Positions 1 through 64,000 of a stretch of 64,000 bases of DNA are shown piece after piece. The stretch spans positions 1 to 64,000 of the forward strand of contig CALKOM010000022.1 of assembly GCA_938091905.1 (NCBI GenBank). Reading direction: 5' to 3'. The position numbers and the translations under genes were made by a program. Origin of the DNA: an uncultured Verrucomicrobiales bacterium (GTDB lineage Bacteria > Verrucomicrobiota > Verrucomicrobiia > Verrucomicrobiales > DEV007). The notes below the pieces were generated by a model. It saw only the letters and a list, made by a program, of their open reading frames with translations. It did not search any database and was not told the origin of the DNA. Position 1 is the first letter of the stretch, and each line of letters begins with the position of its first letter.

Positions 1-190
1 AGTGTACCTCCGGCGGCCCTGGTCTCGCCCCAGGGAGGACGCCATCAAAGCACATCTGAAGGGAGCCCTCCCATCACTCGAACCCAAACGACAAACACAG
101 CGTTTTCCAGCATTGACTCAAAGACAACGCAAGCCCTACAAATGCCTCATGACTCTAGTTTCTAACTGTCCACTACCTGGGGTCAGGTCA
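1..190 (+). mobile_element. Probable right end of an IS3-family insertion sequence (truncated by window start)
   Basis: 165-190 reads ACTGTCCACTACCTGGGGTCAGGTCA; its reverse complement TGACCTGACCCCAGGTAGTGGACAGT has the 5'-TG...CA-3' IS3-type terminal-repeat pattern. A frame-1 reading frame stops (TAA 163-165) at the repeat. No transposase catalytic motif is visible in the window. Confidence 0.55.
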
Positions 191-605
191 CTTTGATTCG
201 TAAGATGATGACACAGCTGCGATCGCGGCCTCAATTTGGGCTTTGATTGTCAAGACAAGTCAAGTCATTCGGCCAGGGACGACCCGTCACTGAAAGCTCT
301 GTTTATCAGAATAAAAGAAACGAGAAATAAGGTCACTAAGAGAGAAGAAACTTTTATAGGAAGACCGTGCAAGCCTGCATTCTAGCTCGGAAGACCAAGG
401 TGGCACTACTAAAAGGCACTCGTCTCATCAGTCTGTGACCCTTGAGACGTCTTGTTCAGCTTTTCAGGCAAGAGGACAAAGTCTATAATCCTGCCTAAAT
501 ACTAACCGCATGATCACTCTATCAGCCATCTTGGGCGCTGAAACAGTGAGCTTACCCGCAAATAATCTACACCTCTCAGAATGCACTTGGACTAACAACG
601 ATAGA

Positions 606-1829
606 TTATTCGGATTCCAGGACTTCAAAACTCAGCCCAGCATGAGCCTGCAACCGTTTGAGCAATCGGTCACCGAGAGCTGTAGCAGGTGTCCAGAAAC
701 CTCCGCCCAGAGCGGACTTCGGGATATCCATGGCGAGACACGCGCCGGCCTCTCCTAACATTCTCGCTGTTGACCCGTAACCTGGATCGCGATCTCCTAC
801 GACTCTTGAACGCAAGCGGTACCCAGCAGTGGTGGTGCCGAGAAAGTGGAGGTCAAAGAATCCGGACTGCTGCGCCTGCTGGCTAGGCCCGTGTCCAGGT
901 GCGGGCAGTGCAAACCTCGTGAGCAGCCAGCGCGTCGGCGGGAAAGCAGCACCGACCATGAACGCTCCTAGCCCAGTCGTTATCCCAAGCGCCGTCAGTC
1001 GCCCCCTAATACTGCACCCCGTAAGCGTCGCTTCGTCATAGCGAAAATCCATGCCGTAGGGATGCGCTTGCAGTGTGTTAGATCGATGCACAACGGGCGT
1101 GTTGACCGCCGCCATCACGAAGGGCGCGCACCAGGCTTCGAAGTCAGCATCCCAGCTCGGTGCCGATACCGTCGACTGCAGGACAGGCTCGATAGATTCT
1201 GGGTCACACAGTAAGTAGGGATTGCTCAGCTGTTTCCTCAGGGCAGGATCGGCTGCAGCCTGCTTGATCACATTAAGCAGGCTAGCCACCGTGCCTCCAG
1301 AGACTCCACCTCGCATCGCTTTGACCCGCATCTTCACCGAAGTGCATGGCTGGCCAAAGCGCCTAACAGCCTCCTGCTGTAGGAAAGCCACTCCGAGATC
1401 GGACGGAATGGAGTCGAACCCGCAGCAGTGAACCAAGCGGGCACCACTCGCGCGCGCTGCCGACTGGTAGCGATCGATCATCTGGCGGATCCAGAGCACC
1501 TCACCAGTCAGGTCGCAATAGTCGGTGCCGGTCTGCGCGCACACCTTGATCAGCGTCCCGCCATTAAGGGTGTATGGCCCTACGGTGGAAATGACGACGC
1601 GGGCGCGAGCACACATCGCCCGCAGAGCAGGCTCATCGTCAGCGTCCGCCACTAACAGCTCAAGCCGTGCGGCTCCCGGACCGAGTTTGTCGCGCAGCGT
1701 TTCGAGTTTCGCCTGCGACCGGGCAGCAGCGGCCCACTTTAGAGAACCAGTCGTGCCATGTCGGTCACCTAGATAGCGACACAGAATCTGACCGACAAAA
1801 CTGGTGGCTCCGAAAACCAGAACGTCCAA
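606..1829 (-). CDS. Saccharopine dehydrogenase-like NAD(P)-binding oxidoreductase (putative trans-acting enoyl reductase family)
   Basis: N-terminal GATSFVG Rossmann motif; STVGPY, YCDLTGE, CCGFDSIPSDLG, SGGT and GDRDPGYGST motifs typical of this family. Confidence 0.85.
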   Translation of the reverse strand: MDVLVFGATSFVGQILCRYLGDRHGTTGSLKWAAAARSQAKLETLRDKLGPGAARLELLVADADDEPALRAMCARARVVISTVGPYTLNGGTLIKVCAQTGTDYCDLTGEVLWIRQMIDRYQSAARASGARLVHCCGFDSIPSDLGVAFLQQEAVRRFGQPCTSVKMRVKAMRGGVSGGTVASLLNVIKQAAADPALRKQLSNPYLLCDPESIEPVLQSTVSAPSWDADFEAWCAPFVMAAVNTPVVHRSNTLQAHPYGMDFRYDEATLTGCSIRGRLTALGITTGLGAFMVGAAFPPTRWLLTRFALPAPGHGPSQQAQQSGFFDLHFLGTTTAGYRLRSRVVGDRDPGYGSTARMLGEAGACLAMDIPKSALGGGFWTPATALGDRLLKRLQAHAGLSFEVLESE

Positions 1830-1840
1830 TTCGGGAGCCT

Positions 1841-2707
1841 TTATACGCCTTCTTCGCTCCCTTGCTGTTGGTTCATTTTTTTAACCATCCGTTGGCCGTA
1901 GGCATGCATGAGACTGGGAAAATAGCGCTGAATCATCCACAATACCTTGGCGTGCCCAGTCACCGGAATGACGGCCTTGTTTCTCGCCACGCCTTGCAGC
2001 GCTTTGAGGGCACACTCTTCTGATGTCATTGCCATCTTGAGTATCCACGCCGTCAACTTTTCGTCCGGAGGTGGTCCAACCGTCTTGCTCTCGAGGATCG
2101 GCGTCTTGATAAATCCCGGGCACACAACACTAACCTTAACCCCGTGTGCGACCGCCTCGGCACGAAGCGAGGTCGATAGCCCGACAACCGCGTGCTTTGA
2201 GGCGCAATAGGCAACGATACCCAATGCTGGAACCAGGCCAGAAACGCTAGCCATATTCACGATGTGCCCGTGGCCCTGCCCTATCATCACGGCATAGGCG
2301 GCGGCCGAGCCAGCGAATACCCCGTTCACGTTGACGTCGAGAACCCGTTTCCAATCGGCAGTTGAGTGGTAACGAAACTCGCCGAGGACAGCAATGCCCG
2401 CATTGTTGAACATGTAGTCGAGGTGCCCTTCTTCGTCGGCAATACGTCTAACAAAGCTTTCAACAGCACTGCTGTCGGTAACGTCAAGATAATGCGCCGA
2501 AGCTCTGCCACCTGACCTACAGATCTCCTCCGTAACGTTCATGACAGCATCATGCTGAACATCGGCCAGCATAACGTTGGCACCGTGGTTGGCTAAACGG
2601 CGCGCCAAGGCTCGACCGATGCCAGACGCTCCACCGGTTACCACAGCAACCTTGTTGTTGAATCTACTCACGGGGCGAAGTCTAACGGGGATTTCAGTGT
2701 TTACCAT
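1841..2707 (-). CDS. Short-chain dehydrogenase/reductase (SDR)
   Basis: TGGASGIG, NNAG and catalytic YCASK motifs. Start uncertain: ATG 2707 overlapping the upstream gene, or GTG 2671. Confidence 0.9.
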   Translation of the reverse strand: MVNTEIPVRLRPVSRFNNKVAVVTGGASGIGRALARRLANHGANVMLADVQHDAVMNVTEEICRSGGRASAHYLDVTDSSAVESFVRRIADEEGHLDYMFNNAGIAVLGEFRYHSTADWKRVLDVNVNGVFAGSAAAYAVMIGQGHGHIVNMASVSGLVPALGIVAYCASKHAVVGLSTSLRAEAVAHGVKVSVVCPGFIKTPILESKTVGPPPDEKLTAWILKMAMTSEECALKALQGVARNKAVIPVTGHAKVLWMIQRYFPSLMHAYGQRMVKKMNQQQGSEEGV

Positions 2708-4205
2708 CCGCATTCGACTTCGTAAACGCCACGGATCTGATGGCGGGGACAATCTCGAAGTGTTTTAGGTTCAGCTTTCGATGTTGCCACTTAAACGTGC
2801 GGGCACTGTAAGGATAGAGCGTCGGGATTTCTCCACTTGGACGCTTGTACCAACTGTTGCAGCTGGCAGCCCAGACAGTCTCACGCAGATCGCGCTGAAT
2901 GTGTTTGTTGTAATCGGTATGAGCCTGTTCAGTCACCGACATCAGTTGATCATTCCCAGCAATTTCAATGCATTGCATAATCAGCTCCAAAGCGGCTTCA
3001 ATCATATACAAGATCGATGTCGAACCGACGCCAGTGTTAGGGCCGGTGACCATGAAAAGATTGGGAAAGCCCGGCACAAAAGTACCGCGGTAGGCAGCAG
3101 GCAGATCCTTCCAACGCTTCTTCAAACTGATGCCACCCGGCCCAATTATCGGAATCTTGTCCAACCAAGTATCGAGATTGTAACCGGTGGCATAGATAAT
3201 CACATCAGCAGTATGGTGGCGATTGTCGGCTGTCGTGATACCGCTGGAATCGATGTGATCGATAGCGGACGTGGTTAATGCCACGTGTTCCAAATTCAAC
3301 GTCTGATAGAAATGATCAGAAAGGAGCACGCGTTTACAGCCCATTGGGTAATTGGGGATCAGTCGTTCATGCAAGGAAGTATCGTCGACAGTCGAACGTA
3401 TGTAGTTTTTCACCAAGGCCTCGCCTTTGCGGCGGACGAGATTGTCATCCTTTGTCTTCACGATTTGGAAGTTCACCAGTTCGCTGCGGGCGAAGATGTA
3501 GTGGCGGTAGAGACGCTGGAACCATCCCCATCTTGCAAAACGAGACTTTTCCTTGGGCGAATAGTCACCATCGTTGCGAGGCAATATCCAGTTGGGAGTG
3601 CGCTGGAAAACCGATAGGTGTCGGGCAATCTTGGCCACCTCCGGGACAATCTGGATCGCGCTGGCAGCACTCCCGATGACCGCGACCTTCTTGTCCTTCA
3701 AATCGACATGGTCATCCCAACGAGCGGTATGCATGGCGTCCCCTCGGAATTGATTCATCCCTGGAATATTCGGGTACATGGGGTGATGCAGCCCGCCAGT
3801 CGCGACGATCACTTGGTGCGCGCATACACTACTGGCGTCAGCGAAGTGAAGCTTCCAATGCGAACTCACCTCATCAAACTCAATGGATACCACTTCGGTT
3901 CCCAATCGTAGAGACGGCGAGACGTTGTATTTATCGACACAGTGTTCGATGTAGGCGCGAATCTCCTCCTGCGGGGAATACACCCGCGACCAATTCGGGT
4001 TCGGCTCGAACGAGTAACAGTACAAGTGGGACGAGACATCGCACGCGGCACCGGGATAAGTGGTGTGATACCAGGTGCCACCGACGCCGCTGGCTTTGTC
4101 GAAGAGGCGGAAATTCGTGATCCCTTGTTCCAATAATCGAATGGCCGCTCCGACGCCGCTGAAGCCAGCGCCGATAATGGCGACATTCAATGGTTGCTGC
4201 ATCAC
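2694..4205 (-). CDS. Flavin-containing Baeyer-Villiger-type monooxygenase
   Basis: GAGFSG FAD motif, GGTWYHTTYPGAACD, BVMO fingerprint FRGDAMHTARWD (FxGxxxHxxxWD), second Rossmann GSAASA, ATGY. Confidence 0.9.
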   Translation of the reverse strand: MMQQPLNVAIIGAGFSGVGAAIRLLEQGITNFRLFDKASGVGGTWYHTTYPGAACDVSSHLYCYSFEPNPNWSRVYSPQEEIRAYIEHCVDKYNVSPSLRLGTEVVSIEFDEVSSHWKLHFADASSVCAHQVIVATGGLHHPMYPNIPGMNQFRGDAMHTARWDDHVDLKDKKVAVIGSAASAIQIVPEVAKIARHLSVFQRTPNWILPRNDGDYSPKEKSRFARWGWFQRLYRHYIFARSELVNFQIVKTKDDNLVRRKGEALVKNYIRSTVDDTSLHERLIPNYPMGCKRVLLSDHFYQTLNLEHVALTTSAIDHIDSSGITTADNRHHTADVIIYATGYNLDTWLDKIPIIGPGGISLKKRWKDLPAAYRGTFVPGFPNLFMVTGPNTGVGSTSILYMIEAALELIMQCIEIAGNDQLMSVTEQAHTDYNKHIQRDLRETVWAASCNSWYKRPSGEIPTLYPYSARTFKWQHRKLNLKHFEIVPAIRSVAFTKSNADGKH

Positions 4206-4560
4206 TCGGCTTAATCGCTTTCTGCGCGACGATGGCGTGCCGCACGAGATCTGTAAAGTTCGAGTCTCAGAGTTTCACACACCAATCAACCTAGCAATCC
4301 GGCTACCCAGCTATTTCGGCAGTCGTCGCAGAATAAAGTGACTTGATGAAGCAAGTCGCCGGTCTCGATCGAAATCAAATTAAACAAAAGACCAAAAACG
4401 AAACCGACCTTACAAACACGTGAATACTCGAAACCGTTCCAAACCCGCAGAGGGACCTCATTGGAATACCGCCCTCTACTAAGAAGCGCTATCCTGAAGG
4501 TTGCCAGGCTTCCGCTTCAGATCGCCAGCATGAGTGTAAATTGGCGCTTTCTTCAAACAA

Positions 4561-5937
4561 TCATTCCCGCCCTTCCTCTTTCAACTCATTCAAGAGGGCA
4601 ATAGCTTTATCGACGACTCGCTCGCCGGTTCCGGGCTCCGCGTAACTGTGGAATCCGGTCCAAACCTGATAGCCACCGAGTTCGTGGGCGTCTTTGTCAG
4701 GAAGATAGCCAATCCAATCATTGGCAAGTTCAGCCACATAGGTGTGACGATACGGAGAGCGATTCTTGATATCGACGCCGAGTTTGGTGAAAAACTCTGC
4801 AGGCACACCAACCATGGCCACATCACCAATGACCATGGCGTGCACCCAGGTCTCGCGTTCTTCACCTTGCATGCTCGCGAGCTGCTGTCGCATCCGTCGG
4901 AAGATGGGAACGAAATTGTCCGCCGATTCGCCAACCCATTTACGGCAATACGTGCTAACCGCAGCCTCTTCAGCAGCTTCATCAAAGGTACGCACTCTAT
5001 ATTTGAACGACTCTTTGCGAGAGGCAAGTCGCTTCACCGGTCGACGTTCGGCCTTCGTCAGGGCTTCTTTGACTGCCGACGCGATTCGATCCGTAGCTTC
5101 GGCACAAGAAAGAGTAAGGTTGTGCGTGGAACCAGAAGCTCCTTCGACAAAGCTAAAGACGCCTCCTAAATCTTTCTCGAGGCGCTGGCCAGCCAATCCA
5201 TAGAACGAAGGCGATCTCACGCCAGGCTTAATCGTCCCTATGGTATGCGTCGAATGATTGAATAAGACCGCCTGTAGGACCCCGAGGCCTTCGTCAGAAG
5301 GTTCGCTGAACGCGAGGACGGGAAGCTCCGGATCAAACGGTCCCGTGGACCTGACAAACTCTCGGCGACCGATCCAATAAATACTCCCATCGGGGAGCAA
5401 CTGGCGGCTGTTCTGGCCGATAGTGGCTTCACGCCCAAGATGAAAGTGAAAGTCACATTCATTCGCTGATAGCTTGGCGTGGGCTTTCTTGACGGCGGAA
5501 ACGATTCCCTTCTGGACACGCATGGTAAAGCCAAGATCAGCAGCATACCCATGGACCTGCATAGTGCTCGGCGCGTGGTGCGTGTGGGTACAATTAATGA
5601 GAATGTTAGAAAAAGGGATTTCCGTTTCGTCTTCGATCTCCTTGGCCGCAACGTCGAGAACATCGCGGGTGATCATGAGGATATCGAGAGTGACGATCGC
5701 CAGCGTGACATCTTCCTTTTCCAGCACGATGGCGATGGCCCGTAGTTCCCCTTCCTGTCCTTGAGCGACACCTGGATGAATACCACCCGCAACGGGCATG
5801 TGATCGTTAGCTTTCAGGTTGACCGCAGCGGCTCCCACGCGCACACCGTCACCAGCCTGAAGTAACTGAGGAATAACTATCAGAAGCCCGAAAAGCAGAC
5901 ACAGCTTCCAGATACTGTTCAGGAATGTCGTTCGCAT
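4561..5937 (-). CDS. Secreted neutral/alkaline ceramidase-like metallo-hydrolase
   Basis: Signal-peptide-like N-terminus; CTHTHHAP metal motif; GPFDPEL, PAEFF and ANDWIGYLP...GGY C-terminal motifs. Confidence 0.7.
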   Translation of the reverse strand: MRTTFLNSIWKLCLLFGLLIVIPQLLQAGDGVRVGAAAVNLKANDHMPVAGGIHPGVAQGQEGELRAIAIVLEKEDVTLAIVTLDILMITRDVLDVAAKEIEDETEIPFSNILINCTHTHHAPSTMQVHGYAADLGFTMRVQKGIVSAVKKAHAKLSANECDFHFHLGREATIGQNSRQLLPDGSIYWIGRREFVRSTGPFDPELPVLAFSEPSDEGLGVLQAVLFNHSTHTIGTIKPGVRSPSFYGLAGQRLEKDLGGVFSFVEGASGSTHNLTLSCAEATDRIASAVKEALTKAERRPVKRLASRKESFKYRVRTFDEAAEEAAVSTYCRKWVGESADNFVPIFRRMRQQLASMQGEERETWVHAMVIGDVAMVGVPAEFFTKLGVDIKNRSPYRHTYVAELANDWIGYLPDKDAHELGGYQVWTGFHSYAEPGTGERVVDKAIALLNELKEEGRE

Positions 5938-6033
5938 GGAGCCATGCTGATGCGTATGGTGAGAAATAGGAAGCGTTATCGCCAGACAGTGCCAACTCTG
6001 CTCACTGTATTACCTCTCAAGATCACCCACATT

Positions 6034-6419
6034 CTAGAGGCGGCGAAGATCTAGAAACTGCAGCACGGCAAAGACAAGGACGATGTCTGCATTGGCGATG
6101 AACATTCAATTTTTCCCAGCCAAAAGAAGACCGAGCGATATGATCAGAATGCTCCCGATAACCCAAGCAAGGTCAAGACCAACGGCGATGGAAGCTTTCA
6201 ACGCATTCACCGTCTCGAGAATCGAGGCGGCCAACAGTCCAATCGCGAAAACAATCAACGAAAGGCCGATTCCAAGAATCACGATGGATTGCGAGAAGCC
6301 TGCGAAGGACGCAATGGACTGATGGGCGACCGCGAAGGTAAGACCTGAACAAAAGAGAAGACGGTATTTCTTTTTAAGCTCAAGCAAAGCAGGATAGTGT
6401 TTGTATTTGAAGTATTCAT
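6034..6419 (-). pseudogene. Decayed small integral membrane protein gene
   Basis: ATG 6419 gives MNTSNTNTILLCLSLKRNTVFS, then a frameshift into FCSGLTF...DLAWVIGS. After an internal TGA at 6106-6108 the hydrophobic frame continues MFIANADIVLVFAVLQFLDLRRL to TAG 6034. Confidence 0.6.
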
Positions 6420-6461
6420 GCAACTTCGTGTGATGATGTTATTAAGGAGAGTATTAGAAAT

Positions 6462-7105
6462 TTAGGTCGCGATGGTGTCCAATCGATTGGCAATGGCCGT
6501 TCTCGTTAGGGTGAAGGCCCGGGAGTCATCCAGAAGTTGCTAAACTCCATTCGCCTCTTGGACGAATGCAAGGAATTCGAAGACAAGCTGCCTAGCACTC
6601 ACGTCCTGAGACAGCTCGTTCCGCTCTTACGCTTGCCGCGTCTCGTCTTCCAACGCATTGATTTACCGCTTTGTTAGAGAAGCAATCTGCTCGCGGACCA
6701 GTCCAGGTCGACCATCGAATTCGGTGGAAGCTGCGGCAAAGAAGCCCCCCTTCGAAACACATTGCTTCCCGCGTAGGTGAACCAGAGTTCGACCATGACT
6801 CTCAATCGTTTGATTCCTGCCTCAATCTTCGAGGCAGGTTCCACGATCGCCTCGATAAAGATGTCGCAGGCCGTATCGATGGTCGCCAACAGGAGATCCA
6901 CCTTCGCCCCAAAGTGGGCGAAAAGGCGGCACTTGCTCATCGAGACCTCCTTCGCAAGCCGAGCAATCGTCAGTCCTTCCGGACCTTCCGCCGAGGCGAT
7001 GTTGTTGGTCTGCTTGAGGATCCCGCGGCGCGTCCGCCCCCCAACGGTCTCTCGGGCCTTGGGACCACCAAGTTTCGTTGGACCGTTCACCGCCCATAAA
7101 AGCAT
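6462..7105 (-). pseudogene. TetR-family transcriptional regulator pseudogene
   Basis: HTH region EGLTIARLAKEVSMSKCRLFAHFGAK. Frameshift near 6750 into GGFFAAASTEFDGRPGLVRE, then three in-frame stops (TAA, TAA, TAG) before the C-terminus ...AIANRLDTIAT* at 6462. Confidence 0.8.
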
Positions 7106-7248
7106 GAGCGTTCGTTTTAATTAAACGCTATTTCAACTCGAATCAGATCATGCAAAGACCTGACAGGAGGCTTCAACGTGCCCAACCTTTGATACCTTCG
7201 TTCCCTCCTGTTCAACCCCACTACCAATCCTCTGATTGGTAACTTCGC

Positions 7249-8682
7249 CTAGCCGAAGATCTCGGTCAGCGGACTACCACTATCGACAATAGGCATAGGG
7301 CGGCCTTCGCGATTGGGAAGAAACAAATCGGGATCGATGCCTAAAGCCCAGTAGATCGTCTTAGCCAAGTCCTCAGGGCTCACGGGATTCTCGGTTGGAT
7401 ACGCGGCATGGTCGTCCGTCTTGCCGTAAACAATGCCTCCTCGGACTCCGGCACCAGCAATGAGACAAGGGAAACAGGTGCTCCAATGTCCGCGGCCCCA
7501 GTTGGGTTCACCCTTCGGCGTGCGCCCCATCTCGCCCATGGCAACGACCAAGGTTTCGTCTAACAAACCACGCTCGTCTAGATCTTCTAAAAGCGCAGCA
7601 CAGCCCTGATCAAAAGTCGGCAACAAGTGCTTCTGCACGTCGTCGCTGTTGCGATGTGAGTCCCAACTGTAGCCGTCTACGCAATCATAGTGCACGGTCG
7701 TGAAGCGCACACCAGCCTCGACCAAACGACGCGCCATGAGGCACGATTGCCCAAATAGATGTCGCCCGTAGCGGTCACGTAGCTTTGGCGATTCGCGATC
7801 GATTTGGAACGCATTGCCTGCTTTGTCTGAGGATACCAGTGCTAGGGCACGCTGCCGATTGCGATCCAGGGTATCCGCTTGTCCTGAATCTAATTTTCGC
7901 TGTAAGGCTTCAAACTGATCTAGCAGGGAACTGCGCGTCTGAATGCGTCCGATATCCAACTCAGGGGACAAGCCCTCGATCTTAAAGGTTAATTCGTCAT
8001 CGGTGCAATCGCGCCAATACGGATTGTCATCAGCATCGCGTTTATTGATCGCTGTCGTGAGTGGATTGTAGGCATTTCCTAACCAACCTCCAAATTGACC
8101 GGGACGCCGGTACTGCCCCTGATCTTGCAGGCGGCCTAACCAATTGGGGAGTGCTGCGTAAGCGGGCATCGGAGCTCCTCGATTCGCCTTGTTCTGTTGG
8201 CTAAGGTATTCAACGACCGATCCCATAGACGGCCAATCCTGCGGCGTGGCCACGAAGCCACCACCGATGGGGATCTGCCAACGCTTACCCGTTTGGATGT
8301 AGTGAGCAGCGCCGCTGTGATCGTTGTAATCGTGGGTCATGCTACGGATGACCGCAAACTTGTCAGAGATCTTGGCCAGGCGATGCAGATGGTCGCTAAT
8401 CAGGAGATCGGGTGTACGGCAAGCAATTGGCTTAAACGGTCCGCGAATCTCTTGCGGCGCTTCCGGTTTCATGTCGAACGTTTCAAGCTGACTCGGACCA
8501 CCAAAGAGAAACATGAAGATCACAGACTTGGCCTTGGCGCCAGCAAACGGCGTTTGAGCTTGCTCCGCAGCAAGGAGTCCTGGCAAATTCAATCCTAACA
8601 AACCAGCGCCGCCGACCTGTAGAAGCTCGCGCCGCGAGATGCCAGCACAGGATCGCTTTGGAAGGCCATTTACCGTGATCAT
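7249..8682 (-). CDS. DUF1501 domain protein (PVC-typical)
   Basis: SRRELLQVG leader, FLFGGPSQLETFDMKP, CLMARRLVEAGVRF, WDSH and GEMGRTP...GRGHW motifs. Start taken at ATG 8682. Confidence 0.9.
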   Translation of the reverse strand: MITVNGLPKRSCAGISRRELLQVGGAGLLGLNLPGLLAAEQAQTPFAGAKAKSVIFMFLFGGPSQLETFDMKPEAPQEIRGPFKPIACRTPDLLISDHLHRLAKISDKFAVIRSMTHDYNDHSGAAHYIQTGKRWQIPIGGGFVATPQDWPSMGSVVEYLSQQNKANRGAPMPAYAALPNWLGRLQDQGQYRRPGQFGGWLGNAYNPLTTAINKRDADDNPYWRDCTDDELTFKIEGLSPELDIGRIQTRSSLLDQFEALQRKLDSGQADTLDRNRQRALALVSSDKAGNAFQIDRESPKLRDRYGRHLFGQSCLMARRLVEAGVRFTTVHYDCVDGYSWDSHRNSDDVQKHLLPTFDQGCAALLEDLDERGLLDETLVVAMGEMGRTPKGEPNWGRGHWSTCFPCLIAGAGVRGGIVYGKTDDHAAYPTENPVSPEDLAKTIYWALGIDPDLFLPNREGRPMPIVDSGSPLTEIFG

Positions 8683-9477
8683 AGTAGAAAGATGATGCCA
8701 CGAAAGACCAATCAATCAAGATATCCTGCAACCTGGCAGTTTCTATGCCGACGCCGCCAGGCTATCGATGCCCTGAAGCGCATCTGAGGAGCAGACGATC
8801 CACGGGTGGCACAAACCGCCATCGCTGTCATGTCGAACGATCAGCCACCTCACTCTTCAGGAAAGCTGCCACCCACTTCGTAAGCCATTACCTGGATCTC
8901 TGAAGAGACGACCTTGCTCTATGAGTTGGCGTCACAGGTCCGCTAGTAAGCGCATGCTCTCGTTCCTTGATCATATTAACAGCATGGTGATTTGACGACT
9001 CCATATGATCACCAAAGCGAAAGCGTGGTGTCGTCCATAACATTCCCGTCAATCTGTATGGAGAATTCCTAGAGATGGGCCCTTTCCAGTTCCGCGGTCT
9101 TACCAAGGCTCTGAACTTGCTCCTCTAACAACTAATATCGCTCCTATGCGGCCTTCTACGGGATATGACCAACACCACTTTGGCTAGGCCTGGCAGGACG
9201 ACTAACATCATGGAAAGGGCGTTTGTCTCAAGGAAGCCGCTTCCAACACAATGATGCTGGGCCTGGCGAAAGAGCCCGCTGCGGCAACTGCTCAAAGTCG
9301 CCAAGGCTCGCTTTTACAGGGCTTACGCATGAAGGATATGGACGCCAAAACGAGGGGTTTCGGGTATTTCTGAACTCCTGGTAATGCCCATTCAATGCAC
9401 TTTCTGATAATTTCCATACTAGAGAAGTGCCATCAAATATACCTGCTCAGTTCTTGCGTAAGCCCGGTCGCCTTTAG

Positions 9478-9640
9478 CCTAAAAACGGCAACGGGACCCC
9501 TGAAATACTAGTAAAGCGTTGATTTTCAACGATTCTCGATTGCTCGGCAATGAACCCTGAGGATGACAACTACCTGGTGCTCAGGGGCCTGCAAATCAAG
9601 GGTGGCGCGCTGTTGCGCTGATTCCATCGCAGTTTTTAGG
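9478..9640. mobile_element. 163-bp MITE-like non-autonomous IS derivative
   Basis: Terminal inverted repeats CCTAAAAACGGCAACGGGA (9478-9496) and the reverse complement of 9622-9640 (CCTAAAAACTGCGATGGAA) match at 15/19. Flanked on both sides by direct repeat TTTAG (9473-9477, 9641-9645). Confidence 0.75.
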
Positions 9641-9738
9641 TTTAGCACCCAAACGCTCTCGTAAATGAGATTTAGATTCTATAAAAGATGCAAATACGGC
9701 TGTTCGCCATAAATAATTCTAAGTTTATCATAATATTC

Positions 9739-12700
9739 ATGCCCCAAAAATCTCCTATCGCCGTCATTGGACTCGGCTGCCGCTTTCCTGGCAGTCCGGG
9801 GCCGGAAGCGCTCTGGGACCGGCTGGCTGCTGGGGAGGACTTGGTGACACGGTGGCCTAAGGAGCGGTGGGATCTTCTGCGCCCCTTCTTCCCCCACCTC
9901 CCCGCCTACGATCCTGACGATGCTCCGTGGGGAGGTTTCATCGAGGACATCGACCGCTTTGATGCGGACCTCTTTAGAATGACTCCCCGGGAAGCCAAAG
10001 CGTTAGATCCACAGCAACGCCTTCTGTTAGAAATCGCCTGGGAGGCCTTTGAAGACGCCGGACAGGGGCCAAATGACCTTTCAGGATCCAGAACCGGAGT
10101 GTTTCTCGGCATGTCCAGCCACAACTATGGTGTGACGTCCTACAACCGAGCTGAGACTGATCTCTATACAACGACGGGCACGAGCAATGCAGTCGCCGCA
10201 AACAGACTGTCCTACCAGTGGAACCTGCGAGGACCGAGCATGACCATCGACACTGCCTGCTCCTCTTCACTCGTCGCCGTTCATCTCGCCTGCAGGAGCC
10301 TGTGGTCCGGAGAATCCACAGCGTCTTTGGCCGGCGGCGTTTCGTTGATGCTTCTACCACAAGTCACTCAGAGCTTCGCCTCGGCGGGGTTCATGGCAAG
10401 TGACGGCCGTTGCAAGGCCTTCGACGCGCGGGCCGATGGCTATGTGCGCGGTGAAGGCACGGGGTTGGTTCTCCTGAAACTCCTGCCAACGGCCATCGCC
10501 GATGGCGATCGCATTCACTGCGTCATTCGAGGTACGGCGATGAACCAGGACGGCCGCAGCAACGGCCTGACAGCCCCTAACCGACACGCTCAATCTCAAC
10601 TTCTCCGAGACGCTTATGAAGATGCGGGTATGGAGTCCTCTGAGGTGGACTACATCGAAGCCCACGGAACGGGAACGAAACTCGGAGATCCCATGGAAGC
10701 GAAGGCTCTCGCGGAAGCGTTGGGGACAGCACGGCGAACAGATCGTCCATGTCTCGTCGGTGCCATCAAGACTAACATAGGCCATCTCGAAGCCGCTGCG
10801 GGAATCGCTGGGCTCATCAAGACTGTCCTGGCCATACGCCATCAGCGGATTCCATCCAATCTTCACTATCAGTCTCCCAATCCTCTCATCCCCTTTGATT
10901 CGCTAGCCCTCAAAGTGCCGACCCGTCTAACACCGTGGCCAAACACCGCTCAACCAGCCCGAGCCGGGGTGAGTGCCTTTGGCTTCGGGGGTACCAATGC
11001 CCACGTCGTGCTTGAACAAGCTCCTGCCCCCTCAATTCCTCAGTACACTGACGACCGTGCTTCCACTCATCCTCACATTCTCACGCTGAACGCGCGTACA
11101 CCCGATGCCCTCAATTCGTTAGCACGCCGCTACGTCAACCATTTCGAGCGACATCAAGAAATATCCGTGGCAGATGCCGCTTACACTTCCCAGGTTGGAA
11201 GGGCAGCTCTACGATACAGGACGAGCCTGACAGCGAGAAGCCGCGAGGAGATGCTGGCGAAACTGAAGGAGACCGCGATGTCTTCGACATCCAAGAAGAG
11301 CGCCGTCACTCCCTCGCCCTCCGTCGCCTTTCTGTTCACAGGCCAGGGCGCCCAGTATCATCGAATGGGTCTGGCACTCTACAAAACTCAATCAGTTTTC
11401 CGCCAGCAGATGGATGCCTGTGCCAAGGCTCTTTCCGAATCTCTTGAGATCCCGCTAATTGACATCCTCAGGGGCGCGGGCAATGACCCGATCCTGTTGG
11501 ACCAGACCAACTACACACAACCAGCCCTCTTTGCCCTGGAACTCTCCTTGGCCCGGCTCTGGATTTCTTGGGGAATCCAGCCGGACTATTTGTTAGGGCA
11601 CAGCCTCGGCGAATACGTGGCAGCGACGCTCGCCGGAGTCTTTTCTGAGCGGGATGGAATTCGACTGATCGCAGCACGGGGGCGCCTTATGGCCGCGCTA
11701 CCTCAAAACGGGAGCATGGCTGTGGCTGAGACCGACGCAGAATGGGTAAAAGCACAGATCAAAGAGGAAAGCGATTCTGTTGCCATAGCAGCAATTAACG
11801 CGCCTGACCAAGTCGTCCTCTCCGGCGAGCAAGAGGCGATGGACAATCTGATTGCCTCCATTCGGAACGCCGGCCACAAGGTCAGACCGCTCCAAGTTTC
11901 CCATGCCTTTCATTCTCCGCTCATGGAACCCATGCTCGGAGAGTTTGAAGAGATCGTCCGCTCAACCCAGCTTTATCCTCCAGACAACGGGCTTAAGCTC
12001 ATTTCAAATCTCACCGGTAGGTTCGTCGGCGACGAAATTGCCCAACCGGAGTATTGGTGCCAGCAAATTCGGAACACGGTCCGATTTGCCGAGAGCGTCC
12101 GCTCCCTCGAAAAGTGTCAGTGCGACGTCTTTCTGGAGATTGGACCACACGCCATCCTCAATCCACTCGTGACCCGAAACCTCTCTGAGGAACCTTCAGG
12201 AAACAGCCCACTCTATGTCCAAAGTCTAATCAAAGGAGAGGACGATTCCCGCGTCATGCATGAATCTCTTGGGGCCCTTCACGATCGGGGGTGCCAGGTT
12301 GAGTGGGCAGCACTCCATCAGGGCAAGCCTCGGTCCCGCATCGAATTGCCCACATACCCCTTTCAGCGGTCTTCATTCTGGATCGATCCGGGGCCAGTGC
12401 CAGCCAGTTCTCTTCAGGCAAATCACGCGAAGGACTACTACGAACTCTCCTGGGAAGAACAGGAGCTTCATCAAGTAGTAAACGGCGCGCCAGTACGATG
12501 GTTTCTGCTTCTAGATGACAAAGGAGTGGGGCAAGCTCTGGCAAAACAACTGCGTATAACCGCGCCGGGCGACGACGTCATTATTATCCGCCGAGGTCTT
12601 CAGTGCCAACAAGTCTCCGAAGACCACTGGACCATCCGTCCGGGGAATGTCGACGATATCTGTACCTTGCTGAGCCATTGGAAGACCAAGCCTGACATTA

Positions 12701-15090
12701 AGTTCCATCATTTCGTCCATCTTTGGTCTCTGGACGCACCTGCCTTAGCCAAAGGTTTCGCCCCGACGCAAGCGGCGAAGTCCCTCACCTGTCAAAGCAT
12801 CCTCGCCTTGGTTCGCGCCTTGTCGACGACCCAGACCAAGATGGAAGACCACACTAACCTGCGGATCTCCATCGTCACCCAGGGAGCGGCTCCACTGGGC
12901 GACAATGCACCACCAGTCAGCAGCCTTACCCAATATTTCGCACGCGGTCTGGGCAAGAGCCTAGCCCTGGAACACCCTGAGTGGTGGCACGGAATGATCG
13001 ACCTTGAAGAGCATCGCTCTAGCAAAGGCACGCCCATTCAAGGCCTGACTGAGGCTCTGCGCTCAGAATCTCCGTGCCAGGAGTTGGCCCTTCGAAACGG
13101 CCTCTGCTTTGCGACACGCCTGAAACATCAGAAACTGACACCATCTCCATCTCCCAACCCGATCCATTTCCAGTCGCCCGCGACCTATCTTGTGACCGGA
13201 GGGTTTGGCGGCCTGGGCTCCGAAGTGCTCCCACGCCTCCACCGAATCGGGCTGGACCATCTCACCGTCCTGGGACGCCGTCCCGCTGACGACCCCTACG
13301 TGGTCGAGCGACTTGCAGCCCTCTCGCGTTTGGGAGCGAAGATTCTCTACCAATCTGTTGATGTGAGTGACCTTCAGGCGCTCCGGGCTTGCATGAACAG
13401 CGTGATCACGATCCACGAACTCACTATCAAAGGCATTGTTCATGCCGCTGGGATGACGGGAGTCGAAAGCGCGAAAGACATGGATTGGACTACGTTCGAC
13501 TCTGCGCTCCACGCGAAGGGCGACGGTGCCTGGCATCTTCACACTCTGTCCCAAGAACTGAGCCTGCCCCTAGACAACTTCATTCTCTTCTCCTCCATCG
13601 CAGGAACGTGGGGCTCCAAGGGACAGACTCACTACTCGGCCGCGAATCATTTCCTCGATGGTCTGGCGCACTACCGAAGATCACAAGGCTTACCGGCGAT
13701 CAGCATTGCATGGGGGCCATGGGAAGCCAACGGCATGGCCTCCGAGAGCTTCCGAGAGCGCCTGGAAAGTTTAGGTATCCGATCGCTTTCAACAGCTCAG
13801 GCCCTTGACTGGTTGGAATGCGCTCTCACAAAGAATCACACACCGGAACTCCCTCCCGTCCCCGTAGTAGTCGAAGCGGACTGGAATCAGGTTGCAGCTA
13901 GTTTCAGAGCTCAGGGCAGCGGCCAGATGTTCGAACACTTAACGGACACTAGCACGACACCAGCGTGTTTCTCTCCTATACCAACAGATGCCCAAGCGTT
14001 GGAGCCCGAGGTGAGACAAATCTGGCAAGACTGTCTCCAGGTTGATCCAATTGACCTGGACGACAGTTTCTTTGATCTTGGCGGCGACTCTATGGTCAGC
14101 ACCAGTCTGTTCGTTCAGATTCGAACGCGATGGGGAATGGAAATGTCAGGCAGCGCTCTCCTACGGGCACCGACATTACGCCAATTCTGTCAGGAAATTC
14201 TCTTGGCGCACCGAAGCGGTGCCGTGGGAAACGAGACCAAAGTCAATTCCGTGGTGACCATTCGGAAAGGGAAGAACGGAGAGATGCCATTCTTCTGGAT
14301 TCACGCCATTGGCGGAGGTGACGGGATAGGGTTTGTCCGCTTTCACGGACTTTTTGATGATTTATCAGACCGTATGGGTGGCACCTGCTATGGCCTTCGC
14401 AGCCATGCAGAGCCCTTCGAAACTGTCGAAGCGATGGCACGCCAGTTCATCGAAGACATGCGAGTCGTTCATCCCACCGGGCCCTACGCATTGGGAGCCT
14501 ACTGCACCTCGGGGGTGGTAGCCTATGAAATGGCCCGTCAACTTTCCGAGGCGGGCGAAGAGGTAAGTGCTCTCTTCATGATCGATACTCCTCCAGCGGT
14601 ATCCGCTTCCAAACCATCCATGGCGAGGAGGTTTCTCGGACTCTGTCAAAACACTCCTCACTGGCTCTTTGACAACGCCAGGTCAGGCCCCACCCGCCTC
14701 GCACGGAAGATCGGCCGCGGCGGCACGATTGCCAAGCGTAAGATCGGCCAGCGCTTGGGCATGACCTCACGCCCATCCATTGAGCTGTCCGATGTCATCG
14801 ACATGGAACGCTACCCCGTCGCTTCGAGAAAATACGCAGAAGCGCACTGGCGCGCCTACCGATCCTATCAACCGGAAGGCTATCGCGGAACCCTGACACT
14901 CTTTATTCCAAAAATCCGCAGCCTGCTTTGGTCCGATAGCGTGTCAGCTTGGAGATCATTCGCTCCGAGTGGTATGGAAGTGGAAGTCATTCCCGGCAAC
15001 CACTCATCGATGCTCGAATCTCCTCACGTAGACGAATTGGTATCCCGCATGCGCCGCCGAATTCGCAGATCCGAGGCACCCCCCGTTTAA
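9739..15090 (+). CDS. Single-module type I polyketide synthase KS-AT-KR-carrier-TE
   Basis: KS: DTACSSS, HGTGT, HLEAAAG. AT: GHSLG, HAFH (malonyl type). KR: TGGFGGLG, SSIAGTWGSKGQTHYSAAN. Carrier: FFDLGGDS. TE: GPYALGAYCTSG...IPGNH. No DH or ER motifs seen. Start probably ATG 9739 (the track gives 9688). Confidence 0.95.
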   Translation: MPQKSPIAVIGLGCRFPGSPGPEALWDRLAAGEDLVTRWPKERWDLLRPFFPHLPAYDPDDAPWGGFIEDIDRFDADLFRMTPREAKALDPQQRLLLEIAWEAFEDAGQGPNDLSGSRTGVFLGMSSHNYGVTSYNRAETDLYTTTGTSNAVAANRLSYQWNLRGPSMTIDTACSSSLVAVHLACRSLWSGESTASLAGGVSLMLLPQVTQSFASAGFMASDGRCKAFDARADGYVRGEGTGLVLLKLLPTAIADGDRIHCVIRGTAMNQDGRSNGLTAPNRHAQSQLLRDAYEDAGMESSEVDYIEAHGTGTKLGDPMEAKALAEALGTARRTDRPCLVGAIKTNIGHLEAAAGIAGLIKTVLAIRHQRIPSNLHYQSPNPLIPFDSLALKVPTRLTPWPNTAQPARAGVSAFGFGGTNAHVVLEQAPAPSIPQYTDDRASTHPHILTLNARTPDALNSLARRYVNHFERHQEISVADAAYTSQVGRAALRYRTSLTARSREEMLAKLKETAMSSTSKKSAVTPSPSVAFLFTGQGAQYHRMGLALYKTQSVFRQQMDACAKALSESLEIPLIDILRGAGNDPILLDQTNYTQPALFALELSLARLWISWGIQPDYLLGHSLGEYVAATLAGVFSERDGIRLIAARGRLMAALPQNGSMAVAETDAEWVKAQIKEESDSVAIAAINAPDQVVLSGEQEAMDNLIASIRNAGHKVRPLQVSHAFHSPLMEPMLGEFEEIVRSTQLYPPDNGLKLISNLTGRFVGDEIAQPEYWCQQIRNTVRFAESVRSLEKCQCDVFLEIGPHAILNPLVTRNLSEEPSGNSPLYVQSLIKGEDDSRVMHESLGALHDRGCQVEWAALHQGKPRSRIELPTYPFQRSSFWIDPGPVPASSLQANHAKDYYELSWEEQELHQVVNGAPVRWFLLLDDKGVGQALAKQLRITAPGDDVIIIRRGLQCQQVSEDHWTIRPGNVDDICTLLSHWKTKPDIKFHHFVHLWSLDAPALAKGFAPTQAAKSLTCQSILALVRALSTTQTKMEDHTNLRISIVTQGAAPLGDNAPPVSSLTQYFARGLGKSLALEHPEWWHGMIDLEEHRSSKGTPIQGLTEALRSESPCQELALRNGLCFATRLKHQKLTPSPSPNPIHFQSPATYLVTGGFGGLGSEVLPRLHRIGLDHLTVLGRRPADDPYVVERLAALSRLGAKILYQSVDVSDLQALRACMNSVITIHELTIKGIVHAAGMTGVESAKDMDWTTFDSALHAKGDGAWHLHTLSQELSLPLDNFILFSSIAGTWGSKGQTHYSAANHFLDGLAHYRRSQGLPAISIAWGPWEANGMASESFRERLESLGIRSLSTAQALDWLECALTKNHTPELPPVPVVVEADWNQVAASFRAQGSGQMFEHLTDTSTTPACFSPIPTDAQALEPEVRQIWQDCLQVDPIDLDDSFFDLGGDSMVSTSLFVQIRTRWGMEMSGSALLRAPTLRQFCQEILLAHRSGAVGNETKVNSVVTIRKGKNGEMPFFWIHAIGGGDGIGFVRFHGLFDDLSDRMGGTCYGLRSHAEPFETVEAMARQFIEDMRVVHPTGPYALGAYCTSGVVAYEMARQLSEAGEEVSALFMIDTPPAVSASKPSMARRFLGLCQNTPHWLFDNARSGPTRLARKIGRGGTIAKRKIGQRLGMTSRPSIELSDVIDMERYPVASRKYAEAHWRAYRSYQPEGYRGTLTLFIPKIRSLLWSDSVSAWRSFAPSGMEVEVIPGNHSSMLESPHVDELVSRMRRRIRRSEAPPV

Positions 15091-15096
15091 AAACAC

Positions 15097-16905
15097 ATGA
15101 ACCCGGCCCAAACTATTGTCGACATTCTCCGCATTCACGCCTCGCGGAATCCAGATCGCCTTATCTATCAGTTTCTCAGGGACGGCGAGATCATATCCTC
15201 AACACTAACTTGCGGCGAAATCTTGCAGAAAGCCACAGCCGTTGCGGATCAGCTCCACTTCCACGGAATCAATCGCGGAGAGCGCGCCCTATTGGTTTAT
15301 CCCTCTGGTCCGGAATTTGTCATCTCCCTTCTAGGCTGTATGGCAGCGGGTGTCATCGCAGTACCAGCCTCCGCTCCCCGTCCACGACGCCACGACGAGC
15401 GGCTGGAGAGGATCGTCAGAGACGCAGAAGTGTCCGCGATCCTCACAAGCGAAACGCTTGTCGACGATCTTCAAACGCGGATGGTGGATTCTTGGAGAGA
15501 CGGGGCAGCCCCCCGCCTCATCACCCCAAACCAGCAAGAGTCACCAAGCCCATCGACCTCCATGCCCAACCTCGGCTCGGGCGACATAGCGTTCTTACAA
15601 TACACCTCCGGCTCCACAGGCAAACCCAAGGGAGTCATGGTGTCGCACGGAAACATACTGAATAATCTATCATACATCGAAACCGCATTTCAGTTAGTTC
15701 CATCTGAAACGGTGTCGGTCACGTGGCTTCCCAGCTTCCATGACATGGGCCTAATCGACGGCCTCTTGGAGCCCCTCTACCTCTCTTGCCCTGGCATTAT
15801 CATGCCACCTGCCGCGTTCCTTCAGAAGCCAGTCCGGTGGCTTCAGGCGATCTCGAACTTTCGAGGCACTCACAGCGGAGGGCCCAACTTCGCCTACCAG
15901 TTATGCGCCCGCATCAATGAGAACCAGAGAGAAACCCTGGACCTGAGTAGCTGGACGACTGCCTACAGTGGTGCCGAGCCCGTCCGAGAATTGACCATTC
16001 GTCAGTTCTCCGAGGTCTTTCGTCCTCAAGGATTCCAGAAGCGCTACTTCTACCCCTGCTACGGCCTGGCTGAAAACACCTTGATGGTTTCCGGTGGCAT
16101 GGCCGATACCCCTCCAGTAGCTCTCCAATTCCACACGCAATCACTACTGCGAGGGCAGGCTCAATTGGCACATAGTGGAGAGGAACCAAGCACGACCTTG
16201 GTGAGCTCAGGCAAAGTGTGGCTGGACACCGACCTTCGCATCGTCAATCCCAAAAACTGCCGAGAATGCACACCCGGCGAGATCGGGGAGGTTTGGGTGA
16301 AGGGCTCGAGCGCAGGACAGGGTTATTGGCAAGACTCGGCTAGAACCGATGAAACATTTAAGGCGCAATTGGAGAAACTGAATGGCTGTCTTGACGGTCC
16401 CTTCCTACGTACCGGGGATCTTGGGTTCCTTTGGGATGGTGAACTCTTCGTGGCCGGGCGCCTTAAAGACGTCATTATCATCAAGGGACACAATCACTAT
16501 CCTCAGGACATCGAGGCGAGCGTCGAGGAGTGTCATCCGTCTCTCCGTCCGGCAGCCTGCGCCGCCTTCTCCGCTCAGGATGGCACTGACGAAAGGCTGG
16601 TCCTGGCCGTCGAAGTAGAACGGACGGCCCTCCGGTCGTTCGACGAGAAATCGGTCTTCGCCGCCATCCGGCGTGTCGTTTCTGAGAACCATGATCTCTC
16701 GGTTTCCGCAATCTGTCTGCTTCGGCCTGGGAGTATCCCCAAGACCTCAAGTGGGAAGATCCAGCGGCACCGGTGTCTACAAGCCTTCCTTTCCAATCAA
16801 CTCCGCAGCGTCGCCTCATGGTGTAGGTCTAACATCACCCCAGAGAATCAACTTGTTCGTCTTAGTGACCATGAATTCTTCCTACAGCCCAGCATTAAAT
16901 CCTAA
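15097..16905 (+). CDS. Fatty acyl-AMP ligase (FAAL)
   Basis: FLQYTSGSTGKPKGV, WLPSFHDMGLI, YGLAE followed by a FAAL-type insertion, LRTGDLGF, NHYPQDIE, IPKTSSGKIQR. Confidence 0.92.
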   Translation: MNPAQTIVDILRIHASRNPDRLIYQFLRDGEIISSTLTCGEILQKATAVADQLHFHGINRGERALLVYPSGPEFVISLLGCMAAGVIAVPASAPRPRRHDERLERIVRDAEVSAILTSETLVDDLQTRMVDSWRDGAAPRLITPNQQESPSPSTSMPNLGSGDIAFLQYTSGSTGKPKGVMVSHGNILNNLSYIETAFQLVPSETVSVTWLPSFHDMGLIDGLLEPLYLSCPGIIMPPAAFLQKPVRWLQAISNFRGTHSGGPNFAYQLCARINENQRETLDLSSWTTAYSGAEPVRELTIRQFSEVFRPQGFQKRYFYPCYGLAENTLMVSGGMADTPPVALQFHTQSLLRGQAQLAHSGEEPSTTLVSSGKVWLDTDLRIVNPKNCRECTPGEIGEVWVKGSSAGQGYWQDSARTDETFKAQLEKLNGCLDGPFLRTGDLGFLWDGELFVAGRLKDVIIIKGHNHYPQDIEASVEECHPSLRPAACAAFSAQDGTDERLVLAVEVERTALRSFDEKSVFAAIRRVVSENHDLSVSAICLLRPGSIPKTSSGKIQRHRCLQAFLSNQLRSVASWCRSNITPENQLVRLSDHEFFLQPSIKS

Positions 16906-16917
16906 CGATTTCCCACA

Positions 16918-17187
16918 GTGAGCATAAACACTCCCCCCACGGCTCGAGAGATCCAAGACTGGTTCTTACCGAAATTAGCCAATGCGCTAGACCTCCCTAT
17001 AGAAGAAATAGAGCTGGATACCTCCTTTGCCGAGTATGGTCTGGATTCTTCCGTCGCTCTCGGCCTAACTGGCGAACTCAGTGACTGGCTCCAGGCCCCG
17101 TTGGAGGCCACCACCCTCTGGGACTATCCCAATATCAAAACCCTTGCGGCCAGCCTAGCCAGGCTCGAAGCGGAGTCCTCGGGCTAA
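16918..17187 (+). CDS. Stand-alone acyl carrier protein
   Basis: 89 aa, acidic; FAEYGLDS phosphopantetheine site and LWDYPNI motif typical of FAAL-partner ACPs. Confidence 0.92.
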   Translation: MSINTPPTAREIQDWFLPKLANALDLPIEEIELDTSFAEYGLDSSVALGLTGELSDWLQAPLEATTLWDYPNIKTLAASLARLEAESSG

Positions 17188-17199
17188 AACAAACGAACC

Positions 17200-18450
17200 A
17201 TGCCTGAATCAGCCCCCCTATCCAGTTCACTTCGATTCAATCCGTTGAGCGAAGAATTTCAGGAAAACCCCTATCCCTACTATCAACGTCTACGCGAAGA
17301 GGATCCGGTTCATCGAAGCTGGAGCTTCCAACCCGAATGGATTCTAACCCGCTACGACGATGTCCGCCGCGTGCTCCTCGACCGAGAAGTCTTCGCAGTC
17401 GAGAAACTAGATCAAAAGCTGCGGGCCAAGAACCGCCTTCTCGCCGCTGAGGGCAAAGATCTCAACAGTCTCGTGAACGTCACAAGCGGTTGGCTTCTAT
17501 TCATCGATCCTCCGAACCATACGCGCCTCCGCAGCTTGGTCATCAGAGCTTTCACCCCACGAGTCGTGGAGGACATCGCCCCACAGATTCAGGATATCGT
17601 CACCGGGTTGATCGACGCCTTCGCCGGGGACCAAGAAGTGGACGTCGTCAGAGGCCTAGCCAGTCCGCTTCCGGTAATCGTGATCGCCACGATGCTAGGA
17701 CTCCCCATTGAGGATCAGGAAAGACTGAAACATTGGGCAGAAACAATGTTTCGAGTGGTCGATCAGCTCCACACACTGGACGGCTACGTTGAAATGGAGA
17801 CCTCGGCTCGGGAGTTCGGCTCCTATCTGAGAGAATTAATAGAGAAACGGGAAAATCACCCGCCACGCAAGGATCTCCTAGGAGCCCTCTTGTCCGCTCG
17901 CGACAAAGATGATCGCCTGAGTCACGACGAGATCATTAGCTTCACGATGTTGCTCTTCAGCGCTGGCGAGGAAACCACTCTCAATCTCATCGGCAACGGA
18001 TTACATGCCCTCTTACATCATCCTCAGGCCTATCGCCAATGGCAGCAAGAGCCTAAACTCACCAACTCTGCAGTGGAGGAATTCCTTCGCTTCGACAGCC
18101 CCGTGCAGTTGATCTCCCGTGTCGCAGTCAGCGACCTTCAGCTTAATGGCAAGATGATCAAGGCTGGTGATCGCGTCGTGGCCTGCCTGGGCGCCGCCAA
18201 CCGGGACCCAAAGCAATTCTCCCGTCCTGATCACCTCGACCTCGCTCGTGCAGACAACCGCCACCTCGCCTTTGGCGGCGGCCTGCATCATTGCGTGGGA
18301 GCGCCCCTCGCCCGTCTTGAGGGCCAGATCGCCCTTCGTTCATTGTTAGACCGATTCCCAGATATGACCCTCGTGCCCAATAGCGTAATACGCCGCCCGA
18401 ACCGGGCCTTGCGCGGTCTCTCACAGCTGATCGTGCGTTTGGTTCCCTAA
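17200..18450 (+). CDS. Cytochrome P450 (CYP107/BioI-like architecture)
   Basis: DPPNHTRLR, I-helix AGEETT, EEFLRFDSP (ExxR), AANRDP and heme ligand FGGGLHHCVG. Confidence 0.95.
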   Translation: MPESAPLSSSLRFNPLSEEFQENPYPYYQRLREEDPVHRSWSFQPEWILTRYDDVRRVLLDREVFAVEKLDQKLRAKNRLLAAEGKDLNSLVNVTSGWLLFIDPPNHTRLRSLVIRAFTPRVVEDIAPQIQDIVTGLIDAFAGDQEVDVVRGLASPLPVIVIATMLGLPIEDQERLKHWAETMFRVVDQLHTLDGYVEMETSAREFGSYLRELIEKRENHPPRKDLLGALLSARDKDDRLSHDEIISFTMLLFSAGEETTLNLIGNGLHALLHHPQAYRQWQQEPKLTNSAVEEFLRFDSPVQLISRVAVSDLQLNGKMIKAGDRVVACLGAANRDPKQFSRPDHLDLARADNRHLAFGGGLHHCVGAPLARLEGQIALRSLLDRFPDMTLVPNSVIRRPNRALRGLSQLIVRLVP

Positions 18451-18556
18451 CGCAAAGCAAGCCTCCTTTCGCAGCGAAGGCCCCCGAGAGATCTGGGCAT
18501 AGTCCTCAATATGGCTTCAGCAGGGCAAAGGCAACGACAACGCCGCCCTGCAACGA

Positions 18557-19072
18557 TCACGTCCAGCTCCGGCGGAGGCGGACTATCAACGGCTGAGCGA
18601 AGAGGTAGAGCCCGCTTACTAGCATCACAAGTAGGACAACGGCTGAAGGGAGGAAGATCCAAAGTTTAGCCAAGGGGTGGAAGAAACTTCCGTCGTGAAT
18701 CGACTCGATCAGATCGGATCTGCGATAAGCCGTCTGGAGGACCTCGCCTGTGGCCAAGTCGACCTGCACTTCCCAACCGTTGTGGCTCTTCACTTTGACG
18801 ACACCTTTCGAAGCGCGCACATCGAGTCGCTCGATGTCGTCCCAGCTGGTGATCGCAGCCGCCTCGACACTGGCGGCCGCATTGTAGATCTCTTCGAAAC
18901 CAATGGTCGGCAACTTGCTGCTACCATTGATTGTGTCTGGCTGAATCCAGGCAAACTCTTTCTTGAGGAGGAGCAGAACACCTGTGCCAATGACAACTAG
19001 CAGAGGTACTGCTACGAGGAGCGAGGCCCAGTAGTGCGTCCTACGAGCCAAGCGCTTCCATGAAAAGTTCAT
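18557..19072 (-). CDS. PepSY-associated TM helix domain protein
   Basis: RRTHYW plus TM helix at N-terminus; IESIHDGSFF plus TM helix with SGLYL at C-terminus. Confidence 0.8.
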   Translation of the reverse strand: MNFSWKRLARRTHYWASLLVAVPLLVVIGTGVLLLLKKEFAWIQPDTINGSSKLPTIGFEEIYNAAASVEAAAITSWDDIERLDVRASKGVVKVKSHNGWEVQVDLATGEVLQTAYRRSDLIESIHDGSFFHPLAKLWIFLPSAVVLLVMLVSGLYLFAQPLIVRLRRSWT

Positions 19073-19075
19073 GAA

Positions 19076-22000
19076 CTATGGCTTGGGCAGCGGTCGACCA
19101 GATGTCCAGGGCACGTTGGCCGCGTCCAATCTCTTGTGAAGGGCTGGGAGATCTTCTTCGAGGAGTGTGGTCAGGGCCCCTCCACGTTCCTCGAACTGAT
19201 CCTTCGCAATCTGAAACTGCTCCCGACTTGTTGTCGTCGGGCCGTAGATGGATCCAGATCCAGAATTCGCCACTCGCAGTCGCGAGCCAATCGATGGCTC
19301 TGATTCCACGTCGTGTTTGGATTTGATACGATCACCCGTGAAGAGTTCCCTGAAGTCCATGAGCTTCAGCTCCAAGGCTCGGGTTTCGTCATAGAGTTCC
19401 GTGTAAAGTTCTGTGTCGGAAAGCTTCAGTCTATTGATCTCTCGTTTGATGTCTGCGAGCTGGTTGATGACATCGTTAGCAGCACGATCTGCTGTATTCA
19501 CCTCACGCCGCAGCTTGCTAATCGTTTCGTAGTAGGCAACCCGCGTGACAGAATCAGATTCAGACAAGGTGCTCTCTTCATCGATACTCACGACTTCAAC
19601 CTCTTGGGGATTACCGACTGCCTTGCTTTCCCCGTCTACGATCTTCGTTGCGGCGATCGTGTACCTACCGGGTTGAACCAAGGGTCCACCATTGGTGAAC
19701 GTGTTGTTTCGATACCTCAAATCCCAGGTAACTCGATGAATGCCCGCGCCTGTTGGACCTTCAAATCGACTGATGACATCTCCCAACCCATCTGTAACCG
19801 TAAACCGAAGTGAAGCCCCCTTCTTCTCTTCGCGTCCTTCTTCCTTGAGGACATCCCAGCCTGGGTAGGTATTGTCGCCGCCTGCTTTCTTCACTTTGCG
19901 CTCCTTCTCCAAACGCACCTGTTTCTTGGTCTTCACTTCCATGGCATCACGGTTGTAATAGGTGATCATCGCTCCCACCGGAGGGTTGCTCGCAGAGAAG
20001 AACTTGTCTCCCTGGTACCCCTTGCGACCACCAATACCATAATGGGGCACATAGCGGTAAGTCTTGCGAATTGGGTAGATGATCAATTCCTCTTTCTCGA
20101 AAGCTTCGTCGCCAACTTCTCGTAGGAAACTGTAGTCATCGAACACGTAGAAACTACGTCCAAAGGTCGCACCGACGAGGTCGTTCTCGCGACGCTGAAT
20201 CTCGATATCCCGGAAAGGAATGGTGGGCACATTACCCGTCAGTTTCACCCAATTGGCCCCGCCATTAATGGTAAAGAAGACGCCAAACTCGGTGCCCAGG
20301 AAGAGGAGATCAGCTTTCTCATGATCCTGATTGATACGCCAAACGAGATGCTTGTTAGGAAGGTCCCCTACAATGGAACTCCAAGTCTGGCCCCGATCCG
20401 TGCTCTTGAATACATAGGGCTTGTAGTCGCCCGTCTTGTGATGATCAAATGTTGCATAGACGGTATCGGCGTCATGGAGATCAGCTTTGATGTCATTGAC
20501 AAACGCATATTGAGGAAGATCGAAGAGGCGCTCGACTTTGCGCCAATTCTCCCCACCATCCTCCGTGATCTGAATCAAGCCATCGTCGGTCCCGACATAG
20601 ATCAGCCCTTCAACAAGGGGCGATTCCGAGACCGACGTGATGTTGCTGTACTGCGACATGGCGTAGGTATCGTAGAGCCCAAGATCCAGGCTCCAGACGC
20701 GATCCATGTGCTTCAACTTGTAGCGATCAACGTTGCGCGAGAGGTCGGGACTAATGGCTTCCCAGGAGTCGCCGCGATCATCGCTGCGATAAAGCTTCTT
20801 GGAACCATGATAGATCCGAGTATTCGAATGAGGGCTGATGAGAATGGGCGCGTCCCAGTTGTAACGAAGGCCATCTTCGCCCTTGCCTGGTTGTGGGCGG
20901 ATACTAATAGAGTTCCCCGTCACACGATCCACACGGCGCAGGTAGCCTTGCTGAGACTCGCCATAGATCACGTTGGGATCCGTCGGATCAATGGCACAGT
21001 CGTGTCCGTCGCCACCGATGATCGGGCGCCAATCTCCGTTTAGGATTCCCGAATTGCTACGAGTGCGGCTGGGGCCATACTGCGTGTTATTGTCCTGCGT
21101 GCCGCCGACGATGTTGTAGAACGGGTAGTCATTGTCCACGTCGACCTTGTAGAACTGGGTGAGCGGTAGGTTCGGAAAGTACTCGTAAGTCTTGCCGCGA
21201 TCATAGGAACGATAGAGACCGCCATCGCAACCGACCAAGAGGAAATCCGGATCGGTCGGATGAAACACCACAGCATGATTGTCGACGTGCTTGTTAGTGC
21301 CATCGGCAGAACGCCAGTTCTTTCCGCCATCTTCACTATAGCCGAGGTAGACATTGGCTTGATAGATGGAATCAAACCGATGGGGATCCACGTAGATCTC
21401 TTGGTAATAGTGGGGACCTGTGCCGCCGCTAATGTAGTCGCTTCGCTTTTGCCAGCTCTTGCCGCTGTCTTCCGATCTCCAGAAACCACCTTTCTTTCCG
21501 GCCAACTCGATGGTGGCATAGACAACTTCAGGACGCTGCGGTGAGATCTGGAGGGAGATCTTGCCCTTGTCTTCCCCGGGCAGACCTTTCGTGAGTGCGT
21601 TCCACGACTTTCCACCATCGATCGATTTGAAAATGCCCGTCTCAGGACCTCCATTCACGATCCCCCACACCGTGCGATGCCTCTGATGCGTCGCTGCGTA
21701 GAGCACTTCTGGCTGACTCGGGTGCATCACAACATCCGTAACGCCAGTATATTCACCTTTTGACAGAATAAGCTTCCACGACTTGCCGCCATCGATTGTC
21801 TTGTAGAGACCGCGTTCGCCACCACCTGACCACAGTGGCCCTTGCGAAGCCACATAGACGACGTCCGAGTTCTCTGGGTGAACGATGATCTTGGAAAGAT
21901 GTTCGCTCTTTGGTAGGCCGACATTTTTAAAACTGCCACCCCCGTCGGTGCTCTTATAGATGCCATCGCCGAACCCGACATGACGCCCTCCAACGTTCTC

Positions 22001-22357
22001 TCCTGTGCCGACCCAAATGATATCGGTGTTAGAAGGATCCACTGCAAGGCACCCGATCGAGTAGGAGCCGTAGTTTTCAAAGATCGGTTTCCACGTCGTG
22101 CCGGCATTGGTTGTCTTCCAGACATTTCCTGAACCGGCGGCAACATACCAAGTGTGAGGCTTCTCTGGATCGATGGCAATGTCGGCGATCCTTCCAGACA
22201 TGAGCGCTGGTCCAATGCTCCGCAGCTTGATGCCCGAAAGCAACTTTGAGGTCAGCTTCTTGGGCGCCTCCTTCTCGTCGTCATCAGCAAGAGCCTGGAC
22301 AGAAAAACTGAGCGAAAGAATGAGGGCAGAAAGCCATTTAGATGCCAGTATATTCAT
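19076..22357 (-). CDS. Secreted VPS10/BNR (Asp-box) beta-propeller glycosyl hydrolase-like protein
   Basis: Signal peptide, RSIGPALMSGRI, and many S/TxDGGxxW Asp-box repeats. Start taken at ATG 22357. Confidence 0.85.
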   Translation of the reverse strand: MNILASKWLSALILSLSFSVQALADDDEKEAPKKLTSKLLSGIKLRSIGPALMSGRIADIAIDPEKPHTWYVAAGSGNVWKTTNAGTTWKPIFENYGSYSIGCLAVDPSNTDIIWVGTGENVGGRHVGFGDGIYKSTDGGGSFKNVGLPKSEHLSKIIVHPENSDVVYVASQGPLWSGGGERGLYKTIDGGKSWKLILSKGEYTGVTDVVMHPSQPEVLYAATHQRHRTVWGIVNGGPETGIFKSIDGGKSWNALTKGLPGEDKGKISLQISPQRPEVVYATIELAGKKGGFWRSEDSGKSWQKRSDYISGGTGPHYYQEIYVDPHRFDSIYQANVYLGYSEDGGKNWRSADGTNKHVDNHAVVFHPTDPDFLLVGCDGGLYRSYDRGKTYEYFPNLPLTQFYKVDVDNDYPFYNIVGGTQDNNTQYGPSRTRSNSGILNGDWRPIIGGDGHDCAIDPTDPNVIYGESQQGYLRRVDRVTGNSISIRPQPGKGEDGLRYNWDAPILISPHSNTRIYHGSKKLYRSDDRGDSWEAISPDLSRNVDRYKLKHMDRVWSLDLGLYDTYAMSQYSNITSVSESPLVEGLIYVGTDDGLIQITEDGGENWRKVERLFDLPQYAFVNDIKADLHDADTVYATFDHHKTGDYKPYVFKSTDRGQTWSSIVGDLPNKHLVWRINQDHEKADLLFLGTEFGVFFTINGGANWVKLTGNVPTIPFRDIEIQRRENDLVGATFGRSFYVFDDYSFLREVGDEAFEKEELIIYPIRKTYRYVPHYGIGGRKGYQGDKFFSASNPPVGAMITYYNRDAMEVKTKKQVRLEKERKVKKAGGDNTYPGWDVLKEEGREEKKGASLRFTVTDGLGDVISRFEGPTGAGIHRVTWDLRYRNNTFTNGGPLVQPGRYTIAATKIVDGESKAVGNPQEVEVVSIDEESTLSESDSVTRVAYYETISKLRREVNTADRAANDVINQLADIKREINRLKLSDTELYTELYDETRALELKLMDFRELFTGDRIKSKHDVESEPSIGSRLRVANSGSGSIYGPTTTSREQFQIAKDQFEERGGALTTLLEEDLPALHKRLDAANVPWTSGRPLPKP

Positions 22358-22528
22358 AATCTTTAGAATAAACCATATCCTTAGCAATTGCACGGCGGCA
22401 ATGCAACTTCGAAATCATGGAGTCGTGGTCGCTTAAACTGGGATGACAGGCTTCAACGACATTGAGAGCGCAACCGAAGCGGAGAGAGGATACCTTGAAC
22501 CTGGGACCCAGATTGCTAGCCTCCGAGG

Positions 22529-22828
22529 ATGAAAACTACCCATGCATACCTATTAATCGCACCGATTTCAGTTTCCCTCGGCCTCACCTTGTGGGCAGCT
22601 GAGACCAAGGCTAACCACGAAGCTAAATCTGGAGAAACTTCGCCGGTGGAAAATCAGTGGCAACACTTGGCACTACCACAGGACGTCGAGAATCAATTCG
22701 GTGACAGGGAATTTGCTAGAAAGATCAATCAGCTCGGCCGAGAGGGCTGGGAGTTGGTGACCGTGACCAATCTATCGGTGGATGGCTCAACAACCAAAGC
22801 GGTCTATTACTTCAAGAAGCCGCTTTGA
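22529..22828 (+). CDS. DUF4177-like small exported protein
   Basis: INQLGREGWELV...YYFKKP signature. Confidence 0.75.
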   Translation: MKTTHAYLLIAPISVSLGLTLWAAETKANHEAKSGETSPVENQWQHLALPQDVENQFGDREFARKINQLGREGWELVTVTNLSVDGSTTKAVYYFKKPL

Positions 22829-22900
22829 ACCGTTTCCTTCTTGCTAGAGATGACTCACTACTCTGAGCCTACGACCATCTAACAGACACGACAACGCCAT

Positions 22901-24880
22901 CTACTGCCAGATTCTCTGGAGCGGATAGGCTGCCATATGGTCGATCGCACCCTCTCCAAAGTCGATCTGCATCGCTCCCGGCTTGGCGAAGAAGAGACCG
23001 GTGATAACAGATTCACCGGCGTTGGCAAAAATCTCTATTGAAGAACGATCAATGAGTAGCCGAAGCGTAACCTGATTATCCACGGCGCGTAAAGGTGCCG
23101 TGTGCACCCCTGGGAAATGTCGACTGAAGTTTGTTTCACCGAACTGACTGCGATAGAAGCCGAGTTCTCCAGTCATCGCATCCACCTTGATCATGGCCGT
23201 TCCACTATTAGGCTTTGATAGGAATAATTTGGTCACCTTCTTGGCATCCAAGGTCAGTTCGATATCCAGGAGTTCTGTGTTCAGCGAGCGGACGAGTTCG
23301 ATCGCCGCCTCGACCGACGGGTTCTCGAGCACTTTCCCCTCACCTCGAATCCTGTTCAACTCTCTTACCGGTTTCTGCAACAGTCGATAAGCACCGTCGA
23401 TTTGCCGAAGCGATAGTGTCCGTGCCACGGTCATCGCACTACGCCACGGAGAGGTGGGGACGTCTTGAGCATACTGCCAATTGCTCATCCATCCGAGCCA
23501 GATTCGGCGTCCGTCTTCTTTAGGAATGTCAGACCAGGAGACGGCCGCGTAGAAGTCACGTCCGAAGTCAGCCCAAAGTGCCGGAGTCTTCGAGGCTCTT
23601 GCTAGCTGATCGGAGAATAGGATTTGATCCACATTGATGTGCCCCCACCCGCTCGTCCAGCGATCAAGGATTTCAAGGCGGGCCTTCTTTCCATTCAAGT
23701 CGGCAACCTCCCAGCCCTTCCATTTCAGTTGCTCGTCTTCGCTACCTTTCGCGGTTCGCACGGCCGCTCCATCGACGATGAGATTCATACAGGTATTCGT
23801 GTGATGAGCTCCCCCGCGTATCAGAAAGCTTATCGCATCGTGCTCGATCTCAAACTCTCGAGAACTCAGTTTCCCTATCGTCTTGTCGCCACCGTGGAAG
23901 GAGTTGGCGAAAGCCTTGCCTGCAAATCCGGTCACGGGCTGCTGGCCGTTGACGGCACCTATGGCGGGAGCAGTCCCAAAGGCCTCCCCTTCTACGGTCC
24001 AGTCTCCAAACCCATTCTCGAAGTCGGCGAAGACCTCGCCCGTGGGGACGAAGGCAGGTTGTGGATTTGGCTGAGAGGGTTCGTGAAGCGTGAAGGTCTT
24101 GCCGTCAAAGTCGCCAACGAAATACTGGCAGCCAGAGCCGCCTGCGGGCGCACCGCCACCGATGTTGAGGATGATGACCCACTTTGGTTCACTGGTCCCT
24201 TCGACGGGAAGCGGGAATAGGTCTGGGCATTCCCACACGCCATTCGTGGAGCCATGAGGCCCAAAGTCGCTGAGCTTCGTCCAGTCCTTCCAGTTTGGTG
24301 AACCGTAGAGACGAAGCTTCTTCTCACTCGAAAGCGTGACGATCATCACCCACTGGCTCGACGGCTCATGCCAGAACACTTTGGGATCTCGGAAATCCGC
24401 GTATTTGATATCAATGACAGGATTCTTCGCATACTTAGTCCAGGTACGGCCCTTGTCCGTGCTGTAAGCAATCCGCTGGTCTTGGCGTTTCTTATCCGTG
24501 TGATGCTCTGTGTAAATGGCAATCATCGGAGGCTTGCCATCTTTTCCGAAACCACTCGTGTTCTTCCAATCGATCACGGCACTGCCTGAAAAAATCATCA
24601 CATTGTTCTCTTCTGCCAATGCCAGAGGAAGGTGTTTCCAATGAACCAGATCCGGACTCGCGGCGTGCCCCCAACTCATGTGGCCCCATTTGTCGCCAAA
24701 GGGATTGTACTGATAGAAGAGATGGTACTCGCCTTCGTAGTAGACCAATCCATTGGGATCATTCATCCAGTTCTTGGCTGGGGTGAAATGGAATTGAGGC
24801 CGGTGAGGCTCGTTGTAAGACGTAGGCGCTTTTGCTAGCAAGCTTGCTGCCGTGAAGAGGAGACAAAGACAGGCTCTCAT
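22901..24880 (-). CDS. Glycoside hydrolase family 32 (levanase/beta-fructosidase) with inserted CBM-like domain
   Basis: WMNDPNG, WGHA, FSGSA, FRDP and WECP catalytic motifs; C-terminal DRSSIEIF; signal peptide from ATG 24880. Confidence 0.92.
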   Translation of the reverse strand: MRACLCLLFTAASLLAKAPTSYNEPHRPQFHFTPAKNWMNDPNGLVYYEGEYHLFYQYNPFGDKWGHMSWGHAASPDLVHWKHLPLALAEENNVMIFSGSAVIDWKNTSGFGKDGKPPMIAIYTEHHTDKKRQDQRIAYSTDKGRTWTKYAKNPVIDIKYADFRDPKVFWHEPSSQWVMIVTLSSEKKLRLYGSPNWKDWTKLSDFGPHGSTNGVWECPDLFPLPVEGTSEPKWVIILNIGGGAPAGGSGCQYFVGDFDGKTFTLHEPSQPNPQPAFVPTGEVFADFENGFGDWTVEGEAFGTAPAIGAVNGQQPVTGFAGKAFANSFHGGDKTIGKLSSREFEIEHDAISFLIRGGAHHTNTCMNLIVDGAAVRTAKGSEDEQLKWKGWEVADLNGKKARLEILDRWTSGWGHINVDQILFSDQLARASKTPALWADFGRDFYAAVSWSDIPKEDGRRIWLGWMSNWQYAQDVPTSPWRSAMTVARTLSLRQIDGAYRLLQKPVRELNRIRGEGKVLENPSVEAAIELVRSLNTELLDIELTLDAKKVTKLFLSKPNSGTAMIKVDAMTGELGFYRSQFGETNFSRHFPGVHTAPLRAVDNQVTLRLLIDRSSIEIFANAGESVITGLFFAKPGAMQIDFGEGAIDHMAAYPLQRIWQ

Positions 24881-24911
24881 GATTCTCAGTGAATAGGATG
24901 GATACGCTGTC

Positions 24912-25910
24912 TTATTCAAACACATACTCTACCCAGCCTTGGCGTTTCTCTCCAGGAGGGCAGAGTTGTAGGTGAGCGATTTCGTTCAGACCTTGGGCGG
25001 CTAAGTTGTGGGCGTCCGTCGAGCACGTCTGGTTCTCAATGCCTAGGAAGGGCCTGCCAGGCGTCCAGACAACGAGGTGCGTGAACTCTTTGGACGCTTT
25101 GAAGGTCACGCTTCGTCCCACGTCGCGGAACTCAAGGCATGCCGGTTTCCCCGGGACCATGCCGAAGAAGACATCGTCGGAATCGTAACCCGCGAGCGAG
25201 ACGGGCTTGCGTGCATCAAGCGCATGGCCTTCAAGATCTAGCAGTTTGCCCGTGGGAAGTTGTTTCACCGAGGCCATGAGCGACTGCGCAGGGACGTGCA
25301 AGAAGGCATCCTGCCGAGTGCCTTGGTACTTGAGATAGGGGTGGAAGGCGACACCGAAAGGAAGAACCTGCTCGCTGGCATCGTTATCTACTTCGTACTC
25401 CCACCGAACACTGCCCTCACGAACAGTGACTTTGATACGAAAAGTATGTGCCCAAGGAAAGAGCTTCCCGCGTTCGCTCTGATCATCAAATCGAATGGCA
25501 GCCGTCACGGAGACGGATTCGGACGTTACTTCAGTGGATTCGCCAGTAAACTCTGCGCTGTTCACCAGCCCATGAATGTGATTGCCAGGCCCTTCCCGAA
25601 AGACGTACTTTTTGTCTTCAAACTCAAAGCTTCCCCCTTTGATTCGATTGGGCGTCGGATAGAGAACAGGATTGCCACACCGGACACCCGGTAGCTTCGA
25701 AAGTTCCTCGGGCTGATGAAAGTACTCTATTCCGCGACGCTTGACGGATTGCACATTGGCTCCGGCAGCCGGCACGAAGGTAGCGACAGTGTCCCCTTGA
25801 GAGAGCACATAGATGTCCCAGCCAGTCTCCGCATCTTTGGTCACCGACAGATCGGCAGCCATCGAAACGACCACCATCCAATAAGACACGAACAATGTAA
25901 GGGTGCGCAT
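24912..25910 (-). CDS. Aldose 1-epimerase family protein, probably exported
   Basis: PVLYPTPNRI, NHIHGL, FGVAFHPY and GIEN motifs; hydrophobic leader. Confidence 0.85.
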   Translation of the reverse strand: MRTLTLFVSYWMVVVSMAADLSVTKDAETGWDIYVLSQGDTVATFVPAAGANVQSVKRRGIEYFHQPEELSKLPGVRCGNPVLYPTPNRIKGGSFEFEDKKYVFREGPGNHIHGLVNSAEFTGESTEVTSESVSVTAAIRFDDQSERGKLFPWAHTFRIKVTVREGSVRWEYEVDNDASEQVLPFGVAFHPYLKYQGTRQDAFLHVPAQSLMASVKQLPTGKLLDLEGHALDARKPVSLAGYDSDDVFFGMVPGKPACLEFRDVGRSVTFKASKEFTHLVVWTPGRPFLGIENQTCSTDAHNLAAQGLNEIAHLQLCPPGEKRQGWVEYVFE

Positions 25911-25949
25911 GCCGACCAGATTGCCCATAAATACACGGGCTGACAAGCC

Positions 25950-27080
25950 TCAGTCTGCCGTAGGCTGGGTCAGTTCCCCGCAGAGCGATAAGGCCAGCAT
26001 GGGATAAGCTGTGCCACTATAGGTGATGAGATGATGCTTGTCCGTATTGAGTGATCGGGTCCACCAGCGCCCTGATTCCCGTTGGTTCGCTTTGAGCCAA
26101 CGGATCGCTTTCGTAATCTGCGGGTCGTCGACTGGGGCGCCTGCTTCTCGCAAGACGATGATGGCCAAACCTGTCATGTGCCCGTCGCTTGGAGGTTCGC
26201 CAAACTCCGGTTCAGCTCGCAATTTCTCGGCGCGATTGCCACTGCCCCAAGTCTCCGGACTGGCAAAGCGACGAATCGACCACCCACCATCTTCTCGCTG
26301 ATGGCTTCGGATCATGGCTTGCAAGGCTTCTATTCGATCTTTCTCTAACAGATCTGGGTAACGGCTGGCAGCCCAGAGTAGCAAGGTGCGCTGGTAGTCA
26401 TTGGCTGGGGTCGCCGTGCGGAGGTAAGCCACAAGTTCTTCAAACTTCGCACCTACTTCAGGACCTGCGCTCTCCACCCATCCAGGAGCGGCAGCAACCG
26501 CCATCATGGCGACGGTCGCGCCATGGTAGGCACTCGACTCTAAGGGCGGCCAGCAATCAAGGTTACTGTAAGAGCCATCGTCTGCCTGAGCTCGAAACAT
26601 GACTGTCAACGCGCGCTCTGTTTCCTTTGAACGCGCTTTCGAACGATGCCGATCCCACTCCGCCAACCCAGCAGCGATGTAGGCAATCTTGGTTGGGCGC
26701 AATCCATGGCACAGTTTCTCGACGTCGGATTCGCTCTCGTCCTTCTCAAGCTCTTCCACGAAGAAGCGGCGCATTTCCGCACCAACGTTCCCACCGTGTT
26801 CCGCTAGTGAAGGCGCCGTGAGTAGATAGGTCCCATTGGTGTGGCAACTCACACAGCCACGCTTCTCGGTCCACGCGACCGTTCCCTTCTCAAGGTAATC
26901 GAATGCTGCCTCTGCCGAGAACTCTCGCGTTGGCTCGTCTTCAGACGCCGCTGGAATCGCGATCTTTCCAAACGCGTACTGTGTAGGCCCCTCCGCAGAC
27001 GCAAAATTGACCAATACGAAGAAAGAGACGACCAAGGCTGCGCGCATACCCAGAAGCCTAGCACTCAATTTCGTGACCAT
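25950..27080 (-). CDS. Secreted squalene-hopene-cyclase-like / prenyltransferase-repeat protein (single barrel)
   Basis: QW-type repeats QADDGSY, QREDGGW, QRESGRW; CVSCH near the N-terminus; no DxDD motif; only about 375 aa. Confidence 0.7.
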   Translation of the reverse strand: MVTKLSARLLGMRAALVVSFFVLVNFASAEGPTQYAFGKIAIPAASEDEPTREFSAEAAFDYLEKGTVAWTEKRGCVSCHTNGTYLLTAPSLAEHGGNVGAEMRRFFVEELEKDESESDVEKLCHGLRPTKIAYIAAGLAEWDRHRSKARSKETERALTVMFRAQADDGSYSNLDCWPPLESSAYHGATVAMMAVAAAPGWVESAGPEVGAKFEELVAYLRTATPANDYQRTLLLWAASRYPDLLEKDRIEALQAMIRSHQREDGGWSIRRFASPETWGSGNRAEKLRAEPEFGEPPSDGHMTGLAIIVLREAGAPVDDPQITKAIRWLKANQRESGRWWTRSLNTDKHHLITYSGTAYPMLALSLCGELTQPTAD

Positions 27081-27900
27081 CAATCCGCAAAGCGACTGCT
27101 GTCAGACGAGCCACTGACCCAGTGCTTCTTGCCATCTTCGCCAACCATCTGTATTGGGCCGATCTCGTTCCAACCGGAGACGCGGGTGATGTCTAGGTAG
27201 ACCTTCAGTTGCTTCGCGCTGACGGGATCGTTTACAGGAAACTCGCTCGTGATGAGTTCATCGGTTTCAGAGGGATCCATCTGCCCTTCCCAAACCAGGA
27301 ATTCCTCCCCTTCTGTGCCTATTTTATCACTTTACTAATGGCGCCGGTATTGTGGCTTTCGACGACGTTGATCTAACTCAAATCCATCGGTTGATGGTAG
27401 TCCAGTTGGAGACACTCTTCGCCTCCGTTCTGGTCCTTCGGCGCTCACGCAGAGGGAACATCTCCGGCCCTACCGGTATCGGGTGCTCCAGCCGCTTGCT
27501 CATGGCCCCAGTCGCGTTTGTTTCCGCCCGTCCAGTGGTCCACTCGTCGGCCGAATGGTGGCGACACAGCACCCGACACCCGTTGAGGTTCTAGTGTATT
27601 GTTAGCAATCACCTGTTTCAGCGATGCCAACTCCGTCTGAAGATTCCGAACTTGTTGGCGTAGCTGGGCTGTCGTCGTCGTCAACGCTTGAAGGCTAGCA
27701 GGTGAAGCATGCGTCAACGAACCGCTATCTGACACCACACTCAATTCTGAATCCCCGGATATCAGATCAACGCGCTGTGATAGGAGTTGCTCCTCCAATA
27801 CCCTTAGCCGTGAGTCTGTCCGCAGCCATCACCACACCACGAAAGTGAGTCCAACAAGCATGCCAAACATAGCAATGTTCTATCTATTCTGAGAAAGCAC
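27080..27900 (-). pseudogene. Decayed membrane-anchored protein gene (TM + coiled coil + pappalysin-scarf-like beta domain)
   Basis: Reconstructed as MFGMLVGLTFVVW*WLRTDSRLRVLEEQ...WGHEQAAGAPDT...GDVPSA*APKDQNGGEECLQLDY...*INVVESHNTGAISKV, then a frameshift into EEFLVWEG...LDITRVSGWNEIGPIQMVG. The domain name is recalled from motif resemblance only. Confidence 0.65.
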
Positions 27901-27961
27901 AACACCACCAGTATGCACAAGATTGAATGGGCATGCCAATCTCCGTTTGCCACTTTTGAAC

Positions 27962-29284
27962 TCAGACAGCGCTCGAAACGAACGCACCCCCACGCAAACA
28001 TCTGCCAATTTCCCGAGCAAGCTTCTTTGCTTCCGCTGCGGGAAGAGACGACACCGTGACCCGAATCGCAGGAGGAGTTTGCAAGCGGTAGCGATATCCT
28101 GGAGTGACAAGCCAGCCTGCCTGCATGAGCCTCTGGGCCACAGAAGCTTCATCGGGTACGGGGACCCACACATTGAATCCAGACTTTCCGAAAGATTGAA
28201 CGCCTTCTTGCTTCAACGCCTCGATGAACGCAGTGCGTCTGTCCGTATAGGTGCATTCCGCCGTTTCGATCAATTGTGCCGTCTTCTTGTCCTTGAGGTA
28301 GTAGACAGCCATGTCCTGAAGCAAGTGACTCACCCAGCGAATGCCTAGAACTTGCCGCCCTTGAATGTGCGCTAGTGTATCGGGATCACCTGCTTGGAGG
28401 GCAATCCGAAGATCAGGGCTGAATGACTTGCAGAGCGACCGGACGACGGTCCAGCGAGCCCGTTTACCATCGCAAAGGCCAACATATTCAGCTCCGGAAA
28501 TCGTGCCTTCATAATCATCCTCGATCACAAACAAATCGGGAGCTTTCGCCAGCACCTTCTTCAAGGCGCGGGCTCTTGATAGGGTAAAGGCCGCCCCCGT
28601 CGGGTTCTGGCCTCGTGGCGTGACGATCAGCGCCTTGGGCTTGAGCTTGAGAGCTTCCGTTAGGGATTCAGGAAGAATCCCAGACTGATCCAAGGCAACC
28701 GGCACAGGCACCAAGCCGCGTGAACGAATGAGGTCTAGAACCCCTGTGAAGCAAGGATCTTCAACGGCAATGCGATCCCCAGGAAACAGGTGTTCTGCCA
28801 GAGCGCGCTCAATGCCATCGAAGGAACCGTTGACGGTACAAATGCCAGTAGTCGGAACGCCGTCAGCCTGGAACAAGGACAGGCCCAACTGCACGAGTTC
28901 GGGTGAATTCGGATCTTCGTCGTAGAGCGTCTGCTCTTTACGAATGGCAGCCAAGGCCGGGGCTAGCTTCGGTAGGAGTTTCGGATCTGGATTGCCAGTT
29001 GCGCAATCTGTGACGCCATCTGCAGCCTGCATCGGACTGGCAACAGGGAGAGGAGGACGTGAACTCACCACGGTGCCACGCCGCCCCTGCGACACAAGAA
29101 AGCCACGCTGTTGCAACTGGCGGTAGGCTCCTGCCACGGTCGCGGGACTAAGGCCGAGAGACTCGGCCAGCGCGCGGATTGATGGCAATTTCTCGCCCGG
29201 CGCGAGCTGGTCATTGCGAATTCCGCGCTCAATGGACTCAGCGAGCTTGACACGCGTCGTACCAGATACACACATTTGTATCAT
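27962..29284 (-). CDS. MocR/GabR-family (GntR HTH + PLP aminotransferase-like) regulator, PtsJ-like
   Basis: LPSIRALAESLGLSPATVAGAY HTH; VEDP, QNPTG, IEDD and SLCK...PDLR motifs. Confidence 0.9.
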   Translation of the reverse strand: MIQMCVSGTTRVKLAESIERGIRNDQLAPGEKLPSIRALAESLGLSPATVAGAYRQLQQRGFLVSQGRRGTVVSSRPPLPVASPMQAADGVTDCATGNPDPKLLPKLAPALAAIRKEQTLYDEDPNSPELVQLGLSLFQADGVPTTGICTVNGSFDGIERALAEHLFPGDRIAVEDPCFTGVLDLIRSRGLVPVPVALDQSGILPESLTEALKLKPKALIVTPRGQNPTGAAFTLSRARALKKVLAKAPDLFVIEDDYEGTISGAEYVGLCDGKRARWTVVRSLCKSFSPDLRIALQAGDPDTLAHIQGRQVLGIRWVSHLLQDMAVYYLKDKKTAQLIETAECTYTDRRTAFIEALKQEGVQSFGKSGFNVWVPVPDEASVAQRLMQAGWLVTPGYRYRLQTPPAIRVTVSSLPAAEAKKLAREIGRCLRGGAFVSSAV

Positions 29285-29298
29285 TATGGCTTTCTTTA

Positions 29299-29310
29299 TG
29301 TACTAGAACA
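29299..29310. promoter_or_regulatory. Candidate MocR operator (imperfect palindrome)
   Basis: TGTACTAGAACA (10/12 palindromic) in the 32-bp gap between the divergent regulator and its target operon. Confidence 0.35.
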
Positions 29311-29316
29311 ATAGAA

Positions 29317-29991
29317 ATGACAACTCAATCTTTTTCTCTCACGGACCGCACCCAGGTGAAACGAAATCCGGGCCGTGCCGTGTATGATCGAGAGGTGATC
29401 TACGAAGTTCTAGACGAGGCCATGCTCGGTCACTTGGCCGTGGCCATCGATGGAGAGCCTTTCGTTCTTCTGACAATCCACACGCGGATTGGAGACACGC
29501 TCTACCTGCATGGCTCAAACCAGAATCGACTCTACAGGAAGATTGCAGAAGGGGCGAAGGCTTGTATCTCGATCACGATCCTCAATGGCCTGGTGTTGGC
29601 GCATTCTGGGCTTCATCATTCCATGAACTACCGAACCGTGGTCTTGTTTGCGAATGGTGAGAAAGTTGAAGATCGAGAGGAAGAATGGCGCGTCTTAGAG
29701 GCGCTTGTAGAGCAGATCGTTCCGGGGCGATGGGAGGATTCCCGTCAGCCGACCCTACAAAAGCTGAATGCCACCATGGTCATTGCCTTTCCTATCAATA
29801 AAGCCTCGGCCAAAGTCCGCAACGGCCCTCCGATCAACACGGACGCGGACCGCGAATTGCCTATTTGGGCTGGGGTGATGCCGATCAAGCTTTGCACGCA
29901 GGCGCCGATCACGGATACCGCTGGGCAAGAAGTTCCTGTGCCGGATTATGTGCGTGACTACGAGAAACTGCCTAGCGTTTCACTGCCATGA
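29317..29991 (+). CDS. Pyridoxamine 5'-phosphate oxidase-like flavin-nucleotide-binding protein
   Basis: RAVYDRE, LYLHGS, HHSMNYRTVV, SAKVRNGPP and WAGV motifs. Confidence 0.85.
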   Translation: MTTQSFSLTDRTQVKRNPGRAVYDREVIYEVLDEAMLGHLAVAIDGEPFVLLTIHTRIGDTLYLHGSNQNRLYRKIAEGAKACISITILNGLVLAHSGLHHSMNYRTVVLFANGEKVEDREEEWRVLEALVEQIVPGRWEDSRQPTLQKLNATMVIAFPINKASAKVRNGPPINTDADRELPIWAGVMPIKLCTQAPITDTAGQEVPVPDYVRDYEKLPSVSLP

Positions 29992-30593
29992 GCATGCTTC
30001 CATCTCTTGCTCTCTTTGCCCTGACAGCGTCGATCACTCCTGGGCCTAACAACGCCATGATCATGGCTTCAGGGGTGAATCACGGCGTCCGGAAAAGCCT
30101 TCCCCACTTTGCAGGCATCAACGTCGGCTTCTTCCTCATGGTCCTTGGCATCGGCTTCGGGCTCGGCGCGATCTTTGAAGCCGTTCCCGCCTTGCACAAT
30201 TTGATCAAGGTGTTGGGTATTCTTTACCTACTCTACCTGGCCTGGTTGATTGCCACGACACCGAACATGAATGAGACTCAATCGGTCGCCAAGCCGCTCA
30301 CCGTGATGCAAGCCGCGCTGTTCCAATGGGTCAATCCGAAGGCTTGGGTCATGATATCAGGTGCGATTGCCACGTTCACATCGTCGTCATCGAGCATCTA
30401 CTCACAAGTGCTGCTCGTGGCCGTCGTCTTCATCACCGTGGGCACCCCAAGTTGCCTCCTATGGCTCATGGGAGGCGTCGGTTTGCGGAGATTGCTGAAG
30501 AAGCCTAAGCATCTGAAAGAGTTCAATCTCGTGATGGCACTCTTGCTAGTTTCCTCTATCTCCCCGGTCATCTACGAACTCCTCTTCCCATGA
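29988..30593 (+). CDS. LysE-family exporter
   Basis: SITPGPNN, YLLYLAW and FQWVNPKAW motifs; several TM helices. Confidence 0.9.
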   Translation: MSMLPSLALFALTASITPGPNNAMIMASGVNHGVRKSLPHFAGINVGFFLMVLGIGFGLGAIFEAVPALHNLIKVLGILYLLYLAWLIATTPNMNETQSVAKPLTVMQAALFQWVNPKAWVMISGAIATFTSSSSSIYSQVLLVAVVFITVGTPSCLLWLMGGVGLRRLLKKPKHLKEFNLVMALLLVSSISPVIYELLFP

Positions 30594-31483
30594 GATCCCT
30601 TCCCTACTTTCTGTTAGACGTCTTTACCAACGAACCGTTTGGAGGAAATCCCTTGGCCGTCTTCCCAGATGCAGATGACGTGCCAGACGAACTCATGCAG
30701 AAGATCGCCAATGAACTGAATCTTTCAGAAACGACCTTCATTCAGAAGGCCCGCGCCGAGGGCAGCGACTGCACCGTGCGCATCTTTACCCCACAGAGCG
30801 AGATTCCAATGGCAGGTCATCCTACCATTGGGACAGCCTATGCCGTGCTCGCAAACAGCCTGCTGAATCCTGGGCAACCGACGCATTTGATCTTCGATGA
30901 AGGGGTGGGTCCGGTAAGAGTCGATTTCGAACACTGCGAAGACAAACCATGCAAGCTTGTCATGCACCAGCGGCCTCCACAATTCTTCGAGCCACTCGAT
31001 CATGCTTTGGTCGCGAACGCGCTGTCATTGAACGAATACGACCTCGAGCCAAACCTACCAGTGCAAATCGTCTCATGCGGCTTTCCGTTCATCCTCGCGC
31101 CAGCGCGTTCGTTGGATGCCGTGCGCCGTGCGAAGGTTCGACTCGATCTCTTGGAATCAAAACTCGGGCATCTCGAAAGCCAAGAGTTGCTTGTCTTCAC
31201 CCAAGAGACGGTGAATCGCGAATCCGATATCCACTGTCGAATGTTTGCGCCTCGGCTTGGTGTGCCTGAAGATCCAGCGACAGGCGGCGCCCATGGTCCA
31301 TTGGGATCCTATCTCGTTCGCCATGGCCTGTCCGACGGTAAACACATTGTGAGCGAGCAAGGCTATGCCATGGGTCGGCCTAGCAAGTTGGTCGTAGGTA
31401 TTGAATCCGTGGATGGGGAGATCACCGATGTCTCCGTCAGCGGCGAGTGTGTGCAAGTCGGTGAAGGGACCATTCGACTATGA
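30590..31483 (+). CDS. PhzF-family isomerase
   Basis: DVFT...GGNPLAV, NLSETTF, AGHPTIG, EDPATG and EQG...GRPS motifs. Confidence 0.92.
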   Translation: MRSLPYFLLDVFTNEPFGGNPLAVFPDADDVPDELMQKIANELNLSETTFIQKARAEGSDCTVRIFTPQSEIPMAGHPTIGTAYAVLANSLLNPGQPTHLIFDEGVGPVRVDFEHCEDKPCKLVMHQRPPQFFEPLDHALVANALSLNEYDLEPNLPVQIVSCGFPFILAPARSLDAVRRAKVRLDLLESKLGHLESQELLVFTQETVNRESDIHCRMFAPRLGVPEDPATGGAHGPLGSYLVRHGLSDGKHIVSEQGYAMGRPSKLVVGIESVDGEITDVSVSGECVQVGEGTIRL

Positions 31484-32160
31484 CCCAGCCAATCGGAGCC
31501 ACTCTTCCCGCGTGGACCGCTCGCGACCTCCCACCGACAGAACCGATGGTCGGCCGGTTCTGCCATCTGGTGCCTACTGATCTTGAACACGCTGCCAACT
31601 TGTTTGCAGCTTTCACGGAAGACCGAGATCACAGCAACTGGACCTACCTGCCTTATGGTCCGATTGAGAATATTGACAGTTTCACTCGTTGGATGAGGGC
31701 CAGGTGCACAGCAGCAGATCCCTTATTTCATACTATCATCGATAACGTCTCTCAGCTTCCGGTAGAACTTGCCTCCTGTCTCAGAATCGAACCAACCGTT
31801 GGCGTGATCGAAGTCGGGCACCTTCATTTCTCGCCCTTCTTGCAAAGGACACCCGCGGCTACCAAGGCCATGTTTCTCATGATGAAGCGGGTCTTTGATG
31901 AGTTAGGCTACCGTCGCTATGAATGGAAGTGTGATGCGCTGAATACACCTTCAAGAAGAGCGGCAGAACGGCTTGGATTTCAGTTCGAGGGCATCTTTAG
32001 GCAGGCGATCATTTACAATGGGCGAAACCGGGACACGGCTTGGTATTCCATCATGGACCAAGACTTGTCGGGGCTCAGCACGGCGTTTGAAAAGTGGTTA
32101 GCTTCCGACAATTTCGATTCCAACGGCGGACAGCGGTGCCGTTTGGAGTCGTTTCGCTAA
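31480..32160 (+). CDS. GNAT acetyltransferase (RimJ/RimL-like)
   Basis: WTYLPYGP, GYRRYEWKCDALN, AAERLGFQFEGIFRQ and RNRDTAWYS motifs. Confidence 0.9.
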   Translation: MTQPIGATLPAWTARDLPPTEPMVGRFCHLVPTDLEHAANLFAAFTEDRDHSNWTYLPYGPIENIDSFTRWMRARCTAADPLFHTIIDNVSQLPVELASCLRIEPTVGVIEVGHLHFSPFLQRTPAATKAMFLMMKRVFDELGYRRYEWKCDALNTPSRRAAERLGFQFEGIFRQAIIYNGRNRDTAWYSIMDQDLSGLSTAFEKWLASDNFDSNGGQRCRLESFR

Positions 32161-32201
32161 TTTAGTTTTCCCTGCGTCGAGGAATCTGCCAGCGTCACCG
32201 C

Positions 32202-33446
32202 ATGGGACTTGTCATCCGTAAGATTCGAGCGCACGACCTGAGATTTGACCTCCACGATGGTGCGGGGAGTGACGCTGTGCACACCGATCCCCAGTATGGC
32301 TATGCTGCCACCCAACTGCTAAGTGAGAGCAAGACGCAGGGAACGGGAATCGCCTACACCTTGGGAGGAGGGACCAACTTGGTGGCACAGGCCATTGAAT
32401 TGCTCTCGGAGCCGCTGGTGGGGCGAGAGATTGAGGAGCTCATGGCCGACTTTGGTAAGGTGCAGAAATCGATCGCGGAGCATCATCAGCTCCGCTGGCT
32501 CGGTCCTCACAAAGGTGTCATTCATCTGGCTCTGGCTTCGATTACCAACGCCTGCTTTGACCTCTGGGCGAAATCACGCCAAGTGCCCCTGTGGAAGCTC
32601 TTGTTAGATTTGACACCAAACGAATTGGCTCGCTTGATCGACTTTAGTTACTTAGAAGACGTCCTGACGACCAATGAGGCGATCGAGATCCTTGCGGAAA
32701 AGCTAACCTCAAGACCAGATAGAGATGAGATCTTGAAACAAGGCTATCCTGGCTACGATACCTCTGTCGGTTGGTTCGCCTACAGCGATGCCAAGCTGAT
32801 CGAGAACGCTAAGCGTGCGGTGGATGCGGGATTCACCGCCATGAAGTTGAAAGTGGGATCGCCCGATCCCGCCGACGATGTGAGACGAGCGCGACTCGTG
32901 CGTGAAGCCGTGGGTCCAAGCGTGAACATCATGACCGACGCCAACCAAGCGTGGAGCGTGCCCATGGCCCTCGATGTTTGTGCCCAGCTTGCAGAGATCA
33001 ATCCAGGTTGGGTGGAAGAGCCTACTCAGCCCGATGATGTGTTAGGCCATCAAACCATTGCACATGCCATCGCGCCCGTTCCTGTGGCGATTGGGGAAAC
33101 GGTGTCCAATCGCGTGCTGTGGAAGAATTTCCTAGAGGCGGGCGCTGTCGGTGTCGTCCAAGCGGATTGCACCCGACTGGCCGGCATTAGCGAGTACCTG
33201 GCGGTGACGATCTTAGCGACCAAATACCCGGTTAAGGTCATTCCCCACGTGGGCGACATGGGTCAGATCCATCATCACCTGGTCTTCTTCAACCACATTG
33301 CCCTGGGACATGAGAAGCAGTTCCTCGAATACATCCCGCACCTTCGTGAACACTTTACATCACCTGCCGAAGTCCTGGATGGAGCCTATCAGTTGCCTCA
33401 AGAGCCCGGTTGTTCGACGGGGTTAACAGCATTAGTAGAATCGTAG
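32202..33446 (+). CDS. L-fuconate dehydratase-like enolase-superfamily enzyme
   Basis: GSDAVHTDP, LRWLGPHKGVIHLA, KLKVG, DANQ, WVEEPT, GE and LEYIPHLREHF motifs match the FucD/ENOSF1 subgroup. Confidence 0.85.
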   Translation: MGLVIRKIRAHDLRFDLHDGAGSDAVHTDPQYGYAATQLLSESKTQGTGIAYTLGGGTNLVAQAIELLSEPLVGREIEELMADFGKVQKSIAEHHQLRWLGPHKGVIHLALASITNACFDLWAKSRQVPLWKLLLDLTPNELARLIDFSYLEDVLTTNEAIEILAEKLTSRPDRDEILKQGYPGYDTSVGWFAYSDAKLIENAKRAVDAGFTAMKLKVGSPDPADDVRRARLVREAVGPSVNIMTDANQAWSVPMALDVCAQLAEINPGWVEEPTQPDDVLGHQTIAHAIAPVPVAIGETVSNRVLWKNFLEAGAVGVVQADCTRLAGISEYLAVTILATKYPVKVIPHVGDMGQIHHHLVFFNHIALGHEKQFLEYIPHLREHFTSPAEVLDGAYQLPQEPGCSTGLTALVES

Positions 33447-33501
33447 CAAACGTCGGTGCAGACCGGTCAGCATTGCCAAGTACAGGGATACTCAATGCAG
33501 G

Positions 33502-36500
33502 TCAGGGTTCTAACCGTTTCACGCGGACTGAGCGAAATCGGTAGGCACCGCCACGCCCATGGTGCTGGAGCGCGATGTAGCCTTGCTTGAAACGATCATC
33601 CTCGATCTCAGCCGTCGGAATGCCGTTCACATAGTGGCGAATGGTGGCCCCACGGCATTCGATGCGAATCCGATTCCAGTCATCGCGGCGGAAACTTCCT
33701 TTGGTCATTTCAAGAAACTGACCTGCACTTTCAGGATCACGCTTCGTGGGCCAGATCCAGCCGCCTGCCCCGATGGCGTAGAGCCCACCTGTTAGGCGTC
33801 GGTCCGTCCCATCGATCTCAAATTGATACCCTTTGGGTTTGCCCTTTGCACCTTGGCAACGGTAGGCAATGCCGGAATTGATTCCTTCATTTCCCTCGGC
33901 GGAAGGCGGCAGCTTAACCTCGGCTTCCAGGATGAAATTGTCGAAGACGCGGTCGTGGGCCAGCCAAAGATTCTTCTTCGCTCGCAGTTGGATTTCACCG
34001 TTGTAAACGGAAACATCGCCCGCAGTACGCGCCTGCCAACCTGTTAGGGTCCCTCCATCGAAGAGCCGAATCCATTCCCCTGACTTGCCTTTCTTCTTCG
34101 CGTTCTGATCGTGAACGGGTGCCGTTTGCTGCCACCGTCGGCCATCGGGAACCCCATTGATCGTCCAGTAAAGTTCTTCTTCAAACACCTCAGCGCTGAA
34201 TTTCGGCTTGAGACGCAATCTCAGATGCAGCTGATTGGCGGGTTGCAGGTCAGGAATATGGAGCACTACACCTCGCCCGTCCGCCGTGCGTTCGGCCGAC
34301 GTGACGACGACGGTGTCTTTGCCCTTCTCGTTCGGCTCTTTGACTGACCAATTCTCCGAGCCGTAGCGAGGCAGCCATCGGTAATTCCATTGCTCGATGG
34401 TGTAATTCTCCAATTGAGTCACACTGTCAGGGTCGAGAGCAAAGTTGAATCCCAACTCCAACCCGTCGTCGCGCACGGCTGCTTGAGTCACCATGGAGAG
34501 TGGCTTCCCCGTGTAGCGCACGCGGAAAAGGCCACCCTCGCCCAGCCCCTTGCGGCCATTTCCATTCCAGCCATTCAACCCAACGGTGTAGACTTGCCCG
34601 TCCAATGGATTCACACGAGCGCGCATGATCCCGGTCTCGAAGTCCATCGGGAGCCGCACGACAGCGGCCTGCGACACGTCGCCGAATTCCTGAAGGAGAA
34701 AGTAGTAGAGCCAGCCTTTCCCAAAGCTGGTGTGCAAGAAACGTCCTGACAAAGGTCCCCAGCGACCATCTTCGACCCAAAGTTGGCCACCTGAGGAATT
34801 GTCAACGTGTTGGGGCAACCAGATCAACGGCTGATCGAAGTCCTGAGGCAGGGCTTCCTCGCGGTGGTCGATCCGCCCGCCGTCCGGGGCCCAGGAGCCT
34901 GGCCGAGCGTGCGTTTGCGCGTAGCCATAGTAACCGCCGGGCTTGATAAGACTGACTTTGGACGCGGGTATCCAGTTTCCCTGATTGTCACTGACCGTAA
35001 GCCGATCGTCTGGCAGAATCCCCATCCCGTTAGGCGTACGGAAACCAGTAGCAATCATCTCACGACTCGCTCCATCGGCTGACACTTTAATTAAACCGCC
35101 AGGGAAAGCGTGGCTTGTGTACTGGCCAGCTTTGACGTAGTAGAAGTTGCCCGCGCGATCGCGCATGAGATCGAAGTTGTAGGCATGGAAGAATGTGGAG
35201 ACGTCCTCATCGGCGGAGAAGGATTCGTAGAAATCCGCCTCGCCGTCCGCGTTTAGATCTCGCAAACGCACCAATCGATCCCGGCACGTCGCGAAGACGT
35301 CCTGACCCACGACTTGCAGGCCAAAGGGCTCAAACAATCCCGCCGCGAAGCGCTTCCACTCCAAGTGATCGGTCCCACGTTCGAGCCCTCGCACCGTCCA
35401 GATATCTCCTCCATGAGTCGAGACGTAGAGGAGGCCGTCATCATCAAAAGCCAGCGCGGAAGTCCGAAACCACGTATTCCAAGGGGTCTTTTCAGGGACA
35501 GGCAAGGTATCGATCACGTAGGCGTCGGCATCGCCTCCTGAGAGCCCTTGCGTGACCAAGTTCTCCGGCCAGCGAAGTAGTCCCCCGTTCGTGAGTGCGC
35601 GCAGGTCTGGTAGCATTTCTTCCTGACTCTTCCATTGCAACAAACCGCGAAACGAATCCAAGGCTGGCTGACCCGAGCCCGTCGTTCGAACGATCTGAAA
35701 TCTCAGCGCGTCTTCAGAGGCCGGGATATGGAGAACCAATCGGTTACCCTGGGCGTCCGGCTCCAGGCGAACCGGAGCCGTGTCTCCCACCAAGCCAATG
35801 CCGACAAAGGCGTCTGGATCACCAAGAATCGCCAATCCGGGCTCGATCACGTGGGGCGTCGGCAACTCAGCCACGGCCACCTTTAAGTCTTTGTCAGACC
35901 GCTCGACACGCAAGGTCTGCGTTACAGCCTCAGCTCCGCGTTGTTTCCCCGGCATTTCCAAGATCGAGCGGCCGTCGATGGCATAGGACAAGACGACTTG
36001 GTCGCCATGCACATAGTGCCCCTGATAGTCCAACCAAGTCTCGGGCATCGGCCCGCGAGGGAGGAGATTCTCTTTGGGGTAGCCTAGCAGTCCATCATGC
36101 GCCCATTGCCAGATCTGCAACCCAGAGATGGGGGTGCCAGCGGGTTTGGGGTTGCCTTCGCCACGCAATCGTTCGTGCTGGGTCTCCGAGAGATCGAGGA
36201 AGCCGCCCTTCCACAAGCCCACCATGTCCATGGAATGGAGATCATAGGCCATCGCATGATCGTCTGCCAACTTGACCGTGAGTACGCTAACGTGATCCTT
36301 ACCAAGTTGCGACGCGATGGCCGTTCCGAAGTCGCGTTCGGCACTTGAGCGATCCGTGATTGGGGTCTCGTCTTCCAGTGCCATTGCTTGGAGCTTGCCA
36401 AAGTAGGCCTCATCGAGGGGCACGTGATCAGCGCGGCTCTTGAGAAAGGTTTCTCGAATGTAGTGAATGACATCATAACGTTCCTCGGGCGACATCCACT

Positions 36501-36819
36501 GCTGCGGTGCCATGAGTCCGTTTCCATGAGTCAGGGTCTTGAACATCGCATAGGCATCGAGCCCGAATTTCATCGTCCCTGTGGTGAAGGCCGGTGCCAG
36601 AGGCAAAGACGGGGTGTTGCCATCAGCCCCATGGCAATTCAGGCAAAGCCCTTGGTAAAGCCGTTCGCCCCGTTCGAATTGAGCCGACCCCAGCTCTCTC
36701 AAATACTCGATATGATCAAACGAGTTCGTCTCTGCGTGGATTGATTGTGAAAGGGTAAGCGCGATCGCAACGAGCCCTCCGAAGTAACGGGTGAAGTGAG
36801 CGAGATTTCGGGAGATCAT
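33502..36819 (-). CDS. Exported cytochrome c + beta-propeller + DUF1080-type multidomain protein
   Basis: Signal peptide, CLNCH heme motif, propeller motifs (GFRTPNG, DNQGNW) and C-terminal LFDGGTLTGW...NSGI...DWN...GYIALQHH. Confidence 0.8.
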   Translation of the reverse strand: MISRNLAHFTRYFGGLVAIALTLSQSIHAETNSFDHIEYLRELGSAQFERGERLYQGLCLNCHGADGNTPSLPLAPAFTTGTMKFGLDAYAMFKTLTHGNGLMAPQQWMSPEERYDVIHYIRETFLKSRADHVPLDEAYFGKLQAMALEDETPITDRSSAERDFGTAIASQLGKDHVSVLTVKLADDHAMAYDLHSMDMVGLWKGGFLDLSETQHERLRGEGNPKPAGTPISGLQIWQWAHDGLLGYPKENLLPRGPMPETWLDYQGHYVHGDQVVLSYAIDGRSILEMPGKQRGAEAVTQTLRVERSDKDLKVAVAELPTPHVIEPGLAILGDPDAFVGIGLVGDTAPVRLEPDAQGNRLVLHIPASEDALRFQIVRTTGSGQPALDSFRGLLQWKSQEEMLPDLRALTNGGLLRWPENLVTQGLSGGDADAYVIDTLPVPEKTPWNTWFRTSALAFDDDGLLYVSTHGGDIWTVRGLERGTDHLEWKRFAAGLFEPFGLQVVGQDVFATCRDRLVRLRDLNADGEADFYESFSADEDVSTFFHAYNFDLMRDRAGNFYYVKAGQYTSHAFPGGLIKVSADGASREMIATGFRTPNGMGILPDDRLTVSDNQGNWIPASKVSLIKPGGYYGYAQTHARPGSWAPDGGRIDHREEALPQDFDQPLIWLPQHVDNSSGGQLWVEDGRWGPLSGRFLHTSFGKGWLYYFLLQEFGDVSQAAVVRLPMDFETGIMRARVNPLDGQVYTVGLNGWNGNGRKGLGEGGLFRVRYTGKPLSMVTQAAVRDDGLELGFNFALDPDSVTQLENYTIEQWNYRWLPRYGSENWSVKEPNEKGKDTVVVTSAERTADGRGVVLHIPDLQPANQLHLRLRLKPKFSAEVFEEELYWTINGVPDGRRWQQTAPVHDQNAKKKGKSGEWIRLFDGGTLTGWQARTAGDVSVYNGEIQLRAKKNLWLAHDRVFDNFILEAEVKLPPSAEGNEGINSGIAYRCQGAKGKPKGYQFEIDGTDRRLTGGLYAIGAGGWIWPTKRDPESAGQFLEMTKGSFRRDDWNRIRIECRGATIRHYVNGIPTAEIEDDRFKQGYIALQHHGRGGAYRFRSVRVKRLEP

Positions 36820-36886
36820 GGGGATATCTTAGACGGGGTGAACTTAGGCAAAGTTTCATTAACACCGAATCTTGGCGAAGTCTTGA

Positions 36887-38644
36887 TCACCAGAAGACAA
36901 CGAAGATCAGCGCCAAGGCGATTACCCACACAATCAGGCCGAGGATGAGCGGTAGCTTGGCTCCCGAACGTTGATCCACACTGCCGCCACCCTCAATCTG
37001 GCTAACAATTTCCTTCTGACTTCGCGCCAGCCAGCCCTCCGTCTGGTCAGCCTGAACGAGCAAGTCCTCTTTCGGTGTCCAACCTCGAATCAGCGTCACT
37101 ACAAGCATCGTCACCGCAGTCACCAGACAACCGAGCGGAGCGGTCGCATAACTATTCATCAACCCTGAAGGCATTAGCCAGATGTCAGAATTCACGGCTA
37201 AGCCAGGAGCTACTAATGCAATGACGCCAAAGAGCACACCGACAACCAGGCCTGGCAACGCGGACGAACGGTGGACGCGGGTGAAGGCTCCCAGGACATA
37301 GACGACTAGCAATGGAACAACAAAGGCACCAACTACTGAAAGATAGGTAAAGATCATCCCCTGAGCTAGCAGGGCCGGCACATAAATAAATGACCCGAAG
37401 ATGATTGTCGGAGTGAGCCAACGCCCCACTGACAGGTAGTGGTTGTCATCGCGATCTTTCACCAAAAGTCGTCCATAGACGTCACGTGTAATCAGGGCCG
37501 AAAGCGTCGATCCAATCGAGTCGAACGTTGAGAATGCAGCCGCGAAGATGCCAGCAACAACCAAGCCGGTCAGACCGGGTCCCCCATACTGTTGAAGAAC
37601 GTAAGGGAAGATGTTATCAGCGTGCCCATCAGGCAGTGACGAGAGATCTGGAAATAAGCCTCTGCCCATCACGCCAAGGCCGAGCGATAGGTACGTGGCT
37701 AAGATCAAGAGCAGTCCAGCTGGAACAATGGCCATCTTCAGGTGCCATTCGCTTCTGGAGCCTAGCAAACGCATGGATTGCGTGTGATTGACGATTGAAT
37801 AGGCAAACCCGACGATCGAAAAACTCAATACAATTAGCCAAGCGGGCGTTGTCCGCGTGATTTCTCGTAGCTCGGGATCATAGGTACCACCGATCTTAAG
37901 ATGACGCTGCATGATATCCTCAGAGAATTCACTAGCATCCACAGATTCAGTGCGATCACTCCCAATGTGCATGGTCTGGTTCGCCAGTGCCGAATCTGTT
38001 TCTGCAATCTTTGCTTCAAGCCCGCTCCAACCGCCAACTTCTTTCGAGACCGTACCGAAGATGACGATGGCCGCGACGAGAATCACCAAGGCTTGAAGCG
38101 CATCCGTAATAGCGACTGATCGCAAGCCACCCGCCATGGTGTAAATCGTTGCAATCAACGCCACGGCAACGACACAGAGCCAGGCTTGCGAGTCTCCCCA
38201 ACCACACACAACGGTTAACGTTAGGAAGATCGCGGTGCTGATCATTCCAATCATCACCGTTCGATACAGCACTTGCACCAACACGCTAATTACCCGAGCA
38301 CCAACGCCAAAGCGCGCTTCGAGATACTCAGCATTGGTGTACATTCCACGCCGATACATCGGAATGGCAATGACATGCGCCAGGAGCAGCCAGCCACCGA
38401 TCACACCGACAAGGTTGGGGACAAACAGACGAACACCAAGACTGTAAGCGCCCCCGGTGTCGGCTACCAAATCCGCTGAATCGATCAACGTCGCATAGAG
38501 AGACATCCCAACAATCCAGAAAGGCAAGGAGCGCCCCGCCAAGAACCAATCGCCGCTGGAGTGGGTATCGCGACTGCGGACTAGCGCGTAAACAATGACC
38601 GAGCCATTGAGAACGACGACGATCAGCCAGTCGAGAAGCGTCAT
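36887..38644 (-). CDS. Sodium:solute symporter family transporter
   Basis: WFLAGRSLPFW, EYLEARF, YTMAGGLRSVAITD motifs; many TM helices. Confidence 0.92.
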   Translation of the reverse strand: MTLLDWLIVVVLNGSVIVYALVRSRDTHSSGDWFLAGRSLPFWIVGMSLYATLIDSADLVADTGGAYSLGVRLFVPNLVGVIGGWLLLAHVIAIPMYRRGMYTNAEYLEARFGVGARVISVLVQVLYRTVMIGMISTAIFLTLTVVCGWGDSQAWLCVVAVALIATIYTMAGGLRSVAITDALQALVILVAAIVIFGTVSKEVGGWSGLEAKIAETDSALANQTMHIGSDRTESVDASEFSEDIMQRHLKIGGTYDPELREITRTTPAWLIVLSFSIVGFAYSIVNHTQSMRLLGSRSEWHLKMAIVPAGLLLILATYLSLGLGVMGRGLFPDLSSLPDGHADNIFPYVLQQYGGPGLTGLVVAGIFAAAFSTFDSIGSTLSALITRDVYGRLLVKDRDDNHYLSVGRWLTPTIIFGSFIYVPALLAQGMIFTYLSVVGAFVVPLLVVYVLGAFTRVHRSSALPGLVVGVLFGVIALVAPGLAVNSDIWLMPSGLMNSYATAPLGCLVTAVTMLVVTLIRGWTPKEDLLVQADQTEGWLARSQKEIVSQIEGGGSVDQRSGAKLPLILGLIVWVIALALIFVVFW

Positions 38645-38655
38645 TTAGGAATCCG

Positions 38656-39825
38656 TTAGGTAAAGATTTTGTCATTCACTGTGACACCCAATCCGGGCTC
38701 CCTGGACATCGTGACATACCCACCACTTGGCTGCGGCTCTCCATGAAAAATGGGTTCGCGGTCTACATCTGGGAGTTCGTCCCAACACGGCACCGGGAAG
38801 TGCTCGATCATCGGCACATTCGTATGCCCTTGGGCAAAGTGCAAGTGCACGGGGCCATAAGCATGCGGAATGACGTTGAGTCCCGCAGCTGCTGCAAGTG
38901 CCGCAATCTTACGCGCTACAGTAAAACCACCACAACGCCTGAGATCAGGTTGAAGAATGTCCATCGCGCCTTTCTCGATGATCTGCTGAAACCCAAAGTG
39001 CGTGTACTCATGCTCTCCTCCAGAGATGGGGATGTTCGTCTCTTGCCGCAGCTTGGCATAGCTGTTCAGATCATCGGGTAGGAAGGCTTCCTCAAGCCAA
39101 GCGAGTCGGTAGGGTTCTAGCAGGCGCACCATCTTCTTAGCGTAAGCGAAATCCCACCCCATGTAGGCGTCCGCCATGATCTCGATGTCATCGCCCACGG
39201 CGTCACGGACGTTTGCCACGTGGCGCTCATTCTCTCGCATGCCATCAATCCCATCGCCGGGACCAAAGGGGAATCGCATCTTCATGGCCTGATAGCCGTC
39301 AGCGACGTAGGCCTTAGCTTCAGCCGCAACCTTCTCATGCCCAACGGGATGCAAAGCCGAGGCGTAGACAGGGATGGTCTCTCGCACGGGACCGCCGAAC
39401 AGTTCGTAGACTGGCTTGCCAACAGATTTCCCAGCAATGTCCCACAAGGCGATATCGATGGCACTGATGGCATGTAAGGCACTGCCTTTGCGTCCATACG
39501 GCAGCGAGGCTCGAAACAGCCGATCCCAAAGCCCTTCAATCTCCGCCGCATCCTGACCGACCAACAAGCGAGACAGATGATTGTCGATGATTCTAGCAGT
39601 CGCATCACAACCATCCTCACACCAACCATGACCGATGATCCCGTCTACCGTCTCGATCTCCACCACGGCCATGCCCGATTCCCAGAACCAAGACCCGCGC
39701 GTCTCTTGGAACTGAGGGTAGATATCTAGCGGCGTCACTAACGGAAGCGTCTTCTCCCTTTCTGCCAGATGCCCCCAGATTGAACGGTTCACATGGCTTA
39801 CGGAAACAGAGTTAATCTTATTCAT
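38656..39825 (-). CDS. L-rhamnonate dehydratase-like mandelate racemase family enzyme
   Basis: PYGRKG, SAIDIALWD, KMRFPFGP, DAYM, WLEE, GEHE, QPD and PH motifs. Confidence 0.8.
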   Translation of the reverse strand: MNKINSVSVSHVNRSIWGHLAEREKTLPLVTPLDIYPQFQETRGSWFWESGMAVVEIETVDGIIGHGWCEDGCDATARIIDNHLSRLLVGQDAAEIEGLWDRLFRASLPYGRKGSALHAISAIDIALWDIAGKSVGKPVYELFGGPVRETIPVYASALHPVGHEKVAAEAKAYVADGYQAMKMRFPFGPGDGIDGMRENERHVANVRDAVGDDIEIMADAYMGWDFAYAKKMVRLLEPYRLAWLEEAFLPDDLNSYAKLRQETNIPISGGEHEYTHFGFQQIIEKGAMDILQPDLRRCGGFTVARKIAALAAAAGLNVIPHAYGPVHLHFAQGHTNVPMIEHFPVPCWDELPDVDREPIFHGEPQPSGGYVTMSREPGLGVTVNDKIFT

Positions 39826-39844
39826 AACGTGAAGTTCTCAATGA

Positions 39845-39869
39845 CTACCGGCCCTACCGGCCCTACCGG
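39845..39869. repeat. 9-bp tandem repeat (CTACCGGCC) x ~2.8
   Basis: CTACCGGCC-CTACCGGCC-CTACCGG seen directly, about 20 bp upstream of the dehydratase start. Confidence 0.7.
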
Positions 39870-39917
39870 GTTGAGACCGATGACAGATACAGAAGTAAAG
39901 CTGACTAAATCAACTCC

Positions 39918-40799
39918 TTAATGTGATCGACGAAATTCGGATGGCCGCTGCCCGCTCCACTTTTGAAAGGCGTTCGAAAATGTGGAAGCAAATTCATAGC
40001 CAACTTCAGAGGATATGGCTTCGATGGTCAAATCCGTAGTCATCAGTAACTCAGAGCCACGTCGCATGCGCAAACGGCCGAGATACTTCATCGGGCTACA
40101 GCCTATCGTCTCCAAACACAGGCGTCTAAAGTGTTCGGTGCTCATCGACGCTTCAACGGCGATTTGTTTTAATGTCCAGTCGCGCCCTAACCGCGATACG
40201 ACAACGTCCCAAGCGTGCATCACCCGAGAATCCAACTGACCCGGTCGCCCGAATTGCAGCACGTAGCTATGAATCAGTTCCACCCATAGCTGGAGCGCTA
40301 ATGCGGAGACAGCTCCGTTCGCTTCTGCATGCAGTCCCCGAATCGCCTCAACAAGCGGAAGCGCATCATATTTAGCGATCTTGGGGGCTTCCGATTTCAA
40401 CGTGGACACTCCTTCCCAGGGCTCTCGATAACGCACGAACACATACGTCCATTGCGAACTCTCGCCCATCTGCAAATGATTCGCGACCTGCCGAGGCAAC
40501 AGGCAAGCGGTGCCCTCCGCCACTGTGGTTGGGGTTCCACTGTGAATCACCTCTCCACTGCCGTTAAAGCAGGCCATGAAGAAGGGGCCATCTGGATTCT
40601 CGCGCAGCATTTCAAAGGATGGCTTTGCCCACGTGATGCCGACGTTGGCAATGTTCCTGGAAGCCAGCTGGCCGACCAATGGCGATTCTGCAACCCAATC
40701 GCGCTGATCACTATCATTGGCTCGCACGATCAACGTACGCGTCTCTTCCCCCCAGTCCTTGTGGACCACGCGAAAGTCTGATGCAGCAGCCAACCTCAT
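39918..40799 (-). CDS. AraC-family transcriptional regulator
   Basis: C-terminal double HTH (WTLKQIA...SPMKYL...IEAISSEVGYEFASTFSNAFQKWSGQRPSEFR). Confidence 0.9.
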   Translation of the reverse strand: MRLAAASDFRVVHKDWGEETRTLIVRANDSDQRDWVAESPLVGQLASRNIANVGITWAKPSFEMLRENPDGPFFMACFNGSGEVIHSGTPTTVAEGTACLLPRQVANHLQMGESSQWTYVFVRYREPWEGVSTLKSEAPKIAKYDALPLVEAIRGLHAEANGAVSALALQLWVELIHSYVLQFGRPGQLDSRVMHAWDVVVSRLGRDWTLKQIAVEASMSTEHFRRLCLETIGCSPMKYLGRLRMRRGSELLMTTDLTIEAISSEVGYEFASTFSNAFQKWSGQRPSEFRRSH

Positions 40800-40957
40800 G
40801 GGCTTGAGTTGTGAGGAATCAGCGGCAGAAAGTCAAGGTTCTCCACCTCCCCCGCATGTGGATTCAGACTATGTGTTGGTGCCCTCTCGTTATGGCTTCG
40901 ACCAGTCTAAACCACTACACTCTCCCGATCAGCCAACAATCTGACCACCGCCCAACT

Positions 40958-43900
40958 ATGAAACAAACACCCCCTGCCATCTCTGGACTGCTGGCCTTTG
41001 GTCTCGCCATGTCCGTCGCTCAAGCTGGTCCACAAGGCACCATTCTCGTACGCGAACTCGATGCTGTGACGATTGATGGCGACCTCTCGGACTGGCCCAT
41101 AGAGAACTTTGAAACCACTCTCGAACTACCACCCACTCCGGAAGCTCTTGAGGCTGAGACGGTGGATGTCCAGGGAGACCATTTGGTCTTTAACATTGAT
41201 CAGGTCGGTTTCTTCAATGGCACCGAAGCGGCTCACTTGAGTGACGGTGGTGAGGGAGACTTTGGCGCGTCGACCTACTTCGCATACGACTCGGAGTTCT
41301 TCTATATTCTCAACGTGGTCACCGACGAATCCGTCCGAGGAGATCGAGACATGTCCGACGAGGGGAACCAGGGATTTCTCAATGATGGCTTTGAGTTCTT
41401 CTTTGATGCAGCCGGAGACAGCGATGATTGCGTCGCGATGGGTGCCACGTTCGAAGATGAGGATCCCAATCGTGATGACATGCAGATCACGGTTGCCCTC
41501 AACGATAATTTCCTTCCAGAGGGCGCCGATGCCGATCAGTTAGGGGTCCGGCAGGGACTTGAGCGCGGTGGAAATCCGCTCTTGGTTAACTCAGACGGTG
41601 GCACGAAGAATGGCCCTGGCGGGTTGTTCCGAGACGCGCTCGATGCTCTCGATGGCCCTAACATTGCGGCTAGTAAAACGGACGGCGGCTATGTCATCGA
41701 GCAACGGATTCCATTCGGCTTTATTCCTGAGTTCACCTCTGACAATGTGATGAAGTACACGCAGTTTTGGAATGACTTCGATACTGACGATGGGCCCGGT
41801 GGCGCCAACAAGAGTTGGATCACCTGGGGGCAGCAATCGACCGTGACCTGCGAGGCAGATGAGGATCCACCAGCAGCCTTGTTCCACGCAGGCACGTGGG
41901 CGGCGTTGGAGTTCGTGACTGACAATCCACTGAACAACAAGCCTGGCCCAAATATTTCTCTGCGCACAAAGGTGAACTTCGGCCAGCTAGACATTCCGCC
42001 TACAGTGCAGGAATTGACTATTCCCGTGCGCAACACCGGCATTACCAATCCGCTCGCGATCACGGATGTCACGGTGAGTGGTACGCACGGAGACCGCTTC
42101 ACCGTCGTGAGTTTCCCGAACAGCTTGGACGCGAAAGCTGGTGGCGACATTGTGTTGAACTTTGATAGTCAAGGCATCACCGGCCCTTACGAGGCTGTCC
42201 TAGAAGTCACCAACGATGATGCCGAACCGGAAGACCAAACACGGCAAGTGGCGATCTCTTTATCCGTTGTGGATCCGGCAGGTCCACTGACCCATCTCAA
42301 ACTTGACGAACCCGATGGCACCGTGCTCGCTGATAGTTCCGGCAATGGCCGGGGCGGCAGGTTGGAACCTGGTGGCGGTAATGCCACACTGAATCAAAAC
42401 CCACTTGCTGGAGGCAAGGCCATCGAGGTCTCCGGTGGCGGCTCGGCGAGACTTGAGGGCAAGCCTTTCGGATTGTTAGACAGTTTCTCGGTTTCCCTAT
42501 GGTTCCAGGTCGCCGATGTGGCCGGGCAGGGAACACTCGTTTCCCGTGGAGCCGGTGGTGCGCCGATCTTCGCTGTTCTCCAATCGGGAGCAAATGCTTC
42601 GTTCTTCGTCAACGACGGCCCAATCTTTGCGACCGAAGGTGATCTGATCCAAGCAGGGACGGCCCATCACTTGGTAGCCACCTATGACAATACTGAGGGC
42701 GCCCGTCGCGCGGCCATCTTCATCGACGGTGTGGAAGCAGGCTCTTTTGATGACCCCACCGTTCTCGATGACTTCGAAGAAGACCCCTTCTGGCTAGGCT
42801 CGTTTGCGCAAGCGTTAGGCTTCAGTGGCCTGATCGATGACTTTCAGTATTACAATCATATCCTCACGGCGGAGGAGGTCCAGACATTGAAGGACAATCC
42901 TGGCAAGGCGCTTAGCGGCGTAACGCCTGGAGAGGGCGGGGATGGAGCTGTGGTAGTCGACCTCGACGCTAGCGGATTGCCGGAAGGTGCCATCGCTACC
43001 TGGGAAAACGCAGGCGATCTTGGAGGAAGCTTCCAAGCGTTCGGCGATCCCACCGTTGAAGTAATCGCCGGCGTGACCGGCGTAACCTTAGACGGTAATG
43101 GAGACTACCTCGAAGGCCCCGCTTCCACACCAGCCATTGAGGGCGACAGCCCACGCTCGATCATCGCTTGGATCTACAATCCCGAATTAGCCTCTGAAGA
43201 GACGGTCATATCCTGGGGCAAACGCGGCGGACCAGATGGCACAAACATGTCATTCAACCACGGCTTCCATAACAATTTCGGAGCCGTCGGTCACTGGGGT
43301 GGCGGCGGCCCTGACATTGGTTGGAATCCCGATTCCATGGTCGAAGATGAAGATCCGGGCGTGCCAGGAGATGCGCAAGCGGGCGTATGGACGCACATTT
43401 CTTACACTCAAACGGGCAGCTTCACCAAAGTCTTCACCAATGGGGTACTATCCAATTCGGAAGACGCGGCTCTCAATACGCATCCTGGTTTGGGTATCCT
43501 TGTTGGGGCTCAGCGAGAAGATAACGGCGTCGATGTGACCGACCCTTTGAAGGGCTCTCTCACCGTTGCCAATGTCCGAGTCTTTGATAGCGCCTTGTCC
43601 GACGAAGACATTCTGGCGGACTACGAAACCTCGGCTCCTGGGTTCGCCCCTCCACCCGTACGCGATCCAGTAGACATCCTTCTATTAGGGGCAAATGACG
43701 CTGCTGATGCGGGAGCGGATGCCAATGTCATGGCGTTCCTCGAGGCGGAATTTACGACCGTACGCTACATGAACTCCGGCGCAACCGATGGCTCCGAGAC
43801 TGCCGATGTCATCGTCATGTCTTCCACCTTCGGTTCGGGCTCTGTCAGAGGCAAGTTCCACAACTCCGCCGTACCGATCCTCAACTGGGAGGAAGCCGTC

Positions 43901-45175
43901 ATGGACAGTGGCGATGGAGAGTTCGGTCAAAGCTTGGCGGCGATGACCAAGTCAACCGACACCACACAGATGGCACTTGGCGATCATCCGATCGCAGGCG
44001 CTCTGGCTGGCACTACCATCGATTATCTCACGGCCGTGGGTGCTGAAACGTTAGGATCCAGTGAGCTTTCTGCAGATACCGTTGCGGTAGGTACAGGAAC
44101 CGGCGGCGCGGTTGATGGTTTGGCCATGCTCTTTGTCACGGACACCGGTGGCGCTGTGGGTGAAGGTTCTGGAGTTGTGGACAATGTCTCCCCTGCAAGA
44201 CGGGTCTCCTTCCCGATGACAGATGCGACCTTTGATAGTCTCACAGATGCAGGAAAGGAGCTGTTCGTGAACTCCATCCTTTGGGCTGCTGGCATCGTCG
44301 ACCCACCAACACTCCCAGACATCCCAGGCGTGATCGGCTACTGGCCTCTCGATGGCTCGGCCGCCGATGCCAGCGGCAAAGGCGTGGATGGCAATGTCAT
44401 CAATGCTGACGGCGTTTGGGTCGATGATGGCGGACGCAGCGTCTACCAGTCGGGCAACGATTCGTTCATCGAGTTAGGTACATTGCCAGTCATCGGACTG
44501 GACACCGACTTCACTTGGTCGTTCTGGGTGAACGCTGATGAGACTGACAACAATAACATTGTCTTTGGAAATCGATGGGGACCAGACGGTGTCGATTTCG
44601 ATCCTCGCGAGTTCATCAAGTTCACACCTCGCGTCTTTGAATGGCACGTCGATGCCGGAGGGCAGAACGTTCCAGGAGAGAATTCCATGTTTATCGTTGG
44701 CGAATGGGCCCACAACTTGGTGGTGAAGACGGGTACCACACTCAGCTATTATCGTGACGGGACAGAAATCGCCACCAGCGAGATCACGGCTGCGCCAGCG
44801 AATGCGCAGCCACTCTATTTGGGCGGTCAAAACGGGGCCGAAATCTTCAGCGGCAAGTTCGACGAAGTCGCGATCTTCAACCGTGCCCTGTCTACAGATG
44901 AGGTGACCGATGTCTATAACCGAGGATTAAACGGCCAAACCCTCACCGCAGGTGGTCCTGGACCTGAAGGTCCTTTGCCAAGCCTAACCAATATAGGAAT
45001 CCAAGCCAGTGGAGCTTTCGGGATCACCGTTCCTGACGGTATGACTGCTGACATCGAGTACTCGACGGACCTCATCGACTGGGAAGTCATCGCTACAGGC
45101 ATCACAGGCTCTGCTGAAGAAACCGACGCTGCCCGCATGGCGGCACCAGCCGGCTACTACCGGGCCAAGCAATAA
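40958..45175 (+). CDS. Large acidic secreted protein: CBM9-like domain, Ig-like domain and three LamG/ConA domains
   Basis: Signal peptide from ATG 40958; IDGDLSDW start motif; NTGITNPLAIT...TNDD Ig-like segment; LamG-ending motifs FSGLIDD, GSLTVANVRVFD and FSGKFDEVAIFNRAL. Confidence 0.8.
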   Translation: MKQTPPAISGLLAFGLAMSVAQAGPQGTILVRELDAVTIDGDLSDWPIENFETTLELPPTPEALEAETVDVQGDHLVFNIDQVGFFNGTEAAHLSDGGEGDFGASTYFAYDSEFFYILNVVTDESVRGDRDMSDEGNQGFLNDGFEFFFDAAGDSDDCVAMGATFEDEDPNRDDMQITVALNDNFLPEGADADQLGVRQGLERGGNPLLVNSDGGTKNGPGGLFRDALDALDGPNIAASKTDGGYVIEQRIPFGFIPEFTSDNVMKYTQFWNDFDTDDGPGGANKSWITWGQQSTVTCEADEDPPAALFHAGTWAALEFVTDNPLNNKPGPNISLRTKVNFGQLDIPPTVQELTIPVRNTGITNPLAITDVTVSGTHGDRFTVVSFPNSLDAKAGGDIVLNFDSQGITGPYEAVLEVTNDDAEPEDQTRQVAISLSVVDPAGPLTHLKLDEPDGTVLADSSGNGRGGRLEPGGGNATLNQNPLAGGKAIEVSGGGSARLEGKPFGLLDSFSVSLWFQVADVAGQGTLVSRGAGGAPIFAVLQSGANASFFVNDGPIFATEGDLIQAGTAHHLVATYDNTEGARRAAIFIDGVEAGSFDDPTVLDDFEEDPFWLGSFAQALGFSGLIDDFQYYNHILTAEEVQTLKDNPGKALSGVTPGEGGDGAVVVDLDASGLPEGAIATWENAGDLGGSFQAFGDPTVEVIAGVTGVTLDGNGDYLEGPASTPAIEGDSPRSIIAWIYNPELASEETVISWGKRGGPDGTNMSFNHGFHNNFGAVGHWGGGGPDIGWNPDSMVEDEDPGVPGDAQAGVWTHISYTQTGSFTKVFTNGVLSNSEDAALNTHPGLGILVGAQREDNGVDVTDPLKGSLTVANVRVFDSALSDEDILADYETSAPGFAPPPVRDPVDILLLGANDAADAGADANVMAFLEAEFTTVRYMNSGATDGSETADVIVMSSTFGSGSVRGKFHNSAVPILNWEEAVMDSGDGEFGQSLAAMTKSTDTTQMALGDHPIAGALAGTTIDYLTAVGAETLGSSELSADTVAVGTGTGGAVDGLAMLFVTDTGGAVGEGSGVVDNVSPARRVSFPMTDATFDSLTDAGKELFVNSILWAAGIVDPPTLPDIPGVIGYWPLDGSAADASGKGVDGNVINADGVWVDDGGRSVYQSGNDSFIELGTLPVIGLDTDFTWSFWVNADETDNNNIVFGNRWGPDGVDFDPREFIKFTPRVFEWHVDAGGQNVPGENSMFIVGEWAHNLVVKTGTTLSYYRDGTEIATSEITAAPANAQPLYLGGQNGAEIFSGKFDEVAIFNRALSTDEVTDVYNRGLNGQTLTAGGPGPEGPLPSLTNIGIQASGAFGITVPDGMTADIEYSTDLIDWEVIATGITGSAEETDAARMAAPAGYYRAKQ

Positions 45176-45202
45176 AGAATCACATTGGGAAGAAGGTGAG
45201 TC

Positions 45203-45234
45203 GCGAAGGCGGGGGCTTCGGCTCCCGCCTTCGT
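45203..45234. terminator. GC-rich hairpin between convergent genes (probable terminator)
   Basis: GCGAAGGCGGGGGC-TTCG-GCTCCCGCCTTCGT: 14-bp stem (two G-U pairs) with a UUCG loop. The U-tract is weak. Confidence 0.65.
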
Positions 45235-45264
45235 TGCATCGGACTCACAGGGTCACTGAAGACA

Positions 45265-45984
45265 CTAACGAGAAACGATTGCTAACAAATAGCGCAACTC
45301 CTCTCCAACGGCAGCTTCGCCCTCCACCGTCTGGGCGATCTCGGCACGAACGGCGTCGCGAAAGTCCTTTCTGAGGCGATGAATGGCCACTTTGAAGGCT
45401 CCCACGGCCATTCCCAATTCGTTGGCAGCGTGTTCTTGGTCCGGACGCCCACTGACACCGGGAAGCCAGGTTATCATCACCGCAAACTCTTCTACTTTCC
45501 CATTCGCTTGCCAAGTTTCCTCCAGAGCCGTCAACGCTCGAGCAAGGACGGTGTTCGCCCATTCTCGATCGAAGTAGGTATCGTCATGAAGAGCGCTCTC
45601 ATCGGGAACCTGCAAACCCGAAGAAGAGTCTCGCGCCACGTCAAGCGGCACGTGCTGTTGCCCGCCCCCACGCTTTTCGCGCTGAGCCGCCTTGCGACGA
45701 TCTGCTAGGAAATGTTTTACCGCGCCAAGGACGTAGGAGCGAAATCTACCGCGGTCGGGATCGGCGCCAGCGATGGCGTTCCCTTCCAACAGCTTGGCAA
45801 AGAAGGCTTGTGCCAGTTCACGTGCGTCGTCTTCTGAGCGGCCTTCGCATCGGAAAAATCGAAACACGGGTTCCCAGTAGGCCTGACAAAGATCCCCGAG
45901 GGCCTCTCGACTCCTTTCTGAATCTCCCTGAGCTTGCCTTACCAAGGACCACCGCGTGGCGTCGAAGTTTCCACCGCTGCTCAT
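45265..45984 (-). CDS. ECF sigma-70 factor (PVC type)
   Basis: FDATRWSLV, LCQAYWEPV, GRFRSY, AQREKRGGG, FDREWA and KVAIHRLR motifs. Confidence 0.88.
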   Translation of the reverse strand: MSSGGNFDATRWSLVRQAQGDSERSREALGDLCQAYWEPVFRFFRCEGRSEDDARELAQAFFAKLLEGNAIAGADPDRGRFRSYVLGAVKHFLADRRKAAQREKRGGGQQHVPLDVARDSSSGLQVPDESALHDDTYFDREWANTVLARALTALEETWQANGKVEEFAVMITWLPGVSGRPDQEHAANELGMAVGAFKVAIHRLRKDFRDAVRAEIAQTVEGEAAVGEELRYLLAIVSR

Positions 45985-46249
45985 TTGAAGAAAGTCTCGC
46001 TACGATAAGGCTGTTCAGCGATGCCCAACTCGGATTCGTTAAGTGTGGTCCCGATAAGAGCGCTTTCGTGACGTTCATGGGTAAGTGGTTGATCAACCTT
46101 GTTGCGGTCGAGCTTCAGGGTCTGAATGGTTTCCCCTGAACCCTCCTTCTGAGTTCGGTGGATCATGACGAGGGCCTTAGTATTCCAAGACCCGCCGTAA
46201 ATTTGCTTGGAGGATTGCCAAATCTTGCGGAGCCATAGAATATCGTGGC

Positions 46250-47161
46250 ATGCAGCGCTTTCATGTTCTTAGCTTCTTGCTCTGTGCGCTCCTGATCGGT
46301 GCGCATGGTGGACCTGAACCTTTCGATTTGCGCGAGGGTGATCGGGTTGTCTTTCTGGGAAATGCCTTCTTTGAGCGGGCGCTTGACCACGGATATATGG
46401 AAACGGCACTCGCGTTGCGGTGGCCAGAGCGGAACGTGACCTTTCGCAATCTCGGCTGGGATGGCGATACAGTCTATGGGCACGCTCGCGCAGGTGGCCG
46501 ACGCCGTACGGTATTTGGCGACCCTGAGGAAGGCTTTGCTAGGATGATGGGTGAGGTGCGTTTGCTAGAGCCCTCGGTGATCTTCCTCGCGTATGGATTG
46601 AACGAGTCTTTCGACGACGATGCGGGACTCACCCCTTTTCGCGAAGGTTTGAGACGTCTCTTGAAGGAGATTGCCTCCATCAGAACACGAGTGATTCTGC
46701 TTTCTCCTACGCTTTTTCAGGAAGGCTTTGGTGCGGACTCGACCTACATCGCTCAGCGGAACGAGATGCTCACACGCTACAGTCAGGTCATTGCAGAGGC
46801 AGCGGCCTCCGAGAAACAGGTCTATGTGGATCTCACCACGTTCGACCAACCCTTGCCGTCCGAGAATGGGCTTCATCTCGCGGGGCCAGGTTACCGGCTG
46901 GTTGCCGAGAGACTCACCCAGCAACTGAAACTGCCACCTGCCAAGATCGATCCGAATTCGGAGGATGCCACGGCTATACGCGCGGCCATTGTTAGAAAGA
47001 ACCGGCTTTACTTTCATCGGTGGCGGCCACGGAACGACGCCTTTGTCTTTGGCGAACGGAAAGACGAACAGAAGATCGCCCAGACCGAGCCCGCGCAGTT
47101 CGAGCCCTTCATTGCGAAACAGGAAGCCGTCGTCCGCCAACTTCTTCAGACCAAGTCATGA
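46250..47161 (+). CDS. SGNH/GDSL-fold exported protein
   Basis: VVFLGN, FRNLGWDGDT, YGLNES and ENGLHL blocks; the canonical GDS serine is absent. Confidence 0.75.
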   Translation: MQRFHVLSFLLCALLIGAHGGPEPFDLREGDRVVFLGNAFFERALDHGYMETALALRWPERNVTFRNLGWDGDTVYGHARAGGRRRTVFGDPEEGFARMMGEVRLLEPSVIFLAYGLNESFDDDAGLTPFREGLRRLLKEIASIRTRVILLSPTLFQEGFGADSTYIAQRNEMLTRYSQVIAEAAASEKQVYVDLTTFDQPLPSENGLHLAGPGYRLVAERLTQQLKLPPAKIDPNSEDATAIRAAIVRKNRLYFHRWRPRNDAFVFGERKDEQKIAQTEPAQFEPFIAKQEAVVRQLLQTKS

Positions 47162-50079
47162 ATCGCTGCCTCCTTGCGCTCCTCTTAACAAGCTCAGTTC
47201 TCTTGGGCCAACAAAACCTGACAGAAATTCCGCCACAGGATCCTGCCATTGAACAAGCTTCTTTTAAGGTTGCCAAGGGCTTTGAGGTCAACTTGTGGGC
47301 GGCTGATCCTTTGTTAGCCAAACCTACCCAGATCAGCTTCGATCATGAAGGGCGATTGTGGGTGGCGAGCAGCGAGACCTATCCACAGCTCAATGTCAAT
47401 CAGGAACCTAACGATCGCATTCTCATCCTTGAAGACACCGATCAAGATGGAAGCGCCGACAAATCCTCGGTTTTCTACGACAAGCTCGTCATTCCCGGTG
47501 GTGTCCTGCCAGATGGACAAGGTGGTGCTTACGTCGCGCATGCTGAGGAATTGATTCAACTAAACGATACCGATCATGACGGTAGTGCAGATTCCAAGAC
47601 CGTCTTGCTATCGGGATTCGGCACGGAAGACACACACCACACCCTCCATCGACTGAGCTGGGGGCCGGGTGGTCTTCTCTACATGCTCCAAGGCTACTAC
47701 ATCGGCACTCATGTGGAGACGCTCTATGGTCCGCGTCGCCTCAATGGGGGCGGACTCTGGTCGTATGATACGCAGACACGTCGGCTGGAGATCTACAGTC
47801 GAGGCTTGGTCAATCCATGGGGCGTGGCCTTTGATCGCTGGGGCCAAAGTTTCCAAACGGACGGTGCCGGAGGTGAGGGCATCAATTACACCTTCCCTGA
47901 CAGTGTCTTCAAAGCCTCTCCCCATGAACACCGGACACTCACTGGTCTCAATCCTGGCCGTCCCAAGCTCTGTGGCATCGAGATCATTAGTGGCGACCAT
48001 TTCCCAGCGCCCTGGCATGGTAGTGTGCTCGCCAATGATTTCCGTGCCAACAACATTGATCGCTATTCTCTAGAGGAATCTGCTAGCGGATTTCTCTCTC
48101 ACCTTGAGGATGATCTTCTGCAATCAACGCATGTCTCCTTCCGCCCCATTGATATCACCATGGGACCCGACGGAGCAGTCTATATTGCCGACTGGTATAG
48201 TCCCATCATCCAGCATGGCGAAGTCGATTTCCGTGATGAACGACGTGACCAGGTGCACGGCCGCATTTGGCGTATCACCGCGAAGAATCGACCGCTTTGT
48301 CAACCGGTCGATTATGGCTCCATCAGCGTTGAGCAACTGTTAGAGTGCCTCAAGTCGACTGCAGACTGGGTTCGCAGTCAGGCCAAGCAAGCACTCAAAC
48401 GACACGATCAGAGTAATGTCGAAACTGCCATCCGAACCTGGCTCGCTACGCTCGATCCGCTCGATCCTCGCCATGAGCATTACCGGCTTGAAGCCCTCTG
48501 GTCTTACCAGACCATTTGTAGTGCCGAAGCCGCGGACTTTGCCAACGTCATGAGACGATCTCCAGAGCCGCGCGCACGCGCGGCTGCCGTGCGTGCGTTC
48601 TATCACTCGCAGGTTGAGGCCGGTATGCTCGAAGAGTCTGTGAACGATCCCCATCCGCGCGTTCGACGCGAGGCGGTGACCGTGTTGGGTCAGAAAGGTT
48701 CCGCCGAGGCCGCCCGCATCGCACTTCAAGCGCTCAATCATCCCATGGACATCTTCCTCGACTTCGCCCTCTGGCGTACCTGTCGGCTTCTTGAGCCACA
48801 CTGGCTCGCCGCCTTTAACGAAAAAGGTCTGACGTTTAAAGACAATGTAGATCACCTTGCCTTCGCGCTCAAAGCCATTGAAAAGCCCGAAGCGCTGGCC
48901 CCACTGATTGTACTGGTCGAGAACGATCCTGAACATGCAGATCCTGCCATTGTGCGACTGATCAGCAAGATTGGAAGCTCGAAAGATCTCAACGCTCTAC
49001 TCTCGCTCAATACGTTGGATGCTGTTCTAGCGCTTGTCGAAGCTGCCCGTGATCGAGGTGTTCTTCCGGCCCAAACAAGCAGACTGTCGTCCGCCTGCCT
49101 AACGCTGCTCCGCGCCAACGACCCAATGATCGTGGCCGCTGCCTGTCGCCTCGCCGGTCATTGGAAGCGAAACGACCTTCAGGCGGAACTTGAGTTTCGG
49201 TTGACCGATCCCAAATCGCCAGTGATCCAAGAAGCTGCCGCCCAAGGCCTCGCCATTCTCGGCCTCGGGACACCGCTAATCCACCTGACAAACGACGATT
49301 CGGCGACCCTAGCGTCACGGGTGGCCGCCGCCTCAGCCCTCGCGCAGATGGATGTTGCTGCTAGCGTGGAGCCGATCACAAACCTCTTAGCAGAGCCGCT
49401 CGAAGAAGACGCCATCAACACTCTTGTTACGTCCGTCCTTACCAAAAAGGGCGGCGCCGAAGCACTCGCGCAAGCTCTGACAGATCAAACCGTGACGAAG
49501 AAGGCAACCGTGCTAGCAATGAGACTGGTGGAGACTTCTGGTAGTCCGCACACCAGCCTCGTCAGGGCTTTGACAATCGCTGGGAACCTCCAATCTCTAT
49601 CAGAGGAACTCACACCCAGGATGCTGTCAAGCTTGCTTGGCAAGCTTGACTCTGGGAATGCGTCAAGAGGTAAGTTGATCTATCATCGAGACCAACTCGC
49701 TTGTGTTACCTGTCATGTCATTGATGGTGAAGGAGGCATTATTGGGCCTGATCTTTCTAGCATTGGTGCCAGTGCGCCCGTCGATTATCTCATTGAGTCC
49801 CTTATCATGCCGAGCAAGAAGATTAAGGAGGGTTATCGCATGACGCTCTTGACAAAGAAGAACGGTGACGTGTTCTCCGGTGCCATCGTGAGTGAAGATC
49901 AAAATGTCGTCCGCCTCCGAACGATCACCGGTCAGGAGGCGAGAGTCCCGAAGAGTACGATTAAGACCCGCCACACCAGCCCAGTATCGCTAATGCCCTC
50001 CGGACTAACGGAGTCATTGAAAGAAGATGAAGTCATCGATCTCGTGGCCTACCTTGCCTCGCTGGGTAAACAGAAGTGA
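47158..50079 (+). CDS. PVC-type heme-binding CxxCH protein (propeller + HEAT repeats + cytochrome c)
   Basis: ATGA overlap with the upstream gene; GFEVNLWAADP, DTHH, GPDGAVYIADWY...IQH, HEAT-like repeats and CVTCH...GPDLS. Confidence 0.88.
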   Translation: MNRCLLALLLTSSVLLGQQNLTEIPPQDPAIEQASFKVAKGFEVNLWAADPLLAKPTQISFDHEGRLWVASSETYPQLNVNQEPNDRILILEDTDQDGSADKSSVFYDKLVIPGGVLPDGQGGAYVAHAEELIQLNDTDHDGSADSKTVLLSGFGTEDTHHTLHRLSWGPGGLLYMLQGYYIGTHVETLYGPRRLNGGGLWSYDTQTRRLEIYSRGLVNPWGVAFDRWGQSFQTDGAGGEGINYTFPDSVFKASPHEHRTLTGLNPGRPKLCGIEIISGDHFPAPWHGSVLANDFRANNIDRYSLEESASGFLSHLEDDLLQSTHVSFRPIDITMGPDGAVYIADWYSPIIQHGEVDFRDERRDQVHGRIWRITAKNRPLCQPVDYGSISVEQLLECLKSTADWVRSQAKQALKRHDQSNVETAIRTWLATLDPLDPRHEHYRLEALWSYQTICSAEAADFANVMRRSPEPRARAAAVRAFYHSQVEAGMLEESVNDPHPRVRREAVTVLGQKGSAEAARIALQALNHPMDIFLDFALWRTCRLLEPHWLAAFNEKGLTFKDNVDHLAFALKAIEKPEALAPLIVLVENDPEHADPAIVRLISKIGSSKDLNALLSLNTLDAVLALVEAARDRGVLPAQTSRLSSACLTLLRANDPMIVAAACRLAGHWKRNDLQAELEFRLTDPKSPVIQEAAAQGLAILGLGTPLIHLTNDDSATLASRVAAASALAQMDVAASVEPITNLLAEPLEEDAINTLVTSVLTKKGGAEALAQALTDQTVTKKATVLAMRLVETSGSPHTSLVRALTIAGNLQSLSEELTPRMLSSLLGKLDSGNASRGKLIYHRDQLACVTCHVIDGEGGIIGPDLSSIGASAPVDYLIESLIMPSKKIKEGYRMTLLTKKNGDVFSGAIVSEDQNVVRLRTITGQEARVPKSTIKTRHTSPVSLMPSGLTESLKEDEVIDLVAYLASLGKQK

Positions 50080-50546
50080 TTGCAAACTCGCTTTAGACCT
50101 CTCACCTACTACTTGCAGGTCCGCGCTAGGGGCTACTTTGCCGAAGAGCCCACGTTGATCAGAGTTACCTGTTTAGCTGTAATGTAAGGCGGCTGTTGTC
50201 GAGCCGGGGCGATGGGCTAGCGGATGTTTGTGGAAGCGTGGTAGCGCGAGGCTATCGTAATCATCGGTTGATTCCCAACGGCTTACAGATGGAGTGCGCC
50301 GGGAAAAGCGAGATGCTGATTGGGATTTCAACCAAAACTCGGCCAAATGTTCAAATAATTTAACTCTTTGCGATGACTCATGAGAAAGACCTCAAAAGCC
50401 ATCAGTTGAACTGACGTGATAACCGGCATCGGCAAGAAGGTGGGAACACAAAGAATACCTTGCCGGTATTGACCCGTAGGGAACACAGCCCTCTTCGATT
50501 TACCCGATATACCGCCCTCATAGGATCGAACTCCGTGAACGTGAAA

Positions 50547-51914
50547 CTAACGTCGTCGCCTCGTTGGTGCCGTCTCGGTTAGGTGTCTGAGGACGCCTTG
50601 TGCGTAGACGATGGTGACTATCGTCATGGCAATGTTGATGATGGCCATGCTGTACCAGAAGCCATGGAGTTGAAACTCGTAAATCCGGACCACGGTGTAG
50701 AAGACGCCAATAGGCAGAATGATCTTTCTGATTATTGATTCAACGAAGCCATACATGGGACGTTTCACAGCCTGAAGAAAGCCGGTATGAACAAAGGTCA
50801 TGACATATGCCCATTGAATGAATGTCATGACTCGGATATAATTGGTGCCGATAGAGATGACTTCGGAATCTTTGGTGAAGAGGCGCACGAGAGGCTCTGC
50901 GAAGGCGAACATGAGGACCGAAGCAACTGCAATGAGAACAATGCCATAGCATACGCAGAGCTGGACACATTCGCGCACGCGATCGAGTTTGCCTGCACCG
51001 TTGTTCTGGCCAACGACAGAGACGATGGCGGCACTGATACCAATGGCGGGAAGCAAGGCAATTTGCTCGATGCGTGTGCCTACGCCGAAGGCAGCTACTG
51101 ACACTTGTCCGTAGTATTTCAAGAAGTAGGTGGTAACAAAGAAACCTAAGGCGATAGACATCATGTTGAAGCTTGTGGGAACACCTTGCTTGAGAATCAT
51201 GCTGTAGGTCTTCCACTGCGGCATGAGGCAGTTGAGTCCCGTGAACCTGACGTAGCCCCGGCGCCAAACCGTGGTTAAGAGATATAAGCCTCCGAGCGCT
51301 TGAATGACGACGGTGGCCCAGGCGATGCCCGCGATCCCGAAGGCGGGCAGGCCAAAGCCTCCGTAGAGAAACCATGGATCGAGCACGAGATTAAGAAAGA
51401 AGCCGCCGACTAACACCCGTCCGAAGGTCTTGCTATCGCCGTTTGCTAGGAGAACGGCATTGCTCATGCTACTGAGAAGAAAGAAGATCGCTCCCCAGAA
51501 GAGAGGAGAAATGTAGCGGTTGGCGATGTCAAGATAGGCACCACTCGCGCCCATGGCCTTGAACAGTGGCGGAGCAACGGTCAATCCGATAACGGTGAGA
51601 CCAATGGCGCAGAGGAAACCTAGCGAGAACACTTGGGAGGAGAGGGCTATCTCTTCCTCACGATCCTTGGCACCGATGGCATTGGCTATTAAGGCAGAGG
51701 AGCCCCGTGCGATGCCTTCGCTCACGGCAATGATGATGAAGAAGACCGGAAATGAGAGTGCCAGGGCAGCCAATGCTGTCGTCGACACTTGGCCAGCGTA
51801 AAAAGAGTCCACGACGTTGTACATCGTGTTGAAGAAGAATCCGATGCTCATCGGCAGTGCGATGCTGCGGATGTGCTTTGGGATCGAGCCGGTGATCAGT
51901 GAGGCGGTGGCCAT
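50547..51914 (-). CDS. MATE-family efflux transporter
   Basis: YNVVDSFY, NLVLDP...GIAGIAWAT and VGQNNGAG motifs. Start at ATG 51914. Confidence 0.92.
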   Translation of the reverse strand: MATASLITGSIPKHIRSIALPMSIGFFFNTMYNVVDSFYAGQVSTTALAALALSFPVFFIIIAVSEGIARGSSALIANAIGAKDREEEIALSSQVFSLGFLCAIGLTVIGLTVAPPLFKAMGASGAYLDIANRYISPLFWGAIFFLLSSMSNAVLLANGDSKTFGRVLVGGFFLNLVLDPWFLYGGFGLPAFGIAGIAWATVVIQALGGLYLLTTVWRRGYVRFTGLNCLMPQWKTYSMILKQGVPTSFNMMSIALGFFVTTYFLKYYGQVSVAAFGVGTRIEQIALLPAIGISAAIVSVVGQNNGAGKLDRVRECVQLCVCYGIVLIAVASVLMFAFAEPLVRLFTKDSEVISIGTNYIRVMTFIQWAYVMTFVHTGFLQAVKRPMYGFVESIIRKIILPIGVFYTVVRIYEFQLHGFWYSMAIINIAMTIVTIVYAQGVLRHLTETAPTRRRR

Positions 51915-51957
51915 GGTTGTGAGGGAAATCTTGAGACTTCCGCTATGCCGACGTGAG

Positions 51958-52161
51958 TTAGCCGCCAGCGACGACAAGAATGATCTCTAACTGATCACCA
52001 TCAGCTACCACGGTGTCAGCATGTTCACGCTGACGGAGAGCGATGCCATTGTGTTCGACAAGAACGGGGCGTTCGCCAAAGCCTAGCTGGCTCAAGAGTG
52101 CTGTGAGCGCCATTTCCGAGGCGTCGAACTCTTTGGACTCGCCATTCAGTTTAAGAGTCAT
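51958..52161 (-). CDS. thiS: Sulfur carrier protein ThiS
   Basis: 67 aa, LNGE start, VEHNG, C-terminal VAGG; adjacent to thiH. Confidence 0.92.
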   Translation of the reverse strand: MTLKLNGESKEFDASEMALTALLSQLGFGERPVLVEHNGIALRQREHADTVVADGDQLEIILVVAGG

Positions 52162-52163
52162 TG

Positions 52164-53297
52164 TTAGTTGGGTGTTAGTATCGCTTCGTCCCAATCTTTC
52201 CAAACGGGGTCCAAGCCTTGAGCTCGGAGCATGTTCGCAACTTCTTCAGGTGTGCGCTCATCAGCGATGCCGAATTGCTCGGTGGCACGTTCGCAACCAT
52301 TGCCAGGGCTTTCTTCAAGCTCCTCACGGCGGCCGCGCACGGTCAGGTGGAGGTCTTCTGTTCCCTGGCCGGTGTAGCCGCCGGGTTCCGTGTGGCTACC
52401 GGCACTCATGGAGGTGATGCCCAGCGGGGCGATGGCGTCGCGGAGTGCGGCTGGTTCTCGAGTGCTCAGAACAATACCGACCTCCGCGAAACAAAGACGA
52501 AAGGCGGCTACGAGCTGAACAAAGTTTGGATCATCGAGTTGATACTTTGGTTGATACTCACCGGCATGGGGACGCATGCGAGGGAAGCTGATGGTGAAAG
52601 ATGCCTTCCAACAGGTGCGCATAAGATACTCGAGGTGAGCGGCGAGGCCCATCGCTTCAATGCGCCAATCTGCTAGTCCAAAGAGAGCGCCGATTCCGAT
52701 GCGCCTGAAGCCACCCTCATATGCCCGCTCGGGACACTGCAAACGCCAATCAAAGTTTTTTTTCGGACCCGCGGTGTGGAGTTCTTTGTAGGTCTCGCGG
52801 TCGTAGGTTTCTTGATAAACGACGAGGCCTTCGCAGCCGGCGTCGACCATGCGCCCGTATTCATCTGCTTCCATCGGCCCGACTTCGAGGGCGATGGTAG
52901 GTATGAACGTTTTGAGGGCGGTGATGCATTTCTCTAGATAGCCGTTGGAAACGAACTTTGGGTGTTCGCCAGCTACGAGAAGGATGTGTCGGAAGCCTTG
53001 GTCCGCGAGGTGCTTTGCTTCTGTGACGACTTGGGGAATGTCTAACGTGACACGGAAAATGTCTGTGTTGTCGCGGGAGAAGCCACAGTAAGTGCAGTTA
53101 TTCACGCACTCGTTAGACACGTAGAGCGGAGCGAAGAGCCGCATCGTCTTGCCGAAGTTCTGGCGCGTCTTCCGCTGGGCCTCATTCACAAGCCCCTCGA
53201 GCTCGCCGGGAGATTTGGGAGCGAGGAGATTCTCGAAGCGACGTAAGAGCGGGGATCGCTCGTTGGGAAGGCGGTTGAAATGGGGAACAAAGGACAC
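52164..53297 (-). CDS. thiH: 2-iminoacetate synthase ThiH (radical SAM)
   Basis: APLYVSNECVNNCTYCGF, LVAGEHP, YQETY, ISFPRMRP, LSTRE and QFGIADER motifs. Start probably GTG 53297, since the longer track ORF overlaps the upstream gene. Confidence 0.92.
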   Translation of the reverse strand: MSFVPHFNRLPNERSPLLRRFENLLAPKSPGELEGLVNEAQRKTRQNFGKTMRLFAPLYVSNECVNNCTYCGFSRDNTDIFRVTLDIPQVVTEAKHLADQGFRHILLVAGEHPKFVSNGYLEKCITALKTFIPTIALEVGPMEADEYGRMVDAGCEGLVVYQETYDRETYKELHTAGPKKNFDWRLQCPERAYEGGFRRIGIGALFGLADWRIEAMGLAAHLEYLMRTCWKASFTISFPRMRPHAGEYQPKYQLDDPNFVQLVAAFRLCFAEVGIVLSTREPAALRDAIAPLGITSMSAGSHTEPGGYTGQGTEDLHLTVRGRREELEESPGNGCERATEQFGIADERTPEEVANMLRAQGLDPVWKDWDEAILTPN

Positions 53298-53371
53298 GGT
53301 AGAGACCAACGCGGTGGCTTGGGATCTACCGCCAGCGCCATGGGAAATGCAAGGGCGGAAAGCCGCTTCCG

Positions 53372-55114
53372 TTACTCCGTGGCGATCCAGCAGTATTGGT
53401 AGCCTGAGAGCGGGATGTTTTTCGCCTCGTGATCGATGAAGAGCCCATCGGCGAGATTGCGGAGTTTGTGGTGGGTCTCGCTGTTCCAGTTCAGAGCAGC
53501 GAAGACAGTCGTCATTAGAACAGGCTGAGCTTCGGCCGTCACGTTGAAGAGGCAAAGTATACGCTGGCTGCTGTCCTTGGCGATTCTGACAAAGGCAAAG
53601 ACATGGTCTCCGATATTGAGTGTTTCCTGAAGGGCATCAGGATGGAAGGCGGGATAATTGGCGCGGCGGCGGAGGAGGGCACGGATCGCTTCGAAGATCT
53701 TCGAAGCGTTGCCATCCTCTTGGGTGATGAGATCCTCGACGTCTTGTTTGTTCCAGCGTTTGCGATTGATGGCGCGGAAGTGGCCGTGTTCTTGAACACC
53801 TTGGAGGTCATTCTCGGTGCCTATCAGGCTGTTAAAGTAGAGGGCGGGAATGCCGCGCATGGACACGGCGACGGCCTGTGAGCAGAGGAAACGTTGGCGG
53901 CCAAGGGCAGGGTCCTGTGCGTGTGAGAGGGCGGAGGCATACGTGATGTTGAGTTCGTAGGGGCTCTCCGAACCATCTTCCGTCCGGCGCATGCTGACAT
54001 GGCCATGGCGCTGCTCGACTTCTTCTACTAGCCATTCAAGATCTTCGTGGGGAAGTAGGCCGTGCAGCGGACGCACGCCGATGCCGTCATGGGAAGCCGT
54101 GAAGTTGAGAAAGGTGGTGCCTTCTTCGAGTGGAGGCAACGAGGTCGCCCATTGGCGTAGTTCGGCGCAGGTGCCTCTCAGCATACTGTAGAGCAGAAGT
54201 GGTGGTAGGCTGAACTGATAGACCATGTGGGCCTCGTCTCGTTGCCCAAAGTAACTGATGTTCTCTTCGTGCGGGACATTTGTCTCTGTGAGGAGAATCG
54301 TTTGCGGAGCCACCATGTCGACCAGGTCACGGAAGAGTTTGACGATCTCATGAGTCTCCTCGAGATGGATGCACGAGGTATTAGCGCGTTTCCAGAGAAA
54401 AGCGACCGCGTCCAAGCGGATGATCCGCATGCCTTTCGAGATGTAAAAGAAGAGGATATCAATGAACTCGAACAGGACGTTGGGATTCTGCCAGTTCAGG
54501 TCGACCTGATCAGCACTGAACGTGGTCCATACGTGTTGCTTGCCATCTCGAGTCAGCACATTGGTGAGCAGAGGCGAGGAGCGTGGACGGACGACTTTGG
54601 AATGGTCCTCTTCTGGATCGGCGTTTATGAAGTAGTGGTTGTACGGTTCGATTCCCTGCACGAAGTCTTGAAACCAAGGGCTCTCAGAGGAGCAATGGTT
54701 GAGGACGAGGTCGAACATCATTTGGAAGCTTTGGGAAAGAGCTTCGATGTCCTGCCAGTCACCATAGCGTGAGTCGACCTTTCGGTAGTCCACCACGGAG
54801 AAGCCGTCATCGGAGGTCCAGGGGGAGAAGGGGAGAATGTGGACCGTGCGGAAGGCACCAGGCAGGCGTTTTTCAAGGAAGCGCTTGAGCGTGACGAGCG
54901 GGCGCTCACCCTCGCATTGAACGATGTCGGCGTAGGTGATGAGCAAGGTGTCTTTCTCCGTCCAGCGCTCCGTTAGCGGAACGACGTTGATGCCGACGCC
55001 GTAGCGTCCGATCATCATGTGAAGGCGCTCAAGCAATTCAGGAGCACGATCGCCATACAATTTCACCAAGCGCTTGCGAATGCGCTCCATGGATTCTTGG
55101 GAAACGATCTTCAT
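53372..55114 (-). CDS. GH13_18 sugar phosphorylase, probably glucosylglycerate phosphorylase
   Basis: LITYAD, SDDGFSV, DLVLNH, WTTFSADQVDLN, RLDAVAFLWK, TETN, SHDGIG and YELN motifs. Confidence 0.85.
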   Translation of the reverse strand: MKIVSQESMERIRKRLVKLYGDRAPELLERLHMMIGRYGVGINVVPLTERWTEKDTLLITYADIVQCEGERPLVTLKRFLEKRLPGAFRTVHILPFSPWTSDDGFSVVDYRKVDSRYGDWQDIEALSQSFQMMFDLVLNHCSSESPWFQDFVQGIEPYNHYFINADPEEDHSKVVRPRSSPLLTNVLTRDGKQHVWTTFSADQVDLNWQNPNVLFEFIDILFFYISKGMRIIRLDAVAFLWKRANTSCIHLEETHEIVKLFRDLVDMVAPQTILLTETNVPHEENISYFGQRDEAHMVYQFSLPPLLLYSMLRGTCAELRQWATSLPPLEEGTTFLNFTASHDGIGVRPLHGLLPHEDLEWLVEEVEQRHGHVSMRRTEDGSESPYELNITYASALSHAQDPALGRQRFLCSQAVAVSMRGIPALYFNSLIGTENDLQGVQEHGHFRAINRKRWNKQDVEDLITQEDGNASKIFEAIRALLRRRANYPAFHPDALQETLNIGDHVFAFVRIAKDSSQRILCLFNVTAEAQPVLMTTVFAALNWNSETHHKLRNLADGLFIDHEAKNIPLSGYQYCWIATE

Positions 55115-56364
55115 GAGGGAAGGCTTTGCATGAGGGCCTGGAGCGTGGCCCGGAGACCAGTGTAGCCGAAGTGTTGCTTTGCAAGAGCGTAGTTGTGGTC
55201 GACCATGGCTCGCTGGGCCTCGGGGTCTGCCATGAGTTGCTGCACTTCCCCGACGGTTTCTTTGGCAACGAAGCCGTCGATGGAGATCACGCGAAAACCC
55301 TTGGGTTCGATGTCTTCGACATAGACCGCGTATCGATTGACCAGCACGGGTTTCCTAAAATAGAACGCCTCCAAGAGCGCGTTGCCAAAGCCTTCGTAGA
55401 GGCTTGGAAAGGTCACGAGATCTGCTTGGGGATAGATATCCCACAGCGTGTAGCATTTCTTGCCGTGGGCGTCCGTCTGACGTTCTTCGCTGATGCGTTC
55501 GGCTACGCAGCGCAGGTCGACGCCTTCCGCGCCGGCAATCTCCACGAGTTGGTCGTGGTAGGCGTAACCCTCGTCACCGGCGTCATGGGAGATGACGACT
55601 TTGTAGCGAGGATCCTTGAGCATGCCGATAAGTTTGATCGTGTGCTCAATGCCTTTGCGCGGGACGATACGCGTCGGTTGCAGCACAAGAATGTCGTCGT
55701 CAGCAAGGCCGATCTGTTGCCGGAAATCGGCACTGTAGTCATCGGGTTGAGGAGGTGGAGACTCGAATTGAAAGACGTTTGGAACTAGCATCGACCCCAA
55801 GCCCTTGCGGAAGGCGAGTGCTGTCTGGGCTGATGAATTGATTACCGCATGGCGAATATTTGGCAGCGATGGCGGGAAAGCAGCATCGAGGTGATCCTTG
55901 ACAGCCGTGATGCTGAAGCGCTCACGTTCCCAGTAGAAGTCGTGGTGGTGGGCGATGGCGGGTAGCTGCGTCTCGGCGAGAAACTCGGTGATGGCGAGCC
56001 CCAGCGGAAGGTGCATGGGAATGGTGAGCGCGTTTTGAGGGATGAGGAGATCGATTTCGTAGGTCTCAACGAAGCGGTAGAGGGTCGTTTTCAGATAATC
56101 AGCCAGGGTACGGATCCGTTCGGAAATGACCTTATCGCGGTGTTGGCGCCCCCAGATTCGTTCGGAAATCCAAACGTTCTCGGGATTGCCAAAGTAGGCT
56201 TCGGGCACGCAGAAACTCAGGGTGGGGTCACGATCACTCCGGCCGCTGTACCAGAAACACTGGTGACCTTCCTCAGACAGGACCTGTGCCCACTTCGCTG
56301 CCTCTAACGAAACGCCATCCGTGCCTGCAAACCTCGTTGAAATGAATCCTATCTTCTGAGCCAT
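55111..56364 (-). CDS. GT4 glycosyltransferase, mannosylglucosylglycerate-synthase-like
   Basis: STRFAGTDGVSLE, HHHDFYWER, QPTRIVPRKGIE and PSLYEGFGNALLE motifs. Start at ATG 56364. Confidence 0.8.
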   Translation of the reverse strand: MAQKIGFISTRFAGTDGVSLEAAKWAQVLSEEGHQCFWYSGRSDRDPTLSFCVPEAYFGNPENVWISERIWGRQHRDKVISERIRTLADYLKTTLYRFVETYEIDLLIPQNALTIPMHLPLGLAITEFLAETQLPAIAHHHDFYWERERFSITAVKDHLDAAFPPSLPNIRHAVINSSAQTALAFRKGLGSMLVPNVFQFESPPPQPDDYSADFRQQIGLADDDILVLQPTRIVPRKGIEHTIKLIGMLKDPRYKVVISHDAGDEGYAYHDQLVEIAGAEGVDLRCVAERISEERQTDAHGKKCYTLWDIYPQADLVTFPSLYEGFGNALLEAFYFRKPVLVNRYAVYVEDIEPKGFRVISIDGFVAKETVGEVQQLMADPEAQRAMVDHNYALAKQHFGYTGLRATLQALMQSLPS

Positions 56365-56515
56365 GAAACTTTGGGGGATTGCCTTCTTGTAGCTAGAGTG
56401 ATTACGGCTGGAGTAAAGCGGCAATCCACCACAGGGTAAAAGGCGATTACTGTGCCAAACGTTGAACAAATTCAGATTTACAGAAGGAACGTGCTTTCTA
56501 AGCTGAGGCCGAACG

Positions 56516-58057
56516 ATGGCAGATCCTCCTTCTACTCCCGGCGCCAGACGGCGTTTGGCCATCGTGCACTACCATTTCAAGCCGGGTGGGGTGACCACAG
56601 TGGTCGAGCACACCTTGGCAGGGTTGATGGTGTTCGCCGATGCGGAGGTGGTGATTCTCACGGGTGAGCCATACTCAGGCAAGGGGCTAACGAATGTGTA
56701 TCACGTGCCTGGGCTTTCCTATGATTCGTTGGATGAACAACGGTCAACACCTGAAGAGCTGGCAGAGGCCCTGCACGAGTTTGCTCGGGCTGGCCTCGAT
56801 GGGGAATTGCCCGAAATCTGGCATTGTCATAATCATGCCTTGGGTAAGAACAGCGCACTCCCTGGGGCGTTGGGTCTGCTGGCGCAGGCTGGACAGCGAT
56901 TGTTTCTCCATGTGCACGACTTTGCTGAGGATGGTCGGCCAGAGAATTTCAAGGTCCTCCGGGGCTCTGGTCCTGCCTACCCGGTATTGCCGTCGGTTCA
57001 CTATGGCACGATTAACTCTCGGGACCGCGGCTTGCTGATCGATGCGGGTGTTCCGAAGTCGAGGGTTCACGACCTCGCGAATCCGGTGGTCGCCCATAGC
57101 GAGGACCGTCATGCGACAGGAAAGCGACCTATTGTTCTCTATCCAACTCGTGGGATTCGACGTAAAAATATTGGGGAAGCTGTTTTGTTAGCGGCTCTGT
57201 GCCGTGATCGGGCTTTCGTCGCAACGACGCGTGTCCCAGACAACCCGCAGTGGCAGGGTGTTCACGATGAGTGGGTTTCCTATGCAGCGGAGAATGCGCT
57301 GCCCATCGGCTTTGGGGTGGTGGGAAAACAGAGTCCGGAGCGTTTAAAGCTTTCGTCAGAAACCGGCCGATCATTGAAGGCTTGGTTAAGTGCGGCTGCC
57401 TGTGTGCTCACGACTAGTGTGGCCGAGGGGTTTGGGTTGGCCTATGTGGAGTCTTTGCTCGATGGTCTGCCTTTGTTAGGAAGGGATTTGCCAGAGATCA
57501 CGCGAGACTTTGTCGATCAGGGCCTGGCATTCCCGGGACTCTATCAAGCCTTGCGTGTTCCGATCTCTTGGATAGATGAAGATGCGCTGAGTGATTTGGT
57601 CGAGGAACAATTGACTACTGTTTTTGAGGCGTATGAGAAATCGCTCCCACCAGGTGCGGTTTCTCGGGCGCTTTACGCGATGGTGGATCGTCATCAGCGC
57701 GTTGATTTCGGGCGCTTGACGGAGCCCTTTCAACGTGTGGTGATTGATAGGATCATTGCCGATCCCTCTGCGGCAAAGAAGATCATTGTAGAAACTCCAG
57801 GGGCGCTCGTGAATGTGATTTTCTGGCTGGATAGCTGGTTCGAGGAAGGGCTTGAAATCCCCAAATTGAATGAACAGCGCCGCCTTCTGCGCAAGATGTC
57901 TTCGCCTCGTGCTTACACCGAGCGGCTCACTTCTGCCTACGATGTCCTGGAGAATGAGCCTGTTGCGGACTCGGACGCTAGCCTCGAGTCCGATGTGGGT
58001 GTAGGTATACTAGAGGCGTTTCTTTCCCCTGAGAGGTTTCAACTCCTCCGGTCTTAG
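56516..58057 (+). CDS. Divergent GT-B fold glycosyltransferase-like protein
   Basis: HYHFKPGGVT, HNHALGKN, HDFAEDGRP, YPTRGIRRKNIGE and SVAEGFGLAYVE motifs. Confidence 0.75.
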   Translation: MADPPSTPGARRRLAIVHYHFKPGGVTTVVEHTLAGLMVFADAEVVILTGEPYSGKGLTNVYHVPGLSYDSLDEQRSTPEELAEALHEFARAGLDGELPEIWHCHNHALGKNSALPGALGLLAQAGQRLFLHVHDFAEDGRPENFKVLRGSGPAYPVLPSVHYGTINSRDRGLLIDAGVPKSRVHDLANPVVAHSEDRHATGKRPIVLYPTRGIRRKNIGEAVLLAALCRDRAFVATTRVPDNPQWQGVHDEWVSYAAENALPIGFGVVGKQSPERLKLSSETGRSLKAWLSAAACVLTTSVAEGFGLAYVESLLDGLPLLGRDLPEITRDFVDQGLAFPGLYQALRVPISWIDEDALSDLVEEQLTTVFEAYEKSLPPGAVSRALYAMVDRHQRVDFGRLTEPFQRVVIDRIIADPSAAKKIIVETPGALVNVIFWLDSWFEEGLEIPKLNEQRRLLRKMSSPRAYTERLTSAYDVLENEPVADSDASLESDVGVGILEAFLSPERFQLLRS

Positions 58058-58061
58058 TTGT

Positions 58062-58910
58062 ATGGTATCTCTGATAGAATCCCTCACCCATCCCCTTGTG
58101 ATGCAACCCACCGGGGAGACGTCAAGAATGGCTCCGCTAGCCGGAATCAAGGCGGTCGTCTTCGATATCTACGGTACCCTGCTCATCTCTGGTTCCGGTG
58201 ACACCGGACTGAACTGCGATGAATCCACAGCCGAGGCGGCGATGACGGAAGCATTCAACGCGGAAGGAATCGTGACGACGCCCACTATGGAGTTGGCCAA
58301 AGGGAGACAGCGGCTCATCTTGCAAGAACATTCCCGTTTAAAAGCGGCGGGCACAGAGTTCCCTGAAGTGGAGATCCGCGAGATCTGGAAACGTCTCCTT
58401 GCTGAATCACATTTCACCATTCCAGATGATCTGCTAGAGCGGGTTATCATGCGTCACGAGTGCGTGGTCAATCCTGTCTGGCCGATGGCTGGGGCGAAAG
58501 AGCTGCTCACCGAGTGCCAGAATCGCGGGCTATCCATGGGAATCATTTCCAATGCGCAATTCTACACGCGACCGCTTGTTGAGTATTTGTTAGGTGGGGC
58601 GGTGGAGGATCTCGGGTTTCGTAAGGATTTGTGTCTCTGGTCTTTCAAGGAACGAGAAGCTAAGCCGTCTCGAGAGCTCTTTGCCAGGCTTGGTGCCTTG
58701 CTGGAGCGGGAGGGGATCGCGTCGGGTGAGGTTCTCTATATCGGAAATGATATGCGCAATGATGTCGCGCCGGCTGCGGCTCAGGGATTTCGCACGGCTC
58801 TCTTTGCGGGAGATGCCCGCTCGCTTCGTAAGCGGGAGGATGATGGTCTCACGGTGAGACCGGATCTCATTTTGACGGACCTGGATCAATTGATCTCCTG
58901 CCTTTCTTGA
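58062..58910 (+). CDS. HAD-superfamily hydrolase (putative phosphatase)
   Basis: FDIYGT, ISNAQ, KPS and IGNDMRND motifs. Confidence 0.85.
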   Translation: MVSLIESLTHPLVMQPTGETSRMAPLAGIKAVVFDIYGTLLISGSGDTGLNCDESTAEAAMTEAFNAEGIVTTPTMELAKGRQRLILQEHSRLKAAGTEFPEVEIREIWKRLLAESHFTIPDDLLERVIMRHECVVNPVWPMAGAKELLTECQNRGLSMGIISNAQFYTRPLVEYLLGGAVEDLGFRKDLCLWSFKEREAKPSRELFARLGALLEREGIASGEVLYIGNDMRNDVAPAAAQGFRTALFAGDARSLRKREDDGLTVRPDLILTDLDQLISCLS

Positions 58911-58942
58911 ATGATGGACTTTCGGTGACCGCTTAACTAACG

Positions 58943-60595
58943 TTGGTCATGCCTGCGTCGAATTCAGCTGTGGAGACCTACCTTGCTAAGGCGGCGAGGC
59001 GTCGACAGTGGGTCGAGTTCGGCCGTCAGGTCGTATGTATGCTCTGGATCCTTGGAGGGCTCTTTTTGATTTGGCTTTTGGTTGCTCGGCTTTCTGCAGT
59101 GATTTCAGATAGACATGCCGTGGCTCTCCTAGGTGGTCTCCCCGTGGTTGCGGGGATTCTTGCCTGGTTCACCCATCGAAGAGTTTCAGAGAAAGAGGCC
59201 GCGACGGTGGTTGATCGCTATGAGGGCAACCACGATCTCTTTCTCACGGCGATGCATTTGAATGAAAGCTCGGGTGACTACCAAGAGCAGATTCGCGAAC
59301 GAGCAGAGGCGAAAGCAAGCGTGGAAGCCCCGCTTGGAAAGATGATTCCGTGGGCTTGGCAGAAACCGTGTTTTCGGTTGTTAGGTGGACTGCTAGTGCT
59401 GGTCGTCGCTCTTCTCTTTCTACCTCAGCTGGACCCCTTTGGGAAAGAGGAGACACGAGACTGGTTGACCAAGCAGGAGGAACGCCTGGAAGAGCTTCGG
59501 AAGAGGAACGAGGAAGCCCGTGCTTTGCTGAAGCCAGAGGACACTGAGCAGCGAGGGGAAGAGATCGCTCAGGCGCTCTCCAAGCTTGAACAAACGTTTC
59601 AGCTAGCGCGTCCTGAGCAGCAGGAAGCCACGCGCAAGGCGTTGCGGGACCAGCAGAAAGAGTTAGGCAAGTTTTGGCAACAGCTCGACGACGAGAAGCT
59701 GACCAAAGCGCTCGATAAAGAGAGCGACCGCTGGCAGAAGATCGGACAGACCGAGGCTTCGATGTCGCCTGACGCGAAGGCTATGCGGGATGAGCTTCGG
59801 GAGATGCTTCGCAGTGGCGATGCCAAGAAGCTGCAGGATCGCCTGGCGGAAATGCTAGAGAAAGTTGAGAAGCAGCAGCAACAGAATCAGAGTGGGGAAT
59901 CTAGCGAAGAGCAAGCGGCGCTGAAGGACAGTTTGCAGGAACTCGCCAGCGCCATTTCAGCGGTGTCGCCATCGGATCCGCTCAAAGCAAGTTTGCAGCG
60001 TGCGATTGAACAGATGCAAATGGCTCAGAACCCAGATTTACAAGATCAAGCCATGGAAGGTGCGCAACAGTCCATGGAGCAATTGCAGAAGCAGATTGAG
60101 TCTCTAGCCGAACAGTTAAAGCAGTTGAATGACTTGGAATCTGGTATGGATGCTGCTCAGCTCGCCCAGCAGCTTAATGAGCTTGGGCAAATGTCGGGCC
60201 AGGAGCCGGGAGGCAAGGGCATAAAGAGCTACGCTGATCTTTACAAACAGCTTCTCGCCGAGTCGCAGGGAGGTGGAGGTCCAGGGATGCGAGGACAAGG
60301 TACGGGCGAGGGTGGGGTGGCCCCGGAGGATGTCAGCTTGGCCACGGGTTTTAAGAAGGAGCAGTCGCCGTCACATCTTGTGGCTGGGAAGACCTTGCTA
60401 CAGTGGCAGACGAAAGAAGCCTCGGAGGCGGGGCAGGCAACGGACGCTTATCAGGAGTCTATCCAGCAGCTCAAGCAGGGCTTGAGTGAGGCTATTCGTC
60501 AGGAGAAAGTGCCTGCAGGTTACCATGATCAGATTCAGCGCTATTTCGATACGTTAAAAGAAGAGCCTGCGCCCGATGCGGATGGCCTTGACTGA
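58943..60595 (+). CDS. Membrane-anchored coiled-coil hypothetical protein
   Basis: N-terminal TM helices, long Q/E/L-rich helical region, Gly-rich linker, C-terminal VPAGYHDQIQRYF. Confidence 0.75.
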   Translation: MVMPASNSAVETYLAKAARRRQWVEFGRQVVCMLWILGGLFLIWLLVARLSAVISDRHAVALLGGLPVVAGILAWFTHRRVSEKEAATVVDRYEGNHDLFLTAMHLNESSGDYQEQIRERAEAKASVEAPLGKMIPWAWQKPCFRLLGGLLVLVVALLFLPQLDPFGKEETRDWLTKQEERLEELRKRNEEARALLKPEDTEQRGEEIAQALSKLEQTFQLARPEQQEATRKALRDQQKELGKFWQQLDDEKLTKALDKESDRWQKIGQTEASMSPDAKAMRDELREMLRSGDAKKLQDRLAEMLEKVEKQQQQNQSGESSEEQAALKDSLQELASAISAVSPSDPLKASLQRAIEQMQMAQNPDLQDQAMEGAQQSMEQLQKQIESLAEQLKQLNDLESGMDAAQLAQQLNELGQMSGQEPGGKGIKSYADLYKQLLAESQGGGGPGMRGQGTGEGGVAPEDVSLATGFKKEQSPSHLVAGKTLLQWQTKEASEAGQATDAYQESIQQLKQGLSEAIRQEKVPAGYHDQIQRYFDTLKEEPAPDADGLD

Positions 60596-60624
60596 GTCCA
60601 TGGGCTCGCACACCATCCGGGCTT

Positions 60625-61674
60625 GTGAAATGGAAATGGATCGAGCTTCATAGCAAACCGTGGTTCTGGGGCAGCCTTGCTGGCCTCTTCGCATGCGTGA
60701 TTTGTGCCTGGTGGTTTATGCAACCACGAGTGCCTCGACTCACAATTTACTGCGCCCATGATTCCGTTTACTCTGCGGAGGTCTTGGAACGGTTCAGAAA
60801 AGAGACCGGGATCAAATTCGACGTTAAATATGACACCGAGGCTACCAAGTCGCTTGGCTTGGTCGAGTTGATTCTCCAAGAGAAGGACGCCCCACTCTGT
60901 GATGTCTTTTGGAACAACGAAGTGCTGGGTACGCTGCGGTTGCAAAGCGCACAAATGCTAGAGCCATACAAGAGTCCGCGTTATGCAAAAGTCCCAGATC
61001 AGTTCAAAGACGAAGCCGGATTCTGGACGGGGTTCGGTGCTCGGTTGCGTGTCTACATCACCGATCCGAGTCGTCTAGCTGCCACACAGGAGGCGATCGA
61101 TCAGCGCTTGGAGACTCCCGACCTCTCTGAAGTGACTATTGCAAAGCCTCTCTATGGAACCACGCTCACGCACTACACTGCTCTCTGGCAGTCTTGGGGA
61201 GCAGATGCGATGAAAGCATGGCACAAGAGTATCTCTGATCGGGGGATCATTGAGGTTAGTGGGAATGCGGTCACGCGAGCGATGGTTGCTGAAGGTGTTT
61301 GTGATCTCGGCTTCACCGACACCGATGACTACTTTGTCGCCAAGCAACGGAGACAGAATGTGGGAATGTTGCCTGTGCGTTTGCCTTCAAGCGAAGTGAT
61401 CTGCATTCCAAACACCGTTTGTCTAATTCGTGATAGTGATAGACCGAAGCAGGCGCGCAAGTTGATCGATTTTCTGTTGACGGCGAAGACGGAAGTAGAA
61501 CTTGCGAATTCGCAATCCAGGCAGATTCCGCTCGGGCCTGTCGATGAAACCACGCTGCCCGAAGATGTCCGGAAACTCATGCCCTTGACCAAGGAAGCGC
61601 TAGATATGTCTAGCTTGCGTGAGCATGCTGATGCTTGCTTGACGTGGTTGAAGGGAATCTACACGCACGGTTAG
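60625..61674 (+). CDS. ABC transporter substrate-binding protein (Fe3+/thiamine-type family)
   Basis: TIYCAHD, DTEATKSLGL, DVFWNNE, TDTDD and IPNT motifs. Confidence 0.82.
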   Translation: MKWKWIELHSKPWFWGSLAGLFACVICAWWFMQPRVPRLTIYCAHDSVYSAEVLERFRKETGIKFDVKYDTEATKSLGLVELILQEKDAPLCDVFWNNEVLGTLRLQSAQMLEPYKSPRYAKVPDQFKDEAGFWTGFGARLRVYITDPSRLAATQEAIDQRLETPDLSEVTIAKPLYGTTLTHYTALWQSWGADAMKAWHKSISDRGIIEVSGNAVTRAMVAEGVCDLGFTDTDDYFVAKQRRQNVGMLPVRLPSSEVICIPNTVCLIRDSDRPKQARKLIDFLLTAKTEVELANSQSRQIPLGPVDETTLPEDVRKLMPLTKEALDMSSLREHADACLTWLKGIYTHG

Positions 61675-61675
61675 T

Positions 61676-61954
61676 TTACCACTCGCCGCCGAAGAGCTGG
61701 GTCCATTGACAGGTCTGACAGTTTTTATCCTGGCACTGCGCAAAGTCTTTCTCGATAGAACCTTTAAGGAAATCACGTGCTTTTGACTTGGGCGTGGGAG
61801 GTGTTTCTACCCAATCATGTCCCACGCGGTAGCGATTGAGAGGCGTGAGATGAAGGGGCGTGTCCGTCGAACCTGTTTCTTCCTTCTTAGGAATCAATAG
61901 CAAACTTGCCAGCGCAGCTGGAGCGAGCAAGGTTAGCCAGAATCGAGGCGACAC
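61676..61954 (-). CDS. Small hypothetical exported protein with C-terminal Cys cluster
   Basis: Fills the gap exactly, starting 12 bp after the upstream stop; hydrophobic leader; CQDKNCQTC. Confidence 0.45.
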   Translation of the reverse strand: MSPRFWLTLLAPAALASLLLIPKKEETGSTDTPLHLTPLNRYRVGHDWVETPPTPKSKARDFLKGSIEKDFAQCQDKNCQTCQWTQLFGGEW

Positions 61955-61966
61955 GACTGTCGTTTC

Positions 61967-63097
61967 TCAGTTCTCTGGGAGTTCGTCGAGAGCTTTATTC
62001 GCGTCTTTCAAAGCTCGTTCTGCTTTTTCCAATTCTCGTAGAAGTTGATCAAGTTGCTCTGACTTCGGCTCGATTGGGGTCTTCGGGTTTCCAAGCCATT
62101 CAAGCACAAGGCTAGAAGGAATGGCGTAGGTCTTTACTCGACCAGAGCGTGCGATGTTAATTCCCAAGATGCGTCCTTCAAGATCCACCACGGGGCCACC
62201 CATGCGGAACGGGGCCAACCCGATATCGTGTTGCCAAACCTTGGGGTAACCCGTTCGATGCTTGCTTGTCGCTCCGCCTAGTAGGTCCATTGCGTGAGCG
62301 CGGTCAAACAGATCTCCAGCTTCTTCACGACTGCCCAGGACGACGCTCGCCTCTGCCTGTTTCCTGCCGCGTCGGTAACCTACCCGGATCGCCTTGCCTG
62401 GCTTCAGCATGCTGACATGCTCAGCGAACGTTTGAACGGTCGAGAAAGTCTTGCCATCGATGCTGAGAAGGACGTCGCTGTTTCTTAGGCCAGCTTCGGA
62501 TGCGGCACTGTCTTCTTTCACCTCCCGTATCTTCAATCCCCCTTGGAAACCGTCGATGGAGATGCCCAGGTAGCCTTGGTCTTGTCCAGAGAGATCGCGG
62601 ACGCCCACACTCACGATGCCCACACCACTGACATCACCACCAGGGCTTGGTGTGGCGATGAGACTGCCGATGATGGGAGCAGTGTTCGTGAACTCGGGCA
62701 CGCGAAGTCCTGTGCGCTTTACCCGCAGAAAGGCGACGTCATGCTTAGGAAACGAGCGCTCGATGCTGGCTCGATGGTATGTGCCATCTCTAAACTGACA
62801 GCGAACGGACCGGCCTTCGACTTCGCTAGCTTTGGTTAGGATGAGCCCGTCCTCAGAGACGACCGTGCCGAGAGCGAGTCTCTGCTCCTTCTCGAGGATC
62901 CAAACGGTACCTTTACTGGCGTCTGCAACCGTGGGCTTGAAGGCATTAAGAATTTCTAGCAGTTGCGCTTGGTTCGCTTTCTCTTCTTCGGAGGGGCGCA
63001 AGGTCAAGAGGTCAAGGAGAGAGCCTCTTTTCTCCGCCAGTGTCGCGCCGGACAATGAGATCAGCAAGAAGGCGGCGATTGTGAACGAACGTTTCAT
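61967..63097 (-). CDS. Trypsin-like/PDZ protein with degenerate catalytic motifs
   Basis: Signal peptide; GLILTKASE replaces TAAH and FRMGGP replaces GDSGGP; PDZ (GYLGI...AGLRNSDVLLSIDG) lies before the final protease strands. Confidence 0.8.
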   Translation of the reverse strand: MKRSFTIAAFLLISLSGATLAEKRGSLLDLLTLRPSEEEKANQAQLLEILNAFKPTVADASKGTVWILEKEQRLALGTVVSEDGLILTKASEVEGRSVRCQFRDGTYHRASIERSFPKHDVAFLRVKRTGLRVPEFTNTAPIIGSLIATPSPGGDVSGVGIVSVGVRDLSGQDQGYLGISIDGFQGGLKIREVKEDSAASEAGLRNSDVLLSIDGKTFSTVQTFAEHVSMLKPGKAIRVGYRRGRKQAEASVVLGSREEAGDLFDRAHAMDLLGGATSKHRTGYPKVWQHDIGLAPFRMGGPVVDLEGRILGINIARSGRVKTYAIPSSLVLEWLGNPKTPIEPKSEQLDQLLRELEKAERALKDANKALDELPEN

Positions 63098-63101
63098 GGT
63101 C

Positions 63102-64000
63102 TTAGTGATTGGGCTCGTTGAGGAAATCGCTGCGGCGTTTCAGCTTGATGGTGAGGGACTCTGTGATATCGCTAACAGCGGGTTTGACTTCTAACGTAAC
63201 CTTATCATTCGGTATTGAAATATCTGAGCCGCTGCAGAAAGCGACGCCCGGGACGACCATCGAGGATCACAATTCGATCTCCCTTAAGGATCCCCGATAT
63301 TTGTGCGGGCGAGCCCTCGACTACGGATAGGACATCTGCTGTTTCGGATTGGGGATCGATCTGGATGCCTAGGAATCCTTGCTCGCGGCGATTCCAGTCA
63401 TAGAGTCGGCCTACAACTTTGCCGCGCTGCATGAGCTTCCATTGATCTTTGAAAGCACTGATGGGGGCATGTCGGTTCTCTGATAGGCTGATGCCAATGG
63501 AAGAGTGGATGCCGATCAGGCGGCCCTGGAGGTCTAGCAAAGGTCCTCCTGAATCCCCCCCCCGACCAGGGTAGAGTCTGTGAGAAGAAATCCATTCTCT
63601 TCAAGCGAGAGCAAGCGGCCCAACCGAACCGGTGGCGTGCGGTCTTTGACGAATCCGCCAGGATGTCCCATGGCGAGGCACCATTGTCCTTGTTCCAGTG
63701 CCGTGGCGTCTCCGAGAGGCACATGCGGAAAGCTTCGGTTGTTGACCTCAACTTGAATCATACCGGCATCGAGTGAGCGATAAGCGCCCAAGGTCTTTCC
63801 TGGTAGGCGTTCACCCCCGAGCATGATCACGGTGATGTCGCGGTCGCTTTCACCGCTGACGTGGGCAGCGGTCAGAATGAGTCCGTCTGCGCTGACAATC
63901 ACGCCGCTACCAGATCCGTCACCTGCATTGGGAAACTCAATCCCACGACGGAAGGCATGGCGGTGCGGATGGTCGTTCGCATCTGCTCCTGGCGCTTGCG
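63102..64000 (-). pseudogene. HtrA-like serine protease + PDZ, frameshifted (pseudogene or assembly error), 5' end outside window
   Basis: GSGVIV...LTAAHV, DAG and GHPGG motifs; GGDSGGP is split by a G9 run at ~63555-63563; further frameshifts near 63940 and 63210; restored C-terminus ...KRRSDFLNEPNH* ends at 63102. Confidence 0.8.

Follow-up and report, generated by a model that had tools for sequence, protein, structure and literature searches.

The analyses point to a self-contained four-gene cassette that probably makes a small oxygenated lipid, by means of a fatty-acid-primed single-module type I polyketide synthase (PKS). The cassette lies in a 9.9 kb insert in a marine Verrucomicrobiales bacterium, within a window (the whole stretch of DNA analysed) of 64,000 nucleotides. 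Its parts are familiar; the cysteine release domain is unusual.

Gene content and domain structure

The ORF calls place genes for the PKS, a fatty acyl-AMP ligase (hereafter FAAL), an acyl carrier protein (ACP) that is free-standing, and a cytochrome P450 in that order and in the same direction on the + strand, separated by gaps of 6, 12 and 12 bp and together spanning 8,712 bp. The features are as follows.

8716..9738, no strand: non-coding leader within the 9.9 kb insert, GC 0.495; left indel boundary at about 8715
9739..15090, + strand: single-module type I PKS, KS-AT-KR-ACP-TE; 1783 aa when started at 9739 (Pfam, NCBIfam, record length)
9751..11013, + strand: KS with intact Cys-His-His triad, DTACSSS, EAHGTGT and NIGHLE (Pfam, motifs)
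11329..12282, + strand: AT with GHSLGE and HAFH (Pfam, motifs)
12436..13725, + strand: KR, structural and catalytic halves, with GGFGGLG and YSAAN (Pfam KR, residues 1165–1346; NCBIfam KR prefix, residues 917–996)
14008..14196, + strand: integrated ACP with GGDS (Pfam)
14293..15057, + strand: thioesterase (TE) with Cys nucleophile (GAYCTSG, codon 14503–14505), Asp of MIDTPP and His of GNHSS (Pfam, alignments)
15097..16905, + strand: probable FAAL (Pfam, NCBIfam, PDB matches)
16918..17187, + strand: free-standing loading ACP with LDSS (Ser codon 17047–17049) and GTG start (Pfam)
17200..18450, + strand: CYP107-like P450, heme Cys codon 18292–18294 (Pfam, motifs, PDB matches)
18451..18596, no strand: right end of the insert; homology to genome G003 resumes at 18597

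The PKS reading frame could start at 9688 or 9739, and the public protein record of 1783 residues fits the latter. Pfam identified ketoacyl-synt, Acyl_transf_1, KR, PP-binding and Thioesterase domains in the PKS, AMP-binding and a DIP2-like C-domain in the FAAL, PP-binding in the free ACP, and p450 in the last gene. It detected no DH, ER or sulfotransferase domain in the PKS, and a scan of 20 neighbouring ORFs gave no sulfotransferase either. The integrated ACP occupies residues 1441–1503 and the TE begins at residue 1536, with only about 32 residues in between. The HAFH motif of the AT is one that we take to be malonyl-type. The KR has a Trp eight residues ahead of the Tyr and lacks LDD, a combination that we read as A-type. 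A first-pass annotation of this DNA had described four genes running in one direction, 6–12 bp apart and with intact catalytic motifs, and a PKS composed of KS, AT, KR, carrier and TE without DH or ER. This description is borne out by the ORF coordinates, by reading the translations of all four genes, and by the Pfam and motif results. Pfam and NCBIfam also agree with its inventory of olefin-synthase domains (FAAL, ACP, KS-AT-KR-ACP and TE) minus the sulfotransferase.

At E ≤ 1e-30 the FAAL has 18 PDB matches, every one an adenylate-forming enzyme and most of them FAALs. The top match is the FAAL domain of a Picosynechococcus PCC 7002 PKS (7R7E/F/G, E 1.5e-163), identified as such in an excerpt of PMC11837247. 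The best NCBIfam matches are likewise FAALs, but at 471.7 bits the protein stays below the curated FAAL cut-offs (775). FAAL and ACP are fused in relatives; here they are split by a TAA (16903–16905), which terminates the FAAL in frame with the ACP gene. GTG is the sole start of the ACP, which lacks an obvious ribosome-binding site, and its best NCBIfam match is the N-terminal ACP of Pks13 (5.7e-10). An Sfp-like PPTase is encoded in the genome, and there are no ferredoxin or reductase genes within the cassette.

The P450 and its association with FAAL and ACP

The P450 contains the motifs AGEETT (the acid-alcohol pair of the I-helix), EEFLR (EXXR) and FGGGLHHCVG (the heme Cys loop), and has 396 P450 matches in the PDB at E ≤ 1e-20. 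On these sequence features it fits a class I (CYP107-like) monooxygenase. Its best solved relatives are PksS (2.9e-86) followed by the acyl-ACP-binding BioI (1.8e-81). C–C cleavage to pimeloyl-ACP in the manner of BioI was considered and rejected: many other CYP107 relatives score about as well as BioI, and there are no biotin genes nearby.

Besides the window, 3 of 80 loci of P450 relatives have FAAL, ACP and P450 genes that are adjacent, co-directional and feeding the KS of a PKS. The same order recurs in a cluster of Nostoc linckia (47, 50 and 44% identity for FAAL, ACP and P450), which carries PuwB/PuwE-like PKSs and NRPSs, as a puwainaphycin-type cluster does. Hydroxy and oxo substitution of C16–C18 acyl chains is assigned to the PuwI/PuwJ pair in excerpts of PMC9016887 and PMC10088813. 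The window P450 is 44% identical to the Nostoc PuwJ-like gene, as against 43–48% to stand-alone P450s of Binatia, Deltaproteobacteria and Anaerolineae, which adjoin TetR or SDR genes and have no FAAL beside them. By these identities the Nostoc gene is not a nearer relative than the stand-alone enzymes are, and the cassette analogy therefore rests on gene order and not on a specific clade. The first-pass annotation had overlooked both the PuwI/PuwJ-type logic of this trio and the cysteine nucleophile of the TE.

Distribution and variation of the cassette

Comparison with G003, a genome of the same genus, shows a cleanly bounded 9.9 kb indel: homology ends at 8714 and picks up again at 18597, within the 3′ end of a convergent PepSY_TM gene, and in G003 the two flanking genes lie 42 bp apart. 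Neither a target-site duplication nor a mobility gene was found at the boundaries, where there are only two 8-bp repeats of chance size. The leader has no ORF of note, Rfam gave zero matches at E ≤ 1 between 8500 and 9900, and no promoter or terminator signals around the cassette rose above those in shuffled sequence. An apparently lower divergence of the cassette than of its flanks between strains was traced in a 1 kb profile to one hot spot at 19–20 kb, and was discarded.

Orthologues occur in only 3 of the 401 Verrucomicrobiales genomes searched. An independent metagenome contig carries the intact cassette at 99.2% identity, with the same TAA and four intact ORFs, and differs from the window at 28 positions in the four genes; the cassette proteins are also recorded full-length from many contigs. 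These records show that the four genes do not stand together by chance. DNA data sets of marine, seawater, estuary and ballast-water origin, from at least 10 studies, contain near-identical sequence. A scan of metagenomes with a TE profile gave three loci, one of the same species and the other two with only distantly related TEs, and no further cluster variants. Short contigs at ≥95% identity (32 of 39 at ≥99%) from four metatranscriptome runs of four studies fall in all four genes; such RNA-library contigs indicate presence only, and the parts left uncovered and the contig depth are uninformative. They are consistent with transcription of the cassette, and contaminating DNA is also a possible source.

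The orthologous PKS of a sister genus (g5) has the form KS0-AT0-ACP-TE: the KR is absent, the His of the KS HGTGT motif is replaced by Gln, and the AT Ser is lost. Omega between two genomes is 0.11–0.20 in its KS, AT, ACP and TE, which indicates that this PKS is under purifying selection despite the inactive KS and AT and the lost KR.

The thioesterase has a cysteine nucleophile

The nucleophile of the TE is Cys and not Ser. It aligns with the Ser of GYSMGG in PDB 7r0x (the oocydin branching TE, as named via Foldseek) and with the Cys of GWCFGG in AB3403 (4zxh). The Asp of MIDTPP is placed after the next strand from the nucleophile and aligns with MIDT of AB3403, which is the canonical position. 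The Cys is kept in the orthologues and is present in all seven of the best non-self homologues and in 97 of the best 150 TE representatives.

The closest homologues are TEs of NRPS C-A-T-TE modules, and by its sequence the TE falls in a clade of NRPS TEs, most of them with Cys, and not with those of CurM and Ols. Its 30 PDB matches at E ≤ 0.01 include none recognised as a CurM TE. ObiF is likewise absent from the 30 sequence matches and from the Foldseek matches listed (to rank 50, with gaps). The first-ranked Foldseek match is the TE of Pks13 (1.6e-13, TM 0.62), and the TE of human FAS, a long-acyl-chain hydrolase, is among the best matches by both sequence and fold. Four of the Cys-TE proteins among the 150 best representatives contain a KS; one is the sister-genus orthologue, and in the other three the TE sits C-terminal to an NRPS adenylation domain. 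A Cys-TE that directly ends a PKS module was seen, among the 150 nearest TE representatives, only in this lineage. Our search of the literature for polyketide TEs with Cys replacing Ser gave nothing.

Proposed pathway

Judging from its family, the FAAL would adenylate a free medium- or long-chain fatty acid and load it on the free ACP. The alkyl chain would then be oxidised by the CYP107-like P450, most likely while tethered to the ACP, by analogy with the PuwI/PuwJ cassette and BioI. The intact motifs suggest that the acyl chain would next pass to the KS, that the malonyl-type AT would load the integrated ACP, and that one decarboxylative condensation would extend the chain by C2; the motifs of the A-type KR predict reduction to an L-3-hydroxyacyl-ACP. 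A single C2 extension giving a 3-hydroxyacyl thioester had already been proposed in the first-pass annotation, and is supported as the straightforward reading. Release would be carried out by the Cys-nucleophile TE of NRPS ancestry.

On balance we lean slightly towards a non-hydrolytic release, by lactonisation onto a hydroxyl of the chain or by transfer to an acceptor, over plain hydrolysis, because selection maintains the FAAL-ACP, the P450 and the Cys-TE in the sister-genus form, which has lost elongation and reduction. Spending ATP there to turn a free acid into a thioester is easiest to explain if release forms an ester or an amide. More speculatively, and with no great likelihood, the cassette may represent a very short pathway to a cyclic or reactive lipid, in which an NRPS-type Cys-TE grafted onto a PKS module would close a macrolactone on the hydroxyl installed by the P450, or form a β- or δ-lactone. 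If this is true, the KS0-AT0-ACP-TE form would show that a PKS scaffold can be kept purely as a platform for transfer and cyclisation of P450-oxidised fatty acids, and abundant marine Verrucomicrobiales would have a previously undescribed pathway, fatty acid, then P450, then Cys-TE lactone.

Alternative readings

Plain hydrolysis, which is the default chemistry of TEs, would release a free hydroxylated 3-hydroxy fatty acid (di- or trihydroxy), for example as a lipid building block or signal. It is a real possibility, if not the one we would choose. The similarity to the human FAS TE is in its favour; however, in the sister genus hydrolysis would amount to a futile cycle from free acid through ATP activation to free hydroxy acid, unless the P450 strictly requires an ACP-tethered substrate, and Cys nucleophiles are tied to non-hydrolytic release in the few studied cases described in excerpts of PMC6668435 and PMC11298585. 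Closure of the PKS-made 3-hydroxyacyl thioester to a lipid β-lactone, like that by ObiF in obafluorin, appears distinctly unlikely. The Cys nucleophile agrees with it, as does the KR, from which the 3-hydroxyl should come, but in ObiF and SulM a different strand bears the catalytic Asp and its canonical site is occupied by Gly (excerpts of PMC6668435 and PMC11298585), whereas here, as in AB3403, the Asp is at that site. ObiF was absent from the matches described above, and the sister-genus orthologues hold the Cys-TE without a KR, an active KS or an active AT, and so without a PKS-made 3-hydroxyl. The products suggested in the first-pass annotation have thus fared unequally: the position of the Asp and the KR-less orthologues count against a β-lactone, while a macrolactone or dihydroxy acid remains a candidate.

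The cassette is not an olefin synthase, and we regard a terminal alkene as an extremely unlikely product, even though the domain order is the same except for the sulfotransferase (the Ols domain list being taken from an excerpt of PMC11837247) and the best solved relative of the FAAL comes from the PCC 7002 PKS. There is no sulfotransferase, nor is there more than the short spacing between ACP and TE; the TE is not CurM-like; and the P450 has an ordinary O2-activating AGEETT helix and CYP107 relatives, unlike a CYP152 decarboxylase. The A-type KR is also of the wrong kind: CurM and Ols act on the opposite hydroxyl configuration. The likeness to an olefin synthase drawn in the first-pass annotation is not a specific kinship with Ols: the FAAL is 45–50% identical to many lipopeptide loading FAALs from cyanobacteria and myxobacteria, and the KS-AT is about 46–48% identical to ordinary cis-AT modules. 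The TE, for its part, lies in the mostly-Cys NRPS clade. A condensase like Pks13/FadD32, joining two acyl chains with the TE moving the product to an acceptor, would be consistent with the best matches of the free ACP and of the TE fold, and with the resemblance of the sister-genus KS-AT-ACP-TE plus FAAL-ACP to Pks13. We consider it very unlikely: the Pks13 equivalog model of NCBIfam reaches 750.9 bits where its cut-off is 2100, the AT, here malonyl-type, is inactive in the sister genus, whose KS lacks the decarboxylation His, and the window PKS has a KR. There is similarly little chance that the cassette is a decaying or silent remnant without a product. The in-frame TAA between FAAL and ACP and the absence of the cassette from close relatives could be read in that way, but every motif is intact, the independent contig has the same TAA and four intact ORFs in spite of its 28 differences, and full-length proteins are recorded from many contigs.

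Significance

Verrucomicrobiales are common in sea water. Among the papers searched we found no characterised cluster of this kind from the group, and the sequence and literature searches gave no characterised syntenic match, in line with the first-pass annotation, which did not recognise the gene set as a characterised pathway. At 9.9 kb and four genes, the cassette is small enough to be expressed whole. Its enzymological interest lies in the coupling of a P450 to a FAAL-ACP starter and in a Cys-TE that directly ends a PKS module, and nature's two versions, one that elongates and a sister-genus one that does not, could reveal the roles of the Cys-TE and P450 on their own. What is likely to be gained is a new lipid, together with a clearer rule on Cys-TE function; we do not expect a new biosynthetic principle.

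Comparison with known systems

The terminal modules of Ols and CurM share with the cassette the loading by FAAL and ACP, the KS-AT-KR-ACP and a TE. The cassette differs in having no sulfotransferase, a Cys-TE of NRPS ancestry, an A-type KR and an added P450, and in that its loading part is split into separate genes located after the PKS. In mycobacterial Pks13/FadD32 a FAAL-loaded carrier likewise feeds a KS-AT-ACP-TE protein with a similar TE fold, whereas the cassette has a malonyl-type AT and a KR, and falls far short of the cut-off of the Pks13 model. ObiF and SulM, which form β-lactones and β-lactams, share the Cys nucleophile and a substrate with a β-heteroatom; here the Asp is not relocated, and neither a sequence match nor a top fold match to them was detected. 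AB3403 of Acinetobacter baumannii and other single-module C-A-T-TE NRPSs have a Cys-TE with the Asp in the canonical position (excerpt of PMC11298585), as the cassette does, but in the cassette this TE ends a PKS module. The PuwI/PuwJ starter cassette of puwainaphycin and minutissamide clusters shares with our cassette a FAAL-ACP with a P450 directly after it, feeding a cis-AT PKS module; our cassette has neither NRPS nor aminotransferase modules, but a single PKS module that ends in a TE.

Gene content and genomic setting

ORF calling identified four co-directional genes in the window, separated by spacers of 6, 12 and 12 bp:

9688/9739..15090, + strand, PKS
15097..16905, + strand, FAAL
16918..17187, + strand, ACP
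17200..18450, + strand, P450

According to Pfam, the PKS consists of KS, AT, KR, PP-binding and Thioesterase domains, with no DH, ER or sulfotransferase; the second gene contains AMP-binding and a DIP2-like C-terminal domain, the third PP-binding, and the fourth p450. The public protein record of the PKS is 1783 residues long, and its start is therefore placed at 9739. The translations contain KS motifs DTACSSS, EAHGTGT and NIGHLE; AT motifs GHSLGE and HAFH, the latter taken by us to indicate a malonyl type; KR motifs GGFGGLG and YSAAN, with a Trp 8 residues ahead of the Tyr and no LDD, which we assume to mean A-type; carrier Ser sites GGDS and LDSS; and P450 motifs AGEETT, EEFLR and FGGGLHHCVG. 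The four-gene cassette is real, and the first-pass annotation is confirmed; it had described the short gaps, intact motifs, start at 9739 and lack of DH, ER and sulfotransferase in the same way.

FAAL and ACP share a reading frame, with one TAA and four codons between them (window 16903-16917). The ACP has no Met, and its start must be GTG at 16918. The TAA is also present in an independent contig that is 99.2% identical, while the sister genus and Nostoc have FAAL-ACP as a single fused protein.

The cassette is flanked by two genes whose proteins are 91% identical to those of G003, a genome of the same genus:

7249..8715, DUF1501 gene
19076..22393, BNR/sortilin gene

DNA homology to G003 covers window 7243-8714 and resumes at 18597-19073, and since only 42 bp lie between these stretches in G003, 8715-18596 is missing there. 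The cassette is thus a 9.9 kb indel relative to G003, made up of a 1 kb non-coding leader and the four genes. Neither a duplication at its ends nor a mobility gene is present, and GC is 0.566 in the cassette genes and 0.55 in the window. A metagenome contig of independent origin (L088) matches at 99.2% identity across 20.9 kb and keeps all four ORFs, with 28 differences inside them. Against L088, window 19000-19999, within the 3′ portion of the BNR/sortilin-like gene, has 55 differences in 1 kb; every other kilobase of the 21 kb compared has 0-9. Upstream of the indel and outside it, on the − strand at 606-7105, are redox and lipid-like genes: saccharopine-dehydrogenase-like, SDR, FMO-like flavin monooxygenase and TetR regulator genes, and a weak neutral-ceramidase-like match under its cut-off.

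The thioesterase

The TE carries the motif GAYCTSG. In HMMER alignments its Cys, overlooked in the first-pass annotation, aligns with the nucleophilic Ser of PDB 7r0x (GYSMGG) and with the Cys of AB3403 (GWCFGG, 4zxh), and it is unchanged in both orthologous TEs (LGAYCSSG). When the TE was used in a region search, 43 proteins were retrieved at E ≤ 1e-10, 15 of them with Cys; all seven best non-self matches carry Cys, and the Pfam domains of five of these are those of a plain C-A-T-TE NRPS. A profile search, exhaustive over 1.84 billion representatives, was examined for its best 150 proteins: at the nucleophile position, 97 have Cys, 50 Ser, two Gly and one Ala. A KS is present in only 7 of these 150, four of them with Cys (10 proteins scanned). 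One of the four is the sister-genus orthologue; in the other three, the TE is C-terminal to an NRPS adenylation domain and does not directly follow a PKS module. The Cys alignments, the NRPS relatives and the comparison of KS-bearing proteins together indicate a Cys-TE of the NRPS type that directly follows a PKS module.

In HMMER alignments, the catalytic Asp (MIDTPP) falls on the Asp of AB3403. According to PMC6668435 and PMC11298585, the Asp stays at its usual place in AB3403 and is relocated in the Cys-TEs of ObiF (β-lactone-forming) and SulM (β-lactam-forming). An AlphaFold model of the TE (10-sequence alignment, pLDDT 77, pTM 0.78) has as its best Foldseek matches the Pks13 TE (1.6e-13), human FAS TE, AB3403 and NocB TE; ObiF is absent from the matches listed, which extend with gaps to rank 50.

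The nearest non-orthologous TE relatives (P0315-P0319) are NRPSs that each contain two TE-like stretches, some of which lie inside proteins of 3700-4500 residues, representing either an odd architecture or fused gene calls. A second megasynthase ORF of 3634 residues, with a KS, occurs in the window's own genome (contig C52, 42550-43323). ORFs of about 3630-3740 residues ending in a distantly related TE occur repeatedly across the family to which this genome belongs, in many of its genomes, and may represent a conserved family-wide PKS/NRPS.

The sister-genus variant

The PKS of the sister genus is 1398 residues long, with the order KS-AT-ACP-TE. Compared with the window PKS, the KR is absent, the His of HGTGT is replaced by Gln (EAQGTAT), the AT active site reads GFG[TA]GE, and HAFH is lost. 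Two such cassettes are:

L008 3743-11275, inactive KS, inactive AT (Ser lost), no KR, fused FAAL-ACP
L005 12074-19614, inactive KS, inactive AT (Ser lost), no KR, fused FAAL-ACP

Their neighbors are Big_9/reprolysin, LRR and DUF7133 genes, a genomic setting unlike that of the window. Of the four genes, the P450 is conserved best, at 62% identity to that of the window. Between the two sister-genus genomes (G009 and G046), omega is 0.11 for KS, 0.16 for AT, 0.19 for ACP and 0.20 for TE; it is 0.92 over the opening 65 codons, a stretch that is probably non-coding. The sister-genus PKS is thus under purifying selection, and a non-elongating, non-reducing form is kept by selection together with FAAL-ACP, P450 and Cys-TE.

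Relatives of the FAAL, P450 and KS-AT

The best solved relative of the FAAL in the PDB is 7R7E/F/G (E 1.5e-163), listed in a table of PMC11837247 as the FAAL domain of a Picosynechococcus PCC 7002 PKS, followed by Legionella FAAL, FadD23 and FadD32. The FAAL scores under the NCBIfam FAAL cut-offs. Many lipopeptide synthetases of cyanobacteria and myxobacteria also have loading domains that share 45-50% identity with the FAAL, so the link to olefin synthase (Ols) is non-specific. The KS-AT shares about 46-48% identity with ordinary cis-AT modules from Moorena, Okeania and myxobacteria, with no nearer full-length protein outside the PKS's own cluster. The P450 is CYP107-like: its best PDB matches are PksS (2.9e-86) and acyl-ACP-binding BioI (1.8e-81), then TamI and PikC.

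Distribution, habitat and possible expression

Among 41 related genomes, a P450 search found one orthologue (G009, 62% identity), and none in the five genomes of the same genus. A one-genome-per-species scan (185,579 species) kept 80 loci with P450 relatives, only three of which have FAAL (≥44% identity), ACP and KS adjoining the P450:

L008, Verrucomicrobiales MAG
L045 (= G009), Verrucomicrobiales MAG
L010, Nostoc linckia FACHB-104

Five further loci have only a weak adenylate-enzyme match (25-33% identity), and eight of the P450s at 43-48% identity have TetR, SDR and unrelated genes as neighbors. Among 401 genomes of the order searched with a TE profile, 62 contain some TE at E ≤ 1e-20; the score is below 1e-150 only in G000 (the window's genome), G009 and G046, the next best being 3.3e-40.

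One named member of the PKS 90% cluster is from Verrucomicrobiales. The 8.7 kb stretch is nearly complete in 14 DNA runs (marine, seawater, estuary, plankton and ballast water), and part or more of it occurs in 20 rows from 15 studies. Short contigs matching window 7000-20000 came from four metatranscriptome runs, each of a different study, with 12, 10, 11 and 6 contigs respectively; they fall in all four genes (39/39 at ≥95% identity, 32/39 at ≥99%). These are compatible with transcription of the four genes, and could also be DNA carry-over.

Proposed mechanism and product

We propose that FAAL would load a free fatty acid onto the ACP and that the P450 would oxidize the chain, probably while on the carrier; one malonyl extension and A-type reduction would then give an L-3-hydroxyacyl-ACP, from which the Cys-TE would release the product. 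Lactonization or transfer is favored over hydrolysis, because ATP-dependent activation of a free acid in the sister genus, where there is no extension, would otherwise only present the chain to the P450.

The β-lactone suggested in the first-pass annotation is a possible product here, but is weakened by the AB3403-like position of the Asp, unlike ObiF and SulM, and by retention of the Cys-TE in the variant that has no KR. A terminal alkene of the olefin-synthase type is very unlikely, given that the sulfotransferase is absent, the TE belongs to a different type, and the P450 is an ordinary O2-activating enzyme.

Comparison with known systems

All of the parts come from known families, and a FAAL-primed PKS with a tailoring P450 is a known design. 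What is unusual is the attachment of an NRPS-type Cys-TE directly to a PKS module, the occurrence of elongating and non-elongating variants as a natural pair, and the host lineage, Verrucomicrobiales. No characterized cluster of this composition was found in the literature searched, in line with the first-pass annotation, in which the gene set was not recognized as a characterized pathway; a supplementary figure of PMC12820801 mentions FAAL clusters of Verrucomicrobia.

The Nostoc linckia locus L010 is part of a 265 kb contig, and runs FAAL-ACP, P450, KS-AT-DH-cMT-ER-KR-ACP PKS, FAAL, ACP, an ORF without a Pfam family, KS-AT-ACP-aminotransferase-monooxygenase PKS, and then at least eight condensation domains. 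The ORF that separates the second FAAL-ACP from the aminotransferase PKS is:

L107 7-1389, 461 residues, no Pfam family

This ORF may be the CylC-type halogenase PuwK, and the two PKSs are PuwB/PuwE-like in domain order. For puwainaphycin/minutissamide, PMC9016887 and PMC10088813 describe PuwI and PuwC as alternative FAAL starters and PuwB and PuwE as PKSs; PuwJ acts as an oxygenase and PuwK as a halogenase, and hydroxy- and oxo-substituted C16-C18 chains are linked to PuwI/PuwJ. We infer from architecture, rather than from authentic Puw sequences, that L010 is a puw-type cluster, its gene order fitting the logic of the puwainaphycin/minutissamide system as published.

What the first reader, a model, noticed from the sequence alone, without database searches (positions are those of the whole stretch)
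14250..15090. Thioesterase with a cysteine nucleophile downstream of a beta-hydroxy-forming KR: candidate beta-lactone synthase
Seen: the nucleophile elbow is GPYALGAYCTSG (Cys codon TGC at 14503-14505) where type I TEs usually have GxSxG; a candidate Asp (FMIDT) and His (IPGNH) are retained. Established: Cys-nucleophile TEs form strained rings in obafluorin (ObiF, beta-lactone) and sulfazecin (SulM, beta-lactam). Inference: a Cys-TE receiving a 3-hydroxyacyl chain could release a 4-alkyl beta-lactone, either as a hydrolase-inhibitor-type warhead or as a precursor that loses CO2 to give a 1-alkene without sulfation. Caveat: Cys also occurs in TEs that are not known to cyclise.
Basis: partly seen in the sequence, partly recalled or inferred. 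Interest (0 to 1): 0.8.

Follow-up and report, generated by a model that had tools for sequence, protein, structure and literature searches.

The report
Cysteine thioesterase ending a one-module PKS
The chain-releasing domain of a small fatty-acid-extending polyketide synthase in a marine Verrucomicrobium really uses cysteine where serine is usual, but it belongs to a large, uncharacterised cysteine-type family and lacks the extra hallmarks of the enzymes known to make beta-lactones.

Summary
ORF 9688-15090 (+) is a KS-AT-KR-ACP-TE synthase. TGC at 14503-14505 encodes Cys1606 in an A-Y-C-T-S nucleophile elbow, with Asp1633 and His1772 retained.

The beta-lactone reading gains no positive support.
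- The Cys is inherited with a large clade. 102 of the 150 nearest representatives carry Cys, and the domain nests in an all-Cys clade. The best solved relative is the uncharacterised AB3403 TE.
- ObiF and SulM place the triad Asp after strand beta7 and group with type II TEs (PMC11298585). This domain keeps Asp after beta6.
- The only two orthologues lack the KR and have a mutated KS His and AT Ser, so they cannot make a beta-hydroxyl. They still keep the Cys/Asp/His TE.
- Related Cys-TEs also follow modules without KR, fully reducing modules and FAAL-ACP alone.

Most likely the chain is released through an acyl-S-Cys intermediate to a nucleophile other than its own 3-hydroxyl. Beta-lactone release is not excluded (about 0.1).

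The parts
9688..15090 (+). Type I PKS gene, 1800 aa from the first ATG (P0001). The database representative P0002 (1783 aa) starts at Met18, ATG 9739. Architecture KS-AT-KR-ACP-TE, no DH, ER or sulfotransferase.
   Evidence: ORF list, translation, Pfam, NCBIfam, P0002.
9751..10869 (+). Ketosynthase (residues 22-394). Catalytic Cys in TACSSS (189-194); His in HGTGT (326) and in GHLE (365).
   Evidence: Pfam PF00109 and PF02801; motif positions. The motif rule is quoted in PMC11513958 (passage).
11329..12282 (+). Acyltransferase (residues 548-865) with GHSLG (637) and HAFH (739), the malonyl-type fingerprint.
   Evidence: Pfam PF00698, E 1.4e-61; motifs. The fingerprint rule is quoted in PMC11513958 (passage).
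13180..13725 (+). Ketoreductase (residues 1165-1346). TGGFGGLG nucleotide motif and Tyr1316 in YSAAN. Trp sits 8 residues before the Tyr and there is no LDD inside the domain, which is the A-type pattern by a recalled rule.
   Evidence: Pfam PF08659, E 2.5e-53; sequence; motif scan. The stereo-type rule is recalled (Keatinge-Clay 2007) and was not tested.
14008..14196 (+). Integrated ACP (residues 1441-1503). Phosphopantetheine Ser1468 in GGDS (14089-14091).
   Evidence: Pfam PF00550; motif.
14293..15057 (+). Thioesterase domain (residues 1536-1790), alpha/beta hydrolase with a lid of about 80 residues (helices at model residues 136-217).
   Evidence: Pfam PF00975; AF2 model; fold matches.
14503..14505 (+). 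TGC = Cys1606, the nucleophile, in the elbow A-Y-C-T-S.
   Evidence: Aligned to the Cys of AB3403.
14584..14586 (+). Asp1633 (FMIDT), the triad acid at 'position I', after strand beta6.
   Evidence: Aligned to the Asp of AB3403 in IVMIDT. Conserved as D in both orthologues.
15001..15003 (+). His1772 (IPGNH), the triad histidine after the last strand.
   Evidence: Invariant in alignment A1 (H263). Model. His in 149 of 150 representatives; the remaining alignment did not reach the position.
15097..16905 (+). Fatty acyl-AMP ligase (602 aa), 6 nt after the PKS stop. It is the loading enzyme.
   Evidence: Pfam PF00501 and PF23024. NCBIfam best full-length model: fatty-acid--AMP ligase PRK05850, E 2.7e-141 (below its cut-off). 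Fused to the ACP in the orthologues.
16918..17187 (+). Free-standing ACP (89 aa, GTG start), Ser44 in GLDSS (17047-17049). It supplies the loading carrier that the PKS lacks at its N-terminus.
   Evidence: ORF list at 40 aa; Pfam PF00550, E 1.9e-13; alignment A3.
17200..18450 (+). Cytochrome P450 (416 aa), CYP107-like. It is the best conserved gene of the cassette (62% identity to both orthologues).
   Evidence: Pfam. PDB: PksS 2.9e-86, BioI 1.8e-81. Identities.

Best explanation
The domain is a genuine chain-terminating thioesterase with a Cys1606-His1772-Asp1633 triad. It belongs to the large, mostly NRPS-borne Cys-TE clade whose only solved member is the uncharacterised AB3403 of Acinetobacter baumannii. 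It is not of the ObiF/SulM type.

It ends a compact four-gene pathway. The FAAL adenylates a fatty acid and loads it on the free-standing ACP. The KS takes the chain over, and the AT supplies malonate for one extension. The KR reduces the 3-keto group. The resulting 3-hydroxyacyl chain, two carbons longer, passes from the integrated ACP to Cys1606 as a thioester.

I propose that release is by a nucleophile other than the chain's own 3-hydroxyl. My rough split within this reading is:
- about 0.35: water, giving a free 3-hydroxy fatty acid that may be P450-oxidised;
- about 0.30: a distal hydroxyl installed by the co-conserved P450, or an external O or N acceptor, giving a lactone, ester or amide.

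Shown here: domain order, catalytic residues, clade membership and cassette conservation. Inferred: substrate, order of steps, point of action of the P450, and the releasing nucleophile.
For: (1) Anatomy. The domains and catalytic motifs are all present. FAAL, ACP and P450 follow with gaps of 6, 12 and 12 nt.

(2) Clade.
- The profile of 24 TE sequences hits AB3403 first (E 3.1e-53 over profile positions 5-280). The next hit is at 6.7e-48 and RifR, a type II TE, at 5.1e-09.
- Elbow residues: 25 Cys, 45 Ser and 1 Gly among 71 homologues, with the seven best all Cys; 102 Cys, 45 Ser, 2 Gly and 1 Ala among the 150 best of 1.84 billion representatives.
- In the IQ-TREE tree of 78 rows the domain sits in a 31-row all-Cys clade (SH-aLRT 98). 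The Cys/Ser label needs 4 changes against 18 in shuffles. The FastTree tree of 192 rows needs 13 against 60.7.

(3) Triad geometry. Asp1633 follows strand beta6, aligns with the position I Asp of AB3403, and is D in both orthologues. ObiF1 and SulM use the loop after beta7 instead (PMC11298585 section 4).

(4) Orthologues G020 and G025 (TE 48-49% identical). They carry KS HGTGT changed to QGTAT, AT GHSLG changed to GFG(A/T)G, and have lost GQG and HAFH. The KR is absent: about 530 residues are replaced by about 70. KS Cys, ACP Ser and TE Cys/Asp/His are kept, and the P450 is 62% identical. A TE dedicated to closing a ring on a KR-made 3-hydroxyl would have no substrate there.

(5) Cys-TEs also follow KS-AT-ACP (P0053), FAAL..KS-AT-DH-ER-KR-ACP (P0032) and FAAL-ACP (P0089).

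(6) Characterised Cys-TEs do other chemistry. BulbE does indole N-acylation and O- and N-macrocyclisation, and its nearest folds are Pks13 TE and NocB TE, as here. The polymyxin TE does macrolactamisation (PMC11792885 passages).
Against: No member of the AB3403-like clade has a defined reaction, so clade membership does not name a chemistry.

Terminal modules with KR but no DH recur among the PKS-borne Cys-TEs I found. They are this one, L094 (..AT-KR-ACP-TE), L043 and P0087 (KS-AT-KR-ACP-TE-TE), and P0090 (AT-KR-ACP-ST-TE-TE). Some link between Cys and 3-oxygenated chains therefore cannot be dismissed. The sample was chosen by similarity to a Cys-TE and is small.

This TE also has an Asp (D1750, WSDS) on the loop after strand beta7. 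It is Asn in both orthologues.

The orthologues may be decaying genes, in which case their evidence is weaker. The split between hydrolysis and acyl transfer is my judgement, not a result.
Confidence: 0.62

Rival explanations
1. The acyl-S-Cys1606 intermediate is attacked by the chain's own 3-hydroxyl (4-exo-trig) and leaves as a 4-alkyl beta-lactone.
For: A Cys nucleophile and a 3-hydroxyacyl substrate are both present. [quoted passage not shown] Four PKS-type lineages pair a KR-only module with a Cys-TE. Ac-505 hints at an electrophilic product in the AB3403 pathway (PMC5376624).
Against: The Asp is after beta6, not in the relocated position shared by ObiF1 and SulM. In ObiF1, moving the Asp to that site gave no activity (PMC11298585 section 4). 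The TE is far nearer to AB3403 than to any type II-like TE. The orthologues keep the TE without a KR. Cys-TEs also occur behind modules that give no 3-hydroxyl. Cys is the clade's common state. No resistance or decarboxylase gene lies in the operon.
Confidence: 0.1
2. Ester-forming release that uses a 3-hydroxyl intermolecularly. The TE couples two or more 3-hydroxyacyl units into a dimer, an oligo-ester or a macrodiolide. In chemistry this resembles PHA synthase PhaC (a Cys-His-Asp alpha/beta hydrolase acting on 3-hydroxyacyl thioesters) and the oligomerising TEs of EntF and Vlm2.
Against: No sequence relation to PhaC families was seen in Pfam. The orthologues without a KR argue against it in the same way as against the beta-lactone.
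Confidence: 0.08
3. Olefin-synthase-like termination. The 3-hydroxyacyl chain is released with decarboxylation to a 1-alkene, directly or through a beta-lactone, without sulfation.
For: FAAL/ACP priming plus KS-AT-KR-ACP-TE is the Ols/CurM layout minus the sulfotransferase (layout recalled). One relative, P0090, is AT-KR-ACP-ST-TE-TE with a Cys elbow.
Against: There is no sulfotransferase domain and no leaving group. CurM-type TEs are not among the listed sequence hits. No OleB-like gene is in the operon.
Confidence: 0.03
4. The TE is an editing or vestigial domain, and release is done elsewhere.
For: Both glycines of the elbow are replaced (A-x-C-x-S). Tandem TE-TE relatives include dead copies with Gly or Ala at the elbow.
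Against: Cys, Asp and His are all kept in three species. It is the only TE in the operon. The model is confident. Small residues at the elbow positions are tolerated in alpha/beta hydrolases (recalled).
Confidence: 0.04

Closest known systems
TE domain of AB3403 (ABBFA_003403), the four-domain NRPS of Acinetobacter baumannii, PDB 4ZXH/4ZXI
   Different: It ends a C-A-T NRPS module, not a PKS module. Its elbow is G-W-C-F-G rather than A-Y-C-T-S. Its chain is an acyl-amino acid. Its reaction is unknown.
ObiF/ObiF1 TE (obafluorin beta-lactone) and SulM TE (sulfazecin beta-lactam)
   Same: Cys nucleophile. A substrate with a nucleophile on the beta carbon.
   Different: Their Asp sits on the loop after beta7, with Gly at the beta6 site in ObiF1. 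They group with type II TEs such as RifR. SulM has a Gln-Cys-Asn motif (PMC11298585; PMC6668435). Here the Asp is after beta6, the motif is Tyr-Cys-Thr, and RifR scores 5.1e-09 against 3.1e-53 for AB3403. Their substrates are small N-acyl amino acids on an NRPS.
BulbE TE (bulbiferamide) and polymyxin TE
   Same: Cys-type type I TEs. BulbE's nearest folds are Pks13 TE and NocB TE, which are also near the top here (PMC11792885 passage).
   Different: They macrocyclise peptides through N or O nucleophiles in an NRPS context. I did not hold their sequences, so no direct alignment was made.
Pks13 with FadD32 (mycolic acid condensation) and its TE
   Different: Ser nucleophile, no KR, N-terminal ACP. 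Its AT loads a long carboxyacyl chain and its TE transfers the product to trehalose (recalled).
Olefin synthase (Ols) and CurM terminal module: FAAL-ACP-KS-AT-KR-ACP-ST-TE (layout recalled)
   Same: Fatty-acid priming, one malonate extension, KR, ACP and TE.
   Different: No sulfotransferase domain. The loading FAAL and ACP are separate genes downstream. The TE is of another clade and carries Cys. A P450 is co-conserved.
Human fatty acid synthase TE (PDB 2PX6 and others)
   Different: Ser nucleophile and a simple hydrolase.

Membership tests
Type I thioesterase domain (Pfam PF00975, alpha/beta hydrolase) | Match to the family model over its curated cut-off | tested here: met
   66.2 bits against a cut-off of 26.4, residues 1536-1790.
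Type I thioesterase domain (Pfam PF00975, alpha/beta hydrolase) | Nucleophile on the strand-turn-helix elbow, acid, and His after the last strand | tested here: met
   Model: Cys97 between strand 91-96 and helix 97-112; Asp124 after strand 117-123; His263 after strand 254-259. All three align to the triad residues of AB3403. Distances were not measured.
AB3403-like Cys-TE clade (named here after its only solved member) | Cys at the elbow and nearest relatives with Cys | tested here: met
   The seven best of 71 homologues are all Cys. 102 of 150 representatives are Cys. The domain lies inside a 31-row all-Cys clade, SH-aLRT 98.
AB3403-like Cys-TE clade (named here after its only solved member) | Acid (or Asn) at position I after beta6 | tested here: met
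   Asp1633. Among the 102 Cys rows this position is E 43, D 39, N 15, other 5.
AB3403-like Cys-TE clade (named here after its only solved member) | Terminal domain of an NRPS C-A-T module (the usual context) | tested here: not met
   Here it follows KS-AT-KR-ACP. Most relatives are C-A-TE.
Beta-lactone/beta-lactam-forming TEs (ObiF/SulM type) | Cys nucleophile | tested here: met
   Cys1606.
Beta-lactone/beta-lactam-forming TEs (ObiF/SulM type) | Triad Asp relocated to the loop after beta7 (position II), with no acid at the beta6 site | tested here: not met
   Asp1633 occupies the beta6 site and is conserved in both orthologues. An Asp on the beta7 loop (D1750) exists but is Asn in the orthologues. 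The criterion is from PMC11298585. Geometry was not measured.
Beta-lactone/beta-lactam-forming TEs (ObiF/SulM type) | Sequence kinship with ObiF/SulM and type II TEs rather than with EntF- or AB3403-type TEs | tested here: not met
   Profile search: AB3403 3.1e-53, EntF 1.7e-31, RifR 5.1e-09. No chain named ObiF or SulM is among the 60 listed of 106 matches. ObiF and SulM sequences were not held, so no direct alignment was made.
Beta-lactone/beta-lactam-forming TEs (ObiF/SulM type) | Fold nearest to the ObiF1 or SulM TE | tested here: inconclusive
Beta-lactone/beta-lactam-forming TEs (ObiF/SulM type) | Gln-Cys-Asn motif (SulM-type beta-lactam criterion) | tested here: not met
   Tyr-Cys-Thr here. 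The criterion is from PMC11298585.
Beta-lactone/beta-lactam-forming TEs (ObiF/SulM type) | Tethered substrate bears a beta-hydroxyl or beta-amino nucleophile | tested here: met
   Inferred from a KR with intact motifs and no DH. Not met in the two orthologues.
Beta-lactone/beta-lactam-forming TEs (ObiF/SulM type) | The product is a four-membered ring | not testable with these tools
   Needs a biochemical assay.
Olefin synthase / CurM-type ST-TE termination | Sulfotransferase domain between ACP and TE | tested here: not met
   No sulfotransferase family in Pfam on P0001. P0090, a relative, does have PF13469.

The most novel reading that the evidence does not exclude
A position-I (EntF/AB3403-type) Cys-His-Asp thioesterase fused to a PKS module closes the KR-made 3-hydroxyl onto the acyl-S-Cys thioester and releases a long-chain 4-alkyl beta-lactone. 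This would be the first cis-acting PKS beta-lactone TE. It would also hint that the large uncharacterised AB3403-like Cys-TE clade releases electrophilic lactone-type products, as the Ac-505 adduct suggested.
Probability: 0.1. Interest if true: 0.8.

Novelty: new variant of a known kind. Interest (0 to 1): 0.4.

Why it matters
Cys-nucleophile thioesterases are known from a handful of characterised enzymes. In the sequence neighbourhood sampled here they are the majority: 102 of the 150 nearest representatives. Their only solved relative of this type, AB3403, has no assigned reaction.

This operon is small (four genes, one extension). It takes a simple fatty-acyl substrate and comes in two natural forms: one elongating with a KR, the other non-elongating without one. 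That makes it a tractable system for asking what a position-I Cys-TE does with a plain acyl chain.

The practical message for genome mining is that a Cys at the TE elbow is not a predictor of strained-ring formation. The placement of the triad Asp and the clade of the domain have to be checked as well.

Tried and rejected
- Complex prediction for P450 (alignment A2) with the free-standing ACP (A3). The aim was to test whether the P450 could act on the tethered chain.
- Fold searches. Chains of ObiF1 or SulM do not appear in the 50 entries listed by Foldseek or VIA-align. This is told only as an absence from short lists.
- Rfam on the whole window: 0 matches.
- Promoter and terminator scan of 8600-18800: 3 promoter-like sites against 4.2 expected and 13 terminator-like sites against 9.6 expected, no more than chance.
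- Literature. 'KS-AT-KR-ACP-TE' with 'fatty acyl-AMP ligase' gave 0 papers. A search for beta-lactone, PKS, TE, 3-hydroxyacyl and cysteine gave no PKS cis-TE beta-lactone case among the 15 listed of 53. The search for 'globilactone/GloD' gave only a citing paper, so the nucleophile of GloD was not learned. These are two or three searches of an open-access library, not proof that nothing is in print.
- Earlier findings of this scan: nothing near the place or by words.
- RNA libraries. Short contigs of four metatranscriptome runs lie on parts of all four genes. Some bridge FAAL/ACP and ACP/P450. The tool warns that DNA can be present in such libraries and that contigs show no single transcript, so uncovered bins mean nothing. 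I use this only as a weak hint that the operon is expressed.
- Link between KR-only modules and Cys-TEs. I considered a real statistical link but rejected a test. The sample was selected by similarity to a Cys-TE, there are few lineages, and counter-examples exist (P0053, P0032, P0089, and the G020 and G025 orthologues).
- I considered masking the elbow column before tree building but did not do it. It is 1 of 285-287 columns.


Full report
**1. What is at the coordinates.**
The window carries one long ORF on the + strand, 9688-15090. It translates to 1800 residues (P0001). Pfam gives these domains, with no DH, ER or sulfotransferase:
- KS, residues 22-394
- AT, 548-865
- KR, 1165-1346
- ACP, 1441-1503
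- TE, 1536-1790 (PF00975, 66.2 bits, cut-off 26.4)

The codon at 14503-14505 is TGC, in frame, and encodes Cys1606. Asp1633 in FMIDT is at 14584-14586 and His1772 in IPGNH at 15001-15003. Both glycines of the usual G-x-S-x-G are replaced as well, so the elbow is A-Y-C-T-S.

**2. Structure.**
I modelled the last 291 residues with AlphaFold2 on a 24-row alignment (A1). Mean pLDDT is 85.6 and pTM 0.88. Cys is model residue 97, at the junction of strand 91-96 and helix 97-112, which is the nucleophile elbow. Asp124 ends strand 117-123. His263 follows strand 254-259. A helical lid spans about residues 136-217. Only the summary of the model was returned, so I measured no distances.

|---|---|---|
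| Human FAS TE | 24.4 | |
| EntF PCP-TE | 24.0 | |
| AB3403 | 23.7 | rmsd 2.2, 26% identity, the highest identity |
| Pks13 TE | 23.2 | |
| Oocydin branching TE | 22.7 | |
| NocB TE | 22.6 | |
| RifR | 20.1 | |

Foldseek gave the same families.

**3. The operon.**
The next gene starts six bases after the PKS stop. It is a fatty acyl-AMP ligase at 15097-16905 (PF00501 plus PF23024; NCBIfam FAAL model PRK05850, E 2.7e-141, below its cut-off).

Twelve bases further lies an 89-residue ORF at 16918-17187 that only shows at a 40-aa threshold. It is an ACP (PF00550, E 1.9e-13). The PKS has no N-terminal carrier, so this is the loading ACP.

Twelve bases further still is a P450 at 17200-18450. Its best solved relatives are PksS (2.9e-86) and BioI (1.8e-81), which makes it CYP107-like.

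The motifs are those of an active, malonate-specific, reducing module:
- KS: TACSSS, HGTGT and a downstream GHLE.
- AT: GHSLG and HAFH.
- KR: TGGFGGLG and Tyr1316. The KS and AT rules are quoted in PMC11513958 (passage).
- A Trp lies eight residues before the KR Tyr, and there is no LDD inside the KR. That is the A-type pattern, by a rule I recall and did not test.

The tethered product should therefore be a 3-hydroxyacyl chain two carbons longer than the primer. This is inference.

The rest of the window is unrelated metabolism.

Short contigs of four metatranscriptome libraries lie on all four genes at 95-100% likeness. Two of them cover the Cys codon. Near-identical DNA occurs in marine, seawater and estuary metagenomes of several studies. 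Named cluster members are labelled Verrucomicrobiales bacterium.

**4. Is the Cys special to this enzyme? No.**
I checked four sets of relatives.
- Word-indexed search with the TE region. 71 homologues other than the query's own cluster aligned over the elbow: 25 Cys, 45 Ser, 1 Gly. The seven best by E-value are all Cys.
- Exhaustive HMMER search of 1.84 billion cluster representatives. It returned 109 proteins at E of 1e-30 or better. Among the 150 best, the elbow is Cys in 102, Ser in 45, Gly in 2 and Ala in 1. Most are terminal C-A-T-TE NRPS modules.
- FastTree tree of 192 TE rows. The window's TE joins the two orthologues (support 99), and then P0093, a hybrid with Cys. The Cys/Ser label needs 13 changes against 60.7 in shuffles.
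- IQ-TREE 'quick' tree of 78 rows. I took the first 46 rows in BLAST order plus every fourth of the rest, minus eight rows flagged as long branches. The TE sits in a 31-row clade that is entirely Cys (SH-aLRT 98), inside a 51-row all-Cys group. The label needs 4 changes against 18. The elbow column was left in (1 of 285).

In one genome per species the scan used the pattern VA[YF]E[MI]A[RQ]QL. Of 601 matched stretches, 592 encode relatives, and the best 80 were kept. Their elbows are Cys 20, Ser 59 and Gly 1. The six best are Cys.

**5. Which kind of Cys-TE?**
A profile of A1 against all PDB sequences puts AB3403 first:

| Match | E-value |
|---|---|
| AB3403 (aligned over profile positions 5-280) | 3.1e-53 |
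| A bifunctional NRPS TE (7CRN) | 6.7e-48 |
| NocB TE | 5.3e-40 |
| FAS TE | 1.1e-38 |
| Pks13 TE | about 1e-35 |
| EntF | 1.7e-31 |
| RifR (type II) | 5.1e-09 |

No chain named ObiF or SulM is among the 60 listed of 106 matches. In the printed alignments AB3403's GWCFGG, IVMIDT and PGDH align with Cys1606, Asp1633 and His1772.

I read section 4 and passages of the SulM TE paper (PMC11298585). It states four things:
- ObiF1 and SulM alone among solved NRPS TEs move the triad Asp to the loop after beta7 ('position II').
- Putting the Asp back at the beta6 site did not restore ObiF activity.
- Both group with type II TEs in the authors' tree.
- AB3403 is the only other solved Cys-TE, has its Asp at position I and is uncharacterised.

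Passages of the ObiF1 paper (PMC6668435) say the same with a different strand numbering. On that criterion this TE is of the AB3403 kind. An Asp on the beta7 loop, D1750, does exist here, but it is Asn in both orthologues.

Passages of the BulbE paper (PMC11792885) show that Cys-TEs also perform indole N-acylation and O- and N-macrocyclisation, and that the polymyxin TE performs macrolactamisation. BulbE's nearest folds are Pks13 TE and NocB TE, as for this domain.

**6. The orthologues.**
I searched 151 genomes of the order, G000 included. Besides G000 itself, only two genomes, both of one sister genus, hold a close relative: G020 and G025, with TEs 49% and 48% identical. The two same-genus genomes searched do not (best E 3.0e-20).

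Their loci show PPTase, then PKS, then a FAAL-ACP fusion, then P450. Identities to the window's proteins are FAAL 44-45%, ACP 51-52% and P450 62%.

Their PKS is 1398 aa and lacks the KR altogether. Window residues 904-1433 correspond to about 70 residues. The KS HGTGT reads QGTAT. The AT GHSLG reads GFG(A/T)G, and GQG and HAFH are gone. The KS Cys, ACP Ser and TE Cys/Asp/His are intact, and the elbow reads GAYCSSG with a TGC codon.

These modules can hardly extend or reduce a chain, yet they keep the Cys-TE and a strongly conserved P450. A TE whose job was to close a ring on a KR-made 3-hydroxyl would have nothing to act on there.

One further inference follows. If no extension occurs, activating a fatty acid only to hydrolyse it again is wasteful. 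That is why I give acyl transfer or lactonisation onto a P450-installed hydroxyl nearly as much weight as hydrolysis.

**7. Other fatty-acyl and PKS contexts of Cys-TEs.**

| Protein or locus | Architecture |
|---|---|
| L094 (Chthoniobacterales MAG) | ..AT-KR-ACP-TE(Cys) |
| L043 (Caldilineales MAG) | KS-AT-KR-ACP-TE(Cys)-TE(Gly); KS 57% identical to the window's |
| P0087 | KR-ACP-TE-TE |
| P0090 | AT-KR-ACP-sulfotransferase-TE-TE, elbows Ala and Cys |
| P0053 | KS-AT-ACP-TE(Cys), no KR |
| P0032 | FAAL..KS-AT-DH-ER-KR-ACP-TE(Cys) |
| P0089 | FAAL-ACP-TE(Gly)-TE(Cys) |

Cys-TEs therefore receive unextended, 3-keto, 3-hydroxy, sulfated (presumably) and saturated chains. The sample is small and was selected by similarity to a Cys-TE.

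**8. Verdict.**
The premises of the interpretation hold: a Cys nucleophile and a 3-hydroxyacyl substrate. Its conclusion gains no positive support, and the marks beyond Cys that distinguish the known ring-forming TEs are not met.

I file the domain as a PKS-borne variant of the AB3403-like Cys-TE clade. I consider release to a nucleophile other than the chain's own 3-hydroxyl most likely (0.62), and beta-lactone formation possible (about 0.1).

The points against my reading are these:
- The clade has no characterised reaction.
- The Ac-505 metabolite of the AB3403 operon was interpreted as a possible adduct of an electrophile such as a lactone (PMC5376624 passages).
- I could not inspect the model's geometry, and I did not hold ObiF or SulM sequences for a direct alignment.

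Noticed in passing
L028 9374-13570 (+) and L029 8407-12603 (-): The only two orthologues of the PKS are non-elongating relics. The KS first catalytic His is replaced by Gln, the AT Ser by Gly (with GQG and HAFH lost), and the KR is deleted. The KS Cys, ACP Ser and TE Cys/Asp/His are kept. They are flanked by a PPTase, a FAAL-ACP fusion and a P450 62% identical to the window's.
   Followed up: yes
window 16918-17187 (+): An 89-aa free-standing ACP with a GTG start lies between the FAAL and the P450. It is invisible at usual ORF length cut-offs. In the orthologues it is fused to the FAAL.
   Followed up: yes
proteins P0074-P0222: Among the 150 nearest TE representatives, the residue at the beta6 'position I' depends on the nucleophile. 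Ser-type rows have Asp in 43 of 45. Cys-type rows have Glu 43, Asp 39, Asn 15 and other 5 of 102. The third triad member seems relaxed in Cys-TEs.
   Followed up: partly
P0090 (1976 aa); L043 28-6828 (+); P0087; P0089: A family with tandem TE-TE domains has one elbow dead (Gly or Ala) and the other Cys (GGRCFGG). P0090 is AT-KR-ACP-sulfotransferase-TE-TE, an olefin-synthase-like layout with a Cys-TE. L043 is KS-AT-KR-ACP-TE-TE. P0089 is FAAL-ACP-TE-TE.
   Followed up: partly
L094 2-3442 (+) and 4130-5104 (-): A Chthoniobacterales MAG contig carries another ..AT-KR-ACP-TE with a Cys elbow (GGECVGG). A sphingolipid-type fatty acid desaturase gene lies next to it on the other strand. P0053 has the same elbow but no KR.
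   Followed up: partly
window 606-5937 (-): A run of minus-strand genes lies about 3.7 kb upstream of the PKS: saccharopine-dehydrogenase-like, SDR, flavin monooxygenase-like (FMO/BVMO type), and a protein with a weak ceramidase N-terminal match below cut-off. They are separated from the PKS by a DUF1501 gene and are not found next to the orthologues.
   Followed up: no
window 8716-9687: About 970 bases without a convincing ORF lie ahead of the PKS. There is no Rfam match, and promoter-like sites are no more frequent than chance.
   Followed up: partly
window 9688-9738: The first ATG adds 17 residues (MQIRLFAINNSKFIIIF) ahead of Met18. The database representative P0002 starts at Met18 (ATG 9739), which is probably the true start.
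   Followed up: no
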